Source of the DNA: Lachnospiraceae bacterium
GTDB taxonomy: Bacteria > Bacillota > Clostridia > Lachnospirales > Lachnospiraceae
Length of the DNA: 64,000 nucleotides
NCBI GenBank assembly: GCA_017442585.1
Contig: JAFRZM010000053.1
Span: forward strand, 27,012-91,011
Direction of reading: 5' to 3'
Both the position numbers and the translations under genes were made by a program. The stretch's first letter is position 1. Each line of letters starts with the position of its first letter. Shown in pieces: positions 1-64,000 of the stretch. A model generated the notes under the pieces. The model made no database searches. It was not told the DNA's origin and saw only the letters and a program-made list of their open reading frames with translations.

Positions 1-1
1 G

Positions 2-184
2 ATAGGTGCCGGTGCAAAGCCTGAAGACGGCGACTTGGCAGACCATGTACTTAGCCGTTTTTCCAAGGCAGAACGCGTTAAAATAGACGAGGCAATTAAA
101 GATGCAGCGGATGCGGCAATCCTTCTTATGGAAGGTAGGTCCGACGAAGCGATGAGCAGGTTTAACGGTAAGAAAGAAGAGTAG
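2..184 (+). CDS. pth: Peptidyl-tRNA hydrolase, C-terminal fragment (runs off window start)
   Basis: Manual translation IGAGAKPEDGDLADHVLSRFSKAERVKIDEAIKDAADAAILLMEGRSDEAMSRFNGKKEE* resembles the Pth C-terminus; pth-mfd adjacency is conserved in Firmicutes. Confidence 0.85.
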   Translation: MGAGAKPEDGDLADHVLSRFSKAERVKIDEAIKDAADAAILLMEGRSDEAMSRFNGKKEE

Positions 185-185
185 C

Positions 186-3100
186 ATGAGCATATTTACC
201 GACCCATTAAAAGAGCTTGCAAGCTACGAGATAATTGAAGAAAGAAGGAAAAAGACCGGGGGGTTAATCCAACTCTCCGGCGTTCTTGATGCAATAAAAC
301 CGCTTTTAGTCACAGGCTTTTCCAAGAAGCCATATAGATTATTCATCACACATGAAGAGGTAAAAGCGAAAGAATATATAGAAGAATACCGCCTTTTTGA
401 TAAGAACGTATGCTTTTTCCCACCACGAGATATCCTGTTTTACGAGGCGGATATAAGAGGAAATGTCTTAACCGAAGACCGTGTCGAAGTGCTTCATAGA
501 CTTCATGAAGCAGAAAGCCTTACGGTAGTTACGACGTTTGATGCATTAATGGATAAGTTATCCGCACCGGCGGTCTTTTACGGACAGATTATCAACATAG
601 AAAAGGCGGATACGATAGATGTAGAAAAGCTTTCAAAGGACCTGGCAGCTATAGGATATGAGCGCAATTTCCAGGTTGAGGCTCCGGGAGACTTTGCAAT
701 CAGAGGCGGTATAATCGATATTTATCCTTTAGCTGAAAAGACGCCTATACGTATAGAATTATGGGATGATGAAGTTGATTCCATAAGACGTTTTGACGCG
801 GAAAGCCAGCGTTCTATAGAGGATATCGATAGTATAAAGGTATATCCCGCAAACGAAAGTGTGAAGGTAGCGGAAGCAAGGGAGCTTCCGGCGACTCTTC
901 TTGATTACTTTAAAGCGGATGAAACAGACATATTTATAGATGAACCTGCCCGCGTTATAGAAAAGGGTAAGGTTGTTTTCGAAGAGTATAAAGAGAGTGT
1001 GATTCAAAGACTTGAAAAGGGATACATCGAGTCTAAGGAAGCGGATATCATAAACTCTGTAAAAAAGACAGCAGATGCTTTAAAAAAGTACTTCCTTATC
1101 ATGTTTTCAACTCTTGATAAGACTGCGTCTGAACTTAAGCCTACAGGTATATACAATATTGAAGGAAAGTCTATAGGCGCTTACAATAAGAGCTTTGACC
1201 TCCTAATAAAGGACTTGAAGCGGTATAAGCGAAACGGATATAAGACGATAATCGTATCCCCATCCAAAACCAGGGCAAAGCGATTGGCGGAGGATATTAC
1301 GAATGAGGGCGTAACTGCGGTTTATACCGAAGACCTTACGCGTTCCATAAAGAAGAAAGAAGTCGTGGTATTTTACGGTAAGATTCGTCGCGGCTTCGAG
1401 CTTACACAGATAGGGTACGCTTTAATTGCGGAAAGCGACATTTTCGGTACCGATCACGAAAGAAAGCATAAAGCTAAAGATAAGTCGGGCGATTACATAA
1501 GAGAATTTGCCGATCTTAAGATTGGCGATTATGTTGTTCACGAAAACCACGGACTCGGTGTCTATAAGGGTATCGAGAAAGTTGAAATGGACGGCGTAAC
1601 GAAGGATTACATAAAACTTGAATATGATAAAGGCGGAGTGCTTTACGTTCAGGCCAATAACTTAGACGTATTGCAAAAGTACTCCGGCAAAGATGCAAAG
1701 AAAGTAAAGCTAAATACACTCGGCTCAAAAGAGTGGGAGAAATCAAAGACAAGAGTACGTTCCGCGGTTAAAGATATCGCGGCAGATTTGGTACGCCTAT
1801 ATGCTGCGCGTCAGCAGGTTAAAGGTTTCGAGTACGGTCCGGACACTGTATGGCAGAAAGAATTTGAGGAAGCTTTCCCCTTTGAGGAAACACCGGGACA
1901 GATAGATGCGATAGAAGCCGTTAAGAAAGATATGGAATCAAGCCGTGCCATGGATAGACTTATCTGCGGTGACGTAGGATTCGGAAAGACGGAAGTTGCG
2001 CTTCGTGCGGCGTTTAAGGCAGTGCAGGATTCAAAACAGGTGGCCTACCTTGTGCCTACAACGATTTTGGCAGAGCAGCATTACAATACCTTCGTACAGA
2101 GAATGAAGGACTTCCCTGTACGTGTGGAACTTTTGTCTCGTTTTAGAAGTAAGAAAGAACAAGATCAGACGATAGAAGCCTTGAAGAAGGGCGAAGTTGA
2201 TATAGTTATCGGAACACATAGACTTTTATCGAAGGATGTAAATTATAAAGATCTGGGTCTTTTGATAATTGACGAGGAACAGCGTTTTGGTGTTGCACAT
2301 AAAGAAAAGATAAAGGCGTTAAAGAATAGAATTGATGTTTTGACGCTGTCTGCGACACCGATTCCGCGTACACTTCACATGTCACTTGTCGGAATACGAG
2401 ATATGAGCGTGCTTGATGAAGCGCCTGTAGACCGTATGCCGATACAGACGTACGTTATGGAATATAATGACGAACTTGTGCGAGAAGCGATTAAGCGCGA
2501 GATTGCACGAGGCGGTCAGGTATATTACGTTTATAATAAGGTCAAAGGAATACGCGATGTAGAGGATAGGTTATCCGCGCTTTGTCCTGATGCAAGAATC
2601 GCATACGCTCACGGACAAATGCATGAAAAAGACCTTGAAGACATAATGTATCAGTTTATAAACGGTGAGATAGATGTACTTGTATCGACGACAATCATAG
2701 AAACGGGACTCGATATACAAAATGTAAATACGATAATCATAGAAGATGCGGAAAACTTCGGCTTATCGCAGCTTTACCAGTTACGTGGTCGTGTCGGTCG
2801 AAGCAATAAGACCGCTTTTGCCTTCCTTATGTATAAGAGGGATAAGCTCTTAAAGGAGATTGCGGAAAAGCGTCTTCATGCGATGAGAGAGTACACGGAA
2901 CTGGGCTCGGGTATAAGAATCGCGATGAAGGACTTGGAGATTCGAGGCGCGGGAAATATCTTAGGCGCGGATCAAAGCGGTCACATGGAAGCGGTCGGCT
3001 ACGATATGTACTGTAAGATGTTAAATGAAGCGGTTAGACTTTTAAAGGGTGTAACCGATGTTGAAGATTTCGAGACTTCGATAGATATAATGACGGACGC

Positions 3101-3536
3101 ATTTATTCCATCTACGTATATTCCGAACGAGTACCAGAAACTCGATATGTACAAGCGTATCGCGAACGTGACGACCGAGCACGACAAGGAAGAAATGATA
3201 GATGAGATGGTAGACCGCTTCGGTGAGCCGCCAAAGTCTGTACTAACTCTTTTAGACGTGGCACTTCTCAAAGCTCGCGCGAATAAGTGCTTTATAACCG
3301 ATATCAAGGAAAAAGATATGGATATAAAGTTTACGATGTTTAAGCATGCGAAGATTGATGTGGCGAAGATTCCGGAGATGTTATCCGGGTTCTCGGGCGA
3401 GTTTACGGTAAATACGAAGGTTGTACCGCCGGTATTTATCTATAACAAAGAGTACAATAATAAGATAAAAGGAAAAACGAATACCGAGATTATAGATGAA
3501 GTGCTTACGGCACTTTCGGATATAGTGTTAGAGTAG
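186..3536 (+). CDS. mfd: Transcription-repair coupling factor
   Basis: 1116 aa; UvrB-like N-terminus, RID ([10 protein letters not shown]), Walker [38 protein letters not shown] motif RDLEIRGAG-like. Confidence 0.98.
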
Positions 3537-3623
3537 GCTAAAGCGGCTTTGAAGTGAATTCAAGGCCGCATTTTGCGCGATAACGTCGCTTGATTAATGC
3601 GGGAAATAAATATTCTGAAAAAT

Positions 3624-3650
3624 TTAGCACTCGCCTCTTGACAGTGCTAA
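3624..3650. promoter_or_regulatory. CIRCE element (HrcA operator)
   Basis: TTAGCACTC-gcctcttga-CAGTGCTAA: one mismatch to the consensus TTAGCACTC-N9-GAGTGCTAA, upstream of clpB. Confidence 0.9.
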
Positions 3651-3666
3651 CAAAACGATATATAAC
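3638..3666 (+). promoter_or_regulatory. Sigma-A promoter of clpB
   Basis: TTGACA (3638-3643), 17 bp, TATAAC (3661-3666); the -35 lies inside the CIRCE. Confidence 0.85.
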
Positions 3667-3726
3667 TATTATGGAAACTGAAAAAGTGGCATGCGCCACA
3701 GTAGTGAAAGTGAAGAGGGTGAGTTT

Positions 3727-6312
3727 ATGAACATACAGAAATTTACGCAAAAATCGATAGAAGCTTTAAATGAGTGCGAAAGACTGGCGAATGAATACGG
3801 CAATCAGTATATGGATTGCGAGCATTTATTATATGCGCTTTTGACTCAGGAAGAGGGAATATTGCCGCGTCTTTTGGAAAAGATGGAGGTAAATGTGCCT
3901 GATTTTATAGGTGCGGTAGAAGGAAAGCTTTCAGCCTACACAAAGGTTTCGGGCGGTGATACAAATTATTACACAAGAGAGCTTAATAAGACATTGGTTG
4001 AAGCTGAGACCGAAGCCAAGAAAATGGGCGATTCCTATGTATCCGTAGAGCATATATTCTTATCATTATTGAGAAATGCGAATAAGCAGGTTAAGGGATT
4101 ATTTAAAGATTTCGGTATAAATAAAGACGGATTCTTGAAAGCCTTGATGACAGTAAGGGGCAACAGACAAGTTAATACCGATAACCCTGAAGGCACATAC
4201 GATACGTTGGAAAAGTACGGATACGATATGGTCTCCCGTGCAAAAGAGCAGAAGCTGGATCCTGTAATAGGCCGAGATGCAGAGATTAGAAACCTCGTAC
4301 GCATCCTTTCAAGAAAGACCAAGAATAACCCTGTATTAATAGGTGAGCCGGGCGTAGGTAAAACCGCCGTAGTAGAGGGTTTGGCACAGCGTATCGCCAG
4401 AGGCGACGTGCCCGGAGGCCTTGAAGATAAGCGCCTTTTTGCGCTTGATATGGGAGCGCTGATTGCGGGTGCAAAATACCGTGGTGAATTCGAGGAACGT
4501 TTAAAGGCCGTACTTGATGATATTAAGGCATCTGACGGCGAGATCATTTTATTTATAGATGAGTTACATACGATAGTGGGCGCCGGTAAGACGGAAGGCT
4601 CGATGGATGCGGGAAACCTCTTAAAGCCTATGCTTGCCAGAGGCGAGCTTCATTGTATCGGAGCAACGACTCTTGATGAATATAGAAAGTATATAGAAAA
4701 GGATGCGGCGCTCGAACGTCGTTTCCAGCCGGTTATGGTATCCGAGCCTACCGTAGAAGATACGATATCAATCCTTCGTGGCTTGAAAGAACGTTACGAA
4801 GTATTCCACGGCGTAAAGATTACGGACGGCGCATTGGTATCGGCAGCAGTTTTGTCAAACCGCTATATCTCTGACAGATTTCTTCCTGATAAGGCGATAG
4901 ACCTTGTGGATGAGGCCTGTGCGCTTATAAAGACAGAACTTAACTCGATGCCAGGAAGCCTTGATGAACTTAACCGTAAAATCATGCAGCTTGAAATAGA
5001 GGAGATGGCATTAAAGAAGGAAGAAGATTCCTTAAGCCGCCAGCGTCTTAAAGACTTAACTGATGAACTTGCTGCACTCAGAGAGGAATTTGCGAAGGGC
5101 AAGATTCAGTGGGATATGGAAAAAGCTGCAATTGATAAGGTTACGGCACTTCGTGAAAGAATCGATAAGGTTCGTTCTGATATAGAAAAAGCCAAGAGTG
5201 AATATAACCTTGAAGAAGTGGCAAGACTTCAGTATGGTGAGTTGCCGAATCTTCAGAAGGAACTTGAAGAGGAAGAGGCAGTTATAGCAAAGAATGAAGT
5301 TCCGCTTGCGCATGAAAGCGTTTCGGAAGAAGAGATAGCGCATATAATCTCCAAGTGGACAGGAATTCCTGTTGAAAAGCTTAACGAATCTGAGAGAAGT
5401 AAGATTTTAAACCTTGACTCCGAGCTTCATAAGCGTGTAATCGGTCAGGACGAGGGCGTAACAAGAGTTACCGAAGCAATCCTTCGTTCCAAAGCAGGTA
5501 TAAAGGACGAGAGTAAACCTATTGGTTCATTTCTTTTCCTTGGTCCTACAGGTGTAGGTAAAACCGAGCTCGCGAAGGCTTTGGCTAAGGCGTTATTCGA
5601 TGATGAGTCAAGTATGGTACGCCTTGATATGAGTGAGTATATGGAGAAATTCTCCGTATCGAGACTCATCGGAGCGCCTCCGGGATACGTAGGATACGAT
5701 GAAGGTGGACAACTTACGGAAGCCGTACGTAGAAAACCTTATTCCGTAGTTCTTTTCGATGAAGTGGAAAAAGCGCATCCTGATGTATTTAATACCCTTT
5801 TACAGGTATTGGACGATGGACGTATCACCGATTCTCAAGGAAGAACGGTAGATTTTAAAAACACTATAATCATAATGACTTCAAACCTTGGTTCCGATGC
5901 ACTTTTATCGGGTATCGATGAAAACGGAGAGATAACCGATAAAGCTAAAGAGGAAGTTATGAATATGGTTCATATGAATTTCAGACCGGAGTTTATTAAC
6001 CGACTTGATGAAATCATAATGTTTAAACCACTTAATATCGGTGAAATCGGTAAGATTGTAGACTTAATCGTAACAGAGATTAATAAGCGTATCGAAAATA
6101 AAGAATTATCGGTTAAGCTTACGGATGAAGCTAAAGAATTTATCGTCGAAAACGGCTTCGATCCGTTATATGGTGCAAGACCGCTTAGACGATATATTCA
6201 AAAGAACGTAGAGACGTTGGCAGCAAAGCTTATCTTACAGGATGAAGTACGCCAGGGTGATACGATACTTGTGAAAGTAGAAGACGGTCACTTAAAGGCT
6301 GTACGAGAGTAA
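3727..6312 (+). CDS. clpB: ATP-dependent chaperone ClpB
   Basis: Two AAA+ modules (GEPGVGKT, GPTGVGKT), middle coiled-coil domain, IDLVDEA, GARPLRR; start set at ATG 3727 after a purine-rich SD (MNIQKFTQKS). Confidence 0.98.
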   Translation: MNIQKFTQKSIEALNECERLANEYGNQYMDCEHLLYALLTQEEGILPRLLEKMEVNVPDFIGAVEGKLSAYTKVSGGDTNYYTRELNKTLVEAETEAKKMGDSYVSVEHIFLSLLRNANKQVKGLFKDFGINKDGFLKALMTVRGNRQVNTDNPEGTYDTLEKYGYDMVSRAKEQKLDPVIGRDAEIRNLVRILSRKTKNNPVLIGEPGVGKTAVVEGLAQRIARGDVPGGLEDKRLFALDMGALIAGAKYRGEFEERLKAVLDDIKASDGEIILFIDELHTIVGAGKTEGSMDAGNLLKPMLARGELHCIGATTLDEYRKYIEKDAALERRFQPVMVSEPTVEDTISILRGLKERYEVFHGVKITDGALVSAAVLSNRYISDRFLPDKAIDLVDEACALIKTELNSMPGSLDELNRKIMQLEIEEMALKKEEDSLSRQRLKDLTDELAALREEFAKGKIQWDMEKAAIDKVTALRERIDKVRSDIEKAKSEYNLEEVARLQYGELPNLQKELEEEEAVIAKNEVPLAHESVSEEEIAHIISKWTGIPVEKLNESERSKILNLDSELHKRVIGQDEGVTRVTEAILRSKAGIKDESKPIGSFLFLGPTGVGKTELAKALAKALFDDESSMVRLDMSEYMEKFSVSRLIGAPPGYVGYDEGGQLTEAVRRKPYSVVLFDEVEKAHPDVFNTLLQVLDDGRITDSQGRTVDFKNTIIIMTSNLGSDALLSGIDENGEITDKAKEEVMNMVHMNFRPEFINRLDEIIMFKPLNIGEIGKIVDLIVTEINKRIENKELSVKLTDEAKEFIVENGFDPLYGARPLRRYIQKNVETLAAKLILQDEVRQGDTILVKVEDGHLKAVRE

Positions 6313-6324
6313 TACATAAAACTA

Positions 6325-6351
6325 AAGCCCTGCAGGACTCCTGCAGGGCTT
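6325..6351. terminator. Likely bidirectional terminator between convergent clpB and HD-GYP genes
   Basis: 12-bp perfect stem AAGCCCTGCAGG/CCTGCAGGGCTT with a 3-nt loop. Confidence 0.8.
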
Positions 6352-6362
6352 ATATTCTTTAA

Positions 6363-7625
6363 TTAAATCAATGCTTCGATATACACATCCGAAGGCTCTT
6401 TTAAAAGATCCAGGAATGTTCCGTCTTTCATCTGAAGTATCGGACGGGAAAGCTGCTTATCGTTTAATAAAACGATGGTTCCAATCCTGTTATCAGAAAG
6501 GCGCACACGGTTATGCTGATAGGTGTTTGCTACTCTATTTAAGAATGGGAGAATTACGGACGGTTTATATTTTTGTAATCCGTCTGACTCGAATTCTGCA
6601 ATAACCATGAAAGGACAAAGCGAATGGCGATAGCTTCTGGCGGAAGTCATTGCGTCATATACGTCAGCGATTGCGATAACCATTGTAAATTCATCAAGCT
6701 CGTCGTCGCCCTTTTTGTTAGGGTATCCGGATCCATCGCAACGCTCGTGGTGATTAAGAATCGCATTTAAGATTCTTGCGTTAAGACCACTTCCTCTTAA
6801 AAGGTCATATCCCATCTGGGAATGCATCTTAACAATTTCGTATTCTTGCGATGTAAGCTTGCCCGGCTTATCAAGGATGGTCTTAGGAATTAAAGTTTTA
6901 CCTATATCATGGAAAAGACCTGCAATTGTAAGGTCATCAATTTCTTCTTTATCAAATTTGCACCACTTACCTAAAACACGTGCGATGTATGCAACGTTAA
7001 GTGAATGTGCGTAGATTGAATCTTCTATGGTTCTGATATTATGTAACACATCGAATAATTCGATGGTTGTAAACTTATGCTCGTTTAAGATTTCCAAAAC
7101 CGTAAGCATTAAAGTCTTAGGCGCGAGTATGTGATCGCGCTGATAGTTTTCAAAAGCTTTCTTTAATTCCTCGCAGTTTTGGGTGTAAGAAATCTGGAAG
7201 GCCTTAAACTTATCTGACATAACGACCTTTTGCACATAAGAAGCGCTTGACTGTCTTACAAACTCTTCATGCTTTTTAGGAGCGGCTTTTGCTTTTTCCT
7301 CTTCTTCTTTTTTTCTTTTGGCTTCTTCTTCAGCGATACGGCGAGCTTCTTCTATCGCAGCAGCTTCCTTTGCAGCAGCTTCTTCAGCGATACGCTTGGC
7401 AGTTTCTTCCGCGGCGATAGCGGCAAGGCGTTCTTCTTCGGCCTTGTCTTCATCGACATCGGATTCAATTACTTCGACTTCTCTTATCGAATAAAAATGC
7501 AGTCTTTCAATAAGACGACGGTCGAGTGCTACACCTTCGTTAACGATAAGCTGTCCTGTTTTAGTTTTGACTGCCTCGGCCGTAACCATTCCCGGCACGA
7601 GATCTTTGGTGCTAAGTAAGCTCAA
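6363..7625 (-). CDS. HD-GYP domain cyclic-dinucleotide phosphodiesterase
   Basis: FHDIGK, HHERCDGSGYP and ADVYDAMTS motifs; probable TTG start at 7625 after GGGGTGG SD. Confidence 0.9.
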   Translation of the reverse strand: MSLLSTKDLVPGMVTAEAVKTKTGQLIVNEGVALDRRLIERLHFYSIREVEVIESDVDEDKAEEERLAAIAAEETAKRIAEEAAAKEAAAIEEARRIAEEEAKRKKEEEEKAKAAPKKHEEFVRQSSASYVQKVVMSDKFKAFQISYTQNCEELKKAFENYQRDHILAPKTLMLTVLEILNEHKFTTIELFDVLHNIRTIEDSIYAHSLNVAYIARVLGKWCKFDKEEIDDLTIAGLFHDIGKTLIPKTILDKPGKLTSQEYEIVKMHSQMGYDLLRGSGLNARILNAILNHHERCDGSGYPNKKGDDELDEFTMVIAIADVYDAMTSARSYRHSLCPFMVIAEFESDGLQKYKPSVILPFLNRVANTYQHNRVRLSDNRIGTIVLLNDKQLSRPILQMKDGTFLDLLKEPSDVYIEALI

Positions 7626-7774
7626 AGTTCCACCCCTTAAATCCCTTGAAGAAAATGATAGAATCCCTAATTTAAAAGAGCACTCTTCACTTTTAAGTAT
7701 AGGAATTATAGGGTTAAAAGTCAACAATAGTTAAGGAAATTGTGTGCATTATTTGTTGTCGCTTGTTAAATTTA

Positions 7775-7803
7775 TTGACAGATAGATTTTCCTATTGTAA
7801 ACT
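7775..7803 (+). promoter_or_regulatory. Sigma-A promoter of the metK leader
   Basis: TTGACA (7775-7780), 17 bp, TAAACT (7798-7803), just upstream of the riboswitch. Confidence 0.75.
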
Positions 7804-7829
7804 AGTCCATGTTATGTATTTAAATATTT

Positions 7830-7930
7830 CTCTTATTCAGAGTGGTGGAGGTACATAGGACCTATGAAGCCACGGCAACCCCGGGGATCCGGAAGGTGCC
7901 TTTCCTGAGCGATTTATCGAACAATAAGAG
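7830..7930 (+). promoter_or_regulatory. SAM-I (S-box) riboswitch aptamer
   Basis: P1 CTCTTATT/AATAAGAG; conserved AGAGTGGTGGAGG, GGCAACC and AAGGTGCC blocks; directly upstream of metK. Confidence 0.92.
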
Positions 7931-7948
7931 GATTGGAATAATGATTTT

Positions 7949-7980
7949 AATCCGCTTATTGAATAATAAGCGGATTTTTT
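7949..7980 (+). terminator. Riboswitch expression-platform terminator
   Basis: AATCCGCTTATT-gaat-AATAAGCGGATT followed by Ts; the 3' P1 strand AATAAGAGGATT (7923-7934) can pair with the 5' terminator arm (one mismatch) as an antiterminator. Confidence 0.88.
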
Positions 7981-8035
7981 CTTATCTTCTGATCGCTAGA
8001 AAGAGAAAAGATTTCAAACTAAAAGGAGAATTAAT

Positions 8036-9223
8036 ATGGAGAAGAAAATTTTTACCTCAGAATCCGTAACAGAAGGACATCCTGACAAAGTCTGCGATCA
8101 GATTTCTGATGCGATCTTAGACGAAATGATTAAGCAGGATCCGATGAGCCGTGTTGCCTGCGAGACAGTATGTACAACAGGTCTTGTAATGGTAATGGGT
8201 GAAATCACAACAAATGCTTATGTTGATATCCAGAAAGTTGTACGTGATACAATCAAGGAAATTGGATATGACTCTGCAGATGCAAGTTTTGACGGCAACA
8301 CTTGCGGCGTTATAGTAGCACTTGACGAGCAGTCGGGCGATATCGCAATGGGCGTAAACAAAGCATTAGAGGCAAAAGAGCATACAATGGACGATTCTGA
8401 AATCGAAGCAATCGGTGCCGGCGACCAGGGTATGATGTTCGGATATGCTACAAACGAGACACCTGAATATATGCCGTATTCAATCGCTCTTGCACATAAG
8501 CTTACAAGAAAGCTTGCAGAAGTCAGAAAGAACGGAACTTTGTCCTACCTTCGTCCTGACGGAAAGAGCCAGGTCTCTGTTGAATATGACGAGAACAATA
8601 AGCCTGTAAGACTTGAGGCTGTTGTTTTATCAACACAGCATACAGCAGACGTATCACAGGAGCAGATTCACGAAGATATAAAGAAGTACGTATTTGATCC
8701 TGTACTTCCGAAGGAACTTATCGATAATGATACAAAGTTCTTTATCAATCCTACAGGACGCTTCGTTATTGGCGGACCTCAGGGTGATTCCGGACTTACA
8801 GGTAGAAAGATAATCGTAGATACTTACGGTGGATTCGCCCGTCACGGCGGCGGAGCTTTCTCCGGTAAGGACTGCACAAAGGTAGACCGTTCTGCATCAT
8901 ACATGGCACGTTACGTTGCAAAGAACATCGTAGCTGCAGGTATTGCAGACCGTATCGAGATTCAGCTTTCATACGCTATCGGTGTTGCAAAGCCTACATC
9001 CGTGCGTGTTGATACTTATGGCACAGGTAAGCTTTCAGACGAAAAGATTGTCGAGATTATAAGAAAGCATTTCGACCTTCGCCCTGCAGGCATCATCAAG
9101 GCACTTGACCTTCGCCGTCCGATCTACAAGCAGACTGCAGCTTACGGACACTTCGGACGTCTTGACGTCGATCTTCCGTGGGAGAGAACAGACAAGGCAG
9201 AAGAATTAAAGAAAGAGCTTTAA
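8036..9223 (+). CDS. metK: S-adenosylmethionine synthetase
   Basis: [28 protein letters not shown] signatures. Confidence 0.99.
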
Positions 9224-9265
9224 TTTAAAATAATATTTTCATAAGAGTAATCTTAAGGAGTACAT

Positions 9266-10381
9266 ATGAAGACAGGGAAGAATCATACGCTGTGGCTTTC
9301 TTTTTTGGGAGTCACGGCGCTTCCTGTTATTGTGGTATTTATCATAACGATAATGGTCACAAGAAGGGAATTTTTTGAATTAAGAAGAATATACGGACCG
9401 AGCTTTAACGCGGATGTAAGGGAATCTCTTTTTATGATTTTAATATTCGTGCTCGGGCTTATAGTCATAGCAAATTCTTTATGGATGATCTGGATGAAAG
9501 GCCTCGTAATAAAGCCGATACAGGATATCGAAGCTGCAACGAAGAGAATAGCATCCGGTGATCTTAACTTTTCCCTGGAAACGGAAAGAAATGACGAAAT
9601 CGGTGAACTTTGCCGTGACTTTGAAGAGATGAGGAAAAAGCTCAAAGAGTCAGCAGAAGAGCGCCTTTTGTCAGAGCAGCAGCAACAGCAGTTTATAAGC
9701 AATATCTGTCATGATTTAAAGACCCCGATAACTTCAATTCAAGGCTATGTCGAGGGTATAATGGACGGAGTTGCAAAGACGCCGGAGATGCAGGATAAGT
9801 ATTTAAGGACTATCCACAATAAGGCGTCCGAAATGAACCTTTTAATTAATGAGCTTACAATGTATAATAAGCTTGATAATAATCGTATTCCTTATGATTT
9901 TAAGATTGTGCCGTTTAAGAAGTATTTGGATGATTGCGCGGTCGAGATAGAGGATGAGTTAGAGACTTACGACATAGGATTTACCTATAATTGTTATGTT
10001 TTGGATTCGGTAAATGTTATAATGGATCCGGAGCAGTTTAGCAGGGTTATCAGAAATATAATCGGTAACTCAGTTAAATATATGGATAAAGAAAATAAGT
10101 GGATTAAACTTTCGGCGCGCGAAGTCGGTGACAGCGTCGAGATAGAGATAGAAGATAACGGACAGGGTATAAGCGGACGAGATCTTCCTAGAATTTTTGA
10201 CAGATTCTACCGTGCGGATGCATCGCGCGGTAAGACGAAGGGGTCCGGCATCGGCCTTTCGATAGTGAAGAAAGTAATGGAAGACCATAACGGTATGGTG
10301 CGTGCCGTAAGCCGCGAAGGCGAAGGTACGGCGATTTATCTTGATATAAGAAAGTGCGAGAAGGAGAGTAAAGTTGAGTAG
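9266..10381 (+). CDS. Membrane sensor histidine kinase (HAMP-HisKA-HATPase)
   Basis: Two N-terminal TM segments, HAMP, H-box CHDLKTP, N-box NSVKY, EDNGQGI, FDRFYRAD, GSGIGL. Confidence 0.95.
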   Translation: MKTGKNHTLWLSFLGVTALPVIVVFIITIMVTRREFFELRRIYGPSFNADVRESLFMILIFVLGLIVIANSLWMIWMKGLVIKPIQDIEAATKRIASGDLNFSLETERNDEIGELCRDFEEMRKKLKESAEERLLSEQQQQQFISNICHDLKTPITSIQGYVEGIMDGVAKTPEMQDKYLRTIHNKASEMNLLINELTMYNKLDNNRIPYDFKIVPFKKYLDDCAVEIEDELETYDIGFTYNCYVLDSVNVIMDPEQFSRVIRNIIGNSVKYMDKENKWIKLSAREVGDSVEIEIEDNGQGISGRDLPRIFDRFYRADASRGKTKGSGIGLSIVKKVMEDHNGMVRAVSREGEGTAIYLDIRKCEKESKVE

Positions 10382-11060
10382 GATTCTTATAATTGAGGAT
10401 GAAAAAGAAATAGCGGAGCTTGAACGTGATTATCTTGCGATTGCGGGATATGACATCGACATTTGCTTTGACGGAGAAGAAGGCTTGAATAAAGCGCTTT
10501 CCGAGGATTACGACCTTTATATCTTGGACGTAATGCTTCCGTCAATCGATGGATTCGAGCTTTGCAAAAGAATAAGGGAAGCGAAAAATGCTCCTATCGT
10601 GATGGTATCCGCAAAAAAAGATGATATCGATAAAATCCGCGGACTCGGATTCGGTGCAGACGACTACGTATGTAAGCCGTTTTCACCATCTGAGCTTGTT
10701 GCGAGAGTTAAGGCTCATCTTACAAGATATGAGACCTTAACCGGCAAAGAAAAGAAGAATGAAGTAATAACAATCCGCGGACTTAAGATTGATAAGACTG
10801 CACACAGAGTCTTCCTTAACGACGAGGAAAAAGCTTTTACCTCAAAGGAATTTGAACTCCTGCTTTATATGGCGCAGAATCCTAACCGTGTATTTACGAA
10901 GGAAGAGCTTTTCAGTAAGATTTGGGGAATGGAATCTGTCGGAGATATCGCGACGGTAACGGTTCATGTAAAGAAGATTCGTGAGAAGTTGGAAGTAGAT
11001 AACCAGAATCCACAGTATATAGAGACAATCTGGGGCGTCGGATACCGCTTTAAAATTTAA
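10374..11060 (+). CDS. OmpR-family response regulator
   Basis: ILIIEDE, LDVMLP, GADDYVCKPFS, winged-helix end IETIWGVGYRF; overlaps the kinase stop. Confidence 0.95.
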   Translation: MSRILIIEDEKEIAELERDYLAIAGYDIDICFDGEEGLNKALSEDYDLYILDVMLPSIDGFELCKRIREAKNAPIVMVSAKKDDIDKIRGLGFGADDYVCKPFSPSELVARVKAHLTRYETLTGKEKKNEVITIRGLKIDKTAHRVFLNDEEKAFTSKEFELLLYMAQNPNRVFTKEELFSKIWGMESVGDIATVTVHVKKIREKLEVDNQNPQYIETIWGVGYRFKI

Positions 11061-11141
11061 GTTTACCCGATGCAACATTTTTAAAACCGCATCTGTATTA
11101 TTTGCAGAAGGGCGATAAGCCAGGTTTAAGGAGGAAACTTT

Positions 11142-12089
11142 ATGAAAAAAATATTGACCGGCCTTTTGGCAGTAGTTATGGCAGCGATGCTTTGCGCATG
11201 CGGAGCGACGAAAGACGGAGCAGCTTTGGAAGAAGCTTATAACGGTTCGGCTGATTACAGCGGATTTAACAGCGGTAGTGAATACGATAGCAAGAGCGAT
11301 ACTACCGGAGAGAATTCGGGAAGTGGCGAAACCGGAAATGTCGACTATCAGAAGAAACTTATTTTTACATATAATTTGTGCTTCCAGACAACGGATTACG
11401 ATAAGTCCTATGCTTATATAGAAAGTAAAGTTGCTGAATACGGTGGATATATCGAGTCATCTGATGAGTATGGTTCAGATCTTAAACATGCAAATCTGAC
11501 TCTTAGAATTCCTGCTGATAAGGCAGAAGAATTCTTAAAGGAAACAGGTTCTATCGGTACAGTTACGTCAAAGAGCAAGGCTGCACGCGATGTTACAAGA
11601 GATTATTATGATTTAAAATCACATATCGAGACATTGCAGACTAAGAGAGCGCGTCTTTTGGAGCTTTTGGAGCAGGCTGAATCTGTAGCAGATATCATGG
11701 AGATTGAAAGCCAGATTAGTGATTGCGAGTACGAGATTAATTCTTATACTCAAAGTTTGAAATTATACGATAATCTTGTTGATTATGTAACTATTTATAT
11801 GAGCCTTGATACGGTAAGAGATATTACTGTAGTTGATGAAGACAGCAGCATGGTACGTATTCAGAAGGGCTTTATGACAAACCTTCATGATGCGTGGGCA
11901 TTCCTTGTAGACGGAATTATATGGCTTATTACATCGATACCGTTTATCGTGCTTATGTGCTTCTTTGCGCTTATAATCTTCCTTATCATAAGATTGGTAT
12001 TACGAATTGAGAAGAGAAATAAGAAAAAGAGAGCCGATAAGAAAAGCGGCGAAGTTATAAACGTAAACAATACGGAAGAGCGTAAGTAA
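11142..12089 (+). CDS. DUF4349-type lipoprotein with C-terminal TM helix
   Basis: Lipobox LCACG, acidic linker, LRIPA and DVTRDYYD motifs, coiled coil, C-terminal hydrophobic helix. Confidence 0.75.
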   Translation: MKKILTGLLAVVMAAMLCACGATKDGAALEEAYNGSADYSGFNSGSEYDSKSDTTGENSGSGETGNVDYQKKLIFTYNLCFQTTDYDKSYAYIESKVAEYGGYIESSDEYGSDLKHANLTLRIPADKAEEFLKETGSIGTVTSKSKAARDVTRDYYDLKSHIETLQTKRARLLELLEQAESVADIMEIESQISDCEYEINSYTQSLKLYDNLVDYVTIYMSLDTVRDITVVDEDSSMVRIQKGFMTNLHDAWAFLVDGIIWLITSIPFIVLMCFFALIIFLIIRLVLRIEKRNKKKRADKKSGEVINVNNTEERK

Positions 12090-12110
12090 TTCTTTAAAGT
12101 TAGGAACAAT

Positions 12111-12773
12111 ATGGAAATCGTATACGAAGACGAATATCTTTATGTCATAAGAAAAGAAGCCGGAGAACCGGTGGAAACAAGAAGTATCGGAACAAAGGAC
12201 ATAGTTACGATGCTTAAGAACATAAGGGTTAAGAAAAAAGAGAATCCATATATCGGGGTCATCAACAGGCTGGATCAGCCTGTTGAGGGCCTTCTTTTAG
12301 TGGCAAAAGATAATAAGACGGCAGCAATGCTGTCGGAAGAATTAAAGAAACATGCCATAGATAAGCATTACTATGTGGTTTGTTACGGAATTCCTTCGGG
12401 AAACGAATACAGAGATTTTATAGATTTCGATAAGAAAAGTAATCTTTCTTTTGTAACGGATGGAAAATCCGGCAAAGAATCTTTGCTGGAGTTTAAAGTT
12501 ATTAAGACCTTTGAAGTTAATGAAGAAAAGGTTTCCTTGGTTGATATTAATCTTTTAACCGGTCGTCATCATCAGATAAGGGTTCAGTTCGCGAGTCACG
12601 GACATCCCCTTTTAGGTGACAGAAAATACGGTAACAAGGAAGGAAGCGACGCGAAAAATGTGGCGCTTTGTTCATATGAATTATCTTTTATACATCCCTA
12701 TAAAAATGAGCCTTTATGCTTTAAAATCAAGCCTTCCGGCAAAGCCTTTATGCCTTGCGAATATTCCTTTTAG
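12111..12773 (+). CDS. RluA-family pseudouridine synthase
   Basis: NRLDQPVEG catalytic motif, TGRHHQIRVQ, GDRKYG. Confidence 0.93.
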   Translation: MEIVYEDEYLYVIRKEAGEPVETRSIGTKDIVTMLKNIRVKKKENPYIGVINRLDQPVEGLLLVAKDNKTAAMLSEELKKHAIDKHYYVVCYGIPSGNEYRDFIDFDKKSNLSFVTDGKSGKESLLEFKVIKTFEVNEEKVSLVDINLLTGRHHQIRVQFASHGHPLLGDRKYGNKEGSDAKNVALCSYELSFIHPYKNEPLCFKIKPSGKAFMPCEYSF

Positions 12774-12824
12774 GTGTTAGAATAATATAGATTATTTGTA
12801 TGCCTTTAAGCAGGAGTAATTGTT

Positions 12825-14009
12825 ATGCAAAATAAGGGTAAGTCGACTATTAGAACCAAGGCGGGAACGCGTGCATTAGAGCGTCTTGCCATGGAAAATG
12901 TCAGAAGAGATTTCTTTTCTGCGTTGGGTTCTTTGGTTGTGTATTCTATATTATTTATACGATATTTATTCGCGGAGCTTTTTCCTATTAAGAACACTAT
13001 AGTTCTTGCGATAATGGTCGTGTATGTGGTAATGGATGTATGCTTTGCCGTAATTTCATATAAGAAAGTCGTAAGTCGCGATTCTTCAAGGAGCGGAGAA
13101 CTCAACAGGGTATTCTGGATTTCGAGATATGGTTTGGCTCTTATTTTCTCGCTTTATGCAAGCTCGAAGACGGGTGCGACACTTCTTATCTTAATGATAA
13201 TGCTGTCGTTTGCGCTTGTACCGCTTTTTGAACTAAAAGAAATCGTGGTTGCAACGGCATTGCAAGTTATAATGCTCGTGCTTCATTTCGCAATAAACAT
13301 GATCGATGCGGAGCGCTTTGTGACGGGGATTATCATACTTACGCTTTGTACGGTTATTTCAAGACAGGCGTATTATGCGGCACTTCGTCGTGAAATGGAT
13401 GCCGGCGAGATAAGTGACGTTAAAAATCTTGCTGATACAGATCCGATGACGGGATTACTTAATAGACGTGGTTTAGAGCGCAGAATTATGCAGCTTTGGC
13501 CTATGTGCATAAGAGAGAAGTTATCGGTTGCGGTAATGATGATCGACATCGATAATTTCAAGAAATATAACGATACGTTCGGACACCCCGAGGGCGACGA
13601 GTGTATCAAGATGATAGCGAAGTGTTTGAAGGAAAATATAAGACGTCGTACGGATTATATAGCTCGTGTCGGCGGCGAGGAATTCTTGATTGTTTTGACG
13701 GACGTAACAAGACAGGGTGCGATTGACGTGGCAACAGCTTGCAAGACGTCTGTGGAAGAGGCAAGACGACCCCATTCGAAGGACAATTTCCTTCCGTACG
13801 TAAGTATAAGTACGGGATTAAGCTTTGCATCGCCTGTAGTCCCCGGCAAGGAGTTTTGGGAATTGAGAAATGATGCGGATAAGCAGTTGTATACTGCCAA
13901 AGAAAACGGCAAGGCCTGCGTATATATTGAAGGCGAGTGCTTTGCAAAGACGGAACCTTTAAGATTTAACAGGCAGTATGAGAAAGAAAGATTGTTCCAT
14001 CAGATTTAA
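12825..14009 (+). CDS. Membrane-bound diguanylate cyclase
   Basis: Multiple TM helices, DPMTGLLNRR, DIDNFKKYNDTFGH, GGEEF active site with an RxxD I-site (RRTD). Confidence 0.92.
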   Translation: MQNKGKSTIRTKAGTRALERLAMENVRRDFFSALGSLVVYSILFIRYLFAELFPIKNTIVLAIMVVYVVMDVCFAVISYKKVVSRDSSRSGELNRVFWISRYGLALIFSLYASSKTGATLLILMIMLSFALVPLFELKEIVVATALQVIMLVLHFAINMIDAERFVTGIIILTLCTVISRQAYYAALRREMDAGEISDVKNLADTDPMTGLLNRRGLERRIMQLWPMCIREKLSVAVMMIDIDNFKKYNDTFGHPEGDECIKMIAKCLKENIRRRTDYIARVGGEEFLIVLTDVTRQGAIDVATACKTSVEEARRPHSKDNFLPYVSISTGLSFASPVVPGKEFWELRNDADKQLYTAKENGKACVYIEGECFAKTEPLRFNRQYEKERLFHQI

Positions 14010-14042
14010 GGATGAATATTATAAGTAAAGGATGAGATAGAT

Positions 14043-15482
14043 ATGGCAAGAGATAAGAAAATGGTAGAATCGATCACATCTATGGATGTCGATTTTGCGC
14101 AGTGGTACACAGACGTTGTAAAGAATGCTGAATTAACGGATTATACAAGCGTTAAGGGTTGTATGGTAATTAAGCCTTACGGTTACGCAATCTGGGAGAA
14201 CATCCAGCATGAACTTGATAAGAGATTTAAAGAAACAGGCGTAGAAAATGTTTACATGCCGATGTTTATACCTGAGTCACTTCTTCAGAAGGAAAAAGAT
14301 CACGTTGAAGGATTCGCTCCTGAAGTTGCGTGGGTTACACATGGTGGGCTTGAACCGTTGCAGGAGCGTCTTTGCGTACGCCCTACATCAGAGACTTTAT
14401 TCTGTGATTTTTATAAAGATGCAATTCAGTCATACAGAGACCTCCCAAAGGTTTATAACCAGTGGTGCTCAGTTGTAAGATGGGAGAAGACAACACGTCC
14501 TTTCCTTCGTTCAAGAGAGTTCTTATGGCAGGAAGGCCATACGGCACATGCAACAGCAGAGGATGCTGAAGCAAGAACAGTTCAGATGCTTAATGTATAT
14601 GCTGACTTTGTTGAAGAGTTTTTGGCAATCCCGGTAATCAAGGGTAGAAAGACAGATAAAGAAAAGTTTGCCGGAGCAGAGGCAACTTATACTATAGAAG
14701 CTATGATGCATGACGGTAAGGCATTGCAGTCAGGTACAAGCCATAACTTCGGTGACGGCTTCGCTAAGGCATTCGGTATCCAGTTTACAGATAAGGACAA
14801 TCAGCTCCACTATGTAAACCAGACATCTTGGGGATTATCAACAAGACTTATCGGTGCAATCATCATGGTTCATGGTGATGATGAAGGTCTGGTTCTCCCG
14901 CCTTACGTTGCTCCGACACAGGTTATGGTTATTCCGATAAGACAGGATAGCGAAGGCGTTCTTGATAAGGCTAATGGAATTAAGGATGCGTTAAAGGCAG
15001 CAGGTCTTCGCGTGAAGATTGATGATTCCGAGAAGAGTCCCGGATGGAAGTTCTCCGATCAGGAAATGCGCGGTATTCCGGTACGTATCGAAATCGGGCC
15101 GAAGGATATCGAGAACGGTACATGTATCGTTGCTCGCCGTGATACACACGAGAAGCAGACTGTTGCGATCGATGAATTGGTAAATGTAATTCCTGGACTT
15201 TTGGATGCAATCCAGCATGATATGTTTGAGCGTGCAAAAGCACACAGAGATTCAAGCATGTATGAAGCTACGGATTACGAAGAGTTCAAGAAGACTATAG
15301 ATGAGAAGCCTGGATTCGTACGCGCTATGTGGTGCGGCGATGAGGCTTGCGAAATCAAGATTAAAGAAGATACGACAGCAACAAGCCGTTGCATGCCGTT
15401 TGATGCAAAGAATATCTCCGATAAGTGCGTATGCTGCGGTAAACCGGCTAAGCACTTGGTAATCTGGGGTAAGGCATATTAA
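14043..15482 (+). CDS. proS: Proline--tRNA ligase (archaeal/eukaryote-like short type)
   Basis: [27 protein letters not shown], cysteine-rich C-terminus ending GKAY; no INS editing domain. Confidence 0.97.
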
Positions 15483-15500
15483 AATAATGATTTTTAAAAG

Positions 15501-15535
15501 AGCAGGATTGGAAAATCAATCCTGCTTTTGTTTTT
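15501..15535 (+). terminator. Rho-independent terminator after proS
   Basis: AGCAGGATTG/CAATCCTGCT 10-bp stem followed by a T-rich tract. Confidence 0.88.
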
Positions 15536-15663
15536 CAATTAGTCTCGGTGGATGAAATGATTCCCGTGACACTCGGAAGTAACGAAGCCGTTTACTTTGG
15601 GTAATTGGGTGTGATATCATAAAAATGATGACGTGATAAATTGGGAGGTGTGGAGAATATAAA

Positions 15664-16041
15664 ATGGGATTCTGGATTTTTATGATGATAATGGAATTAC
15701 TTATTCCGATTATTATGGTTGCATTTGGAAAAGTTTTTATGAAAAGACCGCCGAGCACAATTAATTTTGCTTATGGTTATCGGACTAAACGTTCGATGAA
15801 GAATATGGATACGTGGATTTTTGCACATAAGTATTTTGGTAAGATATGGTATATCAGCGGTTTGGTATTACTCCCCGTCTCGGTAATTCCAATGATTCTT
15901 GTAGTGGGGAAAGAACCTGGGATTGTCGGTAGTGTTGGAGGAATCGTTAATTTCGTGCAGTTGATTTTGCTTATTGGAGCGATAATTCCAACAGAGTATG
16001 CTTTATCAAAAAGGTTTGATTGTGAGGGTAATGCTCGATAA
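15664..16041 (+). CDS. SdpI/YhfL-family membrane (immunity-like) protein
   Basis: Hydrophobic 125 aa with IN..YGYRT..SM....W motif. Confidence 0.8.
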   Translation: MGFWIFMMIMELLIPIIMVAFGKVFMKRPPSTINFAYGYRTKRSMKNMDTWIFAHKYFGKIWYISGLVLLPVSVIPMILVVGKEPGIVGSVGGIVNFVQLILLIGAIIPTEYALSKRFDCEGNAR

Positions 16042-16090
16042 TTTTGAGTTTGTGAAGACGGGCGCTTTTGCCTGGGAAGGTTGTTTAAAT

Positions 16091-16579
16091 ATGGAATTAG
16101 TTAGGGTAAGCAGAGAAAATGTGGATGCGATAGCGCCTCTAGTGGCATTATTTAGAATGCAGTTAAAGTTATATAAAGGGATTAAATCTGAGCCGGATAA
16201 TGAAGCAGGAAAGGAAGAGTTGCTTGAGTTTCTGGATTCGGATTTTCCGGTTTATGCCGTAAAAGATAATGGCGTTTTTGCTGGATACATAGTATGTAGG
16301 ATTGATGAGCCATGTTTGTGGGTTGAGCATATTTTTGTAAAGGAAGAGTATCGAAGAAGAGGTGTCGCGACGTTGCTTTTTAATAAGGCGGAAGAAATTG
16401 CGGCTTCTATGGGAGAAGATACCGTATATAATTTTGTTCATCCGAATAATGAAAATATGATTCAATTCCTTCGCACAAAGGGTTATACCGTTTTGAATAT
16501 GCTGGAAATTAGAAAACCTTACGAGGGCGAAAAACTGATGACGACCATTCGCGTTGAGAATGAGATTTTTGATTATTAA
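16091..16579 (+). CDS. GNAT acetyltransferase
   Basis: IFVKEEYRRRGVA acetyl-CoA loop; start placed at ATG 16091 after GGAAGG. Confidence 0.85.
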   Translation: MELVRVSRENVDAIAPLVALFRMQLKLYKGIKSEPDNEAGKEELLEFLDSDFPVYAVKDNGVFAGYIVCRIDEPCLWVEHIFVKEEYRRRGVATLLFNKAEEIAASMGEDTVYNFVHPNNENMIQFLRTKGYTVLNMLEIRKPYEGEKLMTTIRVENEIFDY

Positions 16580-16818
16580 CGTTGGAACATAGTGAGTTTA
16601 TGGTCGAGAAGTGTGGACAGGAAAAAGTTCAGAGAAATGCAGAGTTTAGACTATTTTCCCGAGGTCGGGAAATTGGTAGAGCGTGTTGAAATGAACGCAA
16701 GAATCGCCATATGCATATATGGCGGGGAAAAACGACACATTGAACAGCACTTTGCACAGCACATTGAATAAGAAAATACTATTTTTTATAAGAGATATAA
16801 CTATATAGGGAGACAGTA

Positions 16819-17403
16819 TTGATGGAACTTGCTTTGGATGAGATTATTCTTCGTGATTATCGACTTTCTGATGTAGAAGATGAAGTCCGGTGGACAAATG
16901 TAGACACTGCGTGGTTTTGTACGACTACCCCTTGGATGGAAATGACGCCGGTGGATCCACAAGAGCTACGTGCAGATATGGCAGAAGTTATTTCTGAAAT
17001 GACGGAAGATAAGATACGGATGCGCTTTGAAATAGAGGTGGTGGGGCGTCATATAGGAACAATGTCATCTTATTATCTGAGCGAAGACTTTGAGTCAATG
17101 CCATATGAAAAGATTGATTACAGTAAGAACGCGGAAGAAAATCACGCAGTTCGTGCGCTTGGAATCGAGATATGCGAGATGGATTATTGGGGAAAAGGAC
17201 TTGGCGCAAAGGCATTGACCTGTGTTATGGATTATTATCGTGATTTCGGTGAGCATCGCTTTATCCTAGAAACGTGGACAGGGAATACACGGATGCTCGG
17301 CTGTGCAAAAAAGTTAGGCTTTAAAGAAGTGCTGCGCAGAAAAGATGCATATACGGTCAACGGTAAGCAGTATGATGAGGTTGTGCTTGAAAAAGTGAGC
17401 TAA
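16819..17403 (+). CDS. GNAT acetyltransferase (RimJ/RimL-like)
   Basis: GIEICEMDYWGKGLG, ETWTGNTRM, KKLGF motifs. Confidence 0.85.
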   Translation: MMELALDEIILRDYRLSDVEDEVRWTNVDTAWFCTTTPWMEMTPVDPQELRADMAEVISEMTEDKIRMRFEIEVVGRHIGTMSSYYLSEDFESMPYEKIDYSKNAEENHAVRALGIEICEMDYWGKGLGAKALTCVMDYYRDFGEHRFILETWTGNTRMLGCAKKLGFKEVLRRKDAYTVNGKQYDEVVLEKVS

Positions 17404-17445
17404 TAAGTTTGTAAATGTGATTGTGTTAACTGAGGAATATTAAAT

Positions 17446-17979
17446 ATGGAAAACATGAAATTTATAGAACCCACATTTGAATATGCGGAGCAGGTGCGCG
17501 CATATAGACAGGAACTCTTGGATGCAGGCAGTTCCATGGATGGCACGGGAGCACTTAGGCGTATGGAAGACCCTAAAGAGTGGATTGAGTACTGCATTAA
17601 GGGTAAGAAAAAGGATACACAGCCGGAAGGAAGAGTTCCTGCAACGCAGTATATTTTCGTTCGCGAAAGCGACAATAAAATAGTCGGAATGCTTCAGATA
17701 AGGCATTACCTTAACGAGTTTTTGGAAAAGTATGCCGGCCATATAGGATATTCCGTTGCGCCGAGCGAACGCCGTAAAGGTTATGCCACAAAAATGCTCG
17801 AGATCGGCTTAACGAAATGTAAAGACCTGGGGATTCATAAAGTACTTATATCCTGCATCGACGATAACGTAGGTAGTAGAAGGACAATCCTTAAGAATGG
17901 CGGAGTATATGAATCCACAGTTTACGAACCCGGCGAAGGCGTAAACTTAGAAAGATATTGGATAGATTTACAAGATTGA
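17446..17979 (+). CDS. GNAT acetyltransferase
   Basis: GHIGYSVAPSERRKGYA, NVGSRRTILKNGG, ERYWI. Confidence 0.88.
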   Translation: MENMKFIEPTFEYAEQVRAYRQELLDAGSSMDGTGALRRMEDPKEWIEYCIKGKKKDTQPEGRVPATQYIFVRESDNKIVGMLQIRHYLNEFLEKYAGHIGYSVAPSERRKGYATKMLEIGLTKCKDLGIHKVLISCIDDNVGSRRTILKNGGVYESTVYEPGEGVNLERYWIDLQD

Positions 17980-18046
17980 GTTAAGAGAATCACCTTGTTC
18001 GTGCTTGCAGTGAGTAATATAGCAATTGTATAAAGGGGGTATCGAA

Positions 18047-18718
18047 ATGGATATTGATAAGATTAGAGCGGAAGTAGCAGAAAAATTCGTAAATGAGTTC
18101 ACGTGTGAGAAAATTAAGGAAGACGAGTATTCTTCGTTTTCATATCCGAAGTTAATAAAGATGATGAAATTTGATACGATAAGGCATAAAGTAGAAGGCT
18201 TCGGTCATATTATGAGCATGCGTACCAAAGGCCCTTTCGGGATGAGACTCCTTACAATGTCGTTTATGCCGTATGAAGGCGGAAACGTGCCGTATCTTCT
18301 TATCGATATGATGACAGTAGGCAAGAAGATAACCGTATTCGTAGAGTATTACGACTGTACGGAGGAAAAAGCCCCTAAAGATGAACTTTTAAGAATTAAA
18401 GAAAGATACGATCATCTTACGGAATACGATGAAAAGCCAAAGTGGTACGTACCGATGCGCACACCGTATTCCTTGATAAAGTGTGGCGTAAAAGAAGAAG
18501 GGAAGAGCTTTTGCGATATGATATGTGATTCCGTCGATGCATACATAAAAGAGATAAAAGCGTCGGGATTAAGCGATACTAACATCCCGGGCCTTTCAGC
18601 ATTTAGAGACAGAATGATAAACGAAGGCAATCCGTCTTCAAGCATATTGGAAAAAGTCTTCGGCAAAGAAGGTGCAGAGAAGTTTTTCAAAGAGTGCGTA
18701 ATGCCGCTTAAGAAATAG
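18047..18718 (+). CDS. Hypothetical protein resembling the ferredoxin-dependent bilin reductase / red chlorophyll catabolite reductase fold
   Basis: By-eye match to PcyA/PebA-type motifs: FMP....VPYLLIDMM, W....TPYSLI, C-terminal NPSSSILEKVFGKEGAEKFFKECVMP; ATG 18047 after GGGGG SD. Confidence 0.6.
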   Translation: MDIDKIRAEVAEKFVNEFTCEKIKEDEYSSFSYPKLIKMMKFDTIRHKVEGFGHIMSMRTKGPFGMRLLTMSFMPYEGGNVPYLLIDMMTVGKKITVFVEYYDCTEEKAPKDELLRIKERYDHLTEYDEKPKWYVPMRTPYSLIKCGVKEEGKSFCDMICDSVDAYIKEIKASGLSDTNIPGLSAFRDRMINEGNPSSSILEKVFGKEGAEKFFKECVMPLKK

Positions 18719-18828
18719 AACATAAGAACATAAGGGTAACTGTATGAATTAATGGACTGACCTTGAGTTAGGCTTAGGATGTAGCGTGATTAAGGCTATT
18801 TGATTATTTTGAATCGGAGGTGGCTTTT

Positions 18829-19095
18829 ATGATGTTAGATCCAAGGTCTTATGTCGATGAGTTCAGGAAGGCGTCATTTGAGAAATTAGTAAAGGAACGC
18901 GAGAGACTTTACAAGGAAATTAAGGCTATTGAGAGTGTGGCATTCGAAAAGGAACGTACGAGCAATGCGTGGCTTGTCTGCCCCGGCCCTGATGTAAAGT
19001 ACCAGGTGTATTTGCAGTATTTGGCAGCACTAAGCGAGTTCATGGCTGAGAAGTATAGACAGGAAAAAGTTTGGGGAGAAGGTGAGTTGAAATGA
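18829..19095 (+). CDS. Small hypothetical protein, translationally coupled to the downstream hydrolase
   Basis: GGAGG SD before ATG 18829; stop overlaps the next ATG (ATGA). Confidence 0.75.
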   Translation: MMLDPRSYVDEFRKASFEKLVKERERLYKEIKAIESVAFEKERTSNAWLVCPGPDVKYQVYLQYLAALSEFMAEKYRQEKVWGEGELK

Positions 19096-19877
19096 TTGGA
19101 GCTATTCTTGGCGATATGGTTGGTAGCCCATATGAATTTGATAGGGGTGCGAAGGTAAAAGATTTTGGCCCATTATTTATAAAAGAATCAACGTACACAG
19201 ATGATTCCGTAATGACAATTGCAGTTGCCGAAGCATTGATGAATGTGAGTCGTGGCGCAGATGATGAAACAATTAAAAACGAAGTTATCAAATCAATGAG
19301 AGCTTGGGGAAGAAAATATCCCAATGCAGGTTATGGCGGAAAGTTCCGCCAATGGCTTTCGCGGGAAGGCTATGGCCCATACGGTAGCTGGGGCAACGGA
19401 TCGGCTATGAGAGTTTCTGCTGTAGGCTGGTTATATGATTCGTTGGAGCGCACGCGCGAAGTCGCAAGATTTACCGCGGAAGTAACGCATAATCATCCGG
19501 AAGGAATTAAGGGAGCAGAAGCTACAGCATCTGCAATATATATGGCACGTACCGGTAAGTCAAAGAAAGAGATTAAGGATTATATCGTTTCGGAATTTGG
19601 TTATAATCTTTCAAGAACCTTAGACGAAATCCGCCCGAACTATCATCATGTCGAAAGCTGTCAGGAAACAGTCCCCGAAGCAATTACAGCATTCTTAGAG
19701 GGCAATGATTTTGAAGACGTCGTAAGAAACGCAGTATCACTCGGTGGCGACTGCGATACGCTTACCTGCATCGCAGCTTCGATAGCGGAAGGCTTCTATG
19801 GCGTACCGGAGGAGTACCGGAAGGAAGTTTTAAATAGACTTGAAGATGATATGATTGCGGTATTGAAGAAGCTGTGA
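19092..19877 (+). CDS. ADP-ribosylglycohydrolase (DraG/ARH family)
   Basis: GAILGD, YTDDSVM, GNGSAMR, THNHP, GGDCDT metal-binding motifs. Confidence 0.93.
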   Translation: MIGAILGDMVGSPYEFDRGAKVKDFGPLFIKESTYTDDSVMTIAVAEALMNVSRGADDETIKNEVIKSMRAWGRKYPNAGYGGKFRQWLSREGYGPYGSWGNGSAMRVSAVGWLYDSLERTREVARFTAEVTHNHPEGIKGAEATASAIYMARTGKSKKEIKDYIVSEFGYNLSRTLDEIRPNYHHVESCQETVPEAITAFLEGNDFEDVVRNAVSLGGDCDTLTCIAASIAEGFYGVPEEYRKEVLNRLEDDMIAVLKKL

Positions 19878-20014
19878 GGGACGGCCGAAATGTCTGCAGA
19901 GAAAAAATGCGGATAGCCGCAAATTTTTAATGAAAAGATTGCTTTAAAAATTGGATATAACTTGTTTACAGGGTTGCGGTATGTGGGCGTTTGGTAAAAA
20001 ATGAGCGGGAGTTA

Positions 20015-20101
20015 TGTCATTAATAACATATTTTGATGCAATATGTTATTAATGACAATTTTGTTTGAATTTACGGGATAATATGTTATACTTAACATAT
20101 T
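20015..20101. promoter_or_regulatory. Operator array and promoter of the XRE-ATPase-TOPRIM operon
   Basis: Perfect 18-bp inverted repeat (20015-20032/20040-20057) and a 9-bp inverted repeat (20080-20088/20093-20101) share the half-site AATATGTTA; extended -10 TGtTATACT at 20084-20092. Confidence 0.75.
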
Positions 20102-20114
20102 GGAGGCGATAAAT

Positions 20115-20432
20115 ATGAGTGCTAATAAGATTGATAAAATATTTGAGCAGATAGATAAATTAAATAAACCTAATTCAGAGCAAGAAGCTTTACCGGCCGC
20201 TAAAACAAATGGTATATCGCGTAGTGTTCTAAACGAGATTTCGTCGGAAATACAAAGAATATTGGATGAAAACGGTTTTACGCAAGAGGATTTGTGTAGA
20301 ATAACGGGTATGTCACAATCTAATATAAGTAAGATACTTAACGGCAAAGTGGCGCCAAGGATAGATACATTACAAAAGATAGCGGAATCAACACATACAA
20401 AATTAGTGATAAGTTTTGAAAGTAATGATTAA
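20115..20432 (+). CDS. XRE-family HTH transcriptional regulator
   Basis: FTQEDLCRITGMSQSNISKILNG..PRIDTLQKIA; GGAGG SD before ATG 20115. Confidence 0.92.
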   Translation: MSANKIDKIFEQIDKLNKPNSEQEALPAAKTNGISRSVLNEISSEIQRILDENGFTQEDLCRITGMSQSNISKILNGKVAPRIDTLQKIAESTHTKLVISFESND

Positions 20433-20443
20433 GGGGATTAAAT

Positions 20444-21568
20444 ATGGCACATATTAATTCAATAGAAATAAAAAGTTACAGAGGAATAAAAGCATTATCA
20501 GTTTCAGATTTTTCAAATATTAATATAGTTGTGGGAGACAACAATAGTGGAAAAACCTCTTTTCTAGAGGCCATTCAATTATTGTTTGCCGGTACTCAAC
20601 TGGGAACTTTGAAAAATATTATAAATCAACGAACTGTACTTAATCCTGACAAGAGTAGTTTTTATGTTTCGCTCACAAAAATGTTCAACAAGGAGCAAAG
20701 ACCGGATTCGATGGACTTTGAGATTTCTGCAGAAAGTAATAGTGGAATCCTACAGTTTCGTTTTATGGGGCGAGAAGGCAGTGTTTCGGGTGAAGAAGCA
20801 CTTCAAATGTCTGCTTTATCTCAGCGAGAAAAAATGCAGTATAAAAGGAATTCGATTATATTGCCGGAAAAGGCAAAAGTATTTATAGGGAATGTAGTCG
20901 CACAAACTGGAGAAGAAATTTCACAGCAGGAAGTAAGAAGTACATCTTTAGATAGTGGGCTTCCGGGGGCTTCTTTAAAGAAGGAAATTCTGTATATTTC
21001 GGCATTTGGACATCTTAGATATGATCTTTTACAGAATATTGTAGGTAATCCGGAATATAAAAAGCTGGCAGTTGATATTCTTGGACAATTTGAAACAGAA
21101 ATAGAGGATATATGTTATACCAAGGCAGATGATGGCTCTTATTTAGAAACGATTGTAGCTACGAGTGGGATAAATATGCCGCTTTCGGTATATGGCGATG
21201 GTATTAAGAAGATTTTGTATATACTTAATAAGCTTTTTGATTCCGCAGATTCAATACTGCTGATTGATGAAATTGAGACGGGGCTCCATAAGAAATATTA
21301 TGATATGTTGTTCCCTGTAATATTTGCTTTAGCTAGTAAGTTGAATGTTCAATTGTTTATTGCAACACATAGTATTGAGGCGATAGATGCTATACTTAAA
21401 TACGGAGATTACGACAATAAGAAAGAAGAGAAGGATCCGATTAAAGTCATTACATTAAAGAAAATTGAATCAAAAACCGGTAAAGGAAGCAACATAGTTG
21501 CTAGAAACGTTACAGGTAATTATGTATACGAAAATAGAAAAGTGTTTGAATATGAGGTGCGTCTATGA
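20444..21568 (+). CDS. ABC/SMC-like ATPase (AAA_15/AAA_21 type)
   Basis: Walker A GDNNSGKTS, signature LSVYGDG, Walker B ILLIDEIETGLH, H-loop IATHS. Confidence 0.9.
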   Translation: MAHINSIEIKSYRGIKALSVSDFSNINIVVGDNNSGKTSFLEAIQLLFAGTQLGTLKNIINQRTVLNPDKSSFYVSLTKMFNKEQRPDSMDFEISAESNSGILQFRFMGREGSVSGEEALQMSALSQREKMQYKRNSIILPEKAKVFIGNVVAQTGEEISQQEVRSTSLDSGLPGASLKKEILYISAFGHLRYDLLQNIVGNPEYKKLAVDILGQFETEIEDICYTKADDGSYLETIVATSGINMPLSVYGDGIKKILYILNKLFDSADSILLIDEIETGLHKKYYDMLFPVIFALASKLNVQLFIATHSIEAIDAILKYGDYDNKKEEKDPIKVITLKKIESKTGKGSNIVARNVTGNYVYENRKVFEYEVRL

Positions 21569-22302
21569 TTGAATTAGTACTTGTAGAAGGCGTATCAGAT
21601 GTTCAGCTGATAAGTTACTATATGCAGAGCGTATATGAGTGGAAGCATGTTAATGAAAATATACTTGGAATAACGGTATTGGATGCGCATGAACATATAG
21701 AAAATTTAACAAAAGGTGATAATGAACTTGTGTTATGCGGTGTTGGAGGAAATAGTAAATTTGCGTCGTTTGTGGAAAAACACCGTATAAATGCAATGAT
21801 TATTGAAAAAGAAATAGCATCATTTATGGTTGTGACGGATAGAGATAAAGAAAGCAATCTAAAGATGACAAGAAGAATTAATGCAGTATTTGAAAATATA
21901 ACATTCGAAGCAGGAAAATGGGTGAAAAATAAGATAGCGGATGGCTATGGCCAGGATAAGTTGGTTAATACTTACTTGCTAATTATCCCAGAAAATGAAA
22001 ATGGTGCATTGGAAAGTGTAATCATTAATGCATTGAAGGATATACCGGAAGAAAAAGAACTTATGCAAGAGGTAATTGACTTTATAGATAATGTAAAGAA
22101 TGATTTGGTTCCGGAATTATGTAAAATTAATAAATATAATAAGGCTGTTGTTGGAACGTTTTTCAGCGTTAGAAATCCGGAAAATGCAATGCGTTCTTTT
22201 GGAGCTTTCGTATCAAAGGTAGAGTGGTTAAAGTCGGAGTCACTTAAACAGATTTTTATGCCGCTCGGCTGTTTGGGTAAGGAAAAAACGATTAATAATT
22301 AA
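21565..22302 (+). CDS. TOPRIM-like (DUF3226/DUF4435-like) putative nuclease
   Basis: N-terminal LVEGVSD, DxD motif VVTDRD, later IIP...GALE; ATGA-coupled to the ATPase. Confidence 0.7.
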   Translation: MIELVLVEGVSDVQLISYYMQSVYEWKHVNENILGITVLDAHEHIENLTKGDNELVLCGVGGNSKFASFVEKHRINAMIIEKEIASFMVVTDRDKESNLKMTRRINAVFENITFEAGKWVKNKIADGYGQDKLVNTYLLIIPENENGALESVIINALKDIPEEKELMQEVIDFIDNVKNDLVPELCKINKYNKAVVGTFFSVRNPENAMRSFGAFVSKVEWLKSESLKQIFMPLGCLGKEKTINN

Positions 22303-22441
22303 ATTTAAGGAAGGATTGCGCTTACTTAGTCGATAGTGCGACGGTTTTTCTCTGGCCGACTTGTTTTGAGAAGTTTTGATCGAAGGATTCTTCTAGAGAT
22401 TAAATGAAAAACTAAACGCAAGGTAAGGGCTTTTGTTCTTA

Positions 22442-22518
22442 AATCGGTAGTGGTTTTTATGATGCTAGATATGAGGTTTATGTTAATGAGTTTATGAAGG
22501 CGTCGCTCGAGAAGTTTA
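22442..22518 (+). pseudogene. Degenerate copy of the RBS and 5' end of the 18829..19095 gene
   Basis: Hand alignment with 18812-18888 gives about 60 of 77 identical positions with one gap. Confidence 0.7.
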
Positions 22519-22578
22519 CAGGATATTTAAGAAGATACGGGGATAAAAACTATATTATTAAGTCTAGGAGAATTTAAA

Positions 22579-23742
22579 ATGCTTGAAAACGAAGTTGTCA
22601 AGACAAATAATAGTGTTGCAAATATGACGGAAGAGTTTTTAATGGATGTCAGAAAGGAGCTAATCCCGACGGAAAGAGCTATAAGCCTTCCGTTTGCAGA
22701 GATTGGATCACTTGGCACTGCAATGGCAGCATTTGCTCCGGCAGTAGAAGTGTTATCAAAAATAAATGATGGAAAACTTTATAGAATAACTAATGCCAAG
22801 AAGGGATTCGAACTGGCAAAAGCTAAAGGAGGAGGAAACTGGCCTTCGCTTAGAAAGGGTAATGAGAAAATTCTTGCAAAGCTTGAAGAGGCAGATATTT
22901 CTGATGCGGCATCTTGTATAGATCCGGCAATGATTATGATAGCAGTGGCTTTGTATGATATAAATAAAAATCTCGATGAGATTAAGAGCACGACTAAGCA
23001 AATCTTGTCATTTTTGCAAATTGAGAAAGAGTCTCAGATTGAGGCTGATGTGATTACTCTTGATGACATCGTTAGTAAGTATAAGGATAATTGGAATAAT
23101 GAACTTTGGATGTCAAGCAATCATCAATTAGTGTGCGATATTAAGCGTGAAGCTCGAAAGAATATATTATCATATCAACGTGAAACTGAAGAGTTGATGA
23201 AAGATAAGAAAATTCTAGTATTGCAAGGTCATACAAATTCAATACTTAATGATTTGCTTAATAAATATAGATATTATCGACTTTCACTTTACATTTTTTC
23301 GCTAGCATCAATGTCAGAGATTATGCTTGAAGGTAGATTTACGGAAGAAAGTATTGAAGCGGCTATTAGTGAAATAAGAAAGTACTCTAATGAGTATAGA
23401 GAACTCTTTGGTAAAAGTTCGGAATTTTTGGAGGAAAGGTCGGGAGAAGCTTTGGAAGCTTATGCATATAAAGGTGTTGGAATAGCTGCAAATGCCATGG
23501 GTAAGCTTGTTCAGAAGATTCCGAATATGAATGGCGAGAAAATTGGTGACTCGCTTCAGGAAAAAGGAAAGCAGATTCAGAAGTTTGCTGAAGACGGAAA
23601 CAGGAAGATTGTCGAGGCTTTCGCAGAAGCGGGAGACCCTAAAACAAGAGTACTTTTGAATGAAATGGAAAACTTAATGCAGATATATAATGGGACAACA
23701 GAAATATGTATGGACAATAAAGGGTTTTATTTGATAGCATAA
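22579..23742 (+). CDS. Conserved-looking hypothetical protein (helical, 387 aa)
   Basis: Long ORF with SD AGGAG; hydrophobic segments (IDPAMIMIAVAL) followed by a heptad-rich region. Confidence 0.8.
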   Translation: MLENEVVKTNNSVANMTEEFLMDVRKELIPTERAISLPFAEIGSLGTAMAAFAPAVEVLSKINDGKLYRITNAKKGFELAKAKGGGNWPSLRKGNEKILAKLEEADISDAASCIDPAMIMIAVALYDINKNLDEIKSTTKQILSFLQIEKESQIEADVITLDDIVSKYKDNWNNELWMSSNHQLVCDIKREARKNILSYQRETEELMKDKKILVLQGHTNSILNDLLNKYRYYRLSLYIFSLASMSEIMLEGRFTEESIEAAISEIRKYSNEYRELFGKSSEFLEERSGEALEAYAYKGVGIAANAMGKLVQKIPNMNGEKIGDSLQEKGKQIQKFAEDGNRKIVEAFAEAGDPKTRVLLNEMENLMQIYNGTTEICMDNKGFYLIA

Positions 23743-23785
23743 AGGTAGAATTCGAGATTAAGCGTTATTAGGAGGGAATGTTAAA

Positions 23786-24016
23786 ATGAATGAAAAATTG
23801 GATGCGCTAGTTTTAGTAAAAAACGCGGTGACGAATTGGGTTCAAATAACAACGCATGGTTCTAGATATACATGCGAGACCAAAATGCTTGATGGAGTAG
23901 AATGCTTTAAATTTAAAAACAGATGGCATAGTGTAAATGATTATGTGGGACCAAATACTGAGGAACTGATTGAAGAAAATGGCAAGCTAATATCAAGATT
24001 GTTTAAAAAGAAATAG
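23786..24016 (+). CDS. Hypothetical protein
   Basis: 76-aa ORF with AGGAGG SD; no recognisable motif. Confidence 0.7.
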   Translation: MNEKLDALVLVKNAVTNWVQITTHGSRYTCETKMLDGVECFKFKNRWHSVNDYVGPNTEELIEENGKLISRLFKKK

Positions 24017-24168
24017 TATATGCTGGTATCACTATTACTTGCAATTTCTATGTTTATTATGCGTACTGACTCCATTTTTGAAGGAGTAAAGGGAATTACA
24101 GGTAGTATAATGGTTTTTACTAAAGTAAAAGGGAAAAGTTAGTTATACGGAATACGGAGAATGTTATT

Positions 24169-24687
24169 ATGCCAAAGGTATCCACAAAAGAAAACAAAAA
24201 TGCATATTTTTTACGACGTGAGGAACTGAAGCTTACCCGTGATCAGGCGAGCGAGCTCTTGGAATCAATTCCACCGGAGCGTATTGAAAAGATTGAAAAT
24301 GAACGTTTGGAGCCGCATCCGGAAGAAGTATTAATTATGGCGGATAAGTATAAGGCACCGGAACTATGTAACTATTATTGTTCGACGCAGTGCCCGATTG
24401 GCTTACAGTATGTGCCGGAAGTCAAAATACATGACTTATCTCAGATTATATTAAAGATGGTTGATTCTTTAAACTGTGTGCAGGAAAAGAAAAATAGGCT
24501 TATTAATATAACTGCTGATGGAGTGGTAAGTGATGATGAGATTGATGACTTCGTAGATATACAGGATGAACTTGAGAAGATTTCTATTTCTGTAGAGGCA
24601 TTACAGTTATGGTCGGAGCAGATGCTTGCGGATGGTGTAATTAATCAAGAGAAGTATGAGGATAGACGCAAAGAAAAGAATATGTAA
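24169..24687 (+). CDS. XRE-type HTH regulator with C-terminal helical domain
   Basis: REELKLTRDQASE...ERIEKIENE, LCNYYC..CPIG, ITADGVVSDDE. Confidence 0.8.
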   Translation: MPKVSTKENKNAYFLRREELKLTRDQASELLESIPPERIEKIENERLEPHPEEVLIMADKYKAPELCNYYCSTQCPIGLQYVPEVKIHDLSQIILKMVDSLNCVQEKKNRLINITADGVVSDDEIDDFVDIQDELEKISISVEALQLWSEQMLADGVINQEKYEDRRKEKNM

Positions 24688-24993
24688 GGTGTGGTATACG
24701 AGCGCTTTTTCACTATTTAGGAAGAGCACTTTTTTATTTTGCTAAAATCGGAGAGATAACAAAGGATAGTTGCTGATGTAATCATGTTGTTTATGAATGA
24801 AAGGGATTATTATTAAAGCATAAAGAACAAGGAATACATTATAAAACGAATCCGAAAACGAATAGAACAAAAATCCACGAAGTGTGGACACAGAAGAGGG
24901 AATTCAAATATATAATGTAGACAAGTTCTAAGAGAAGGAGGTTAAACTTAGCAACAGTTGTTTTAAGAAAACTATTTAATGGAGGAACAGACT

Positions 24994-25212
24994 ATGAAGT
25001 ATCAGGTAAAATTAATATTTGCAGATGGTGAAGAAATAATTGACGATACGCTTTGTGATACTTATGATGAGGCAGTTGATTACTCGGATTATTTAGTAAG
25101 CTGCTACCAAACAGGTGCAGAAACACTTAACATGAGCAATATGGGCGATTATGAGTATGACGAAGATAATTTTGAACTCCCGGATTGTGAAATAATCGAG
25201 GTCGACGAATAA
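24994..25212 (+). CDS. Small acidic hypothetical protein
   Basis: GGAGG SD before ATG 24994; D/E-rich. Confidence 0.7.
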   Translation: MKYQVKLIFADGEEIIDDTLCDTYDEAVDYSDYLVSCYQTGAETLNMSNMGDYEYDEDNFELPDCEIIEVDE

Positions 25213-25276
25213 GGGATTGAATGGCGGCACCTAAAAACGGTGCAGCCGAAGAAACTTTCATTAAGGAGGAATAAAA

Positions 25277-25675
25277 ATGGCAAAAGATTGGATTTATGCA
25301 AATTTTGCAAAGGTAGCAAGTGCCAATGGCGGACCGGTTAACTATTTAAATTCAATAGCAAGAAATAATTTCAAGGCGGGTTTTAATAGTGGACATCTAA
25401 GAGGAGCAGCAGAGTTGCTTTTGTTTGAGGGAGCCTGTTATGGATGTTATAGAGCGGGTAGGTATTTCTTTGAAAATAGAAAGAGCAAAAATAAAGAAGT
25501 TCAGATGATAGAGCCAATTAAGCTATTCGAGATTATTAAAAACGATTGTTATAATGAAAGAGGCGAGAATGATGAGAGTAAAAAACAGAATCGCAACAAT
25601 CCGGTTTATCGAAAAAGCAAAGACACATCCTCAGTTTGTGAAGAGGGAATTAAAGATAAAGACGGAATCTGTTAA
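25277..25675 (+). CDS. Hypothetical protein
   Basis: AAGGAGG SD; no recognisable motif. Confidence 0.6.
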   Translation: MAKDWIYANFAKVASANGGPVNYLNSIARNNFKAGFNSGHLRGAAELLLFEGACYGCYRAGRYFFENRKSKNKEVQMIEPIKLFEIIKNDCYNERGENDESKKQNRNNPVYRKSKDTSSVCEEGIKDKDGIC

Positions 25676-25695
25676 GCGTAGATAATATACAAATA

Positions 25696-25735
25696 AGGTG
25701 CCTTTCGCATAGGTATAGGCGAAAGGCATCTTTTT
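25696..25735 (+). terminator. Rho-independent terminator
   Basis: AGGTGCCTTTCGC/GCGAAAGGCATCT stem (one G-T) followed by Ts. Confidence 0.8.
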
Positions 25736-25873
25736 ATTCTAGGGGGATGAGCGAATTAGAGTTTAATAATTTCCTGAAAGTATTAGGTAAATAAAATGGT
25801 TTTGAAAGAGAAGACTGTTAGGAGGTGCCTGCGGTCTTTGCATTCGAATAAAGGGATAGTTGATGTAGGTATA

Positions 25874-26056
25874 AATCGGCGGGGAAGAAAAGTTTAACGA
25901 AGTGACCATAGCGAAGTGAGCGTCGTGGCGCAGTGCGATGCGCGGCAACCAAGCCCACTGTTTGAGCGAAGCGAGTTTGGGCGACTTGCCGCAATTGGCG
26001 AGCGCGAGCCACAGAGAACGAGCGTGTCACGAGTAAACTTTTCTTTCCTGCCGATT
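25874..26056. repeat. ~183-bp rod-like palindromic element (element 1)
   Basis: Imperfect terminal arms AATCGGCGGGGAAGAAAAGTTTA/TAAACTTTTCTTTCCTGCCGATT; nested stems GTGAC/GTCAC, GTGGC/GCCAC, GCGGCAA/TTGCCGC, GCCCA/TGGGC; GCGAAGC at 25966-25972. Confidence 0.8.
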
Positions 26057-26179
26057 CTATATTTGTTCCATTTTATAAAAATTTTATAATTCGTTCGAGT
26101 TAAAAGCCCGAAAATAGGCCGATTTTAGAAAAATTTAATTAGGACGTGCTTGTGGTTTTGCAATTGGCAATAAGGACAA

Positions 26180-26264
26180 CAAAAAAGCTAAGTAACCGCC
26201 CGCTCAAAAGTGTGTTACTTAGCTAACCACCGAGGGCAACCGTTTATCGGTAGCACCTTTTGTT
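26180..26264 (-). ncRNA. Candidate ~85-nt small RNA (ends approximate)
   Basis: Bounded by a consensus promoter and an 11-bp stem terminator (AGCTAAGTAAC/GTTACTTAGCT, 26186-26224) followed by Ts on the minus strand; no ORF; internal hairpin ACCGA/TCGGT. Confidence 0.7.
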
Positions 26265-26270
26265 TACTAG

Positions 26271-26299
26271 ATTATAGTGCATATTTCAATAATTGTCAA
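26271..26299 (-). promoter_or_regulatory. Consensus sigma-A promoter of the candidate sRNA
   Basis: Minus strand TTGACA (26299-26294), 17 bp, TATAAT (26276-26271). Confidence 0.85.
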
Positions 26300-26303
26300 T
26301 GAA

Positions 26304-26332
26304 TTGATATTTGTCCCCCTTTATAGTAAAAT
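26304..26332 (+). promoter_or_regulatory. Probable sigma-A promoter of the cca operon
   Basis: TTGATA, 17 bp, TAAAAT; back-to-back with the sRNA promoter. Confidence 0.6.
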
Positions 26333-26392
26333 AGAGAGTGCCATTTTAGGCGTATTTTAAAATAACGATAATGATTTTGTGAGAGAACGCGA

Positions 26393-27613
26393 ATGCACTT
26401 GCCGATAGATGTTAAAAATATCATAGAGCGTCTGGAACAAGCCGGCTACGAAGCATATGCCGTAGGCGGCTGCGTTCGTGACAGCTTGCTTAACGAAGAG
26501 CCCGGAGACTATGATATGACAACATCTGCATTACCATTTGAGGTAAAAGCGCTCTTCAAAAGAACTTTCGATACCGGAATAAAGCACGGCACGGTAACCG
26601 TACTTATGCCGGGAGGCACATATGAAGTTACGACCTACAGAGTAGATGGCGAATATGAAGACATGCGCCACCCTAAAGAAGTGACATTCACGAGAAACTT
26701 AAAAGACGACCTTTCAAGACGCGATTTCACAATAAACGCGATGGCATATAACGAGAAAGACGGCCTTATCGATTTATTTAACGGTAAGGAAGACCTTGAA
26801 AAAAGAGTTATCCGTTGTGTCGGAGATCCGATAAAAAGATTCTCCGAGGACGCGTTAAGAATGCTTCGCGCGGTAAGATTTTCCGCAAAACTTGGATTTT
26901 CAATAGAAAAAGATACACTTAATGCTATAAACGAATTGCACGAGAACTTAAAAGCCGTATCGTCCGAGCGAATCTACGTTGAATTTATAAAGACCGTACT
27001 TAGCGATAATCCGGATAACCTAAAAGTGGCCTACGAAACAGGCCTTTTACCGTTATTCCTCGATGAAGTGTCTCCGCTTTTTAAAGACGAAGAAGCTTTA
27101 AACGAAGCCTTTAGAAGGATGAAACAAGTCGATAAAGACCACATACTTCGCCTTGGAATAATGTTTTCGGAAGCTAATAAAAAGAAAAAGTTCTCACCGA
27201 AGACCGTATTAAAGCGCCTTAAAACAGACAGAGATACTTTTGAAGGCGTAGAAAAACTCGTAAACTTATCCGAGAAAGAACTTCCAACAACTGATTATGA
27301 GGTCAGAAGATATCTTGCGGATAACGGCCTTGATATGACAAAGCGTGTGCTTGCACTTATTTCTTCAATCGGAGAAAAAGAAAGCACCAAGTGCAAAGAA
27401 GTTCTAGAGCGAATAGACACAATACTTAAAAACAACGACTGCATAACCCTTAAAACCCTTGCGGTTACAGGAAACGACGTAATAACTTTAGGCGTTGAAA
27501 AAGGCACAAGAGTAGGAACAGTTTTAGAAGCATTATTTGATAGGGTGTTACAAGACCCTTCATTAAACAATAAAGATACATTAACTTCGATAGTAAAGAA
27601 GGAATTTTTGTAA
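26393..27613 (+). CDS. cca: CCA-adding tRNA nucleotidyltransferase (class II)
   Basis: VGGCVRD..DYD, DLSRRDFTINA, EDALRMLRAVRF, SERIYVEF. Confidence 0.92.
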   Translation: MHLPIDVKNIIERLEQAGYEAYAVGGCVRDSLLNEEPGDYDMTTSALPFEVKALFKRTFDTGIKHGTVTVLMPGGTYEVTTYRVDGEYEDMRHPKEVTFTRNLKDDLSRRDFTINAMAYNEKDGLIDLFNGKEDLEKRVIRCVGDPIKRFSEDALRMLRAVRFSAKLGFSIEKDTLNAINELHENLKAVSSERIYVEFIKTVLSDNPDNLKVAYETGLLPLFLDEVSPLFKDEEALNEAFRRMKQVDKDHILRLGIMFSEANKKKKFSPKTVLKRLKTDRDTFEGVEKLVNLSEKELPTTDYEVRRYLADNGLDMTKRVLALISSIGEKESTKCKEVLERIDTILKNNDCITLKTLAVTGNDVITLGVEKGTRVGTVLEALFDRVLQDPSLNNKDTLTSIVKKEFL

Positions 27614-27614
27614 G

Positions 27615-28649
27615 ATGGAAGATAAGAAGATAAGCGTCATCGTTCCGGTTTACAATGCTGCAAAGTATGTTCAAACCTGCGTTGACTCCATATTAAATCA
27701 GACATATACAAACCTCGAGCTTATCCTTGTGGACGACGGTTCAAAGGACGAATCGCCTGCACTTTTGGATGAGATAAAGAGTAAAGATCCTCGAGTAGTG
27801 GTAATTCATAAAGAAAACGGCGGCGTATCCGCTGCGAGAAACGACGGAATCGTTGCGTCTACAGGCGAGTACATTCATTTCATAGATTCCGACGACTGGC
27901 TTGATAAGACCTGCTATGAAGATATGATATCGCTCATGGTCAAAGAAGACGCAGACGTAGCGTATTTCGGATGGTCAAAGGACAATGTCTATAAGACCGC
28001 ATTCGTTCAGTCCAAGGAAGGCTTTACAGGAGTCGGAGGCCAAAGCGAGATATTAAAATATATGCTTTCACTCGTAGGTGTGGGCGGCGGCTATGTAAGC
28101 TACGGAAACTACGTATGGAATAAGATATATAAGAAAGCATCATTAAAGGATTGTAACGGTAACTTCGTGCTTTTCCCTACTGATGTAAACATTGCGGAAG
28201 ACGGATTATGGCTTGTAGAAGCCGCAAAGAACTTCAAGAAAGGCGTATTCAATAAGACACCTTATTATCATTACTATCAAAACCCTGATTCTGTAATGAA
28301 TACCAAGGAGAAGTATTTCAAGACACGCCTTGGGTCTGAGAGCGCTCACGTTAAAATGGTTAAAATCGTGGAAGCTTACAACAAGGAAATGGCCGACCTT
28401 CATAAAGAAGTGTGCAATAGCTTTTTCCTGTCTCATATTGACGGTGCGCCTGAGAAGGCCCCTGAGTTTATAGAGGCTGTATTTAATAATCTTATAGAAT
28501 TGAATGACGGAAAATGCCCGGCATCACTTGCAAAAAAATATGCGGCACTCCTTAACAACGTGCCGAAGGATGCGGGATTACTTAATAGAAAGTTAGTCAG
28601 AATGGCTGTTAAAGTCACGAAGAAAATCGATAAAAAGAGAAAAGGGTGA
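27615..28649 (+). CDS. Glycosyltransferase family 2
   Basis: ISVIVPVYNA, VDDGSKD, NGGVSAARN, FIDSDD. Confidence 0.95.
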   Translation: MEDKKISVIVPVYNAAKYVQTCVDSILNQTYTNLELILVDDGSKDESPALLDEIKSKDPRVVVIHKENGGVSAARNDGIVASTGEYIHFIDSDDWLDKTCYEDMISLMVKEDADVAYFGWSKDNVYKTAFVQSKEGFTGVGGQSEILKYMLSLVGVGGGYVSYGNYVWNKIYKKASLKDCNGNFVLFPTDVNIAEDGLWLVEAAKNFKKGVFNKTPYYHYYQNPDSVMNTKEKYFKTRLGSESAHVKMVKIVEAYNKEMADLHKEVCNSFFLSHIDGAPEKAPEFIEAVFNNLIELNDGKCPASLAKKYAALLNNVPKDAGLLNRKLVRMAVKVTKKIDKKRKG

Positions 28650-28653
28650 AATA

Positions 28654-29766
28654 ATGTCGGATAATCGTAAGACGATCGGAATCTTAACATTCCATCGTGC
28701 GATAAATTACGGTGCGCTTCTCCAGGCGTACGGCCTTCAGGAAGCGTTAAAAGGCTTAGGACAAAACGCAAAAGTAATAGACTACAGATGTCCTTTCGTT
28801 GAAAAAGCATATCGCTTAACATGGGGCCTTAATAAGAAGAAACTTAAAAGTTACATCGTAACCTTCAAAGGAATGAGCAAGGTAAAAGAGAAAAACCAAA
28901 TGTTTAGGGCTTTTGCCTCAAAACACTTAGACCTTTCGAAAGTCTACAACGCAAGCGATGTAAAACAAATCGAGAATGATTTCGACGAGATAATCACAGG
29001 TTCCGATCAGGTTTGGAACATGGATATAAGCGGAAACGACAGGAATTTCTTATTGGAGAGCCTTAAGGATTCGAAAAAGAAAAATTCCTACGCCGTATCA
29101 CTCGGAACATATAAATTAAGCGAGAAAGACGTAAACGACATAAAGGGCTTTGAAAGAATCTCACTTCGTGAGCCTGCAAGTGCGGCATACGTAAAGAGCC
29201 TCACGGGTCGTGATGATGTGCATGTTGATATCGATCCGACACTTTTGCTCAATCAGGAAAAATGGGAAGAGCTCGTAGGAAAAGAAGGCCCGGTGAAGGG
29301 TGACTACATTTTTATCTACTCTGTTCATCCGCAAAACCACATGATTGAGTATGCGAAAAAGCTTGCAAAAGAAAAGAACATGAAGGTCATCTACCTTCAT
29401 AACCGCATTAAGATGGATCTTAAGTTTAAGGATGTTACAATGCTTACGCACGTGACACCAGAAGACTTTTTGACACTTATACATAATGCTTCGTATGTTA
29501 TTACGAATTCGTTCCACGGAACGGTATTCTCGATAATCTTTAGAAAGCAGTTTTTGTCGGAGCTTACGACAAAGGGCGGATTCAATAACAGAGTTTACGA
29601 CCTTTTGACGGAGCTTGGAATAAGCCGCAGAATCTTGGAGCCTGTACGTAATGTAAACGACGGACTTACGATAGACGAGTCGATAGACTTCGACAGTGCA
29701 AATGAAAGATTAGAAGAATTGCGAAAGAAATCGTTGAAGTACCTTGAAACTATAATAGAAAAGTAG
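28654..29766 (+). CDS. Polysaccharide pyruvyl transferase family protein
   Basis: NYGALLQAYGL, GSDQVW, SLRE, DPTLLL, TNSFHGTVFS. Confidence 0.9.
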   Translation: MSDNRKTIGILTFHRAINYGALLQAYGLQEALKGLGQNAKVIDYRCPFVEKAYRLTWGLNKKKLKSYIVTFKGMSKVKEKNQMFRAFASKHLDLSKVYNASDVKQIENDFDEIITGSDQVWNMDISGNDRNFLLESLKDSKKKNSYAVSLGTYKLSEKDVNDIKGFERISLREPASAAYVKSLTGRDDVHVDIDPTLLLNQEKWEELVGKEGPVKGDYIFIYSVHPQNHMIEYAKKLAKEKNMKVIYLHNRIKMDLKFKDVTMLTHVTPEDFLTLIHNASYVITNSFHGTVFSIIFRKQFLSELTTKGGFNNRVYDLLTELGISRRILEPVRNVNDGLTIDESIDFDSANERLEELRKKSLKYLETIIEK

Positions 29767-29776
29767 GAGGAAGGAA

Positions 29777-31519
29777 ATGTATTCGAAGATTAAAAACGTC
29801 CAGTTTCTGGTTCAGTTATTGAAAGAGCACGGAGTTCACCATATGGTGTTATCCCCGGGCGCAAGAGATATACCGATCTCTCACTCTGTAGAGGAGGATC
29901 CTTTCTTTAAATGTTATTCCGTAGTTGATGAGCGTTCTGCAGCATACTTTGCAATCGGACTTTCTCAGCAGCTTGGAAATGAGATAGTTGCGATAGTTTG
30001 TACATCGTCTGTTGCAGCGTCAAACTATATGCCGGGTATAACGGAAGCGTTCTACTTAAAGGTGCCGCTTCTTGTAATTACTTGCGACAGAAACCCGAGA
30101 CTTCTCGGACAGATGGAAAATCAGATGATCGATCAGGTAGATATGTTCAAAAACTTCTGCAAGAAGTGCGTAAATCTTCCTTTAATCGAAGCACCTGAAG
30201 ATGACTGGTATTGCCAGCGTCTCGTAAATGAGGCAATTCTTGAAGTAAAGCATCACGGCATGGGACCTGTACAGATAAACGTTCCGATATCAGGCGGTAT
30301 CGGTATGTTCCAGGAAGAGCCGTTGCCGCCTGTTACAAAGATTGAGCGTCTTGAGTATATGCGTGATGATAACGCTTGGGAAGATAGAAAGAATAAACTT
30401 CGCGAAGCTAAGCGTATCATGGTTGTATGCGGACAGAGAACTCCTGTAACTGCAGAAGAATACGGTTACATGGAGCAGTTTGCGAAAAAGTACGACTGCG
30501 TTATCGCGACAGAGCGAATTTCAAACGTAGAGGTTGAAGGAAGTCTTAATATCTTTGGCGCAGCACAGGTTATGCCGCTTGAAAAATTCGATGAATTCAT
30601 TCCTGATATAGTAATTACAATCGGCGGAAACTTCGTATCACGTATAAAGGACCTTCTTCGCGCAAGATGCGGTAAGTTCGAGCACTGGTCGGTTGCGGAA
30701 GACGGAGTTATCTGCGACGTATTTAAGAGCCTTACAACTGTATTTGAATGTACACCGTATGACTTCTTTAAATACTTCGGCGAAGATGACGGCGAAGGTG
30801 TAGGAAATGACCTTATGTACTTCAAGAAGTGGGCTGAGTATGTTGAATTTACTAAGTTTCCGGATCTTGAGTATTCAAACTCATATGCAATTAAGAAGCT
30901 TGCAGAAAAGATGCCGGCTAATTCTTTGATGCACCTTGGAATTTTAAATGCGACACGTATCATGTCGAGCTGTATCGTTGCGCCAAACCAGATTTCTTAC
31001 AGCAATGTCGGAGCATTTGGTATCGACGGATCCATGTCGACATTTATGGGTCAGGCAGTTGCAAGCCCTGATAAGCTCGCATTCCTTGTAATAGGAGACT
31101 TAAGCTTCTTCTATGATATGAATGCATTACAGATTAAGCACGTAGGTAAAAACGCGAGAATTTTCCTTATCAATAACCACGGAGCAGCTGAGTTCCATTA
31201 CTTCATGGGACAAAAGCTCATACCTACAATTAACTGGCATATTGCTGCCGAGCATTCAACGGATGCGGAAGGCTGGGTTAAGAGCAGACACTTTAATTAC
31301 TTCAGCGCTCATAACAAAGAGGAATTTGATGCGAACCTTGACGCATTTATAAATCCTGATGCAGATTGTCCGCAGGTATTCGAAATCTTTACGGAAAAAG
31401 ATAAGGATGCGGATATCTTGAAGGCATTCTATGCAACCTTTAAGCCACAGAAGTCTACTATGGAAAAGGTTGAAAATAAAGTAGAGAAAGCGGTTAAAAA
31501 ATGGAATCCATTTCGTTAA
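29777..31519 (+). CDS. MenD-like thiamine-diphosphate-dependent enzyme
   Basis: SPGARD, catalytic Glu in VDERSAAYFAIG, CDR...ENQMIDQ, GIDG, ThDP motif GDLSFFYD...NNHG. Confidence 0.9.
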   Translation: MYSKIKNVQFLVQLLKEHGVHHMVLSPGARDIPISHSVEEDPFFKCYSVVDERSAAYFAIGLSQQLGNEIVAIVCTSSVAASNYMPGITEAFYLKVPLLVITCDRNPRLLGQMENQMIDQVDMFKNFCKKCVNLPLIEAPEDDWYCQRLVNEAILEVKHHGMGPVQINVPISGGIGMFQEEPLPPVTKIERLEYMRDDNAWEDRKNKLREAKRIMVVCGQRTPVTAEEYGYMEQFAKKYDCVIATERISNVEVEGSLNIFGAAQVMPLEKFDEFIPDIVITIGGNFVSRIKDLLRARCGKFEHWSVAEDGVICDVFKSLTTVFECTPYDFFKYFGEDDGEGVGNDLMYFKKWAEYVEFTKFPDLEYSNSYAIKKLAEKMPANSLMHLGILNATRIMSSCIVAPNQISYSNVGAFGIDGSMSTFMGQAVASPDKLAFLVIGDLSFFYDMNALQIKHVGKNARIFLINNHGAAEFHYFMGQKLIPTINWHIAAEHSTDAEGWVKSRHFNYFSAHNKEEFDANLDAFINPDADCPQVFEIFTEKDKDADILKAFYATFKPQKSTMEKVENKVEKAVKKWNPFR

Positions 31520-32349
31520 GTAACGGTAAAAATATACCGAAGGTGATGCTTGGTTCATTCCAGATGAATAAAGAATCCGATATGGAAGCCGTAGTTGAAG
31601 AAGCGATTAGCAAAGGCGTTTACGGATTCGATACGTCACCTAGTTATAAAACAGAGGAGTCGCTTGCGAGAGCCGTACATAAGGCTCTTTCAAAGCACAC
31701 CGATGTAAAAAGAGAAGATTTATTCATAGGATCAAAGATCGATTCGTGGATGATGATGGAAGGCAAAGGCGATATAAGAAAGTACGTAGAAGATGTACTT
31801 GAGAGGACAAAGCTCTCATATTTAGACCTTCTTTTAATCCACTGGCCACAGCCTGAATACCTCGTACAGACATATCTTTGTATGGAAAAGCTTTACGAAG
31901 AAGGCATGGTTAAGTCAATCGGTGTTTGTAATCTTAAGGTACGCCATTTTAATAAGCTTATAGAGGGCGGTGCGACAATTACACCGCACGTTGCACAAAA
32001 CGAGATTCATCCGTTTAATACGGAAGAAGAACTCGTTTCATACTGCAAGGAAAAGAATATAGTCGTTCAGGCGTATAGTCCGCTTTGTCGTATGATACCT
32101 GAGATTAAAAATGACGCAACGCTTAATATTTTAGCAATAAAGTACGGTGTATCTGTAGCACAGCTTATGCTTCGTTTCCATACACAGCGAGGACTTGTGC
32201 CGATAGTTAAGACATCAAGCCCTAAGCGCGTATCAGAGAATACAGACATATTTAACTTTACTATAGAAGAAGATGATATGAAGACGATATCCTTACTCGA
32301 CAGACACTTTAAGATGTTCTTAGAGTCAAGATGCTGTCCGGGATATTAA
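31501..32349 (+). CDS. Aldo/keto reductase
   Basis: Catalytic tetrad motifs FDTSPSY, SKI, LLIHWP; SIGVCN, QNEIHP, QAYSPL; overlaps the MenD-like stop. Confidence 0.93.
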   Translation: MESISLSNGKNIPKVMLGSFQMNKESDMEAVVEEAISKGVYGFDTSPSYKTEESLARAVHKALSKHTDVKREDLFIGSKIDSWMMMEGKGDIRKYVEDVLERTKLSYLDLLLIHWPQPEYLVQTYLCMEKLYEEGMVKSIGVCNLKVRHFNKLIEGGATITPHVAQNEIHPFNTEEELVSYCKEKNIVVQAYSPLCRMIPEIKNDATLNILAIKYGVSVAQLMLRFHTQRGLVPIVKTSSPKRVSENTDIFNFTIEEDDMKTISLLDRHFKMFLESRCCPGY

Positions 32350-32360
32350 GGAGGCGCGAT

Positions 32361-33113
32361 ATGAGAGGTTTAATAATAGCAGTTATCATATTGGCTGTGC
32401 TTATTTTGATTGCGCTTTTCCTTTGGCTTTCAAACAAAGCGTATTTTAAGTTTTTGCGTCACGATAAGCCGACAAGCTATTTTAAGGATTTAAGATATCG
32501 TAATGTAGAAGGAATAATAGTCGGAAACGGCGCGGTATTTAAGTATTTATATCCGAGACGTAATCAGCAAAAGATTTATATCTGCACGACCCACAGAAGG
32601 TCGCTTGATATGGATTTTGCGGCTTTAAAGACGTACTTTTCTCACGTAAAGGATGGCGGAACAGCCTATATTTACGCAGATTACGGCGACTTTAAGAAGT
32701 ATAAGGATTTACGTACTCCGGCGGATTTTGAAATAATACATCCGCATATCTTCCTTGAACGTCAGGAAAAGCCGAGAAAATTAAGAAACAAGTATCCGGT
32801 AATATTCTTCCCGGGATACACTTTTTCCTATCTTTTTATGCGTACGTTTAAGATGATGGGAATGTATAAGAAAGACCGCGCGTTATTAAGTAACGTAGCG
32901 TATAACGAGAAAGATGTTAAAGAAATGGGCGAGATGCTCTCCGAAATGGCAAGCTTTTGCCTCGAGCGTACGCTTAAACCGGTAATCCTTCTTATGGACA
33001 ATGGAGATATGCGCGTCAACAACGAATTAAAGGAAACGTGCGTAAGATCCGGCGAGGTAGAAGTTAAAATAATCAAGCGTTCGTCAGATTTTAAAGAGAT
33101 ATTATTTAAGTAA
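32361..33113 (+). CDS. Membrane-anchored hypothetical protein
   Basis: AAGGAGG SD before ATG 32361; one N-terminal TM helix. Confidence 0.75.
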   Translation: MRGLIIAVIILAVLILIALFLWLSNKAYFKFLRHDKPTSYFKDLRYRNVEGIIVGNGAVFKYLYPRRNQQKIYICTTHRRSLDMDFAALKTYFSHVKDGGTAYIYADYGDFKKYKDLRTPADFEIIHPHIFLERQEKPRKLRNKYPVIFFPGYTFSYLFMRTFKMMGMYKKDRALLSNVAYNEKDVKEMGEMLSEMASFCLERTLKPVILLMDNGDMRVNNELKETCVRSGEVEVKIIKRSSDFKEILFK

Positions 33114-33125
33114 AGGTGGTGCCGT

Positions 33126-34217
33126 ATGAAGCAAAGAAGCATGAAAAATGTATTGCTCTTAATAATGCTTACTATAGCTATGCTTGTTTGTGCGTGCGGA
33201 AACAACGGCCCGCGTGTCGAGTATGGCAACGGCAGTAATATCTTAAAGCCTAAGGGCGAGGGAGACGACGAGGAGTATACGGAAGAAGACCTTCCGACAC
33301 TTTATATATTTGAAAATGTAAACAAATCTGCGAATCTTTTAAGTTTCATGAAGATTGGTGGTTCGAATAGGGAATTTATTTATTCTTATTCGGGACAGAC
33401 GGCATTTGTTACGCGTTACGGTTCGTATATGACGGTTGACGGGCTTAATCCGGGCGATGTAGTAGAGCTTAAGATAAAAGAGTCTGAGCAGTTATGCCTT
33501 GAAGTTAAGGTCTCAGACCATGTATGGCTCTTTGACGATATCGATAAATACGATATCAATATGAGTAAGAACATGCTGACGGTCGGAAGCAACAAGTATT
33601 ATATAACGGAAAATGTGCCGGTATATAAAGGAAATGAAGCACTTACGGTAAACGACCTTACAGGAAATGAATCGATAGCTTTATACGGATATGATAAGAC
33701 GATTATTTCTGTAGTTATAACGACGGGACACGGAACGCTTGCTTTTACGCATACGGATGACTATGAGGGTGGATATTTCGTTCTCGGAAATGTCGCGGCG
33801 GCGGAGATTACGAAAGATCTTCGTATGAACGTAAAGTGCGGAACGTATCTTTTAATGGTATCCGCAAACGGCATGAGCGGTAGCATGCAGGTTACGATAG
33901 AGGACGGAAAGACAGCATTTATCAACCTTTCTTCGTTCGTAAAGAAGACGGAGAAGCGCGGCGAAGTAACCTTTATGGTATCGGTTAACGGTGCGAAGCT
34001 TACAATAAACGGTAAAAAGATAGATTATTCAAATCCGATATCGCTTAAGTACGGTGTATATAAGGTTGTATGTACTGCGGACGGATATGACGAGTGGGTG
34101 AGATACATCATAGTTAATTCGAAGACGGCATACATCGATATTAACCTCGATAAAACAGTCATTAGTAATGACGACGATGATGACTCGGGAACCGTCTCCG
34201 GAGACGAGGGAAATTAA
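33126..34217 (+). CDS. Lipoprotein with C-terminal PEGA-like domain
   Basis: Lipobox LVCACG; GAKLTING...L.YG.Y.V...ADGY..W pattern. Confidence 0.75.
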   Translation: MKQRSMKNVLLLIMLTIAMLVCACGNNGPRVEYGNGSNILKPKGEGDDEEYTEEDLPTLYIFENVNKSANLLSFMKIGGSNREFIYSYSGQTAFVTRYGSYMTVDGLNPGDVVELKIKESEQLCLEVKVSDHVWLFDDIDKYDINMSKNMLTVGSNKYYITENVPVYKGNEALTVNDLTGNESIALYGYDKTIISVVITTGHGTLAFTHTDDYEGGYFVLGNVAAAEITKDLRMNVKCGTYLLMVSANGMSGSMQVTIEDGKTAFINLSSFVKKTEKRGEVTFMVSVNGAKLTINGKKIDYSNPISLKYGVYKVVCTADGYDEWVRYIIVNSKTAYIDINLDKTVISNDDDDDSGTVSGDEGN

Positions 34218-34342
34218 CAAATGTGCCCGATTTGAGTTCGCTTTATATAGTGGTAAAGCGGTCAAAAATACACAAAATGCGGAACTGCGCGGTTTAAATA
34301 CAAAAAAATGCATAAAAATCGCGGAAAATGGGCATTTTTTTA

Positions 34343-34371
34343 TTGACAAATGTTAAAAAAGCAAGTATAAC
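34343..34371 (+). promoter_or_regulatory. Sigma-A promoter of hup
   Basis: TTGACA, 17 bp, TATAAC. Confidence 0.85.
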
Positions 34372-34438
34372 TAAAGGGTGAGAGAAATCTCAGACAAAAA
34401 AATATCCCGTATTATTGAATACAAGGAGGAACTTAATA

Positions 34439-34720
34439 ATGAACAAAGCAGAATTAGTAGCAGTTATGTCAGATAAGGCTGGCATCACAAAGAAGCAGGC
34501 AGAGATCGCTTTAAAGGCTTTCACAGAGACAGTTGGTGTTGAATTAAAGAAGGGCCAGAAGATTCAGTTAGTAGGTTTCGGTACATTCGAAGTTGTTAAG
34601 AGAGCAGCTAGAACAGGTAGAAACCCTCAGACAGGTAAGGATATGAAGATTCCGGCATCAAAGGCTCCTAAGTTTAAACCAGGTAAGGCTTTAAAGGATA
34701 TCGTTAATTCTGGTAAGTAA
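34439..34720 (+). CDS. hup: DNA-binding protein HU
   Basis: MNKAELV...LVGFGTFEV..RAARTGRNPQTG..FKPGKALKD; AGGAGG SD. Confidence 0.98.
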   Translation: MNKAELVAVMSDKAGITKKQAEIALKAFTETVGVELKKGQKIQLVGFGTFEVVKRAARTGRNPQTGKDMKIPASKAPKFKPGKALKDIVNSGK

Positions 34721-34745
34721 TTTATTTACTATAACAAGAATTATG

Positions 34746-34771
34746 GGGACGTGCTTCGCACGTCCCTTTTT
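34746..34771 (+). terminator. Terminator after hup
   Basis: GGGACGTGC-ttc-GCACGTCCC followed by Ts. Confidence 0.88.
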
Positions 34772-34848
34772 ACTTGATTAAATTGATTGGGCTATAATAA
34801 GTTCAAGTTCTTTCTTAAAAATAAAGTTTGTGAAGAAGGGGTAATAAA

Positions 34849-35088
34849 ATGAGATTAGATAAATATTTAAAAGTATCAAGATTAATTAAGCGTCGTACTG
34901 TTGCAAACGAAGCATGTGATGCAGGAAGAGTTACAATAAACGGTAAAGTTGCAAAGGCCGGCACGGAAGTAAAGGTCGGCGACATAATCGAGATCGCATT
35001 CGGTAATAATCCTGTAAAGGCAGAAGTCCTGGACGTACAGGAGACAACAAAGAAAGAAGATGCAAAGGAACTTTTCAGGTATCTTTAA
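34849..35088 (+). CDS. yabO: S4-domain RNA-binding protein (YabO/HslR/RqcP family)
   Basis: MRLDKYLKVSRLIKRRTVANEACDAGRV. Confidence 0.93.
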   Translation: MRLDKYLKVSRLIKRRTVANEACDAGRVTINGKVAKAGTEVKVGDIIEIAFGNNPVKAEVLDVQETTKKEDAKELFRYL

Positions 35089-35177
35089 TCTATAATTTTA
35101 AAGTGAACTGTCTTGAATTTAAAAGATACATAGGTTAAAATTTCTTATGTATTCTTTTAATGGTAAGGAAGGTATAT

Positions 35178-35462
35178 ATGTCTGCTAGAAGGAAAAAGCA
35201 AAGAAAATCTTATCTTGTGACGATAACCTTAGTGCTGCTTTTGATAGTACTGGGCTTTAATATGGTGAAGTTATACAGCAAGAACCGTGCGCTTGAAGCA
35301 AGGGAAGAGTATCTTAATAAGCAGATAGAAGACGAAGAAGACAGGTACGAATCGCTTACGGAATACGAGAAATTTACTAAGACTATAGAGTTTGTTGAAA
35401 AGATTGCCAGGGAGAAGCTCGGCCTTGTCTTTGGTAATGAAATAATATTTAAGGAGAAATAG
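35178..35462 (+). CDS. divIC: Septum formation initiator (DivIC/FtsB family)
   Basis: Basic N-terminus, single TM, coiled coil, EKIAREKLGLV...EI motif. Confidence 0.85.
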   Translation: MSARRKKQRKSYLVTITLVLLLIVLGFNMVKLYSKNRALEAREEYLNKQIEDEEDRYESLTEYEKFTKTIEFVEKIAREKLGLVFGNEIIFKEK

Positions 35463-35482
35463 CGTCGCATGACGCTTTTTTT
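35461..35482 (+). terminator. Small terminator-like hairpin after divIC
   Basis: AGCGTC-gcat-GACGCT followed by Ts. Confidence 0.6.
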
Positions 35483-35536
35483 CATACGGCGGTAAAGCTG
35501 TAGCAGAAGTTAAATCATAACGGAGCGTTTTAAAGG

Positions 35537-36898
35537 ATGGAATTTATCGATAAGGTTAAAGAGACTATTAAAAAAAACAACCTTATAAATAGCGGCGACC
35601 GTGTACTTATCGGAGTATCGGGCGGCGCTGATTCCGTATGCCTTCTTTTGATATTAAATGGTTTAAAGGAAGAGTTTAAGTTTGATATCTCGGTTCTCCA
35701 TTTTCATCACATGATAAGAACCGAAGCAGATAAGGACGCAGCCTTTGTAGAAGATTTATGCAAGCGCCTTAATGTGCCGTTTTACTTTTACAAAGAAGAT
35801 GTAATTGAGTATGCTAAAGAAACAGGGACTACAACAGAAGAAGCCGGAAGGATTCTTAGATATAAAGCATTTAACGAATGCATGAAAGAGCATGACATTA
35901 ATCTTCTTGCAACAGCACATCATGCAGATGATCTTGCGGAGACGATGCTTTTATTTTTGACAAGAGGCACGTTGCTTAAAGGACTTTCTCCTATAAAAGT
36001 AAAAAATGGTAATACAATCCGCCCGCTTTTAAACGTCACAAAAGAAGAGATAAAAGAGTATCTTTTAAGAAATAACGAAACATACTGCGAAGACGCGACT
36101 AATAACGATAACGACTATTCCAGAAATTATATAAGAAACGAGATAATGCCTCGTTTATCAAAATTAAATGATAAAACGACAGAGCATATGGTTAAGACAG
36201 CATCATTTATCGATGAAGCAACAGAAATCTTAGATGACGTCGTAAAAACTGCCGAAAGTACGCTTTTAAGGCGTGAAAATGATAGGGTTGTAATTTTAAA
36301 CGAAGCAGTAAACGAGAAATCCTATATAAAAAAGAGTATTATTCATAACGCGCTTGTTGAAACCTGCGGACGTATGAAAGACATTGCCAATATCCACGTA
36401 GATGAAGTGCTCGCACTTTTTGATAAGCAAGTCGGAAGAATTATAAATCTTCCATACAGCATGATTGCAAGACGTGAATATGACGGCGTTTCGGTGAGAT
36501 TAAGCGCCGATGAGGCAGACGAAGCCACAGAAAAAAGCAATAAGTCAGAGATAAATTATAAAGTCCGAACTTTTGCCTACGACGGAAGTGCCGATTTTCC
36601 GCAAAAAACATATACCAAATGGTTTGATTATGATATAATAAAGGATAACTTTGAAATTAGAAAAGTTAGAGACGATGACGTTATCGTAGTATTAAAGAAC
36701 GGTGGAAGCAAGAAGGTATCGGATTTACTTAAAGATATGAAGGTACCTTTTGATGAAAGGACAGACGTATATGTTTTAGCTACCGGCAATCATGTATATT
36801 GGGTCATCGGAATAAGAATGGGCGAAGATGCAAAGATTACGCCCGATACTAAAAATATCACAGAGATTAAAATAGAAGATAAAGTGGAGGTAGAGTAA
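35537..36898 (+). CDS. tilS: tRNA(Ile)-lysidine synthase
   Basis: PP-loop SGGADS, AHHADD..ET, IRPLL, RNYIR. Confidence 0.97.
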   Translation: MEFIDKVKETIKKNNLINSGDRVLIGVSGGADSVCLLLILNGLKEEFKFDISVLHFHHMIRTEADKDAAFVEDLCKRLNVPFYFYKEDVIEYAKETGTTTEEAGRILRYKAFNECMKEHDINLLATAHHADDLAETMLLFLTRGTLLKGLSPIKVKNGNTIRPLLNVTKEEIKEYLLRNNETYCEDATNNDNDYSRNYIRNEIMPRLSKLNDKTTEHMVKTASFIDEATEILDDVVKTAESTLLRRENDRVVILNEAVNEKSYIKKSIIHNALVETCGRMKDIANIHVDEVLALFDKQVGRIINLPYSMIARREYDGVSVRLSADEADEATEKSNKSEINYKVRTFAYDGSADFPQKTYTKWFDYDIIKDNFEIRKVRDDDVIVVLKNGGSKKVSDLLKDMKVPFDERTDVYVLATGNHVYWVIGIRMGEDAKITPDTKNITEIKIEDKVEVE

Positions 36899-37422
36899 TG
36901 AGCGAGAAAATATCCGTAATGATCGACGAAAGCAAGGTAGATGCAAGAATTAAGGAACTTGGAGAGTTAATTAGTCGTGATTACGAAGGCAAGACGGTTC
37001 ACATGATCTGTGTGCTTAAGGGCGGCGTATTCTTTATGTGCGAGCTTGCAAAGAGAATTTCCGTGCCGGTTACAATGGACTTCATGTCTGTATCAAGTTA
37101 CGGCAACGGTACAGTATCAAGCGGTATAGTCAAGATCGTAAAGGATCTTGATGATATGATAGAAGGTAAGGATGTCCTTGTAGTTGAGGATATCATCGAT
37201 TCCGGAAGAACATTAAGTTATCTTTTGGAGACATTAAAGAGCAGAAAACCGAATAGCCTTAAGCTTTGTACTCTTTTAGACAAGCCTGACAGACGTGTTG
37301 CAGAAGTACACGTTGATTATACGGGCTTTGAGATTGAAGATAAGTTCGTTGTAGGTTACGGACTTGACTATGCTCAAAAATACAGAAACCTTCCGTATAT
37401 CGGAGTGGTTGAATTAGACTAG
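36898..37422 (+). CDS. hpt: Hypoxanthine phosphoribosyltransferase
   Basis: VLKGG, VEDIIDSGRT, FVVGYGLDYAQKYRNLP. Confidence 0.98.
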   Translation: MSEKISVMIDESKVDARIKELGELISRDYEGKTVHMICVLKGGVFFMCELAKRISVPVTMDFMSVSSYGNGTVSSGIVKIVKDLDDMIEGKDVLVVEDIIDSGRTLSYLLETLKSRKPNSLKLCTLLDKPDRRVAEVHVDYTGFEIEDKFVVGYGLDYAQKYRNLPYIGVVELD

Positions 37423-37449
37423 AACCTGTAGAAACGAGAGGACGAATAA

Positions 37450-39279
37450 TTGAAAAACGGAAGAAGAGGGATATTTTTATATTTCTTACTCATTCTTGTG
37501 GTTATCGGAGTGTGGATATTCTTCGACAGAATGTCTATCGTTGACGATAATTACAATAAGACCAATCTTGCCGAAGATATAAAGGCTGGAAAGGTAAGCG
37601 AGATAACGATTGAGCAGGCGAGAGAAGTGCCGACCGGTATCTTAAAGGTTAAGATTAACAGTAACGGCGGTTCCGAGATCAAGGTTATGGCTACATCAGA
37701 TGTATCTGACACGGTTAAGCTTCTGGAATCACTTGATTTTACAAAATATAAACTGACGGAGGTTCCGCAGGAAAGTTTCCTTAAGGATCTTTTACCGTTA
37801 CTCCTCGTATTTGCGGCGATGTTTATCCTTTTCATGATAGTGATAGGAAGACAAAACGCAGCATCGGGCGGTGGCGGCGGAGTCAGAAATGATTTCGTAA
37901 GAAGCCATGCGCACCTTCACGAGAAAGATAATATTGACGTTAACTTTACAAATGTAGCGGGCTTACAGGAGGAAAAAGAGGAACTTGCAGAGATCGTCGA
38001 TTTCTTAAAGGCTCCGCAAAAGTATACAGATCTTGGCGCAAGAATTCCTAAGGGACTTATCTTGGTAGGCCCTCCGGGAACAGGTAAGACACTTCTTGCA
38101 AAAGCAGTAGCCGGTGAAGCAGGCGTACCGTTCTTCTCGATATCGGGTTCCGATTTCGTAGAGCTTTATGTCGGTGTCGGTGCGGCTCGTGTAAGAGACC
38201 TTTTTGCTGAAGCTAAAAAGAATGCACCGTGCATCGTATTCATCGATGAGATTGATGCGGTAGCGCGTCATAGAGGTTCGGGTCTTGGCGGCGGACATGA
38301 TGAAAGAGAGCAGACATTAAACCAGCTCCTTGTTGAAATGGACGGATTTGCCAATAACCAGGGTATAATTGTTATGGCGGCTACAAACCGTGTTGATATC
38401 TTAGACCACGCTATTATGCGTCCGGGAAGATTCGACAGAAAGGTTTATGTAGGAAAGCCTGATCTTAAGGCCCGCCGTGAGATCTTAGATGTTCATGTAA
38501 AGAATAAACCATTAGGCGATGATGTAGATCTTGATAAGGTAGCAAAGACAACATCCGGATTTGTCGGTGCCGATCTTGAAAACCTTATGAATGAAGCAGC
38601 AATAGCTGCCGCGCGAGATGATCGTAAATACATCGTGATGGAAGATATAAGAAAGAGCTTTATTAAGACAGGTATCGGTACAGAAAAGAAGAGCCGTGTC
38701 GTAAGCGAGAAAGAGCGCAAGATTACTGCGTACCATGAAGCGGGACATGCAATTCTCTTCCATGTACTTCCTGATGTCGGACCTGTATATACGGTATCCA
38801 TTATCCCTACAGGTGCATCCGCGGCAGGATATACAATGCCTTTGGACGATAATGATGATATGTTCCATACAAAGGGCGAGATGCTTCAGGATATTATAGT
38901 ATCGCTTGGTGGACGTGTGGCCGAGGAACTTATATTTGACGATATAACAACCGGAGCTTCACAGGATATAAAGGTTGCAACAAAAGCAGCCCGTGCCATG
39001 ATAATGAAATATGGTATGTCAGAGAATATCGGACTTATGAGTCTTGATAATGACGATTCCGAAGTTTACATCGGACGTGATATTGCACATACAAGACCGT
39101 ACGGTGAAGATGTTGCAGGCGCCGTAGATAAGGAAGTTAAAAAGATTATCGATGAGTGCCATGAAAAAGCCAGAAAGCTTATCAATGAGAACATTGATGT
39201 TCTTCATAAGACAGCCGATCTTCTTCTTGAGAAAGAAAAGATTACAAAAGAAGAGTTTGAAGCATTATTTGAAGCTTAA
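37450..39279 (+). CDS. ftsH: ATP-dependent zinc metalloprotease FtsH
   Basis: Two TMs, [11 protein letters not shown] region, HEAGH zinc motif; TTG start. Confidence 0.98.
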
Positions 39280-39291
39280 TATGTATAGAGT

Positions 39292-39326
39292 AAACTGCGG
39301 CAGAAACTTGCCGCAGTTTTGTTTTT
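39292..39326 (+). terminator. Terminator after ftsH
   Basis: AAACTGCGGCA/TGCCGCAGTTT stem followed by Ts. Confidence 0.88.
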
Positions 39327-39553
39327 AGGTAAAGGCAGCACTTATAATTGTTTAAATTGTCGTTAGATGAAGACAATTCACCTTAAAGTTTACGAAAATG
39401 AATTTCGTTTGTGCATATATCACAAAAAACGTTTTCGCAAGCTGTAAATTTTGGTAAACGTTACAGCGATACGTATGGTATTATAATAGACGTAAACCCC
39501 CAATACATTATATAATTTTTGCTAACCCCATAGTAAAAATACCTTCTCCTAAA

Positions 39554-39582
39554 AGGCAACCATTAGTGGTTGTCCTTTTTTT
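39554..39582 (+). terminator. Terminator-like hairpin ~100 bp upstream of the TetR-kinase gene
   Basis: GGCAACCA-ttag-TGGTTGTC followed by a T-run. Confidence 0.6.
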
Positions 39583-39680
39583 GTGATTTAATCGTGAAAG
39601 CGCTTGCGGGTGCAACATTTTTCCCCTATACTGATTTTAAAATCAATATTGAGCTGTTTTCTTTTCATGAGGGCAAAACA

Positions 39681-42600
39681 TTGGAAAACAAAAGAAAGAA
39701 TACCGGCAGCAGGACTAGAATCCTTAACGCTGCAATAAAAGAATTCGGAGAAAGAGGCTACACGAATGCGAAACTTTCGGATATTGCAAAGCGTGCGAAT
39801 GTGTCTTACGGACTTATTTCCGCACACTTTGGTTCGAAGGAAGAGCTTTTGCGGGCCTCTTTGCGCGTAGTAGACGAAAATCTTATATTCCCGGTGCGTG
39901 AAGGAGCAACTCTTCACGAGATATTGGACGGGCTTATTACCGCGCTTAAGGACATTGGTTATTATAAGCGAGATATGTTTGAGTTTCTTTACGCGGTTCT
40001 TGTTGGGAAAGATATTCCGGAACGTGTAATGAAGCTTTTGTCGGCAGGATTTAAGGATACCAGATTCTTTGTTGATGGAGAAAACGATAAAAAGTTTGAT
40101 TTTAAAGCATGCAATACATTTTTAAAAGCCGTAATGGAAGTAATGCATGCGGAGTTTATAACGGGTCGCACATTCTCAGATAATATGGTTCTTTTGTCAC
40201 TCCTTAATGCTGATAAGATACAGGATAGAAGCGAAGTCGCGGTTAAAAAGGAGTTAAGCAATACTTATAAGGAATTAAATGAATACACAGCCGTAACTAA
40301 CCTTCTTGCGAAAAAGTACATATCAATTATGTATGTAAATATAGAAGACGGCTCAACGGAATTTGTGCGTATAAATAGGACACTTGGCGACCAACCGTTA
40401 AAAAAAGGCAATTTCTTTGAGCGTCTAGAAGAATATCTTAAGGAATTTTCGGCTAAAGAAGACCGCGCACGAATACTTAAATTCGTAAATAAGAAAAATA
40501 TACTTAAAGGTCTTAAGGAAAAAGAAACTATTGCAGAGTCTTACCAGGACCTTTCGACAGGAACACCGTTCCACAACCTTATCCAGATAACCAGAGGAAT
40601 GGATGAAGGGCATATAGGCGTTTCTTTCCTTGATATTGACGATACGGTACGAGCAGACAGAGAACGTCAGGCGGAAATTGCGGTAGAAAAGAGGGAAAAG
40701 GCAGAACTTATACGAGATGCGGAGCTTTACAGACAGGCCGTTCTTTTGCATGCGGATACATACTGGAAGGTGAATGTTTCGAAGAATAAGACCGTAACGC
40801 AACCTGTATTAGGAAGGGAAGCGACATTTGAAAGGAAGAAAGGCATATATGACGACAAACTTGACGATTATGACGGAGCATTGTCTTCATATGCATATGA
40901 TTATGTTGATAAAGCAGAGCGTAGAGGCTTTATCGAAGCGATGGGTAAGGACGGTTTAACTGCGGCATATGAAGATGGATATACAATGCCTGAGATAACG
41001 GTAAAGATTTTGTTTGAGGGCAAGGTACTGTATAGGCGTTTTCTTGCATATCTTTCCGAGTTTGAAGAAGACGGTGATATTTATGCCATGATCGTAGTAT
41101 ATAACGTTACCGATCAGTTTAAGGCTCTCCGCGAGGTTGAGGAGCGAGAAAATGCAATAAAGCAAAGCGTTGAGACTCTTTTCCAGGTTACTAATCCGGA
41201 TGAGGCATTAAGACGTATACTTTTAACCATCTTGGATTATTATAAAGCTGATAGAACCAGAATATATGAGTTCAGTAAAGATGGGGAATATGCATCGCTT
41301 ACTTATGAATGGTGTAAAAAAGGTGTAAGGCGCCTAAAACAAGAGTCCCAAAGGATGCCGATGAGGTATTTTTCAAAATGGCTTTCGGCTTTTGAGAAAA
41401 ATTCGGATATTGTTATAAAATCGATTCCTAATGGCATGGATAAACGAACGGCTATGTATAAGCGCTTTACTGCACATGGGATTGAAAGCATAATGGTTAC
41501 GCCGTTTATGTCGGACGGTGTGCCGGTTGGATTTATCGGTGTCGATAATGCAAAAGAACATCTGGAAGATTTCCATGTAATGAAGATTAATGCGATTCTT
41601 GCGTATAGTGAGATCTTACGCCGTAAACAGACCGACGAAGAGCACGTCGTATCGGAACACATTTATCAAAACTTCCAGTCGGTATATTATGCAGACTTTA
41701 TTACAGATTATGTCTGTGCGTATAAGACGGATGACCGATTAAAGGAAAGTATTGCGGAAAGCAGAAGATACTCGATGTTTATTCGTGACTATATTGCAAA
41801 TATCATAGCACCGAGTAATAGCGACAGATGTAGCGTAATGCTTAATCCGCATTACATTATGGAACAGTTTAAAAACACGGATACGGTAGAAGTGCCTTAT
41901 CTTTCAAACACCGGCCAGCAGATAGCGTTTAAGTTTATTAAAGCTAATGATGAAGGAACCGTAGCGGTTATTTGCGAGATTGATAATACTGCGATTGTTG
42001 AAAGCGAGCGTCAAAATCAAGAACGCCTTGAGGAAGCAAGAAAGCAGGCGGAAGCCGCAAACGAAGCAAAGTCAAGATTCCTTTTCAACATGTCGCATGA
42101 CATAAGAACGCCTATGAATGCGATAATGGGCTTTACAGAGCTTGCTGAGGAAAAAGCGACAGACCCTGAAGCTGTAAAAGGATATTTAGGTAAGGTGCGA
42201 GAAGCAAATGAATATCTCATGTCGTTGCTTGATGATGTACTTGATATGGCACGTATCGAAGCCGGCAAACTTAAGGTTGAAGAGACAATTTCTGACATAA
42301 GAACCAACGTAACGGAGATTGTAAGTATCTTAAAACCGATGGCGGAAGAAAAGGATCTTAAGTTTGGATTCGATATTTCCGGAGTAAAGCATTATAATAT
42401 ATGGGAAGATAAACTTCGTGTAAGGCAGATATTGATAAATGTTTTAACCAATTCTTTTAAGTATTCTTACGACAAAGGAACGGTATCTTTTACGATAAAA
42501 GAGGAACCGTCCGAAAAAGAAGGATATGCAAGATATTGTTTTATCATAAAGGATAACGGTATCGGTATGAGCGAAGAATTCCTGTCGAAAATTTATAATC

Positions 42601-43205
42601 AGTTTGAGCGAGCCGACAATTCCGCCATTGTTAAAGCAAAGGGCACGGGCCTCGGAATGGCTATCGTTAAGAGACTTGTCGATATATTGAACGGTACCAT
42701 TGATATAAAGAGTAAGGAAAGTTTTGGTACGACAGTTACGATATGTTTTGATTTTAGGATAGCGCAAAAGACTGAGAAGGAATATAATAAACAGGTAGAG
42801 GAATCTTTGACAGTTGATTCATTTAAAGATAAACGAGTTCTTCTTGTTGAAGATAATTCTTTAAATCGCGAAATCATGGAGAATATTCTTCGTAAGTTCA
42901 AGATGAAGGTGCGTTATGCCGAAAACGGTGAAGAAGCAATCAAAGTTCTTAATGAATCTAGAAGATGTAGCTTTGACCTCGTTTTGATGGACATTCAGAT
43001 GCCAAAGATGAATGGATACGAGGCGACGCGGTTTATAAGAAAGATGTCCGATAAGGATAAGGCAGGCGTGCCGATTATTGCGATGACTGCCAATGCCTTT
43101 GAGGAGGATAAACGCGAAGCGTTAAATGCAGGTATGAACGATCATATCGCAAAGCCTATAAGCTCAAAGGAACTGATACAGGCGATGCATCGCGTGTTGG
43201 ATTAG
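39681..43205 (+). CDS. Hybrid histidine kinase: TetR HTH, PAS-like, GAF, HisKA, HATPase, receiver
   Basis: RILNAAIKEFGERGY..LSDIAKRANVSYGLISAHFGSKEEL (TetR); FIGVDN (GAF); MSHDIRTPMN; GTGLG; LLVEDN..LMDIQMP..HIAKP. Start at TTG 39681 is inferred. Confidence 0.9.
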   Translation: MENKRKNTGSRTRILNAAIKEFGERGYTNAKLSDIAKRANVSYGLISAHFGSKEELLRASLRVVDENLIFPVREGATLHEILDGLITALKDIGYYKRDMFEFLYAVLVGKDIPERVMKLLSAGFKDTRFFVDGENDKKFDFKACNTFLKAVMEVMHAEFITGRTFSDNMVLLSLLNADKIQDRSEVAVKKELSNTYKELNEYTAVTNLLAKKYISIMYVNIEDGSTEFVRINRTLGDQPLKKGNFFERLEEYLKEFSAKEDRARILKFVNKKNILKGLKEKETIAESYQDLSTGTPFHNLIQITRGMDEGHIGVSFLDIDDTVRADRERQAEIAVEKREKAELIRDAELYRQAVLLHADTYWKVNVSKNKTVTQPVLGREATFERKKGIYDDKLDDYDGALSSYAYDYVDKAERRGFIEAMGKDGLTAAYEDGYTMPEITVKILFEGKVLYRRFLAYLSEFEEDGDIYAMIVVYNVTDQFKALREVEERENAIKQSVETLFQVTNPDEALRRILLTILDYYKADRTRIYEFSKDGEYASLTYEWCKKGVRRLKQESQRMPMRYFSKWLSAFEKNSDIVIKSIPNGMDKRTAMYKRFTAHGIESIMVTPFMSDGVPVGFIGVDNAKEHLEDFHVMKINAILAYSEILRRKQTDEEHVVSEHIYQNFQSVYYADFITDYVCAYKTDDRLKESIAESRRYSMFIRDYIANIIAPSNSDRCSVMLNPHYIMEQFKNTDTVEVPYLSNTGQQIAFKFIKANDEGTVAVICEIDNTAIVESERQNQERLEEARKQAEAANEAKSRFLFNMSHDIRTPMNAIMGFTELAEEKATDPEAVKGYLGKVREANEYLMSLLDDVLDMARIEAGKLKVEETISDIRTNVTEIVSILKPMAEEKDLKFGFDISGVKHYNIWEDKLRVRQILINVLTNSFKYSYDKGTVSFTIKEEPSEKEGYARYCFIIKDNGIGMSEEFLSKIYNQFERADNSAIVKAKGTGLGMAIVKRLVDILNGTIDIKSKESFGTTVTICFDFRIAQKTEKEYNKQVEESLTVDSFKDKRVLLVEDNSLNREIMENILRKFKMKVRYAENGEEAIKVLNESRRCSFDLVLMDIQMPKMNGYEATRFIRKMSDKDKAGVPIIAMTANAFEEDKREALNAGMNDHIAKPISSKELIQAMHRVLD

Positions 43206-43234
43206 TAGAATTAAAAGAAAAGGAGATAAATATT

Positions 43235-43954
43235 ATGGCAACACCACATAACAGAGCTGAGAAAGGCGCATTTGCAAAAACAGTTTTAATGCCGGGCGAT
43301 CCGCTCCGCGCAAAATTTATCGCAGATACATTTATGGAGAATGTAGTTTTGGTAAACGATGTAAGAAATATGCTTGGTTTCACGGGAACATATAAGGGTA
43401 AGAAGGTATCCGTTATGGCGAGCGGTATGGGAATGCCAAGTATCGGTATCTATTCTTACGAACTTTATAAATTCTACGATGTTGATAACATCATAAGAAT
43501 CGGATCTTCGGGTTCATACACAAAGGATCTTGACGTACTTGACGTATGTCTTGCAAAGTATGCATATTCGGATTCTACATTCGCAAAGATGCAAAGCGGC
43601 GAGAGCGCTCATACACTTTATCCTTCAAAGGAATTAAATGAGAGAATTTTGGATAAGGCCAAAGAGCTCGGTATCGAGTGTAAAGAAGCAGCAGTTCATT
43701 CCGCAGACGTATTCTACGTAGAAGATTCATTGGAGTCTTTTGAAGAAATTCGCGAAAGAACAAAGACAGATTGCGTAGAGATGGAAAGCTTCGCCCTCTT
43801 CCATAATGCTAACGTATTAGGTAAAAGAGCAGCTTGTCTTCTTACTATCTCTGATTCATTCGTTACAAAGACAGAGATTGACGCAGATAAGAGACAGGTG
43901 GCATTTAAAGATATGATGAAGATTGCGCTTGAAACAGCAATCTCATACGAATAA
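43235..43954 (+). CDS. deoD: Purine nucleoside phosphorylase (DeoD type)
   Basis: MATPH, MPGDPLRAK, GMGMPS, IIRIGS, VEMES. Confidence 0.97.
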   Translation: MATPHNRAEKGAFAKTVLMPGDPLRAKFIADTFMENVVLVNDVRNMLGFTGTYKGKKVSVMASGMGMPSIGIYSYELYKFYDVDNIIRIGSSGSYTKDLDVLDVCLAKYAYSDSTFAKMQSGESAHTLYPSKELNERILDKAKELGIECKEAAVHSADVFYVEDSLESFEEIRERTKTDCVEMESFALFHNANVLGKRAACLLTISDSFVTKTEIDADKRQVAFKDMMKIALETAISYE

Positions 43955-43981
43955 TCATAATTGGATAATTTGAGGTAAGAT

Positions 43982-45151
43982 ATGAATAGACGAGTATTCT
44001 TAATAGTTCTGGACAGCTTCGGTATAGGTTACGAGCCTGATGCCGATAAGTTCGGTGATGTCGGAGCAAATACAATTAAGTCTTGCATGACATCCAAAGA
44101 ATTCGATACAAAGACCATGGGCAAGATGGGATTATTCAATATCGACGGCGTTGAAGGTGGAGAAAAGTGTGCTGCACCTATAGGTTCTTACGGCCGTTTA
44201 CAGGAACGTTCCATGGGAAAAGATACAACCATAGGACACTGGGAGATTGCAGGTATCGTATCCCCTAAGCCGCTTCCTACATTCCCTGACGGATTCCCGG
44301 AAAAGACAATAAAAGAATTCGAAGAGAAAACAGGACGTAAAGTATTATGTAATAAACCGTATTCGGGAACACAGGTTATCGCAGATTACGGCGAAGAGCA
44401 TATGAAGACAGGTGCTTTAATCGTTTATACGTCTGCAGACTCCGTATTCCAGATAGCTGCACACGAGGACATTGTTCCGATTGAAGAGCTTTATAGATAT
44501 TGTGAGATTGCGCGTAACATGCTTAAAGGTGATGTCGGTGTAGGTCGTGTTATTGCACGTCCGTTTATCGGTAAGCCGGGTGCATTTGAGAGAACTTCAA
44601 GAAGACATGATTATTCTCTTACACCGCCGAAGGATACAATGCTTGAGGCACTTATCAATGCAGGTTACAAGACACTTGGCGTAGGTAAGATTTATGATAT
44701 CTTTGCAGGTGCGGGAATTCAGGATACTGTACGTATTCAGAATAACTCTGATGGTATGGTTAAAACCTTGGAGCGCCAGGGTTGGGACTTTAACGGTTTA
44801 TGCTTTGTAAACCTTGTTGATTTCGATATGGTTTACGGACATAGACGTGATATCGACGGCTATGCAAAGGCTCTTACAACATTCGATAAAGAGATTACAG
44901 AATTCATCGGCAAGATGCGTGATGAAGATATCCTTATGATAACTGCAGATCACGGATGCGATCCGGGATTTACGGGAACAGACCATACAAGAGAGTATAT
45001 TCCACTTCTTGTATACGGTAAGGATATCAAGGAAGGTGTAAATATCGGTACGAGAACGACATTCTCCGATATCGCCGCAACAATCCTTGATATATTTAAC
45101 GTTCCGAATAATACCGACGGAACAAGCTTTAAGGATATGATATTAAAATAG
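43982..45151 (+). CDS. deoB: Phosphopentomutase
   Basis: IVLDSFGIG, GKDTTIGHWE, NLVDFD..YGHRRD, TADHGCDP, DHTRE. Confidence 0.97.
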   Translation: MNRRVFLIVLDSFGIGYEPDADKFGDVGANTIKSCMTSKEFDTKTMGKMGLFNIDGVEGGEKCAAPIGSYGRLQERSMGKDTTIGHWEIAGIVSPKPLPTFPDGFPEKTIKEFEEKTGRKVLCNKPYSGTQVIADYGEEHMKTGALIVYTSADSVFQIAAHEDIVPIEELYRYCEIARNMLKGDVGVGRVIARPFIGKPGAFERTSRRHDYSLTPPKDTMLEALINAGYKTLGVGKIYDIFAGAGIQDTVRIQNNSDGMVKTLERQGWDFNGLCFVNLVDFDMVYGHRRDIDGYAKALTTFDKEITEFIGKMRDEDILMITADHGCDPGFTGTDHTREYIPLLVYGKDIKEGVNIGTRTTFSDIAATILDIFNVPNNTDGTSFKDMILK

Positions 45152-45161
45152 AGGTTTAAAA

Positions 45162-45581
45162 ATGACAGATATAGAACTTGTAAAAGAAGCGTTTGAAGCG
45201 AGGAAGAATTCTTATTCTCCGTATTCGGAATTTAAAGTAGGTGCCGCACTTTTGACAAAAGACGGTAAAGTGTACAGAGGATGTAATATCGAGAATTCTT
45301 CTTACGGTGCGACTAACTGCGCTGAACGTACCGCAATATTTAAAGCGGTATCGGAAGGTGAAAGACATTTTACGGCGATAGCTATCGTGGGATTTAAAGA
45401 TGGAGTAACTCCTGGCTTGGAAGAATACGCATATCCTTGCGGTGTATGTCGTCAGGTAATGCGCGAATTCGTTAATCCTAAGGAGTTTAGAATTATCGTG
45501 GCATCCGGAGAAGATCATTTTAAGAGCTTTACGTTGGAAGAGCTTTTACCTTGTAGCTTTGAACCGGAGAATTTGTTATAA
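45162..45581 (+). CDS. cdd: Cytidine deaminase
   Basis: YSPYSEFKVGAA, NCAERTA, PCGVCRQ. Confidence 0.97.
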   Translation: MTDIELVKEAFEARKNSYSPYSEFKVGAALLTKDGKVYRGCNIENSSYGATNCAERTAIFKAVSEGERHFTAIAIVGFKDGVTPGLEEYAYPCGVCRQVMREFVNPKEFRIIVASGEDHFKSFTLEELLPCSFEPENLL

Positions 45582-45628
45582 GGGGATATAAAAGCCCATA
45601 AAAGTGTTGTATAAAGGGGTAATGTATC

Positions 45629-46951
45629 ATGAGAATGGTAGATTTGATTTTAAAGAAAAAGAGGGGAGAAGCCCTTACGAAAGAGGAAATCGACTTTGTC
45701 GTAACCAATTTCGTAAACGGTGAAATCCCTGATTATCAGATGTCGGCATTCCTTATGGCAGTATGCTTTAAAGGAATGACGAAGGAAGAGACGGCTATAT
45801 TTACCGATGCTTTTGCGCATTCGGGAGATATGGTAGATCTTTCCGCAATAAAGGGCATTAAAGTTGATAAGCACTCGACAGGCGGTGTCGGTGATAAGAC
45901 TACGCTTGTTATCGCACCAATCGTTGCATCATGTGGCGTTAAGGTTGCGAAGATGTCCGGTCGTGGACTCGGTCACACAGGCGGTACAATTGATAAGCTT
46001 GAGGCTATTCCGGGATTTAATACAACTATCGATAAGGACAGATTCTTCGAGATAGTAAATGAAATCGGTGTAAGCGTTATCGGACAGTCGGGTAACTTAA
46101 CACCTGCAGATAAGAAGTGCTACGCGCTTAGAGATGTCACGGGAACGGTTGATTCGATTCCGTTAATCGCTATATCAATCATGAGTAAGAAACTCGCCGC
46201 TGGATCCGATTGCATCTTACTTGACGTAAAGACCGGAAGCGGTGCCTTTATGAAGACAGTTGACGATTCAATCGAGCTTGCAAAGACAATGGTTGATATC
46301 GGTACAAACTGCGGCAGAAAGGTTGTAGCGTTAATCACCGATATGGATATTCCACTCGGAGATAACATCGGTAACGCGTTGGAAGTTATAGAAGCAATTG
46401 AAACATTAAAGGGACAGGGTCCTAAGGACTTAACGGAAGTTTGTATCGAACTTGCCGCAAACATGCTTTACATGGCAAAGATGGGCGATATTGATAAATG
46501 CCGTAAGATGGTTAAAGATAAAATCGAAAGTGGCGAAGCTTTACAGGTACTTGCAAAGATGGCAAAGGCCCAGGGCGGAGATCCTGAATACATTCTTCAT
46601 CCGGAGAAGTTTACAATTGCACCGGTAAAGGTTGAGGTAAAAGCGGAAAAAGATGGTTTTATTTCACACATGGATGCTGAGGGAATCGGTATTTCGTCAA
46701 CTATGCTCGGCGCAGGTCGTGAAACAAAGGAAAGTGTTATCGACTTTGGAGCAGGTATAAAGCTTGTAAAGAAGACACATGATAAGGTAAGTAAAGGCGA
46801 TACTATTGCAATACTTTATACATCTGATGAGAAACTCGTAGAAAATGCAAAGGCAAGATTCTTAAAGAGTGTTACAATAGAGGATAAGGACAGCAAGGTA
46901 GATCCGCTTATATTTGCAAGAGTTACACATGACAACATAGAAAGGTATTAG
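45629..46951 (+). CDS. pdp: Pyrimidine-nucleoside phosphorylase
   Basis: DKHSTGGVGDK, KMSGRGLGHTGGTIDKLE, ADKK.YALRD, SIMSKK. Confidence 0.97.
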   Translation: MRMVDLILKKKRGEALTKEEIDFVVTNFVNGEIPDYQMSAFLMAVCFKGMTKEETAIFTDAFAHSGDMVDLSAIKGIKVDKHSTGGVGDKTTLVIAPIVASCGVKVAKMSGRGLGHTGGTIDKLEAIPGFNTTIDKDRFFEIVNEIGVSVIGQSGNLTPADKKCYALRDVTGTVDSIPLIAISIMSKKLAAGSDCILLDVKTGSGAFMKTVDDSIELAKTMVDIGTNCGRKVVALITDMDIPLGDNIGNALEVIEAIETLKGQGPKDLTEVCIELAANMLYMAKMGDIDKCRKMVKDKIESGEALQVLAKMAKAQGGDPEYILHPEKFTIAPVKVEVKAEKDGFISHMDAEGIGISSTMLGAGRETKESVIDFGAGIKLVKKTHDKVSKGDTIAILYTSDEKLVENAKARFLKSVTIEDKDSKVDPLIFARVTHDNIERY

Positions 46952-46955
46952 AAAA

Positions 46956-47603
46956 ATGGAAGTAAAAGAAATATTATCACACGTAGATCATACAGAACTT
47001 AAGGCATTTGCTACATGGGAGCAGATAAAGAAACTCTGTGAGGAGTCATTAAAGTACGGTACCGCATCGGTATGCGTTCCGCCTACATATATCAAGAGAA
47101 TCAACGACGAATTTAACGGTAAGGTTAATATTTGTACAGTTATCGGATTCCCTTTAGGATATTCGGTTACTGAGGCAAAGGTATGCGAAGCTAAGAAGGC
47201 TATTGAAGACGGTGCATCTGAGATTGATACTGTTATCAATATCTGCGATGTTAAAAACGGTAACTTTGATGCTGTTGAAAAAGAGCTTCTTGCAATCCGT
47301 GAAGCTACAAAGGGCAAGATTTTAAAGGTTATAATCGAGACATGCTACTTAACCGAAGAAGAAAAGATTAAAATGTGCGAAATCGTAACGCGCGTTAAGG
47401 CAGATTATATTAAGACTTCAACAGGCTTTGGTACTGCAGGTGCTACGATGGAAGATATTAAGCTCTTTAAGGAGCATATAGGTCCTGATGTTAAGATGAA
47501 GGCAGCAGGCGGTATAAGAACGAGAGAGGATATGGAAGGATATCTTGCACTCGGAACCGACAGACTCGGTTGCAGTGCGGCAATGAAACTCGTGGAGGGT
47601 TAA
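46956..47603 (+). CDS. deoC: Deoxyribose-phosphate aldolase
   Basis: DHTELK, CTVIGFPLG, KVIIET, IKTSTG, KAAGGIR. Confidence 0.97.
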   Translation: MEVKEILSHVDHTELKAFATWEQIKKLCEESLKYGTASVCVPPTYIKRINDEFNGKVNICTVIGFPLGYSVTEAKVCEAKKAIEDGASEIDTVINICDVKNGNFDAVEKELLAIREATKGKILKVIIETCYLTEEEKIKMCEIVTRVKADYIKTSTGFGTAGATMEDIKLFKEHIGPDVKMKAAGGIRTREDMEGYLALGTDRLGCSAAMKLVEG

Positions 47604-47609
47604 TCAGTC

Positions 47610-48263
47610 ATGGTTGAGGGGACAGGCGAAGAAAAAGTTTTAAATTCCCACGAAAAAGAGTGGGAATATGTCGAGAAGCTTTTTAAAGAAAGCGGAAAGG
47701 ATACGTTTGGCGGCGGTTCAATATGCGATTATCCGTTCAGATCGCGATTTGAACATACAAAAAGAGTCTACAGGTGGTTACATCGTTTGCTTGATGATGT
47801 GGGTGCGGTAGACTTGGTAGCTATGGAACTTGCCATAATATTTCATGACGTAGGGTATGTCAAAGGTGAAAATGCCGGACATGCTGCTGTTTCTGCGGAT
47901 ATTTTTAAAGAGTATGCGCTCAAAAACGCGCTTTTTCCTGAAAAACAAGACTTAATAGAGTACTTAATAAGAAATCATAATAAAAAAGACCTTCTTCGTC
48001 GTGGCGAAAAAGACGAGCTTATCTTAATCATGGAAGCTGACATAATGGACGAGGAAGGTGCGATGAGAGTCGCTTGGGATAACATGGCAGCAGGTGTCAT
48101 CGGAGTTAAAAGCTTTAAAGAAAGCTTAAACCGTACGGAGAAATATTTTAATCCGCAGTACAATCCGATGGTAACACCTCTTGCACATGATCTCTTCGAG
48201 GACAAGCAGCAGTTTGTTCGCGATTATATAAAAAGAATGAAAGAAGATTTGGGAGAAATTTAA
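47610..48263 (+). CDS. HD-domain phosphohydrolase
   Basis: RFEHTKRV, IFHDVGY, GHA, RNHN, EADIMD. Confidence 0.85.
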   Translation: MVEGTGEEKVLNSHEKEWEYVEKLFKESGKDTFGGGSICDYPFRSRFEHTKRVYRWLHRLLDDVGAVDLVAMELAIIFHDVGYVKGENAGHAAVSADIFKEYALKNALFPEKQDLIEYLIRNHNKKDLLRRGEKDELILIMEADIMDEEGAMRVAWDNMAAGVIGVKSFKESLNRTEKYFNPQYNPMVTPLAHDLFEDKQQFVRDYIKRMKEDLGEI

Positions 48264-48956
48264 ATGAATAGCGTAACGTGGTTTTTCCCGACGTATATCG
48301 CATGTCTTATAGTATTACTCATAGATGTGCATATCGATAAAAAAAGAAATTATTATGTGCCGATAAAAACCTTCGTAAGTGCGATGTTTGTATTTGGCTG
48401 CATATATTTTATGTATTTTGCAGAGAAGATGGAGCACGCGCATTACTTCATGCTTGCGGCGATAGCGTTTTGCATGACGGGTGATGTGCTTCTCGGCTTT
48501 TATCAAAAAAAGTGGAAGAAGAGATTCTTACTTTCCGGAATGATATCCTTTGGATTGGCGCATATGTTGCTTTTAACATATCTTTATATGGGCGATTCGA
48601 AGTTTTCGATTGCGCAGATTATAGTGCCGGTAGTTTTATTCGGTGTAACGATAGGGTTAATTAAAGGCTTTGACCTTAAAACCGGAAGGATGCTTATACC
48701 GACGCTTATTTATTCCGTTCTTGTAACATCCTTTATGACAAAGTCTATAATGATGCTTGTCATGAATAATCCCCTCGCAAAGGCTAATCTTATAATGGCA
48801 CTTGGCGGAATACTGTTTTTCGTTTCGGACTTTATCCTGCTATTCCTTTATTTCGGTCATATAAGAAACAGGAAATCTAAGGGTGCATGCCATATATTGA
48901 ATCTTGCATCCTATTATTTGGCTGTACTTTTGATAGTTTCAACGACACTTTTATAG
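48264..48956 (+). CDS. YhhN-family (lysoplasmalogenase-like) membrane protein
   Basis: Multi-TM; K..S, GDVLL, FGLAH, FFVSD, YY motifs. Confidence 0.8.
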   Translation: MNSVTWFFPTYIACLIVLLIDVHIDKKRNYYVPIKTFVSAMFVFGCIYFMYFAEKMEHAHYFMLAAIAFCMTGDVLLGFYQKKWKKRFLLSGMISFGLAHMLLLTYLYMGDSKFSIAQIIVPVVLFGVTIGLIKGFDLKTGRMLIPTLIYSVLVTSFMTKSIMMLVMNNPLAKANLIMALGGILFFVSDFILLFLYFGHIRNRKSKGACHILNLASYYLAVLLIVSTTLL

Positions 48957-48970
48957 GTGATATTCAAAGT

Positions 48971-48999
48971 TTGCCTGAGGTCGTTTTTTATGATATACT
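48971..48999 (+). promoter_or_regulatory. Sigma-A promoter of buk
   Basis: TTGCCT, 17 bp, TATACT with an extended TG. Confidence 0.65.
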
Positions 49000-49041
49000 T
49001 TAGCGGGGTAAAACTACTTACTTATAAAAGGAGAAGTTAAT

Positions 49042-50100
49042 ATGAAGATATTGGTTATTAATCCGGGTGCTACAAGCACTAAGATTGCGGTTTACGAAGA
49101 TGAGAAGCAAATCTTTAAGACAGGCATCGATCACAGCATCGAAGAATTAAAGCCTTTTGCAAAGATTGTAGATCAGTTTGAATTTCGTAGAGATCTTGTT
49201 TTAAATACATTAAAAGAAAACGGATTTGAAATGAAAGACTTCGCAGCAGTTTGCGGACGCGGAGGACTTTTAAAGCATATTCCGTCAGGTACATATGAAG
49301 TTAACGATGCAATGATTCGTGATATCGAAGATCCGCCATACGGTGAGCATGCAGCAAATCTCGGTGCGATTATTTCAAAGTCACTTGCAGATTCTGTAGG
49401 AATTAAGGCATATATCGTAGACCCTGTATGTGTTGATGAGATGACAGACATCGCACGTATCAGCGGTTTTGAAGGAATGGAGCGTCAGAGTTTCTTCCAT
49501 GCTTTAAATCAGAAGGGTATGGCTCGTCGTGCAGCAGAAAAGCTCGGTAAGCCTTACGAAGAATTAAACTTAATAGTTGTACATATGGGCGGAGGCGTAT
49601 CTGTTGCAGCACATCAGAAGGGCCGCGTTATCGACGTATATAACGTAAAAGACGAAGGCTCATTCTCACTTGACCGTGGCGGTTCACTTCCTACAAACGC
49701 GATTATTAACGTATGCTTCTCAGGTAAGACAAAGGCAGAAGTTAAGAAGATGTTTGGTTCCGAAGCAGGTGTTTATTCATACCTTGGAACAAAGGACTTT
49801 AAGGAAATCTGCGACAAGGCACTTGTTCAGCATGATGAGAAGTTCTTACTCATCTACAAGGCACTTGCTTATCAGCATGCAAAAGATATCGGCGCTATGG
49901 CAGCCGTTTTACATATGGATGTAGATGCCATCGTATTAACAGGCGGTATGGCATTCTCTGAAGAGTTTGACGAAGAAATCAAGAGCTACTGCGGCAAGAT
50001 TGCTCCGTTTATAATACTTCCGGGCGAAGCTGAAATGGATTCACTTGCTCTTGGAGCGTTAAGAGTTTTAAGAGGCGAGAAGCCGGGATTATATGAATAA
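49042..50100 (+). CDS. buk: Butyrate (short/branched-chain carboxylate) kinase
   Basis: ILVINPGATSTKIAVY, GRGG, HAANLG, HALNQK, HMGGGVSV, ILPGE.E. Confidence 0.93.
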   Translation: MKILVINPGATSTKIAVYEDEKQIFKTGIDHSIEELKPFAKIVDQFEFRRDLVLNTLKENGFEMKDFAAVCGRGGLLKHIPSGTYEVNDAMIRDIEDPPYGEHAANLGAIISKSLADSVGIKAYIVDPVCVDEMTDIARISGFEGMERQSFFHALNQKGMARRAAEKLGKPYEELNLIVVHMGGGVSVAAHQKGRVIDVYNVKDEGSFSLDRGGSLPTNAIINVCFSGKTKAEVKKMFGSEAGVYSYLGTKDFKEICDKALVQHDEKFLLIYKALAYQHAKDIGAMAAVLHMDVDAIVLTGGMAFSEEFDEEIKSYCGKIAPFIILPGEAEMDSLALGALRVLRGEKPGLYE

Positions 50101-50138
50101 TCGTTCGGAATCCGCTTTTTCCTAAAGGAGGCGTGTAG

Positions 50139-50807
50139 ATGCCAACTGAATATAATATTGCGGAACTTGTTCAAAAGCTCGGCAACAACAAAGAGATTTT
50201 TGAATCCGCAAAAGAATTTCAGGATATGATGATGCGTTACGAATGCGCAGCGATGGAGATTGAAACGAAGATTAAAATTTTAAACGAAGAATTCTCCCTT
50301 CGTACGCAGCGTAACCCGATAGAATCAATTAAATCAAGAATCAAGTCACCTGCCTCGATATACGAGAAGATGTCAAGAAAGGGATATGACATGACAATAG
50401 AAGCGATGGAGCAGCATTTAAGTGATATCGCGGGCGTAAGAGTCATATGCTCGTTCCCGGAAGACATCTACGCCGTTGCAAGACTTATAACGGAGCAGGA
50501 CGATATTATAATCTTAGAAATTAAGGATTATATCGCAAAGCCTAAAGAAAACGGCTACAGATCATTACATTTAATCGTTGCGGTTCCAATATTCCTTGCG
50601 AACGAAAAGCGCAATATGAAGGTTGAAATCCAGTTTAGAACAATCGCGATGGACTTCTGGGCAAGCCTTGAGCACAAGGTTAAGTATAAGAAGAACGTCG
50701 AGAATCCTGAAGAAATAGCCCGAGAATTAAAAGAATGTGCGGATATCATTACATCGGTAGACTACCGAATGCAGGAGATAGAGCACAAGACATCGGTTAT
50801 TGAATAA
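50139..50807 (+). CDS. Small alarmone synthetase ((p)ppGpp synthetase, RelP/RelQ-like)
   Basis: RIKS, DIAGVR, GYRSLH, EIQFRT, FWASLEH. Confidence 0.93.
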   Translation: MPTEYNIAELVQKLGNNKEIFESAKEFQDMMMRYECAAMEIETKIKILNEEFSLRTQRNPIESIKSRIKSPASIYEKMSRKGYDMTIEAMEQHLSDIAGVRVICSFPEDIYAVARLITEQDDIIILEIKDYIAKPKENGYRSLHLIVAVPIFLANEKRNMKVEIQFRTIAMDFWASLEHKVKYKKNVENPEEIARELKECADIITSVDYRMQEIEHKTSVIE

Positions 50808-50811
50808 TTTT

Positions 50812-50840
50812 AAGCCCCGCCTTTAAAACGCGGGGCTTTT
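50812..50840 (+). terminator. Terminator after the alarmone synthetase
   Basis: AAGCCCCGC/GCGGGGCTT stem followed by Ts. Confidence 0.8.
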
Positions 50841-50861
50841 GAAACCAAAGGAGTGTGTATC

Positions 50862-51743
50862 ATGAAGAATAAGACGACCAAATTTTTAATTAACCTTCTA
50901 TTGATCACGATCGGCACGGTAATATATTCGTTTTCAATTGCCATGTTCCTTGACCCATATAATATGGCGCCCGGTGGCGTTACTGGTCTTGGTATGATCT
51001 TGGCGCATTTTACACATCTTAAGACCGGTACTGCAATCTACATGTTACAGATACCGATTATGATTTTCGGTCTTATCAAATTCGGCTGGAAAATAATGGG
51101 ATTGACGCTTTACGTTACAACCCTTTCATCTGCGATAATGAATGGTATTACGACGTATATTTTGCCTGTAACAGGCGTTCCTACAGACGGAGACATGATT
51201 ATGTCGGCACTTGTCGGCGGAGCACTTCTTGGTACAGGTATGGCACTTATTTTTAAAAACGGCGCAACTACAGGCGGTATCGACGTAATCGTTAAGGCAT
51301 TGAGGCAAAAGTTCCCATATTTAAAGACCGGCAGCATGTTCCTTATGTGTGACTCGTTTATAATCTTTTTATCGATGCTCGCATTCGGAAACGTTAAGGT
51401 TGGTTTATATGCGATAATCGCAATCGTAACAAATAATACAATCCTCGACTTCTTCCTTTACAAGAACGATGGAGCAAAGCTTTTATATGTTATTACAGAC
51501 AAGGCAGAAGCGGTTGCAGACCGTGTAATGAAGGAAGTTGATATAGGCGTAACCTTTATCGAAGGCGAAGGCGCATACACAGGCGAAAAGAAAAAGATTG
51601 TAATGATTGTTGCAAAACCTGTTGTATATCCGAAGATTCGCGTTATCGTGCGAGAAGAAGACAAGAATGCATTCTTCATCGTAACCGGTGCATCCGATGT
51701 ATTCGGATACGGATATAAAGATCATTTTATGCAGGAATTATAA
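50862..51743 (+). CDS. YitT-family membrane protein
   Basis: APGGVTG, GATTGGIDV, C-terminal DUF2179-like D.NAF. Confidence 0.88.
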   Translation: MKNKTTKFLINLLLITIGTVIYSFSIAMFLDPYNMAPGGVTGLGMILAHFTHLKTGTAIYMLQIPIMIFGLIKFGWKIMGLTLYVTTLSSAIMNGITTYILPVTGVPTDGDMIMSALVGGALLGTGMALIFKNGATTGGIDVIVKALRQKFPYLKTGSMFLMCDSFIIFLSMLAFGNVKVGLYAIIAIVTNNTILDFFLYKNDGAKLLYVITDKAEAVADRVMKEVDIGVTFIEGEGAYTGEKKKIVMIVAKPVVYPKIRVIVREEDKNAFFIVTGASDVFGYGYKDHFMQEL

Positions 51744-51758
51744 AACTTAAAAACAAAG

Positions 51759-51791
51759 AAACCCGAAGTCGGTTGTGCCGATTTCGGGTTT
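51759..51791. terminator. Likely bidirectional terminator
   Basis: AAACCCGAAGTCGG/CCGATTTCGGGTTT between convergent genes. Confidence 0.8.
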
Positions 51792-51796
51792 TTATC

Positions 51797-52531
51797 TTAT
51801 ATCCATCCACCGTCAAAGCTTATAACGGAACCTGTAAGATAAGTAGGGCCTGTTGCAACGTTATATGCCATTTCAGCAACCTCTGAAGGCGAAGCGAATC
51901 TTCCGACAGGAATCTCGTACTGAAGAGCGTCGCGCTCCTCTTGACTTAAGTTACCATTCATCTTGGTATCTATACATCCCAATGCCAAAGCGTTTACACG
52001 GATGTTACTTGGTGCAAGCTCCTTTGCGAGCGCTTTCGTGTAAGCGTTTACACCACCCTTAGATGCGGAGTAAGCCACTTCACACGATGCACCGACAACT
52101 CCCCACATGGAAGATATGTTAAGAATGACACCGCTTTTGTCGTGAAGCATCGACGGTAAAATTTCTTTTACCGTTAAAAACATTGATGTAAGATTTGTAT
52201 CTATAACGTGGCGCCAGTCTTCGTAAGACATATCTGATATAAGACCGATGTATGAGATTCCGGCGTTATTTATTAGAACATCTATCGTGCCGAACTTTTC
52301 CCTGCCGACATTTATAAGAGATGCGACAAATTCGGGGTCACTAATGTCACCGACTGCGGCCCAGACATTGTCACTTTTTTTTGTGAGGTTTTTAATCTCA
52401 TCGCAAAGCGAGTTTAAGCTTTCTATATTCTTACCTGTGGTAAGAATTAAATTGTAGCCGGAAAGGGCAAATTTTAATGCAATTGCACGTCCGATTCCAC
52501 CGGCCGCACCTGTGATACATACAGTTTTCAC
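51797..52531 (-). CDS. SDR oxidoreductase (FabG/YmfI-like)
   Basis: TGAAGGIG, NNAG, NISS, YSASK; GTG start. Confidence 0.92.
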   Translation of the reverse strand: MKTVCITGAAGGIGRAIALKFALSGYNLILTTGKNIESLNSLCDEIKNLTKKSDNVWAAVGDISDPEFVASLINVGREKFGTIDVLINNAGISYIGLISDMSYEDWRHVIDTNLTSMFLTVKEILPSMLHDKSGVILNISSMWGVVGASCEVAYSASKGGVNAYTKALAKELAPSNIRVNALALGCIDTKMNGNLSQEERDALQYEIPVGRFASPSEVAEMAYNVATGPTYLTGSVISFDGGWI

Positions 52532-52686
52532 TTGATAACACCGCCTTTCTAACTTTCTTATAACTCTATTTTAGTACAATTTTTCCTAAACGTATATAGG
52601 TAACTGCGTGTAAATACGCGATTCTTGGGGAAATTTTTGTGAAAGTGAGATAAAGATGTCTTAATCGTGAATTCTTTTCGCCTTTA

Positions 52687-52715
52687 TTTACAGATAATTC
52701 CTAAGATGATATAAT
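52687..52715 (+). promoter_or_regulatory. Sigma-A promoter of hpf
   Basis: TTTACA, 17 bp, TATAAT with an extended TG. Confidence 0.75.
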
Positions 52716-52749
52716 CGTATTACCACATTAGATAAAGGGGGTCCTTAGC

Positions 52750-53283
52750 ATGAGAATAACAATCACAGGCAAGAACATAGACGTAACAGACGGATTAAGA
52801 AGTGCTGTAGAAGACAAACTCAACAAGCTGGACAAGTACTTCAACAAGGAGACGGATGCTTCGGTTACTTTATCTGTAGACAAGCTTAGACAGAAAATTG
52901 AAGTAACAATCCCTGTAAAGGGCAATATTATAAGAGCAGAGCAGGTAAGCTCCGATATGTACGCATCTATCGATATGGTAGAAGAGATTATCGAGCGCCA
53001 GCTTAATCGCTACAGAAAGAAATTCATCGCTAAAAAGCACGGCGAAGACGAATTCAATTCAGATTTCTTCAAGGACACAAATGAGCCGGATGAAGAAGTA
53101 ATCAAGATCGAGCGTGAGAAGCATTTCGGTATGAAGCCGATGTATCCTGAAGATGCATGCCTTCAGATGGAGCTTTTGGGACATAACTTCTTCATGTTCC
53201 TTAATGCAGAGACCGAAGAGGTTAACGTAGTTTACAAGCGTAAAGGCAACACATACGGACTTATCGAACCGGAATTCAAATAA
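52750..53283 (+). CDS. hpf: Long-form ribosome hibernation promoting factor
   Basis: ITGKNIDVT, DMYASID, KPM..E.A.LQMELLGHNFF, VVYKRK.G.YGLIEP. Confidence 0.96.
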   Translation: MRITITGKNIDVTDGLRSAVEDKLNKLDKYFNKETDASVTLSVDKLRQKIEVTIPVKGNIIRAEQVSSDMYASIDMVEEIIERQLNRYRKKFIAKKHGEDEFNSDFFKDTNEPDEEVIKIEREKHFGMKPMYPEDACLQMELLGHNFFMFLNAETEEVNVVYKRKGNTYGLIEPEFK

Positions 53284-53295
53284 GAATTTTAAAAG

Positions 53296-53329
53296 AGCCG
53301 AGGGCGTTATGTCCTCGGCTTTTCTTTTT
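53296..53329 (+). terminator. Terminator after hpf
   Basis: AGCCGAGG/CCTCGGCT stem followed by Ts. Confidence 0.8.
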
Positions 53330-53374
53330 GAGGCAAAAGTTAGAAGGGGTAGAATAAGAAAGGCGTTAGGTTTT

Positions 53375-54265
53375 ATGAAGATAGCATTAATCGTTATAGC
53401 AGTAATAATTGTACTTATAATCTTGGGCGCGGTAGGATTTTATATATTCATAACACATCCGAAGCTCGTAAGCCATGAAGAGGCGCGTAAAATTGAAGAC
53501 AGTAAAGACTTTACGGTCGGATATGATGACTGGGAAAAGCAGGAATTAAACCTTACCATGTCCGACGGGTACGTACTTCACGGCGTATACATACCTTACG
53601 AAGGTAGCAATAAGTATGTCATTATAACTCACGGCTATACGTACAACTATGAGGGAAGCATAAAGTATGCACAAGTATTCCGCGCATTGGGCTATAACAT
53701 ATATATGTATGACATAAGACATCACGGTTACAATAAGAAGATGTATTGCTCGATGGGCAGAAACGAGAGCCGTGATGTGGTTGAAGTATATAATCATTTC
53801 AGGCAAAAGTTCGGATCAGAAGTGGAAATCGGACTTCACGGAGAAAGCCTTGGCGCAGCATCTACGATAATGGCGTTAAAGGATATAAAAGATGCAAATT
53901 TCGTTGTCGCAGATTGCGGATTCAGTGACTTTAAGAGCTTGGCACAGTATCTTGCGTCATCCTGGATGCATCTGCCAAAGTGGTTCTTTACGTTTCCGGT
54001 AATCGTGTGCGTAATCTTGCATCAGTTCCGTTTAGATAAGATACGCCCAATCGATTCATTAGCCGTAAACACGACAACCCCGTGCCTATTTATCCACGGC
54101 GAAGACGATACCTTTATTCCTAAAACCCACGCCGAAGCCTTCTTTGCAGCATGTAAATCCAAGAAGCAACTCGTGTTATTCCCTAAGGCCAACCACGCTG
54201 AAAGTTATGTTTCTGATCGTAAACGATATAAGGATATTGTTGAACAGTTTTTGAGTGAACTATAG
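53375..54265 (+). CDS. Membrane-anchored alpha/beta hydrolase
   Basis: N-terminal TM, HG, nucleophile GESLG, HGEDD, HAES; ATG 53375. Confidence 0.9.
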   Translation: MKIALIVIAVIIVLIILGAVGFYIFITHPKLVSHEEARKIEDSKDFTVGYDDWEKQELNLTMSDGYVLHGVYIPYEGSNKYVIITHGYTYNYEGSIKYAQVFRALGYNIYMYDIRHHGYNKKMYCSMGRNESRDVVEVYNHFRQKFGSEVEIGLHGESLGAASTIMALKDIKDANFVVADCGFSDFKSLAQYLASSWMHLPKWFFTFPVIVCVILHQFRLDKIRPIDSLAVNTTTPCLFIHGEDDTFIPKTHAEAFFAACKSKKQLVLFPKANHAESYVSDRKRYKDIVEQFLSEL

Positions 54266-54271
54266 TAATAT

Positions 54272-54460
54272 GAAAAATCCAAGTATAAAAGTTCTCGTGA
54301 CTGCGGGATTTCTGCTTCTCGCGCTCCACCCTATAGAGACGTCTCCGGCGGAACTTGCTGCTTCGCAGCTTCGGACATCGCCTCCAACGTCTCGGCTCTG
54401 CACTCGAAGTGGCGAAATCTTCCGCAAGTGTCACTCGATTCTTTTATACTTGGATTTTTC
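54272..54460. repeat. ~189-bp rod-like palindromic element (element 2)
   Basis: Perfect 20-bp terminal inverted repeat GAAAAATCCAAGTATAAAAG; nested stems; apical GCTGC-ttc-GCAGC (GCGAAGC on the minus strand, 54360-54366). Confidence 0.85.
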
Positions 54461-54471
54461 CGTAGACTACA

Positions 54472-54603
54472 GAATCGGCGAAAATAATGCAGATGAGCGG
54501 CAATTTGGAACGTCGTTACTTGGCGAGCAGTTATGCGAGCTTAGTAACGCGACGTTACAAGATTGAGTGCGAACGTCCGCGAACTGCATTGTTTCGTCGA
54601 TTC
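54472..54603. repeat. ~132-bp palindromic element (element 3), 11 bp from element 2
   Basis: GAATCGGCGAAA/TTTCGTCGATTC ends; AATGCAG/CTGCATT, AACGTCG/CGACGTT and GTTACT/AGTAAC stems. Confidence 0.75.
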
Positions 54604-54610
54604 GTGATAT

Positions 54611-54639
54611 TTGAAAATACTTATAAATAGTGATACAAT
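54611..54639 (+). promoter_or_regulatory. Sigma-A promoter of the MATE gene
   Basis: TTGAAA, 17 bp, TACAAT with an extended TG; the ORF track's TTG start at 54611 is probably this -35. Confidence 0.65.
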
Positions 54640-54676
54640 AATCTGGTTACGGGATTGGATATTTAGGGAGAAACAT

Positions 54677-56065
54677 ATGGATATATCTAAAGTTAACGGC
54701 AAGCGTGCCATGATAGTGTTAATCGCGACTCTTGCCTGGCCGACTATATTAGAACAACTCTTGCAAACAATAGTTGTTTACGCAGATACCGCAATGGTAG
54801 GCGCACTCGGTAAAGAAGCATCCGCCGCGGTAGGCTTAATTACACCCGTTACCTGGCTCACAAACGCCCCGGCCTTTTCCTTAGGCATCGGAGTTATGGC
54901 ATTTATAGCAAGGAAGAACGGCGCAGGAGACTACAAAGATTTAAAGAAAGCATCAGTTCAGGGCATATACTTAAGTATTATAGTAGGTCTTATCATAGGA
55001 ATCGTCATGATGGGATTAAGCTCTAACCTTCCGTACTGGATGGGTGGCGAAGGCAATGTCGCAAGAGATGCGGGTAAGTATCTTTTAATAACCGGAGCAG
55101 GCTTTTTATTTAGATCTCTAGACATGGTAATAGGATGTACCATAAGAGGAGTCGGAGATACAAGAACACCGATGATAGTAAACCTTTTAATGAACATAGT
55201 TAACATCATCGGCAACTTTTTCTTTATATATGAGACAAGATACATTACAATCGGCACTATTTCTTTTAAAGTGTTCGGTGCAGGATACGGCGTTGCGGGA
55301 GCAGCCTTAGGAACTACGGTTTCGGCGCTTTTCGGCGGTATCGTAATGCTTATCGTACTTTGGAAGAATGATAAGCTTTCGCCTCACGGAGAATCAAAAA
55401 GAGTCGACCGTCACATAATGTATCAGTGTGTAAGAGTCGGCGTGCCGCTTGCGTTACAGCGTATCGTTGTATTTACGGGATACGTGGTATTCGTGGCAGA
55501 AGTTGCAGACCTTGGAACAGTGCTTCTTGCAGCACACTCAATCGCGATAACCGCGGAAGAAATGGTCTACATACCGGGATTCGGCATGCAGGATGCGGGA
55601 GCTACACTTATCGGTAACGCGATGGGTGCGGGTGATGAGAAGAAGTTGGACAGACTTTCGAAGATGCTCATACTTATTACTGTCGGCATAATGACAATAA
55701 CGGGAGGCCTTTTATTTGCGTTCCCGGGACAGGTAATGAGTATCTTTACAAAGGATGCCGAAGTTATAAGAAACGGTATCGTAGTTTTAAGAATGGTTGC
55801 GGTATCAGAGCCGATATACGGTGCACTTATAATGATGGAAGGTATCTTTAACGGAGTAGGTAACACCAAGACTACATTTATCGTAGGCGTTACCACGATG
55901 TGGATAGTGCGCGTCCTTATGACGTACATTTGTATACATGTATTCCACCTGGGCCTTGTTGCCGTATGGTCGTGCATGATAGCAGAAAATGTCACAAAGG
56001 CTACGATTATCGGAATCCTTTATTTAAAGGGTGTATGGAAGAAAGGCGCTGTTAGATACAGTTAA
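54677..56065 (+). CDS. MATE-family efflux transporter
   Basis: About 12 TMs, LAWP..LEQ, DTAMVG.LG, RGVGDTRTP, GVAGAA; AGGGAG SD before ATG 54677. Confidence 0.92.
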   Translation: MDISKVNGKRAMIVLIATLAWPTILEQLLQTIVVYADTAMVGALGKEASAAVGLITPVTWLTNAPAFSLGIGVMAFIARKNGAGDYKDLKKASVQGIYLSIIVGLIIGIVMMGLSSNLPYWMGGEGNVARDAGKYLLITGAGFLFRSLDMVIGCTIRGVGDTRTPMIVNLLMNIVNIIGNFFFIYETRYITIGTISFKVFGAGYGVAGAALGTTVSALFGGIVMLIVLWKNDKLSPHGESKRVDRHIMYQCVRVGVPLALQRIVVFTGYVVFVAEVADLGTVLLAAHSIAITAEEMVYIPGFGMQDAGATLIGNAMGAGDEKKLDRLSKMLILITVGIMTITGGLLFAFPGQVMSIFTKDAEVIRNGIVVLRMVAVSEPIYGALIMMEGIFNGVGNTKTTFIVGVTTMWIVRVLMTYICIHVFHLGLVAVWSCMIAENVTKATIIGILYLKGVWKKGAVRYS

Positions 56066-56114
56066 GAATAATTAGCTTTTTCCTAAAGAAAAGCGTGGGG
56101 AAAGGATAGAATAT

Positions 56115-57164
56115 ATGAATATAGTAGTTGTAGCAGGCGGATTAAGTACAGAACGCGACGTATCACTCGTGTCGGGACGTGGAATCCGTGATGCATTAAG
56201 AAGAAAAGGGCATAACGTAGTTTTGGTCGATCTCTTTTTCGGATTCGGAAAAGAAGGAGACGATATATCAAAGGTTTTCGATAACCCTGAGGCGTTAGAT
56301 CAGCATATAAGCGCGATTCCGACAGACGCACCTGATCTTGAAAAGGTAAAAGCGATGCGTGAAGATAAGTCGGATGCACTTTTCGGACCTAATGTAATCA
56401 AGATTTGCCAGATGGCGGATATCGTATTTATCGGACTTCACGGAGCGTCCGGTGAAGACGGAAGAGTACAGGCAACATTCGACCTTCTCGGAATTAAGTA
56501 CACGGGAACAGACCACTTAAGTGCAGGAATCGCGATGGATAAGGAAATTACAAAAGAGTTCTTTACACGTGCGGGAATCCCTGTACCGAAGGGCGTAGTT
56601 GCGGAAAAAGGAAAGAAGTATCTTAACTTTAAAGAAACGGGACTTACAATACCTGTTATCGTTAAGCCTTGCTGTGGAGGATCGTCGGTCGGCACAAATA
56701 TTGTTAAAGACGAAAAAGATTATGAGGCAGCGTTAAACGAAGCCTTTAAGTACGAAGATCGTGCAATGGTCGAGGAATTCATAAAGAGTAGAGAGTTTTC
56801 TGTAGGAGTTATTGAGGGCAAAGCATATCCGGTAATAGAGATTGCGCCTAAGGAAGGCTTCTACGATTACAAGAATAAATATAAAGCAGGATCTGCGGTT
56901 GAAACATGCCCTGCAGATATCCCTGATGATATCGCAAAGAAGATGCAGGAATACGCAGAGAAAGCTTTTGAATGTTTAAGATATAAGACTTATGCGAGAA
57001 TGGACTTCCTTCTTTCAGAGGATGGACGCATGGTATGCCTTGAAGCCAATACGCTTCCGGGAATGACACCGACATCACTCCTTCCTCAAGAAGCTGCAGT
57101 CTTAGGCATGGGTTACGATGAATTATGCGAGTATATTATTAAGATATCACTTGCGAAGTATTAG
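56115..57164 (+). CDS. ddl: D-alanine--D-alanine ligase
   Basis: GGLSTERDVS, LHG..GEDG, GSSVG, FYDYKNKY, LEANTLPG. Confidence 0.95.
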   Translation: MNIVVVAGGLSTERDVSLVSGRGIRDALRRKGHNVVLVDLFFGFGKEGDDISKVFDNPEALDQHISAIPTDAPDLEKVKAMREDKSDALFGPNVIKICQMADIVFIGLHGASGEDGRVQATFDLLGIKYTGTDHLSAGIAMDKEITKEFFTRAGIPVPKGVVAEKGKKYLNFKETGLTIPVIVKPCCGGSSVGTNIVKDEKDYEAALNEAFKYEDRAMVEEFIKSREFSVGVIEGKAYPVIEIAPKEGFYDYKNKYKAGSAVETCPADIPDDIAKKMQEYAEKAFECLRYKTYARMDFLLSEDGRMVCLEANTLPGMTPTSLLPQEAAVLGMGYDELCEYIIKISLAKY

Positions 57165-57175
57165 ATAGGAAGATT

Positions 57176-58555
57176 ATGAGATTAACGGTTGAAGAGTTAA
57201 TTAAAGCTACAAACGGAGAATATCATGGTAGTGATGCGCTTTTACCTAAGGAGATCACCGGAGTATCGAAAGACAGCCGCGAGATTGAAGAGGGGTATTT
57301 ATACTTACCATTCGTAGGAGAGCGCGCGGACGGACACGCCTTTATAGCGCAGGTGTTTGAAAAGAAAGCGCTTATCACGCTTTCTATGCGTGAGCTTCAA
57401 ATCGACGTGCCGTATATAAAGGTGGAATCGACAGAACAGGCGTTAAAGGATATCGCCGCATATTACAGAAGCAAGCTTGATACGAAAATCATCGGAATCG
57501 TCGGTTCGGTCGGTAAGACATCCACGAAAGAGATGGTTGCGGCAGTTTTGTCGAAAAAGTTTAAAGTTACAAAGACCAAGGGTAATTTCAATAACGAGAT
57601 TGGATTGCCGCTTACGATATTAGATATCAGAGACGAGCATGAAGTTGCGGTAGTAGAGATGGGAATCTCGGGGTTCGACGAGATGACTCGCTTAGCTAAG
57701 ATTGCTCGCCCTGATGCAGTCGTAATGACTAACATCGGTGACTGCCATCTTGAAAACCTTCACGACCGTGCGGGAGTTTTGAAAGCCAAGTCGGAAGTCA
57801 TACCGTTTATAAAAGACGGCGGTTTTTTGGTAATAAATAACGATGATGAATATTTAAAGACCATAAATGAAGATAGAATAGAAGTCGTGCGATATGCAGT
57901 TGATAACACGGAGGGTGCGTTAACGACCGCGTGTGATATCGAAAGCATCGATACAACAGGAATTGCAGCAACTCTTTCCGTAAACGGTAAAGATTGTAAA
58001 GTAACTATTCCGATGGCGGGAATCCATAACGTGTATAACGCAATGGCAGCAGCGTCAGTCGGATTCATGATGAATATGGATATTGACTCCATAAAGGAAG
58101 GTATTGAGTCTGTCGAAGTTTTAAGTGGAAGAAATAATAGACTTGAACTCGACGGCATTACGGTATTTGACGATTGCTATAATGCGAATCCGATGTCAAT
58201 GAAGGCCGCGATTTCTGTATTATCCAAGGCCAAAGGCCGTAAGATTGCAGTGCTTGGCGATATGGGTGAGCTTGGACCTACTGAAGAAGAATTACACTAT
58301 TACGTAGGTGAGGCAGCAGGAACGGCAGGACTTGATTTAATAGTTTTGTCAGGCAAGCTTTCAAGAAAGATTGCGGAAGGCGCGTTAACGGTTAATCCAA
58401 TGCAGACAGTAATGCATTTTGATGATGTCGAAGAGATGCGTAAGGCTCTTCTTGACATAATAGAAAAAGGTGATACTATCCTTATCAAAGCTTCACATTT
58501 TATGAAGTATGATACGGTTGTTGAAGAATTAAAAAAGGCATACAAGAAAGGCTAG
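57176..58555 (+). CDS. murF: UDP-MurNAc-tripeptide--D-Ala-D-Ala ligase
   Basis: DSR, DGHAF, GSVGKTSTKE, NFNNEIGLP, VVEMG, DCYNANP.SM, LGDMGELG. Confidence 0.96.
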   Translation: MRLTVEELIKATNGEYHGSDALLPKEITGVSKDSREIEEGYLYLPFVGERADGHAFIAQVFEKKALITLSMRELQIDVPYIKVESTEQALKDIAAYYRSKLDTKIIGIVGSVGKTSTKEMVAAVLSKKFKVTKTKGNFNNEIGLPLTILDIRDEHEVAVVEMGISGFDEMTRLAKIARPDAVVMTNIGDCHLENLHDRAGVLKAKSEVIPFIKDGGFLVINNDDEYLKTINEDRIEVVRYAVDNTEGALTTACDIESIDTTGIAATLSVNGKDCKVTIPMAGIHNVYNAMAAASVGFMMNMDIDSIKEGIESVEVLSGRNNRLELDGITVFDDCYNANPMSMKAAISVLSKAKGRKIAVLGDMGELGPTEEELHYYVGEAAGTAGLDLIVLSGKLSRKIAEGALTVNPMQTVMHFDDVEEMRKALLDIIEKGDTILIKASHFMKYDTVVEELKKAYKKG

Positions 58556-58570
58556 AAAACGGAGGGTATT

Positions 58571-59803
58571 ATGAAAGTTAAAGAGTTTGAGAAGATTTTT
58601 AAGGACACCGACTTTGTACATATGAGCGGTTCCAGAGAAGAAAAGGAAGTTGCGGAATATTTAAGAGACCGCTGCAAGGATCTTGGTGTTAAGGCTTCGC
58701 TTGAAAGCTTTGAAGTTGATATGGCTAAGATGGAAGACTTCATTCTCACATGCGACGGCAAGGAGATAATGTGTGAGGCATTTAACTGCTGCGGTAGCGG
58801 TGAAGTTACCGGTGAAGTTTATTATATGCCTGCAACAGATCCTGTTTCAATCGCAGGTGCAAAGGACAAGATTGTTTTAATGGATACTTCCGGAATCGGA
58901 TATTTCCCTTATCAGGATCTTGTAAAAGCAGGAGCAAAAGCAATTTTATTTAGATACGGTAACGTGTATTACAGAAATGATGACATCGATGTAAGAGATC
59001 TTCGTGCAGCAGTTGTAGGAGATTCCAAGAAGCTTCTTTGCGCGATGATTAATTCACGCGATGCAATTAAACTTGTAAAAGCAGGAAATAAGACAGTTAC
59101 ATTAAAGGTTAAGCAGGAAGAATACAAGGGCAAATCACATAACGTAGTTGCTACAATAGAAGGTAAGCGCGATGAGTATGTTGTTTTAACAGCACATTAC
59201 GATACAACATCACTTTCACACGGCGCATACGATAACATGACAGGATGCGCGACACTTCTTCATATCATGGAGAAGTTCGCAGGTAAAAAGCCTAACTACG
59301 GTTTGAAATTCGTATTCTGCGGAAGTGAAGAGCGCGGCTTACTCGGTTCTAAGGCATTTGTGAAAAAGCACGAGAAAGAGCTTGAGAAGTTTGCGTTAAA
59401 CGTAAACGTAGATATGGTAGGTTCTATCATGGGTGCATTCCTTGCATGTGTATCTGCGGAAGATAAGCTTGCTCACTACATTTCATACATGGGCGCTGAA
59501 GTAGGATTCCCGATAAGATCTAAGACAGGTGTATATTCATCTGATTCTACACCGTTTGCGGATGCGGGAGTACCGTCACTTTCATTTGCGAGAATGGCAG
59601 CAGGGGATGTTTCTTCATTCCATAGCAGATACGATACAATGGCACTTTTATCAATGAAGCAGCTTTTGGCAGATTCTGAGTTTGTTGCAAAGTTCGTAGA
59701 CAGAATGGCTAACAGCGCGTGCATCCCGGTGTCACGTGAGATACCTGAAAATATCAAGAAAGAACTTGATGAGTACTTATTCAGAAAGAGAAGAAAGAAC
59801 TAA
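58571..59803 (+). CDS. M28-family metallopeptidase
   Basis: AHYDT, GAYDNMTG, SEERGLLGS, NVDM, SD...F, FH...D. Confidence 0.88.
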   Translation: MKVKEFEKIFKDTDFVHMSGSREEKEVAEYLRDRCKDLGVKASLESFEVDMAKMEDFILTCDGKEIMCEAFNCCGSGEVTGEVYYMPATDPVSIAGAKDKIVLMDTSGIGYFPYQDLVKAGAKAILFRYGNVYYRNDDIDVRDLRAAVVGDSKKLLCAMINSRDAIKLVKAGNKTVTLKVKQEEYKGKSHNVVATIEGKRDEYVVLTAHYDTTSLSHGAYDNMTGCATLLHIMEKFAGKKPNYGLKFVFCGSEERGLLGSKAFVKKHEKELEKFALNVNVDMVGSIMGAFLACVSAEDKLAHYISYMGAEVGFPIRSKTGVYSSDSTPFADAGVPSLSFARMAAGDVSSFHSRYDTMALLSMKQLLADSEFVAKFVDRMANSACIPVSREIPENIKKELDEYLFRKRRKN

Positions 59804-59856
59804 TTTACTAAGATTTTATAAGTAAATTGTATATTAATTTGAAAGGTAATTGATAT

Positions 59857-62268
59857 ATGGAAAGCTACAATCCTAAAGTAATTGAGAAAAAATGGCAGAA
59901 ATACTGGGAAGAGCACGAGACATTTAAGACAGATGTTTACGACTTCTCAAAACCGAAATATTATGCGCTTGATATGTTCCCATACCCTTCGGGAGTAGGT
60001 CTTCATGTAGGACATCCGGAAGGTTATACGGCTACGGATATCATGAGCAGAATGAAGAGAATGCAGGGCTATAACGTCCTTCATCCTATGGGATACGATT
60101 CATTCGGTCTTCCGGCTGAGCAGTATGCGATACAGACAGGTAACCATCCTGCAGGATTCACAGCGAAGAATATTGAGACTTTTAGTGGACAGCTTAAGGA
60201 ACTTGGATTTGACTTTGATTGGTCAAAGACATTTGCAACAAGCGATCCTTCATACTACAAGTGGACACAGTGGATCTTTAAGCGTCTCTATGAAAAGGGA
60301 TATGCGAAGTATATCGATATGCCGGTTAACTGGTGCGAAGAACTCGGTACGGTTTTATCCAACGATGAAATTGTAGACGGCAAGTCGGAGCGTGGCGGAT
60401 ACCCTGTTGTTCGTAAGAATATGAAGCAGTGGGTTATCGACCAGCAGGCTTTTGCAGAGGAACTTCTTGAAGGCCTGGACGAGATTGACTGGCCTGAATC
60501 TACAAAAGAAATGCAGAGAAACTGGATTGGCAGAAGTACCGGTGTCGAAGTTGATTTTAAGATTGTCGGCGGCGGAGATTTCTCAATCTTTACAACATGT
60601 ATAGAGACAATTTACGGTATCACATTTATGGTACTTGCTCCGGACGGAGATTTAACAGCAAGCTTACTTGACAGAGTTGAAAACCGTGCTGAAGTTGAAG
60701 CATATATCGCTGAAACAGCTACAAAGAGCGACATGGATCGTACAGAATTAAATAAAGGTAAAAGCGGATGCCCGTTAAAGGGTGTATATGCGATAAACCC
60801 TGTTAACGGTAAGGAAGTGCCGATATTTATCGGTGATTTCGTACTTGCATCATACGGTACAGGTGCCGTTATGGCGGTTCCGTCACACGATCAAAGAGAC
60901 TTTGAATATGCGATTGCGCATAACATCCCGATGATTCAGGTAATTGACGGCGCAGATGTTTCTGAATGTGCATTTGAAAAGCATGATTATCTTGGTAAGG
61001 GCTGCAAGCTTATGAATTCCGAAGAGTTTAACGGTATGACGGCAGAAGAAGCGAAAGAAGCTATAACCGTTAAATTAGAGAAGATGGGCGTTGCGAGAAG
61101 AACTGTAAACTACAGATTCCGTGAGTGGATCTTTGCACGTCAGCGTTATTGGGGCGAGCCTGTTCCTTGCGTATATACAGAAGACGGTAAGATTTACTTT
61201 ATCCCTGATGAAGAGTTGCCGTTAATCCTTCCGGAACTTGAAGATTACAAGGGCAAGAATGGTAAGGCTCCGCTTGAAAATGCAACAGAATGGAAGAAAT
61301 ATGATAGAAACGGCGTAAAGGGTGTTCGTGAAACGTCTACAATGCCGGGTTCTGCGGGATCATCATGGTATTACTTCAGATATATCGATCCGCATAACGA
61401 TAAAGAGTTTGCAAATTATGAACTCTTAAAGCACTGGCTTCCTGTAGACCTTTATGTCGGAGGACCTGAGCATGCGGTAGGACACCTTATGTATTCAAGA
61501 ATCTGGAACCGCTTCCTTTACAACGAGGGATTATCCCCTGTTAAGGAGCCGTTTAAAAAGCTTGTGCATCAGGGTATGATCTTAGGCGAAAACGGAATCA
61601 AGATGGGTAAGAGATTCCCTGAATTTGTTGTAAACCCGACTGATGTCGTAAATGAATACGGCGCAGATACCATGAGATTGTATGAAATGTTCATGGGACC
61701 GCTCGAGGTTTCAAAACCTTGGAAGAAAGATAACGTAATGGGCGCTAAGCGTTTCATTATCCGTGTATGGAATTTCTTTACGGATCCTGAGCATATTGTA
61801 GACGGCGAAGTACCTGAGCTTAAGAAGGTATACCATCAGACGGTTAAGAAGGTTACGGAAGATTACGAGCAGTTGGCATATAACACAGCCATAAGCCAGA
61901 TGATGATTTTCGTAAACGATGTATATAAAGTAGGTAAGTGCTCACGTGAATATGCAGAAGGCTTAATCAAGATGCTTTCGTGTATCTGCCCTCACGTAGG
62001 CGAGGAAATATGGCAGATTATGGGTCATAACGATACTATTGCATACGAGAAGTGGCCGACATTTGAGCCTGCTGCAATAGTAGACGATACGGTAGAAATC
62101 GCTGTACAGGTTAACGGTAAGACAAAGACAACCGTTAATATCGCAAAAGACTGCGATAAGGATACAGCTATTGCTTCCGGTAAAGAAGCACTTGGCAATA
62201 AGCTTACAGGCACTATCGTTAAGGAAATTTATGTTCCGGGAAGAATTATAAATATAGTCGTTAAGTAA
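59857..62268 (+). CDS. leuS: Leucine--tRNA ligase (variant KMSKS loop)
   Basis: DMFPYPSG.GLHVGH, CP1 GTGAVMAVPSHDQRD, RQRYWGEP, YVGG.EHA, AVQVNGK; KMGKR at the KMSKS position. Confidence 0.97.
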   Translation: MESYNPKVIEKKWQKYWEEHETFKTDVYDFSKPKYYALDMFPYPSGVGLHVGHPEGYTATDIMSRMKRMQGYNVLHPMGYDSFGLPAEQYAIQTGNHPAGFTAKNIETFSGQLKELGFDFDWSKTFATSDPSYYKWTQWIFKRLYEKGYAKYIDMPVNWCEELGTVLSNDEIVDGKSERGGYPVVRKNMKQWVIDQQAFAEELLEGLDEIDWPESTKEMQRNWIGRSTGVEVDFKIVGGGDFSIFTTCIETIYGITFMVLAPDGDLTASLLDRVENRAEVEAYIAETATKSDMDRTELNKGKSGCPLKGVYAINPVNGKEVPIFIGDFVLASYGTGAVMAVPSHDQRDFEYAIAHNIPMIQVIDGADVSECAFEKHDYLGKGCKLMNSEEFNGMTAEEAKEAITVKLEKMGVARRTVNYRFREWIFARQRYWGEPVPCVYTEDGKIYFIPDEELPLILPELEDYKGKNGKAPLENATEWKKYDRNGVKGVRETSTMPGSAGSSWYYFRYIDPHNDKEFANYELLKHWLPVDLYVGGPEHAVGHLMYSRIWNRFLYNEGLSPVKEPFKKLVHQGMILGENGIKMGKRFPEFVVNPTDVVNEYGADTMRLYEMFMGPLEVSKPWKKDNVMGAKRFIIRVWNFFTDPEHIVDGEVPELKKVYHQTVKKVTEDYEQLAYNTAISQMMIFVNDVYKVGKCSREYAEGLIKMLSCICPHVGEEIWQIMGHNDTIAYEKWPTFEPAAIVDDTVEIAVQVNGKTKTTVNIAKDCDKDTAIASGKEALGNKLTGTIVKEIYVPGRIINIVVK

Positions 62269-62295
62269 TTTGACTATGTGTTTGGAGATGAGGAA

Positions 62296-63021
62296 ATGTT
62301 AAGAAGTATTGTAACAGTCCTTTTTGTGGCTTTTTATCTTATATTGTCGACACCTTTGATGCTTTATGTAACGGTGCTTAGATGCTTTAATAAGGAAAAA
62401 GCGGATAGAATATCGCTTCATAATGTCTGTTGGGCGTTTGGCTGGGTCAATCGCCTTGCCGGCATGAAGATTGAAAAAGAGGGAATTGAGAATATCCCGA
62501 AAGATACGGCATGTCTTTTTGTAGCAAACCATCAAAGCATCCTTGATGTTACGGTTACATATCCAATGATGATAGACCGCACAGGCTTTATTGCGAAGGA
62601 TAACTTAAAGAAGGTGCCGCTTTTAAATATCTGGATGAGTAAACTTTATTGCTTTTTCCTGGATAGAAAGAGTAAGCGTGCCGGTCTTGATATGATTTTG
62701 TATTCTATCGAGAAAATAAAGGAAGGCATTTCTATCTTTATATTCCCTGAAGGTACGAGAAACAGGGACAATTTAAATGAAGTGGCTGAGTTTAAGTCAG
62801 GTGCCGTAAAGATGGCATCAAAGACGGGCTGCCCTATTGTTCCTGTTGCGATAAAAGGAACCAGACCTGTACTTGAAGATCATTTCCCGTTTTTAAAGAA
62901 GGGCAATGTAAAGGTTAAATTTGGTGAGCCGATAATAATTGACGAGCTCGATGAGGAGAATAAAAAGCATTTGGCAGATTACTGTCATGAAAAAGTGCAG
63001 AGACTTCTTGATACGATGTAA
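62296..63021 (+). CDS. plsC: 1-acyl-sn-glycerol-3-phosphate acyltransferase
   Basis: NHQSILD, FIAKD.L, FLDR, FPEGTR, VPVAI.G. Confidence 0.92.
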   Translation: MLRSIVTVLFVAFYLILSTPLMLYVTVLRCFNKEKADRISLHNVCWAFGWVNRLAGMKIEKEGIENIPKDTACLFVANHQSILDVTVTYPMMIDRTGFIAKDNLKKVPLLNIWMSKLYCFFLDRKSKRAGLDMILYSIEKIKEGISIFIFPEGTRNRDNLNEVAEFKSGAVKMASKTGCPIVPVAIKGTRPVLEDHFPFLKKGNVKVKFGEPIIIDELDEENKKHLADYCHEKVQRLLDTM

Positions 63022-63037
63022 TAGCAGGATGCATAGC

Positions 63038-63118
63038 TGTGGATAACACTATATCTTGTGGGTCGACATTGTGGATAAATGCCTTGCTAAAACTGATAAT
63101 AACACAATATATTGTGTT
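63038..63118. promoter_or_regulatory. Two DnaA boxes and two NrdR-box-like sites
   Basis: TGTGGATAA at 63038-63046 and 63070-63078; ACACTATATCTTGTGG at 63046-63061 and the perfect palindrome AACACAATATATTGTGTT at 63101-63118. Confidence 0.7.
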
Positions 63119-63134
63119 GACTTAAATCTATCAC

Positions 63135-63164
63135 TTGACAAAAGCACAAAATGTGTAGTATACT
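63135..63164 (+). promoter_or_regulatory. Sigma-A promoter of veg
   Basis: TTGACA, 18 bp, TATACT. Confidence 0.75.
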
Positions 63165-63231
63165 GTAAACACAAGAAAAAGCGCAAGATATCACGCTTTT
63201 ACCTAGTTTAAGAAAGAACGAGGTATATTAC

Positions 63232-63486
63232 ATGGCAATGGAACAGGATGTTATTGATAAGATCCGCGCTTCAGTCACAATGCAGATCGGAAGCAGAGTG
63301 AAGATTAAGCAGGATGAAGGTCGTCACAGATCAAGCATTCGAGAGGGCGTTTTACAGGGCGCATATCCGAGCGTGTTCACGGTTGTTGTGGACGGCAGAA
63401 CACCGGGCGAAGAGCAGGTGTTGTCGTATAGTTACAGTGATATCGTAACTAAAGTTATTCGCATGAAATTATGCGAAGCAAGCTAA
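63232..63486 (+). CDS. veg: Veg family protein
   Basis: G.RVKI...GR......GVL...YPSVFTV...SYSYSDI.T pattern. Confidence 0.88.
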   Translation: MAMEQDVIDKIRASVTMQIGSRVKIKQDEGRHRSSIREGVLQGAYPSVFTVVVDGRTPGEEQVLSYSYSDIVTKVIRMKLCEAS

Positions 63487-63504
63487 AACTTAATAAGGGA
63501 TAGG

Positions 63505-63542
63505 AAGAGGGCTTCATGGAATGCATGAAGCCTTTTCTTTTC
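63505..63542 (+). terminator. Terminator after veg
   Basis: GGCTTCATG/CATGAAGCC stem followed by Ts. Confidence 0.8.
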
Positions 63543-63626
63543 CAAAAAATGAAAAAAGACCGTCTTAGTTGAAATAAAGCGCGTAATTTGGTAAAATAAT
63601 AGTATCTTTGGGAAGGAGGAAGGGAA

Positions 63627-64000
63627 TTGAAAAAGAGACTTTTATCGGTGTTGCTGGTTGCGACATTGGTGCTTACATGTTTTTTCAGCGCAGCGCCTGT
63701 AAATGCGTCAAAAGAAGATGCGCAGCGTAAGAAACAGGAAGCGGAAGCCAAGCTTAAGCAACTGGAAGAACAGATGAAAAAGCTTAAGACCGAGCAGGCC
63801 GGAATCCTGGGACAGATGAATGACGTCCAAGCTGAGATAATAGAACTTGTTGCTTCTATCGATGCGATAAAAGACGAGATTTCTTCCGCCGAGGATGAAC
63901 TTGCAAGACTTAAGGTTGAACTTGAAGTTGCAATAGAAACAGAAAACAGACAGTACGAGGCGATGAAGCTCCGTATTAAATATATGTATGAGCGTGGAGA
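63627..64000 (+). CDS. Secreted coiled-coil cell-wall hydrolase/activator (CwlO/PcsB/EnvC-like), N-terminal part; runs off window end
   Basis: Manual translation from TTG 63627: signal peptide MKKRLLSVLLVATLVLTCFFSAAPVNA, long coiled coil, MKLRIKYMYERG; GGAGG SD. Confidence 0.8.
   Translation, partial: MKKRLLSVLLVATLVLTCFFSAAPVNASKEDAQRKKQEAEAKLKQLEEQMKKLKTEQAGILGQMNDVQAEIIELVASIDAIKDEISSAEDELARLKVELEVAIETENRQYEAMKLRIKYMYERG

What the first reader, a model, noticed from the sequence alone, without database searches (positions are those of the whole stretch)
27615..33113. GT2 - pyruvyltransferase - MenD-like - aldo/keto reductase operon: candidate pathway for a carbon-extended ether modification of a cell-surface glycan
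Seen: five tightly packed or overlapping genes (GT2, polysaccharide pyruvyl transferase, MenD-like ThDP enzyme, AKR, membrane-anchored hypothetical). No other men gene and no wzx/wzy/priming transferase lies in the window. Established: PS-pyruvyl transferases use PEP; MenD catalyses a Stetter 1,4-addition of a ThDP-activated aldehyde to an alpha,beta-unsaturated carboxylate; AKRs reduce ketones. 2,4-dihydroxypentanoic acid 2-ethers have been reported on Providencia alcalifaciens O-polysaccharides (recalled, verify). Inference: the transferase makes a sugar enolpyruvyl ether (an acrylate), the MenD-like enzyme adds an acyl unit to its beta-carbon to give a 4-oxo acid ether, and the AKR reduces it to a 2,4-dihydroxy-acid ether. 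That would be a three-step route to a rare non-sugar glycan substituent, acting on a polysaccharide assembled elsewhere.
Basis: partly seen in the sequence, partly recalled or inferred. Interest (0 to 1): 0.85.

Follow-up and report, generated by a model that had tools for sequence, protein, structure and literature searches.

The report
MenD-like enzyme in glycan-decorating cassette
A gene that databases label as the vitamin-K2 enzyme MenD sits here in a five-gene insert with a sugar transferase, a pyruvyl transferase and a reductase; the same enzyme trio recurs in cell-surface sugar loci across many bacterial phyla and probably builds an unusual hydroxy-acid side group on a cell-wall polymer.

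Summary
Window 27615-33113 encodes GT2, a PF04230 pyruvyl transferase (PvT), a MenD-like ThDP enzyme, an aldo-keto reductase and a membrane-anchored unknown protein. Congeners without them have cca next to the downstream gene, so the five genes are one gain/loss unit.

This is not menaquinone synthesis. The 92%-complete genome has no menB, no menA and no chorismate-binding enzyme.

The MenD-like protein belongs to a sister clade of true Bacteroidota MenD.
- Of 44 clade members, 38 have a PvT within 3.5 kb, 28 of them adjacent or fused.
- 39 have a ketoreductase within 1.5 kb (classical SDR, extended SDR or AKR).
- Of 38 true MenD genes, none has a PvT nearby and one has a reductase.
- PvT::MenD-like fusions arose twice.

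The window enzyme keeps the ThDP motifs and the acceptor-site arginines. It has replaced the 2-oxoglutarate-binding Arg (V411) and Ile (E472).

The closest precedent is megapolipeptin: the PvT/ThDP pair MgpK/MgpL is proposed to give a 2-hydroxy-4-oxoheptanedioic acid 2-ether.

Best reading: PEP-derived ether, ThDP-dependent C-C extension, then ketoreduction, on a teichoic-acid-like polymer made elsewhere. The gene association is shown. The chemistry is inferred.

The parts
27615..28649 (+). GT2 glycosyltransferase, first gene of the cassette. It probably adds the sugar that is then decorated.
   Evidence: PF00535, 133 bits. The DxD-type motif FIDSDD is visible in the translation. The start lies 1 nt after the cca stop. 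A GT2 orthologue sits directly upstream of the MenD-like gene in L085 and L004.
28654..29766 (+). Polysaccharide pyruvyl transferase family protein (PF04230), presumed to use PEP.
   Evidence: PF04230, 115 bits against a cut-off of 25.3; only a weak CsaB match, 25.7 bits. A PvT is adjacent or fused to the MenD-like gene in 28 of 44 related loci.
29777..31519 (+). MenD-like ThDP enzyme of the glycan-associated sister clade. Proposed to form a C-C bond by a Stetter-type addition.
   Evidence: TIGR00173, 256.8 against a cut-off of 244.2. Best PDB hits are MenD structures at about 1e-37 to 1e-39. E52 and the motif G440-D441...N466-N467 are intact. R30, R105, R289 and R394 are kept, while V411 replaces BsMenD R428 and E472 replaces I489. 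It falls in the PvT-associated clade, SH-aLRT 98. It is 92% identical in a congener whose flanking genes are 52-57% identical.
31501..32349 (+). Aldo-keto reductase, proposed to reduce the 4-oxo group of the product.
   Evidence: PF00248, 148 bits, DkgA-like, 184 bits. The catalytic tetrad D44, Y49, K79, H114 was read from the translation. It overlaps the MenD-like gene by 19 nt. In other loci the same position is occupied by a classical SDR or an extended SDR.
32361..33113 (+). Membrane-anchored protein of unknown function (alternative start 32331), last gene of the cassette.
   Evidence: No Pfam or NCBIfam family. Homologues occur only next to the AKR-type cassettes (window, L085, L004, congeners). 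The AF2 model has mean pLDDT 84, with an N-terminal helix at residues 2-35 and an alpha/beta domain. There is no significant PDB fold match, best E 0.019.
26393..27613 (+). cca (CCA tRNA nucleotidyltransferase). A core flanking gene, not part of the cassette, but probably the head of the transcription unit.
   Evidence: NF009814, 331 bits. A promoter-like site lies at 26304-26332. In congeners lacking the cassette, cca is followed directly by the Hyp7 homologue.
33126..34217 (+). Lipoprotein-like core gene (Hyp7, weak PEGA match). Not part of the cassette.
   Evidence: It is present next to cca in four congeners without the cassette. In L099 the gap to cca is about 58 bp. Only sub-threshold PEGA and CarboxypepD_reg matches were found.
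34745..34767 (+). First strong terminator-like hairpin downstream, after the HU gene. Likely end of the transcription unit.
   Evidence: 10-bp stem with 7 GC pairs followed by a T-run. HU at 34415-34720 is identified by PF00216.

Best explanation
The five genes form an accessory glycan-decorating cassette. It is inserted between cca and a core lipoprotein gene in a small Lachnospiraceae-like genome.

Proposed route:
1. GT2 adds a sugar to a lipid-linked cell-wall glycopolymer in the cytoplasm. The polymer is probably the teichoic-acid-type one encoded on contig C40.
2. The PF04230 transferase uses PEP to put a pyruvate-derived unit on one sugar hydroxyl as an enolpyruvyl ether.
3. The MenD-like ThDP enzyme decarboxylates a 2-oxo acid and adds the resulting acyl anion equivalent to the beta-carbon of that acrylate (Stetter-type 1,4-addition). 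This gives a 2-O-linked 4-oxo acid. In this subclade the donor is most likely pyruvate rather than 2-oxoglutarate.
4. The AKR reduces the 4-oxo group with NAD(P)H.

The end product would be a sugar ether of a 2,4-dihydroxy acid, of the 2,4-dihydroxypentanoate type.

What is shown: gene content, cassette boundaries, absence of a menaquinone pathway, clade separation from true MenD, conserved linkage and fusion with PvT and reductases, and remodelling of the donor pocket.

What is inferred: every chemical step, the order of steps, the donor, the acceptor sugar and the target polymer. The role of the fifth, membrane-anchored protein is unknown.
For: 1. Not menaquinone. The own genome has no menB, no menA and no Chorismate_bind protein, so it has no isochorismate.

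2. Cassette unit. Congeners lacking it have cca directly followed by Hyp7. It is present in 4 of 13 species of the genus and in none of 28 other genera sampled.

3. Phylogeny. A glycan-associated clade of 43 rows is separated from true Bacteroidota MenD, with SH-aLRT 98 on both sides. The true MenD in L022 lies in a menF-menD-menB-menC-menE operon.

4. Linkage.
- Of 44 clade members, 38 have a PvT within 3.5 kb, 28 of them adjacent or fused.
- 39 have a reductase within 1.5 kb, 36 of them adjacent; 34 have both.
- Of 38 true MenD genes, none has a PvT nearby and one has a reductase.

5. The reductase is replaced non-orthologously. It is a classical SDR in Bifidobacterium and most loci, an extended SDR in Hydrogenophaga, Parapedobacter, SAR324 and R. 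albus 7, and an AKR here. That argues for a generic carbonyl reduction after the ThDP step.

6. Two independent PvT(N-terminal)::MenD-like(C-terminal) fusions exist.

7. Active site, mapped on BsMenD (2x7j).
- R428, which mainly binds 2-oxoglutarate, becomes V411. I489, which contacts the succinyl chain, becomes E472.
- The acceptor-side residues R32, R106, K299 and R409 are kept as R30, R105, R289 and R394 (roles from PMC2914249).
- Acceptor-side residues differ between subclades (R/R, S/K, T/Q). That fits varied sugar-bound acceptors better than one universal acceptor.

8. Chemical precedent. Megapolipeptin A carries 2-hydroxy-4-oxoheptanedioic acid ether-linked through C2. Its cluster encodes a PvT (MgpK) and a ThDP lyase (MgpL) proposed to make it (PMC11411415; PMC13291983).

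9. A reduced C5 version exists as an orphan glycan substituent: 2,4-dihydroxypentanoic acid 2-ethers in P. alcalifaciens O31 (PMC10609480).

10. The AKR catalytic tetrad is intact. All proposed enzymes lack signal peptides, which fits cytoplasmic tailoring.

11. A TagG/H-type ABC transporter, TagF-like transferases, a PvT and the priming transferase lie together on C40. In L085 the orthologous cassette lies beside a GT2-TagF fusion.
Against: - No enzyme of this clade has been assayed.
- No PF04230 enzyme is known to release an enolpyruvyl ether. All characterised members form ketals, and their mechanism is described as unexplored (PMC10435577).
- PvTs linked to MenD-like genes are not a distinct lineage. 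They mix with ordinary PvTs in the tree, so nothing in the sequence marks them as ether-forming.
- An alpha-alkoxyacrylate is a poorer Michael acceptor than isochorismate.
- The megapolipeptin authors favour a different order of steps and also mention a non-enzymatic lipid-peroxidation origin.
- Some clade members have no adjacent reductase (L007, L012, L081), and L021 has neither partner.
- No carrier could be tied to a solved glycan structure.
- The assignment of pyruvate as donor rests on two substitutions only.
- The genome is a 92%-complete draft, so absences are not absolute.
Confidence: 0.5

Rival explanations
1. Same end product, reverse order. The MenD-like enzyme first adds the acyl unit to free PEP, giving a 2-phospho-4-oxo acid. 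This is the '1,5-dicarboxy-3-oxopentyl phosphate' route proposed for megapolipeptin. The reductase may act next. The PF04230 enzyme then transfers the whole unit to the sugar hydroxyl with loss of phosphate, possibly by elimination followed by oxa-Michael addition.
For: It is proposed in the literature for MgpK/MgpL (PMC11411415). PEP is itself an alpha,beta-unsaturated carboxylate. The arginine-rich acceptor pocket (R30, R105, R289, R394) could bind phosphate and carboxylate. The fusions and adjacency fit either order.
Against: A universal PEP acceptor predicts an invariant acceptor pocket, yet the R32/R106 equivalents vary between subclades (R/R, S/K, T/Q). PF04230 chemistry as understood needs the enol phosphate double bond. 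A closely related PvT (ChtnH) uses plain PEP to make a cyclic acetal.
Confidence: 0.17
2. YerE/YerF-like chemistry. The ThDP enzyme performs a 1,2-carboligation of an activated aldehyde onto a keto- or aldehydo-sugar. The reductase reduces the new ketone. The pyruvyl transferase then ketalises the resulting diol, or acts independently, giving a branched or chain-extended sugar.
For: ThDP enzyme plus reductase is the known logic for branched-chain sugars such as yersiniose (from my own knowledge). MenD is reported to do 1,2-additions to aldehydes in vitro (from my own knowledge, and covered in the review cited). The sequence carboligation, reduction to a diol, then ketal would also use all three enzymes in turn.
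Against: The conserved module, and this five-gene cassette in particular, has no enzyme that would generate a keto-sugar, such as a dehydratase or oxidase. The enzyme descends from the one ThDP family specialised for 1,4-addition and keeps its acceptor arginines. The only structure-backed precedent for a PvT/MenD-like pair is an ether-linked 4-oxo acid.
Confidence: 0.1
3. The genes are neighbours only because glycan loci collect tailoring enzymes. The PvT makes an ordinary pyruvate ketal, and the MenD-like enzyme and reductase make an unrelated small molecule or modify a different site.
For: PvT genes are common in glycan loci. This genome has two more. The MenD-linked PvTs are phylogenetically unremarkable.
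Against: Linkage is 38 of 44 against 0 of 38. There are two independent gene fusions. The trio persists through changes of gene order and across at least 8 phyla. PvT and MenD-like identities are correlated, r = 0.56.
Confidence: 0.06
4. It is a genuine MenD (SEPHCHC synthase) serving menaquinone or another isochorismate-derived pathway.
For: It scores just above the TIGR00173 cut-off and is annotated as MenD in public records.
Against: The genome has no menB, menA or any chorismate-binding enzyme. The 2-oxoglutarate-binding Arg is lost. The protein lies in a separate clade from men-operon enzymes. It sits in an accessory glycan cassette.
Confidence: 0.01

Closest known systems
MgpK / MgpL of the megapolipeptin gene cluster (Paraburkholderia megapolitana)
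   Same: A PF04230 'polysaccharide pyruvyl transferase' is paired with a MenD/SEPHCHC-synthase-like ThDP enzyme. The isolated product carries a 2-hydroxy-4-oxo-dicarboxylic acid ether-linked through C2 to an alcohol (PMC11411415; PMC13291983). That is the kind of group expected from adding a ThDP-bound acyl unit to a PEP-derived C3 unit.
   Different: That system decorates a lipid omega-1 hydroxyl in a PKS-NRPS-PUFA natural product. No reductase is assigned, so the 4-oxo group remains, and the donor must be 2-oxoglutarate (C7 product). Here the pair sits in a glycan cassette with a GT2 and a ketoreductase, and the 2-oxoglutarate-binding Arg is replaced. The Mgp roles are proposals, not assays. 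I could not obtain the Mgp sequences to compare them.
MenD, SEPHCHC synthase (EC 2.2.1.9; TIGR00173; PDB 2X7J, 3LQ1/9E9B, 7TIN, 3HWX)
   Same: Same fold and domain order. The ThDP-activating Glu and the GDL...NN metal/ThDP motif are present. The acceptor-side residues R32, R106, K299 and R409 are conserved. Identity is 36-41% to Bacteroidota men-operon MenD and about 27-30% to Firmicute MenD. The natural MenD acceptor, isochorismate, is itself an enolpyruvyl ether.
   Different: R428 becomes V and I489 becomes E in the donor pocket. There are no men genes and no isochorismate in the genome. It is a sister clade with PvT and reductase neighbours rather than menF/B/C/E.
Ketal-pyruvyltransferases CsaB / Pvg1p (PF04230)
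   Same: Same Pfam family, and presumably the same PEP donor.
   Different: The characterised members bridge two hydroxyls as a ketal. Here an ether intermediate that is extended by a partner enzyme is proposed. The CsaB equivalog model matches only weakly, 25.7 bits against a cut-off of 213.
YerE / YerF (yersiniose branched-chain sugar synthesis)
   Same: A ThDP-dependent C-C bond-forming enzyme followed by a reductase in a glycan pathway (from my own knowledge).
   Different: YerE is an acetolactate-synthase-type flavoenzyme that does a 1,2-addition to a nucleotide keto-sugar. The present enzyme is MenD-derived, has a PvT partner, and its module has no enzyme that generates a keto-sugar.
2,4-dihydroxypentanoic acid 2-ethers of Providencia alcalifaciens O31 O-antigen
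   Same: This is the structure predicted if the donor is pyruvate and the 4-oxo group is reduced (PMC10609480, citing Shashkov et al. 2008).
   Different: Only the chemical structure is known. Its genes are unknown to me, and no Providencia sequence could be examined here.

Membership tests
MenD / SEPHCHC synthase (TIGR00173) | Scores above the curated equivalog cut-off | tested here: met
   256.8 bits against a cut-off of 244.2, so only marginally above.
MenD / SEPHCHC synthase (TIGR00173) | ThDP machinery: activating Glu and the GD(L/G)-x(24-27)-NN motif | tested here: met
   E52 in VDERSA. G440-D441-L-S...N466-N467.
MenD / SEPHCHC synthase (TIGR00173) | 2-Oxoglutarate pocket: BsMenD Arg428 and Ile489, strictly conserved in MenD (PMC2914249) | tested here: not met
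   V411 and E472 occupy the aligned positions. The same change is seen across the glycan clade, while men-operon enzymes keep NRG and IF.
MenD / SEPHCHC synthase (TIGR00173) | Isochorismate-side basic residues (BsMenD R32, R106, K299, R409) | tested here: met
   R30, R105, R289 and R394. They are lost in other subclades of the glycan clade.
MenD / SEPHCHC synthase (TIGR00173) | Pathway context: isochorismate synthase and menB/menA/menC/menE in the genome | tested here: not met
   No Chorismate_bind, menB or menA hit in the own genome (92% complete), while the control genomes ring. menH, menC and menE were not searched separately.
MenD / SEPHCHC synthase (TIGR00173) | Phylogenetic placement with men-operon enzymes | tested here: not met
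   It lies in a separate clade of 43 rows, SH-aLRT 98. L022, from the other clade, sits in a menF-D-B-C-E operon.
PvT + MenD-like tailoring pair (MgpK/MgpL type) | A PF04230 gene and a MenD-like gene in one cluster | tested here: met
   Adjacent with a 10-nt gap in the window. Adjacent or fused in 28 of 44 relatives.
PvT + MenD-like tailoring pair (MgpK/MgpL type) | Product is a 2-hydroxy-4-oxo (or 4-hydroxy) acid ether-linked through C2 | not testable with these tools
   Needs NMR/MS of the glycan or an enzyme assay. The structure is known only for megapolipeptin.
PvT + MenD-like tailoring pair (MgpK/MgpL type) | Sequence relatedness to MgpL / MgpK themselves | not tested
Polysaccharide pyruvyl transferase (PF04230) | Pfam model above the gathering score over its full length | tested here: met
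   115 bits against 25.3, profile positions 1-274 of 280.
Polysaccharide pyruvyl transferase (PF04230) | Forms a pyruvate ketal from PEP | not testable with these tools
   There is no sequence match to a solved PvT. The family's mechanism is unexplored.
Aldo-keto reductase (PF00248) | Pfam hit and catalytic tetrad Asp-Tyr-Lys-His | tested here: met
   148 bits. D44, Y49, K79 and H114 were read from the translation.
YerE/YerF-type branched-sugar system | ALS-type ThDP/FAD enzyme plus a keto-sugar nucleotide source (dehydratase) in the cluster | tested here: not met
   The enzyme is MenD-type, with ALS models scoring 51 bits or less. The five-gene cassette contains no dehydratase or oxidase.

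The most novel reading that the evidence does not exclude
A large, horizontally mobile family of MenD-derived 'glycan Stetterases' exists. It has thousands of members in gut Firmicutes, Bifidobacterium, Coriobacteriia, Bacteroidota, Verrucomicrobiota, Proteobacteria and candidate phyla.

These enzymes would work with, or be fused to, a PEP-dependent PF04230 transferase and a ketoreductase. They would form a C-C bond on a sugar-bound, PEP-derived unit. Subclade-specific donor and acceptor pockets would then yield a series of C5-C7 hydroxy- or oxo-acid ethers on surface glycans.

This would explain the orphan 2,4-dihydroxypentanoic acid ethers of Providencia. It would also add ThDP-dependent carboligation to the repertoire of post-glycosylation tailoring.
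Probability: 0.4. Interest if true: 0.85.

Novelty: new variant of a known kind. Interest (0 to 1): 0.72.

Why it matters
- **Annotation.** Thousands of genes are annotated as the menaquinone enzyme MenD or as 'thiamine pyrophosphate-binding protein', many in bacteria that make no menaquinone. If the reading is right they would be re-assigned to surface-glycan tailoring, which corrects a systematic error that distorts vitamin-K2 pathway predictions in gut microbiome studies.
- **Chemistry.** It would add a C-C bond-forming, ThDP-dependent step to glycan decoration. That would give a biosynthetic route to rare acidic ether substituents whose origin is unknown.
- **Biology.** Such charged side groups shape phage receptors, immune recognition and cell-wall protein anchoring in gut and rumen commensals.
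- **Testability.** Cultured carriers exist: Ruminococcus albus 7, Eisenbergiella tayi, Collinsella aerofaciens, Paraeggerthella hongkongensis and a Bifidobacterium isolate.

Tried and rejected
1. True MenD function was rejected: there are no men or isochorismate genes, the donor pocket is altered, and the protein sits in a separate clade.

2. Hyp7 (33126-34217) as part of the operon's function was rejected. It is a core gene present next to cca in congeners without the cassette.

3. Identifying Hyp6 failed. It has no Pfam or NCBIfam hit, and the word-based search found only 6 homologues. The AF2 model is confident, but Foldseek against the PDB gave nothing significant (best E 0.019, TM 0.33 or less; a faint SGNH-esterase resemblance only).

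4. I looked for a PvT lineage specific to MenD-like partners, which could have marked an ether-forming subtype. None was found; the partners are polyphyletic.

5. I looked for a solved PvT structure by sequence and found none.

6. I tried to link the module to an organism with a solved glycan structure.
   - The Providencia O31 gene cluster is not in the open literature searched.
   - The plasmid search gave R. albus 7 but no structure.
   - A homologue search with a proteobacterial member returned Psychrobacter, Marinobacterium, Stutzerimonas and Runella, with no Providencia among the best 120.

7. Literature searches that combined pyruvyl transferase with MenD or SEPHCHC and polysaccharide or glycosyltransferase terms found no description of the module in glycans.

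9. Recent horizontal transfer as the cause of the 92% identity of the MenD-like gene between congeners was considered and set aside. Its neighbours GT2 (68%), PvT (73%) and Hyp6 (62%) diverge normally, which points to strong constraint on this one protein.

Full report
**Observation.** Window 27615-33113 holds five co-directional genes.
- GT2, 27615-28649: PF00535.
- Polysaccharide pyruvyl transferase (PvT), 28654-29766: PF04230, 115 bits.
- MenD-like ThDP enzyme, 29777-31519: TIGR00173, 256.8 bits against a cut-off of 244.2.
- Aldo-keto reductase, 31501-32349: PF00248, DkgA-like.
- A protein with no family, 32331-33113. Its homologues begin at M11, so the likely start is 32361.

Gaps are 1 to 11 nt or 19-nt overlaps. 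A promoter-like site precedes the upstream cca gene. The first strong terminator follows the HU gene at 34745-34767, so the cassette sits inside a cca-to-hup transcription unit.

**Cassette boundaries.** Within the genus, 4 of 13 species carry the MenD-like gene. None of 28 other genera sampled does. In four congeners without it, cca is followed by the homologue of the gene at 33126-34217; in L099 the gap is about 58 bp. Gene order then continues HU, DivIC, TilS, Hpt, FtsH as in the window.

In the congener that has the cassette, identities are CCA 56%, GT2 68%, PvT 73%, MenD-like 92%, AKR 80%, Hyp6 62%, Hyp7 55% and TilS 52%. The ThDP enzyme is under unusually strong constraint.

**Not menaquinone.** The own assembly is 1.7 Mb and 92% complete. 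It has a single MenD-like gene and no menB, no menA and no chorismate-binding enzyme of any kind, while the control genomes ring. Without isochorismate the canonical MenD reaction cannot occur.

**A conserved module.** Relatives of the MenD-like protein from 80 species-representative genomes, plus loci found through identical proteins, were examined. A maximum-likelihood tree splits them into two groups with SH-aLRT 98 on both sides.
- True Bacteroidota MenD. L022, for example, lies in menF-menD-menB-menC-menE.
- A second clade found in polysaccharide loci of Bacillota, Actinomycetota (Bifidobacterium, Collinsella, Paraeggerthella), Bacteroidota, Verrucomicrobiota, Kiritimatiellota, Pseudomonadota, Omnitrophota and others.

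Iterated HMM searches of the neighbourhoods gave these counts.

| Group | n | PvT within 3.5 kb | PvT adjacent or fused | Reductase within 1.5 kb | Reductase adjacent | Both |
|---|---|---|---|---|---|---|
| Glycan clade | 44 | 38 | 28 | 39 | 36 | 34 |
| True MenD | 38 | 0 | 0 | 1 | 1 | 0 |

Gene order varies: PvT-MenDL-SDR, SDR-MenDL-PvT, and PvT-flippase-MenDL-reductase all occur. Four proteins are PvT(N-terminal)::MenD-like(C-terminal) fusions, and they stem from two separate events.

The reductase is a classical SDR in most loci, for example Bifidobacterium with Alg14-Alg13-PvT-MenDL-SDR-GT4 beside a Wzx. It is an extended SDR in Hydrogenophaga, Parapedobacter, SAR324 and on plasmid pRUMAL01 of Ruminococcus albus 7. 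It is an AKR in the window's own subclade: window, L085, L004 and L075. Non-orthologous replacement of the reductase argues that a plain carbonyl reduction follows the ThDP step.

A search with a proteobacterial member returned 8000 of 8000 scored candidates at E ≤ 1e-50, so the family is very large.

**Active site.** The window protein was aligned to B. subtilis MenD (2x7j, chain numbering +24).

| BsMenD residue | Window residue | Status |
|---|---|---|
| Activating Glu | E52 | kept |
| GD...NN motif | G440-D441...N466-N467 | kept |
| R32 | R30 | kept |
| R106 | R105 | kept |
| K299 | R289 | kept as basic |
| R409 | R394 | kept |
| F490 | F473 | kept |
| R428 | V411 | changed |
| I489 | E472 | changed |
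| L493 | F476 | changed |

Dawson et al. showed that R428 mainly binds 2-oxoglutarate. I489 contacts the aliphatic part of the succinyl-ThDP intermediate. R32 and R106 recognise isochorismate (PMC2914249). The donor pocket is therefore remodelled, with a cation removed and an anion added, while the acceptor side is retained.

Across the glycan clade the pattern differs by subclade.
- Basal members keep NRG and I/L.
- The window group has N(V/I)G with (A/S/E)EF.
- Other groups additionally change the acceptor-side pair to S/K or T/Q.

Fries et al. had noticed MenD homologues with Gln or Lys at this Arg and speculated on unexplored substrates, without genomic context (PMC6618250). The same genome's other first-stage note, e1-5232025 on the missing arginine, is thus confirmed.

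**Precedent.** Megapolipeptin A contains 2-hydroxy-4-oxoheptanedioic acid joined through C-2 to the omega-1 oxygen of the lipid, shown by an HMBC correlation between Adhda-19 and Hoha-2. Its cluster encodes a 'polysaccharide pyruvyl transferase' MgpK and a ThDP lyase MgpL. These are proposed to make it via 1,5-dicarboxy-3-oxopentyl phosphate (PMC11411415).

A related PvT, ChtnH, 72.5% similar, instead makes a pyruvate cyclic acetal on a 1,3-diol in a cluster that lacks the ThDP enzyme (PMC13291983).

A 2-O-linked 4-oxoheptanedioate is what results from adding succinic-semialdehyde-ThDP (from 2-oxoglutarate) to the beta-carbon of a PEP-derived acrylate. The C5, reduced analogue is known as an orphan substituent of Providencia alcalifaciens O31: 2,4-dihydroxypentanoic acid 2-ether on Man O-4 (PMC10609480).

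**Most likely mechanism.** GT2 adds the acceptor sugar to a lipid-linked polymer in the cytoplasm. PvT installs a PEP-derived unit on one hydroxyl. The MenD-like enzyme decarboxylates a 2-oxo acid and adds the acyl unit 1,4 to it; pyruvate is favoured here because the 2-oxoglutarate carboxylate binder is gone. The AKR reduces the 4-oxo group.

Variation of the acceptor-side residues between subclades fits sugar-bound acceptors better than a universal PEP acceptor. I therefore rank 'PvT first' above the order proposed for Mgp, but both lead to the same product class.

The target polymer is probably made elsewhere. The only priming transferase lies on contig C40, beside a TagG/H-type ABC transporter, three TagF-like glycerophosphotransferases (one fused to a GT2) and another PvT. 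In L085 the orthologous GT2-MenDL-AKR-Hyp cassette lies directly beside a GT2-TagF fusion and the orthologue of that C40 PvT.

**Caveats.**
- No member of the clade has been assayed.
- All characterised PF04230 enzymes make ketals, and their mechanism is unexplored.
- MenD-linked PvTs are not a separate lineage.
- Some loci lack the reductase or, rarely, both partners.
- The fifth protein remains unexplained despite a confident model.
- No carrier could be tied to a solved glycan.

**Novelty.** The open literature searched describes the PvT/MenD-like pair only as a proposal in one lipopeptide pathway. It contains nothing on glycans. Several earlier notes of this scan reached the same reading in other genomes. 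They are not independent evidence, but their central claim of conserved linkage was re-tested here from scratch.

I classify the finding as a new variant of a known kind: MenD-type Stetter chemistry and the Mgp-type pair, recruited together with a ketoreductase to glycan tailoring.

Noticed in passing
window 20444-22302: An AAA_15/AAA_21 ATPase (PF13175, PF13304) is followed, with overlapping stop and start, by a DUF3226 protein. They lie in the most AT-rich part of the window (GC 0.34-0.36). This looks like a small defence-type island upstream of the cassette.
   Followed up: partly
own genome (G000), whole assembly: No Chorismate_bind (PF00425) protein was found at all, so TrpE, PabB and isochorismate synthase are all absent. 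This suggests tryptophan and folate-precursor auxotrophy in this 1.7-Mb organism, within the limit of 92% completeness.
   Followed up: no
L004 (Eubacterium sp. MAG) 750-13464: Two complete modules lie in tandem on one contig. The first is GT2-GT2-PvT-MenDL-SDR. The second is GT2-PvT-MenDL-AKR-Hyp6-like-GT2. The two MenD-like copies belong to different subclades.
   Followed up: partly
L108 = NC_014824.1 350679-356209 (Ruminococcus albus 7 plasmid pRUMAL01): A cultured type strain carries GT2-PvT-flippase-MenD-like-NAD epimerase-family reductase-acyltransferase on a 420-kb mobilizable plasmid, next to LicD genes. This is a convenient experimental system.
   Followed up: partly
L030 versus L028: A contig labelled 'uncultured Lachnospiraceae' (L030) carries a MenD nearly identical to one from an uncultured Bacteroides (L028), with branch lengths 0.002 and 0.004. 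This is probably a binning error in the public MAG.
   Followed up: no
window 39570-43205: A 1211-aa protein combines an N-terminal TetR_N domain with HisKA, HATPase_c and a receiver domain. That confirms the domain content of another first-stage note on this window.
   Followed up: partly
L106 = G000:C40:32001-52000: A teichoic-acid-type locus: polysaccharide deacetylase, TagG/H-like ABC transporter, PvT, two TagF-like genes, a GT2-TagF fusion, a 1427-aa ORF that was not examined, a Bac_transf priming transferase and an Mbeg1-like protein.
   Followed up: partly
PMC4616057 (Klebsiella cps survey): Klebsiella K8, K22, K37 and K66 carry pyruvyltransferase genes although their capsules are reported as non-pyruvylated. 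From memory, K22 and K37 contain 4-O-(1-carboxyethyl)-glucuronic acid. If so, this would be a second hint that PF04230 enzymes can make ether-type products. It needs checking.
   Followed up: no
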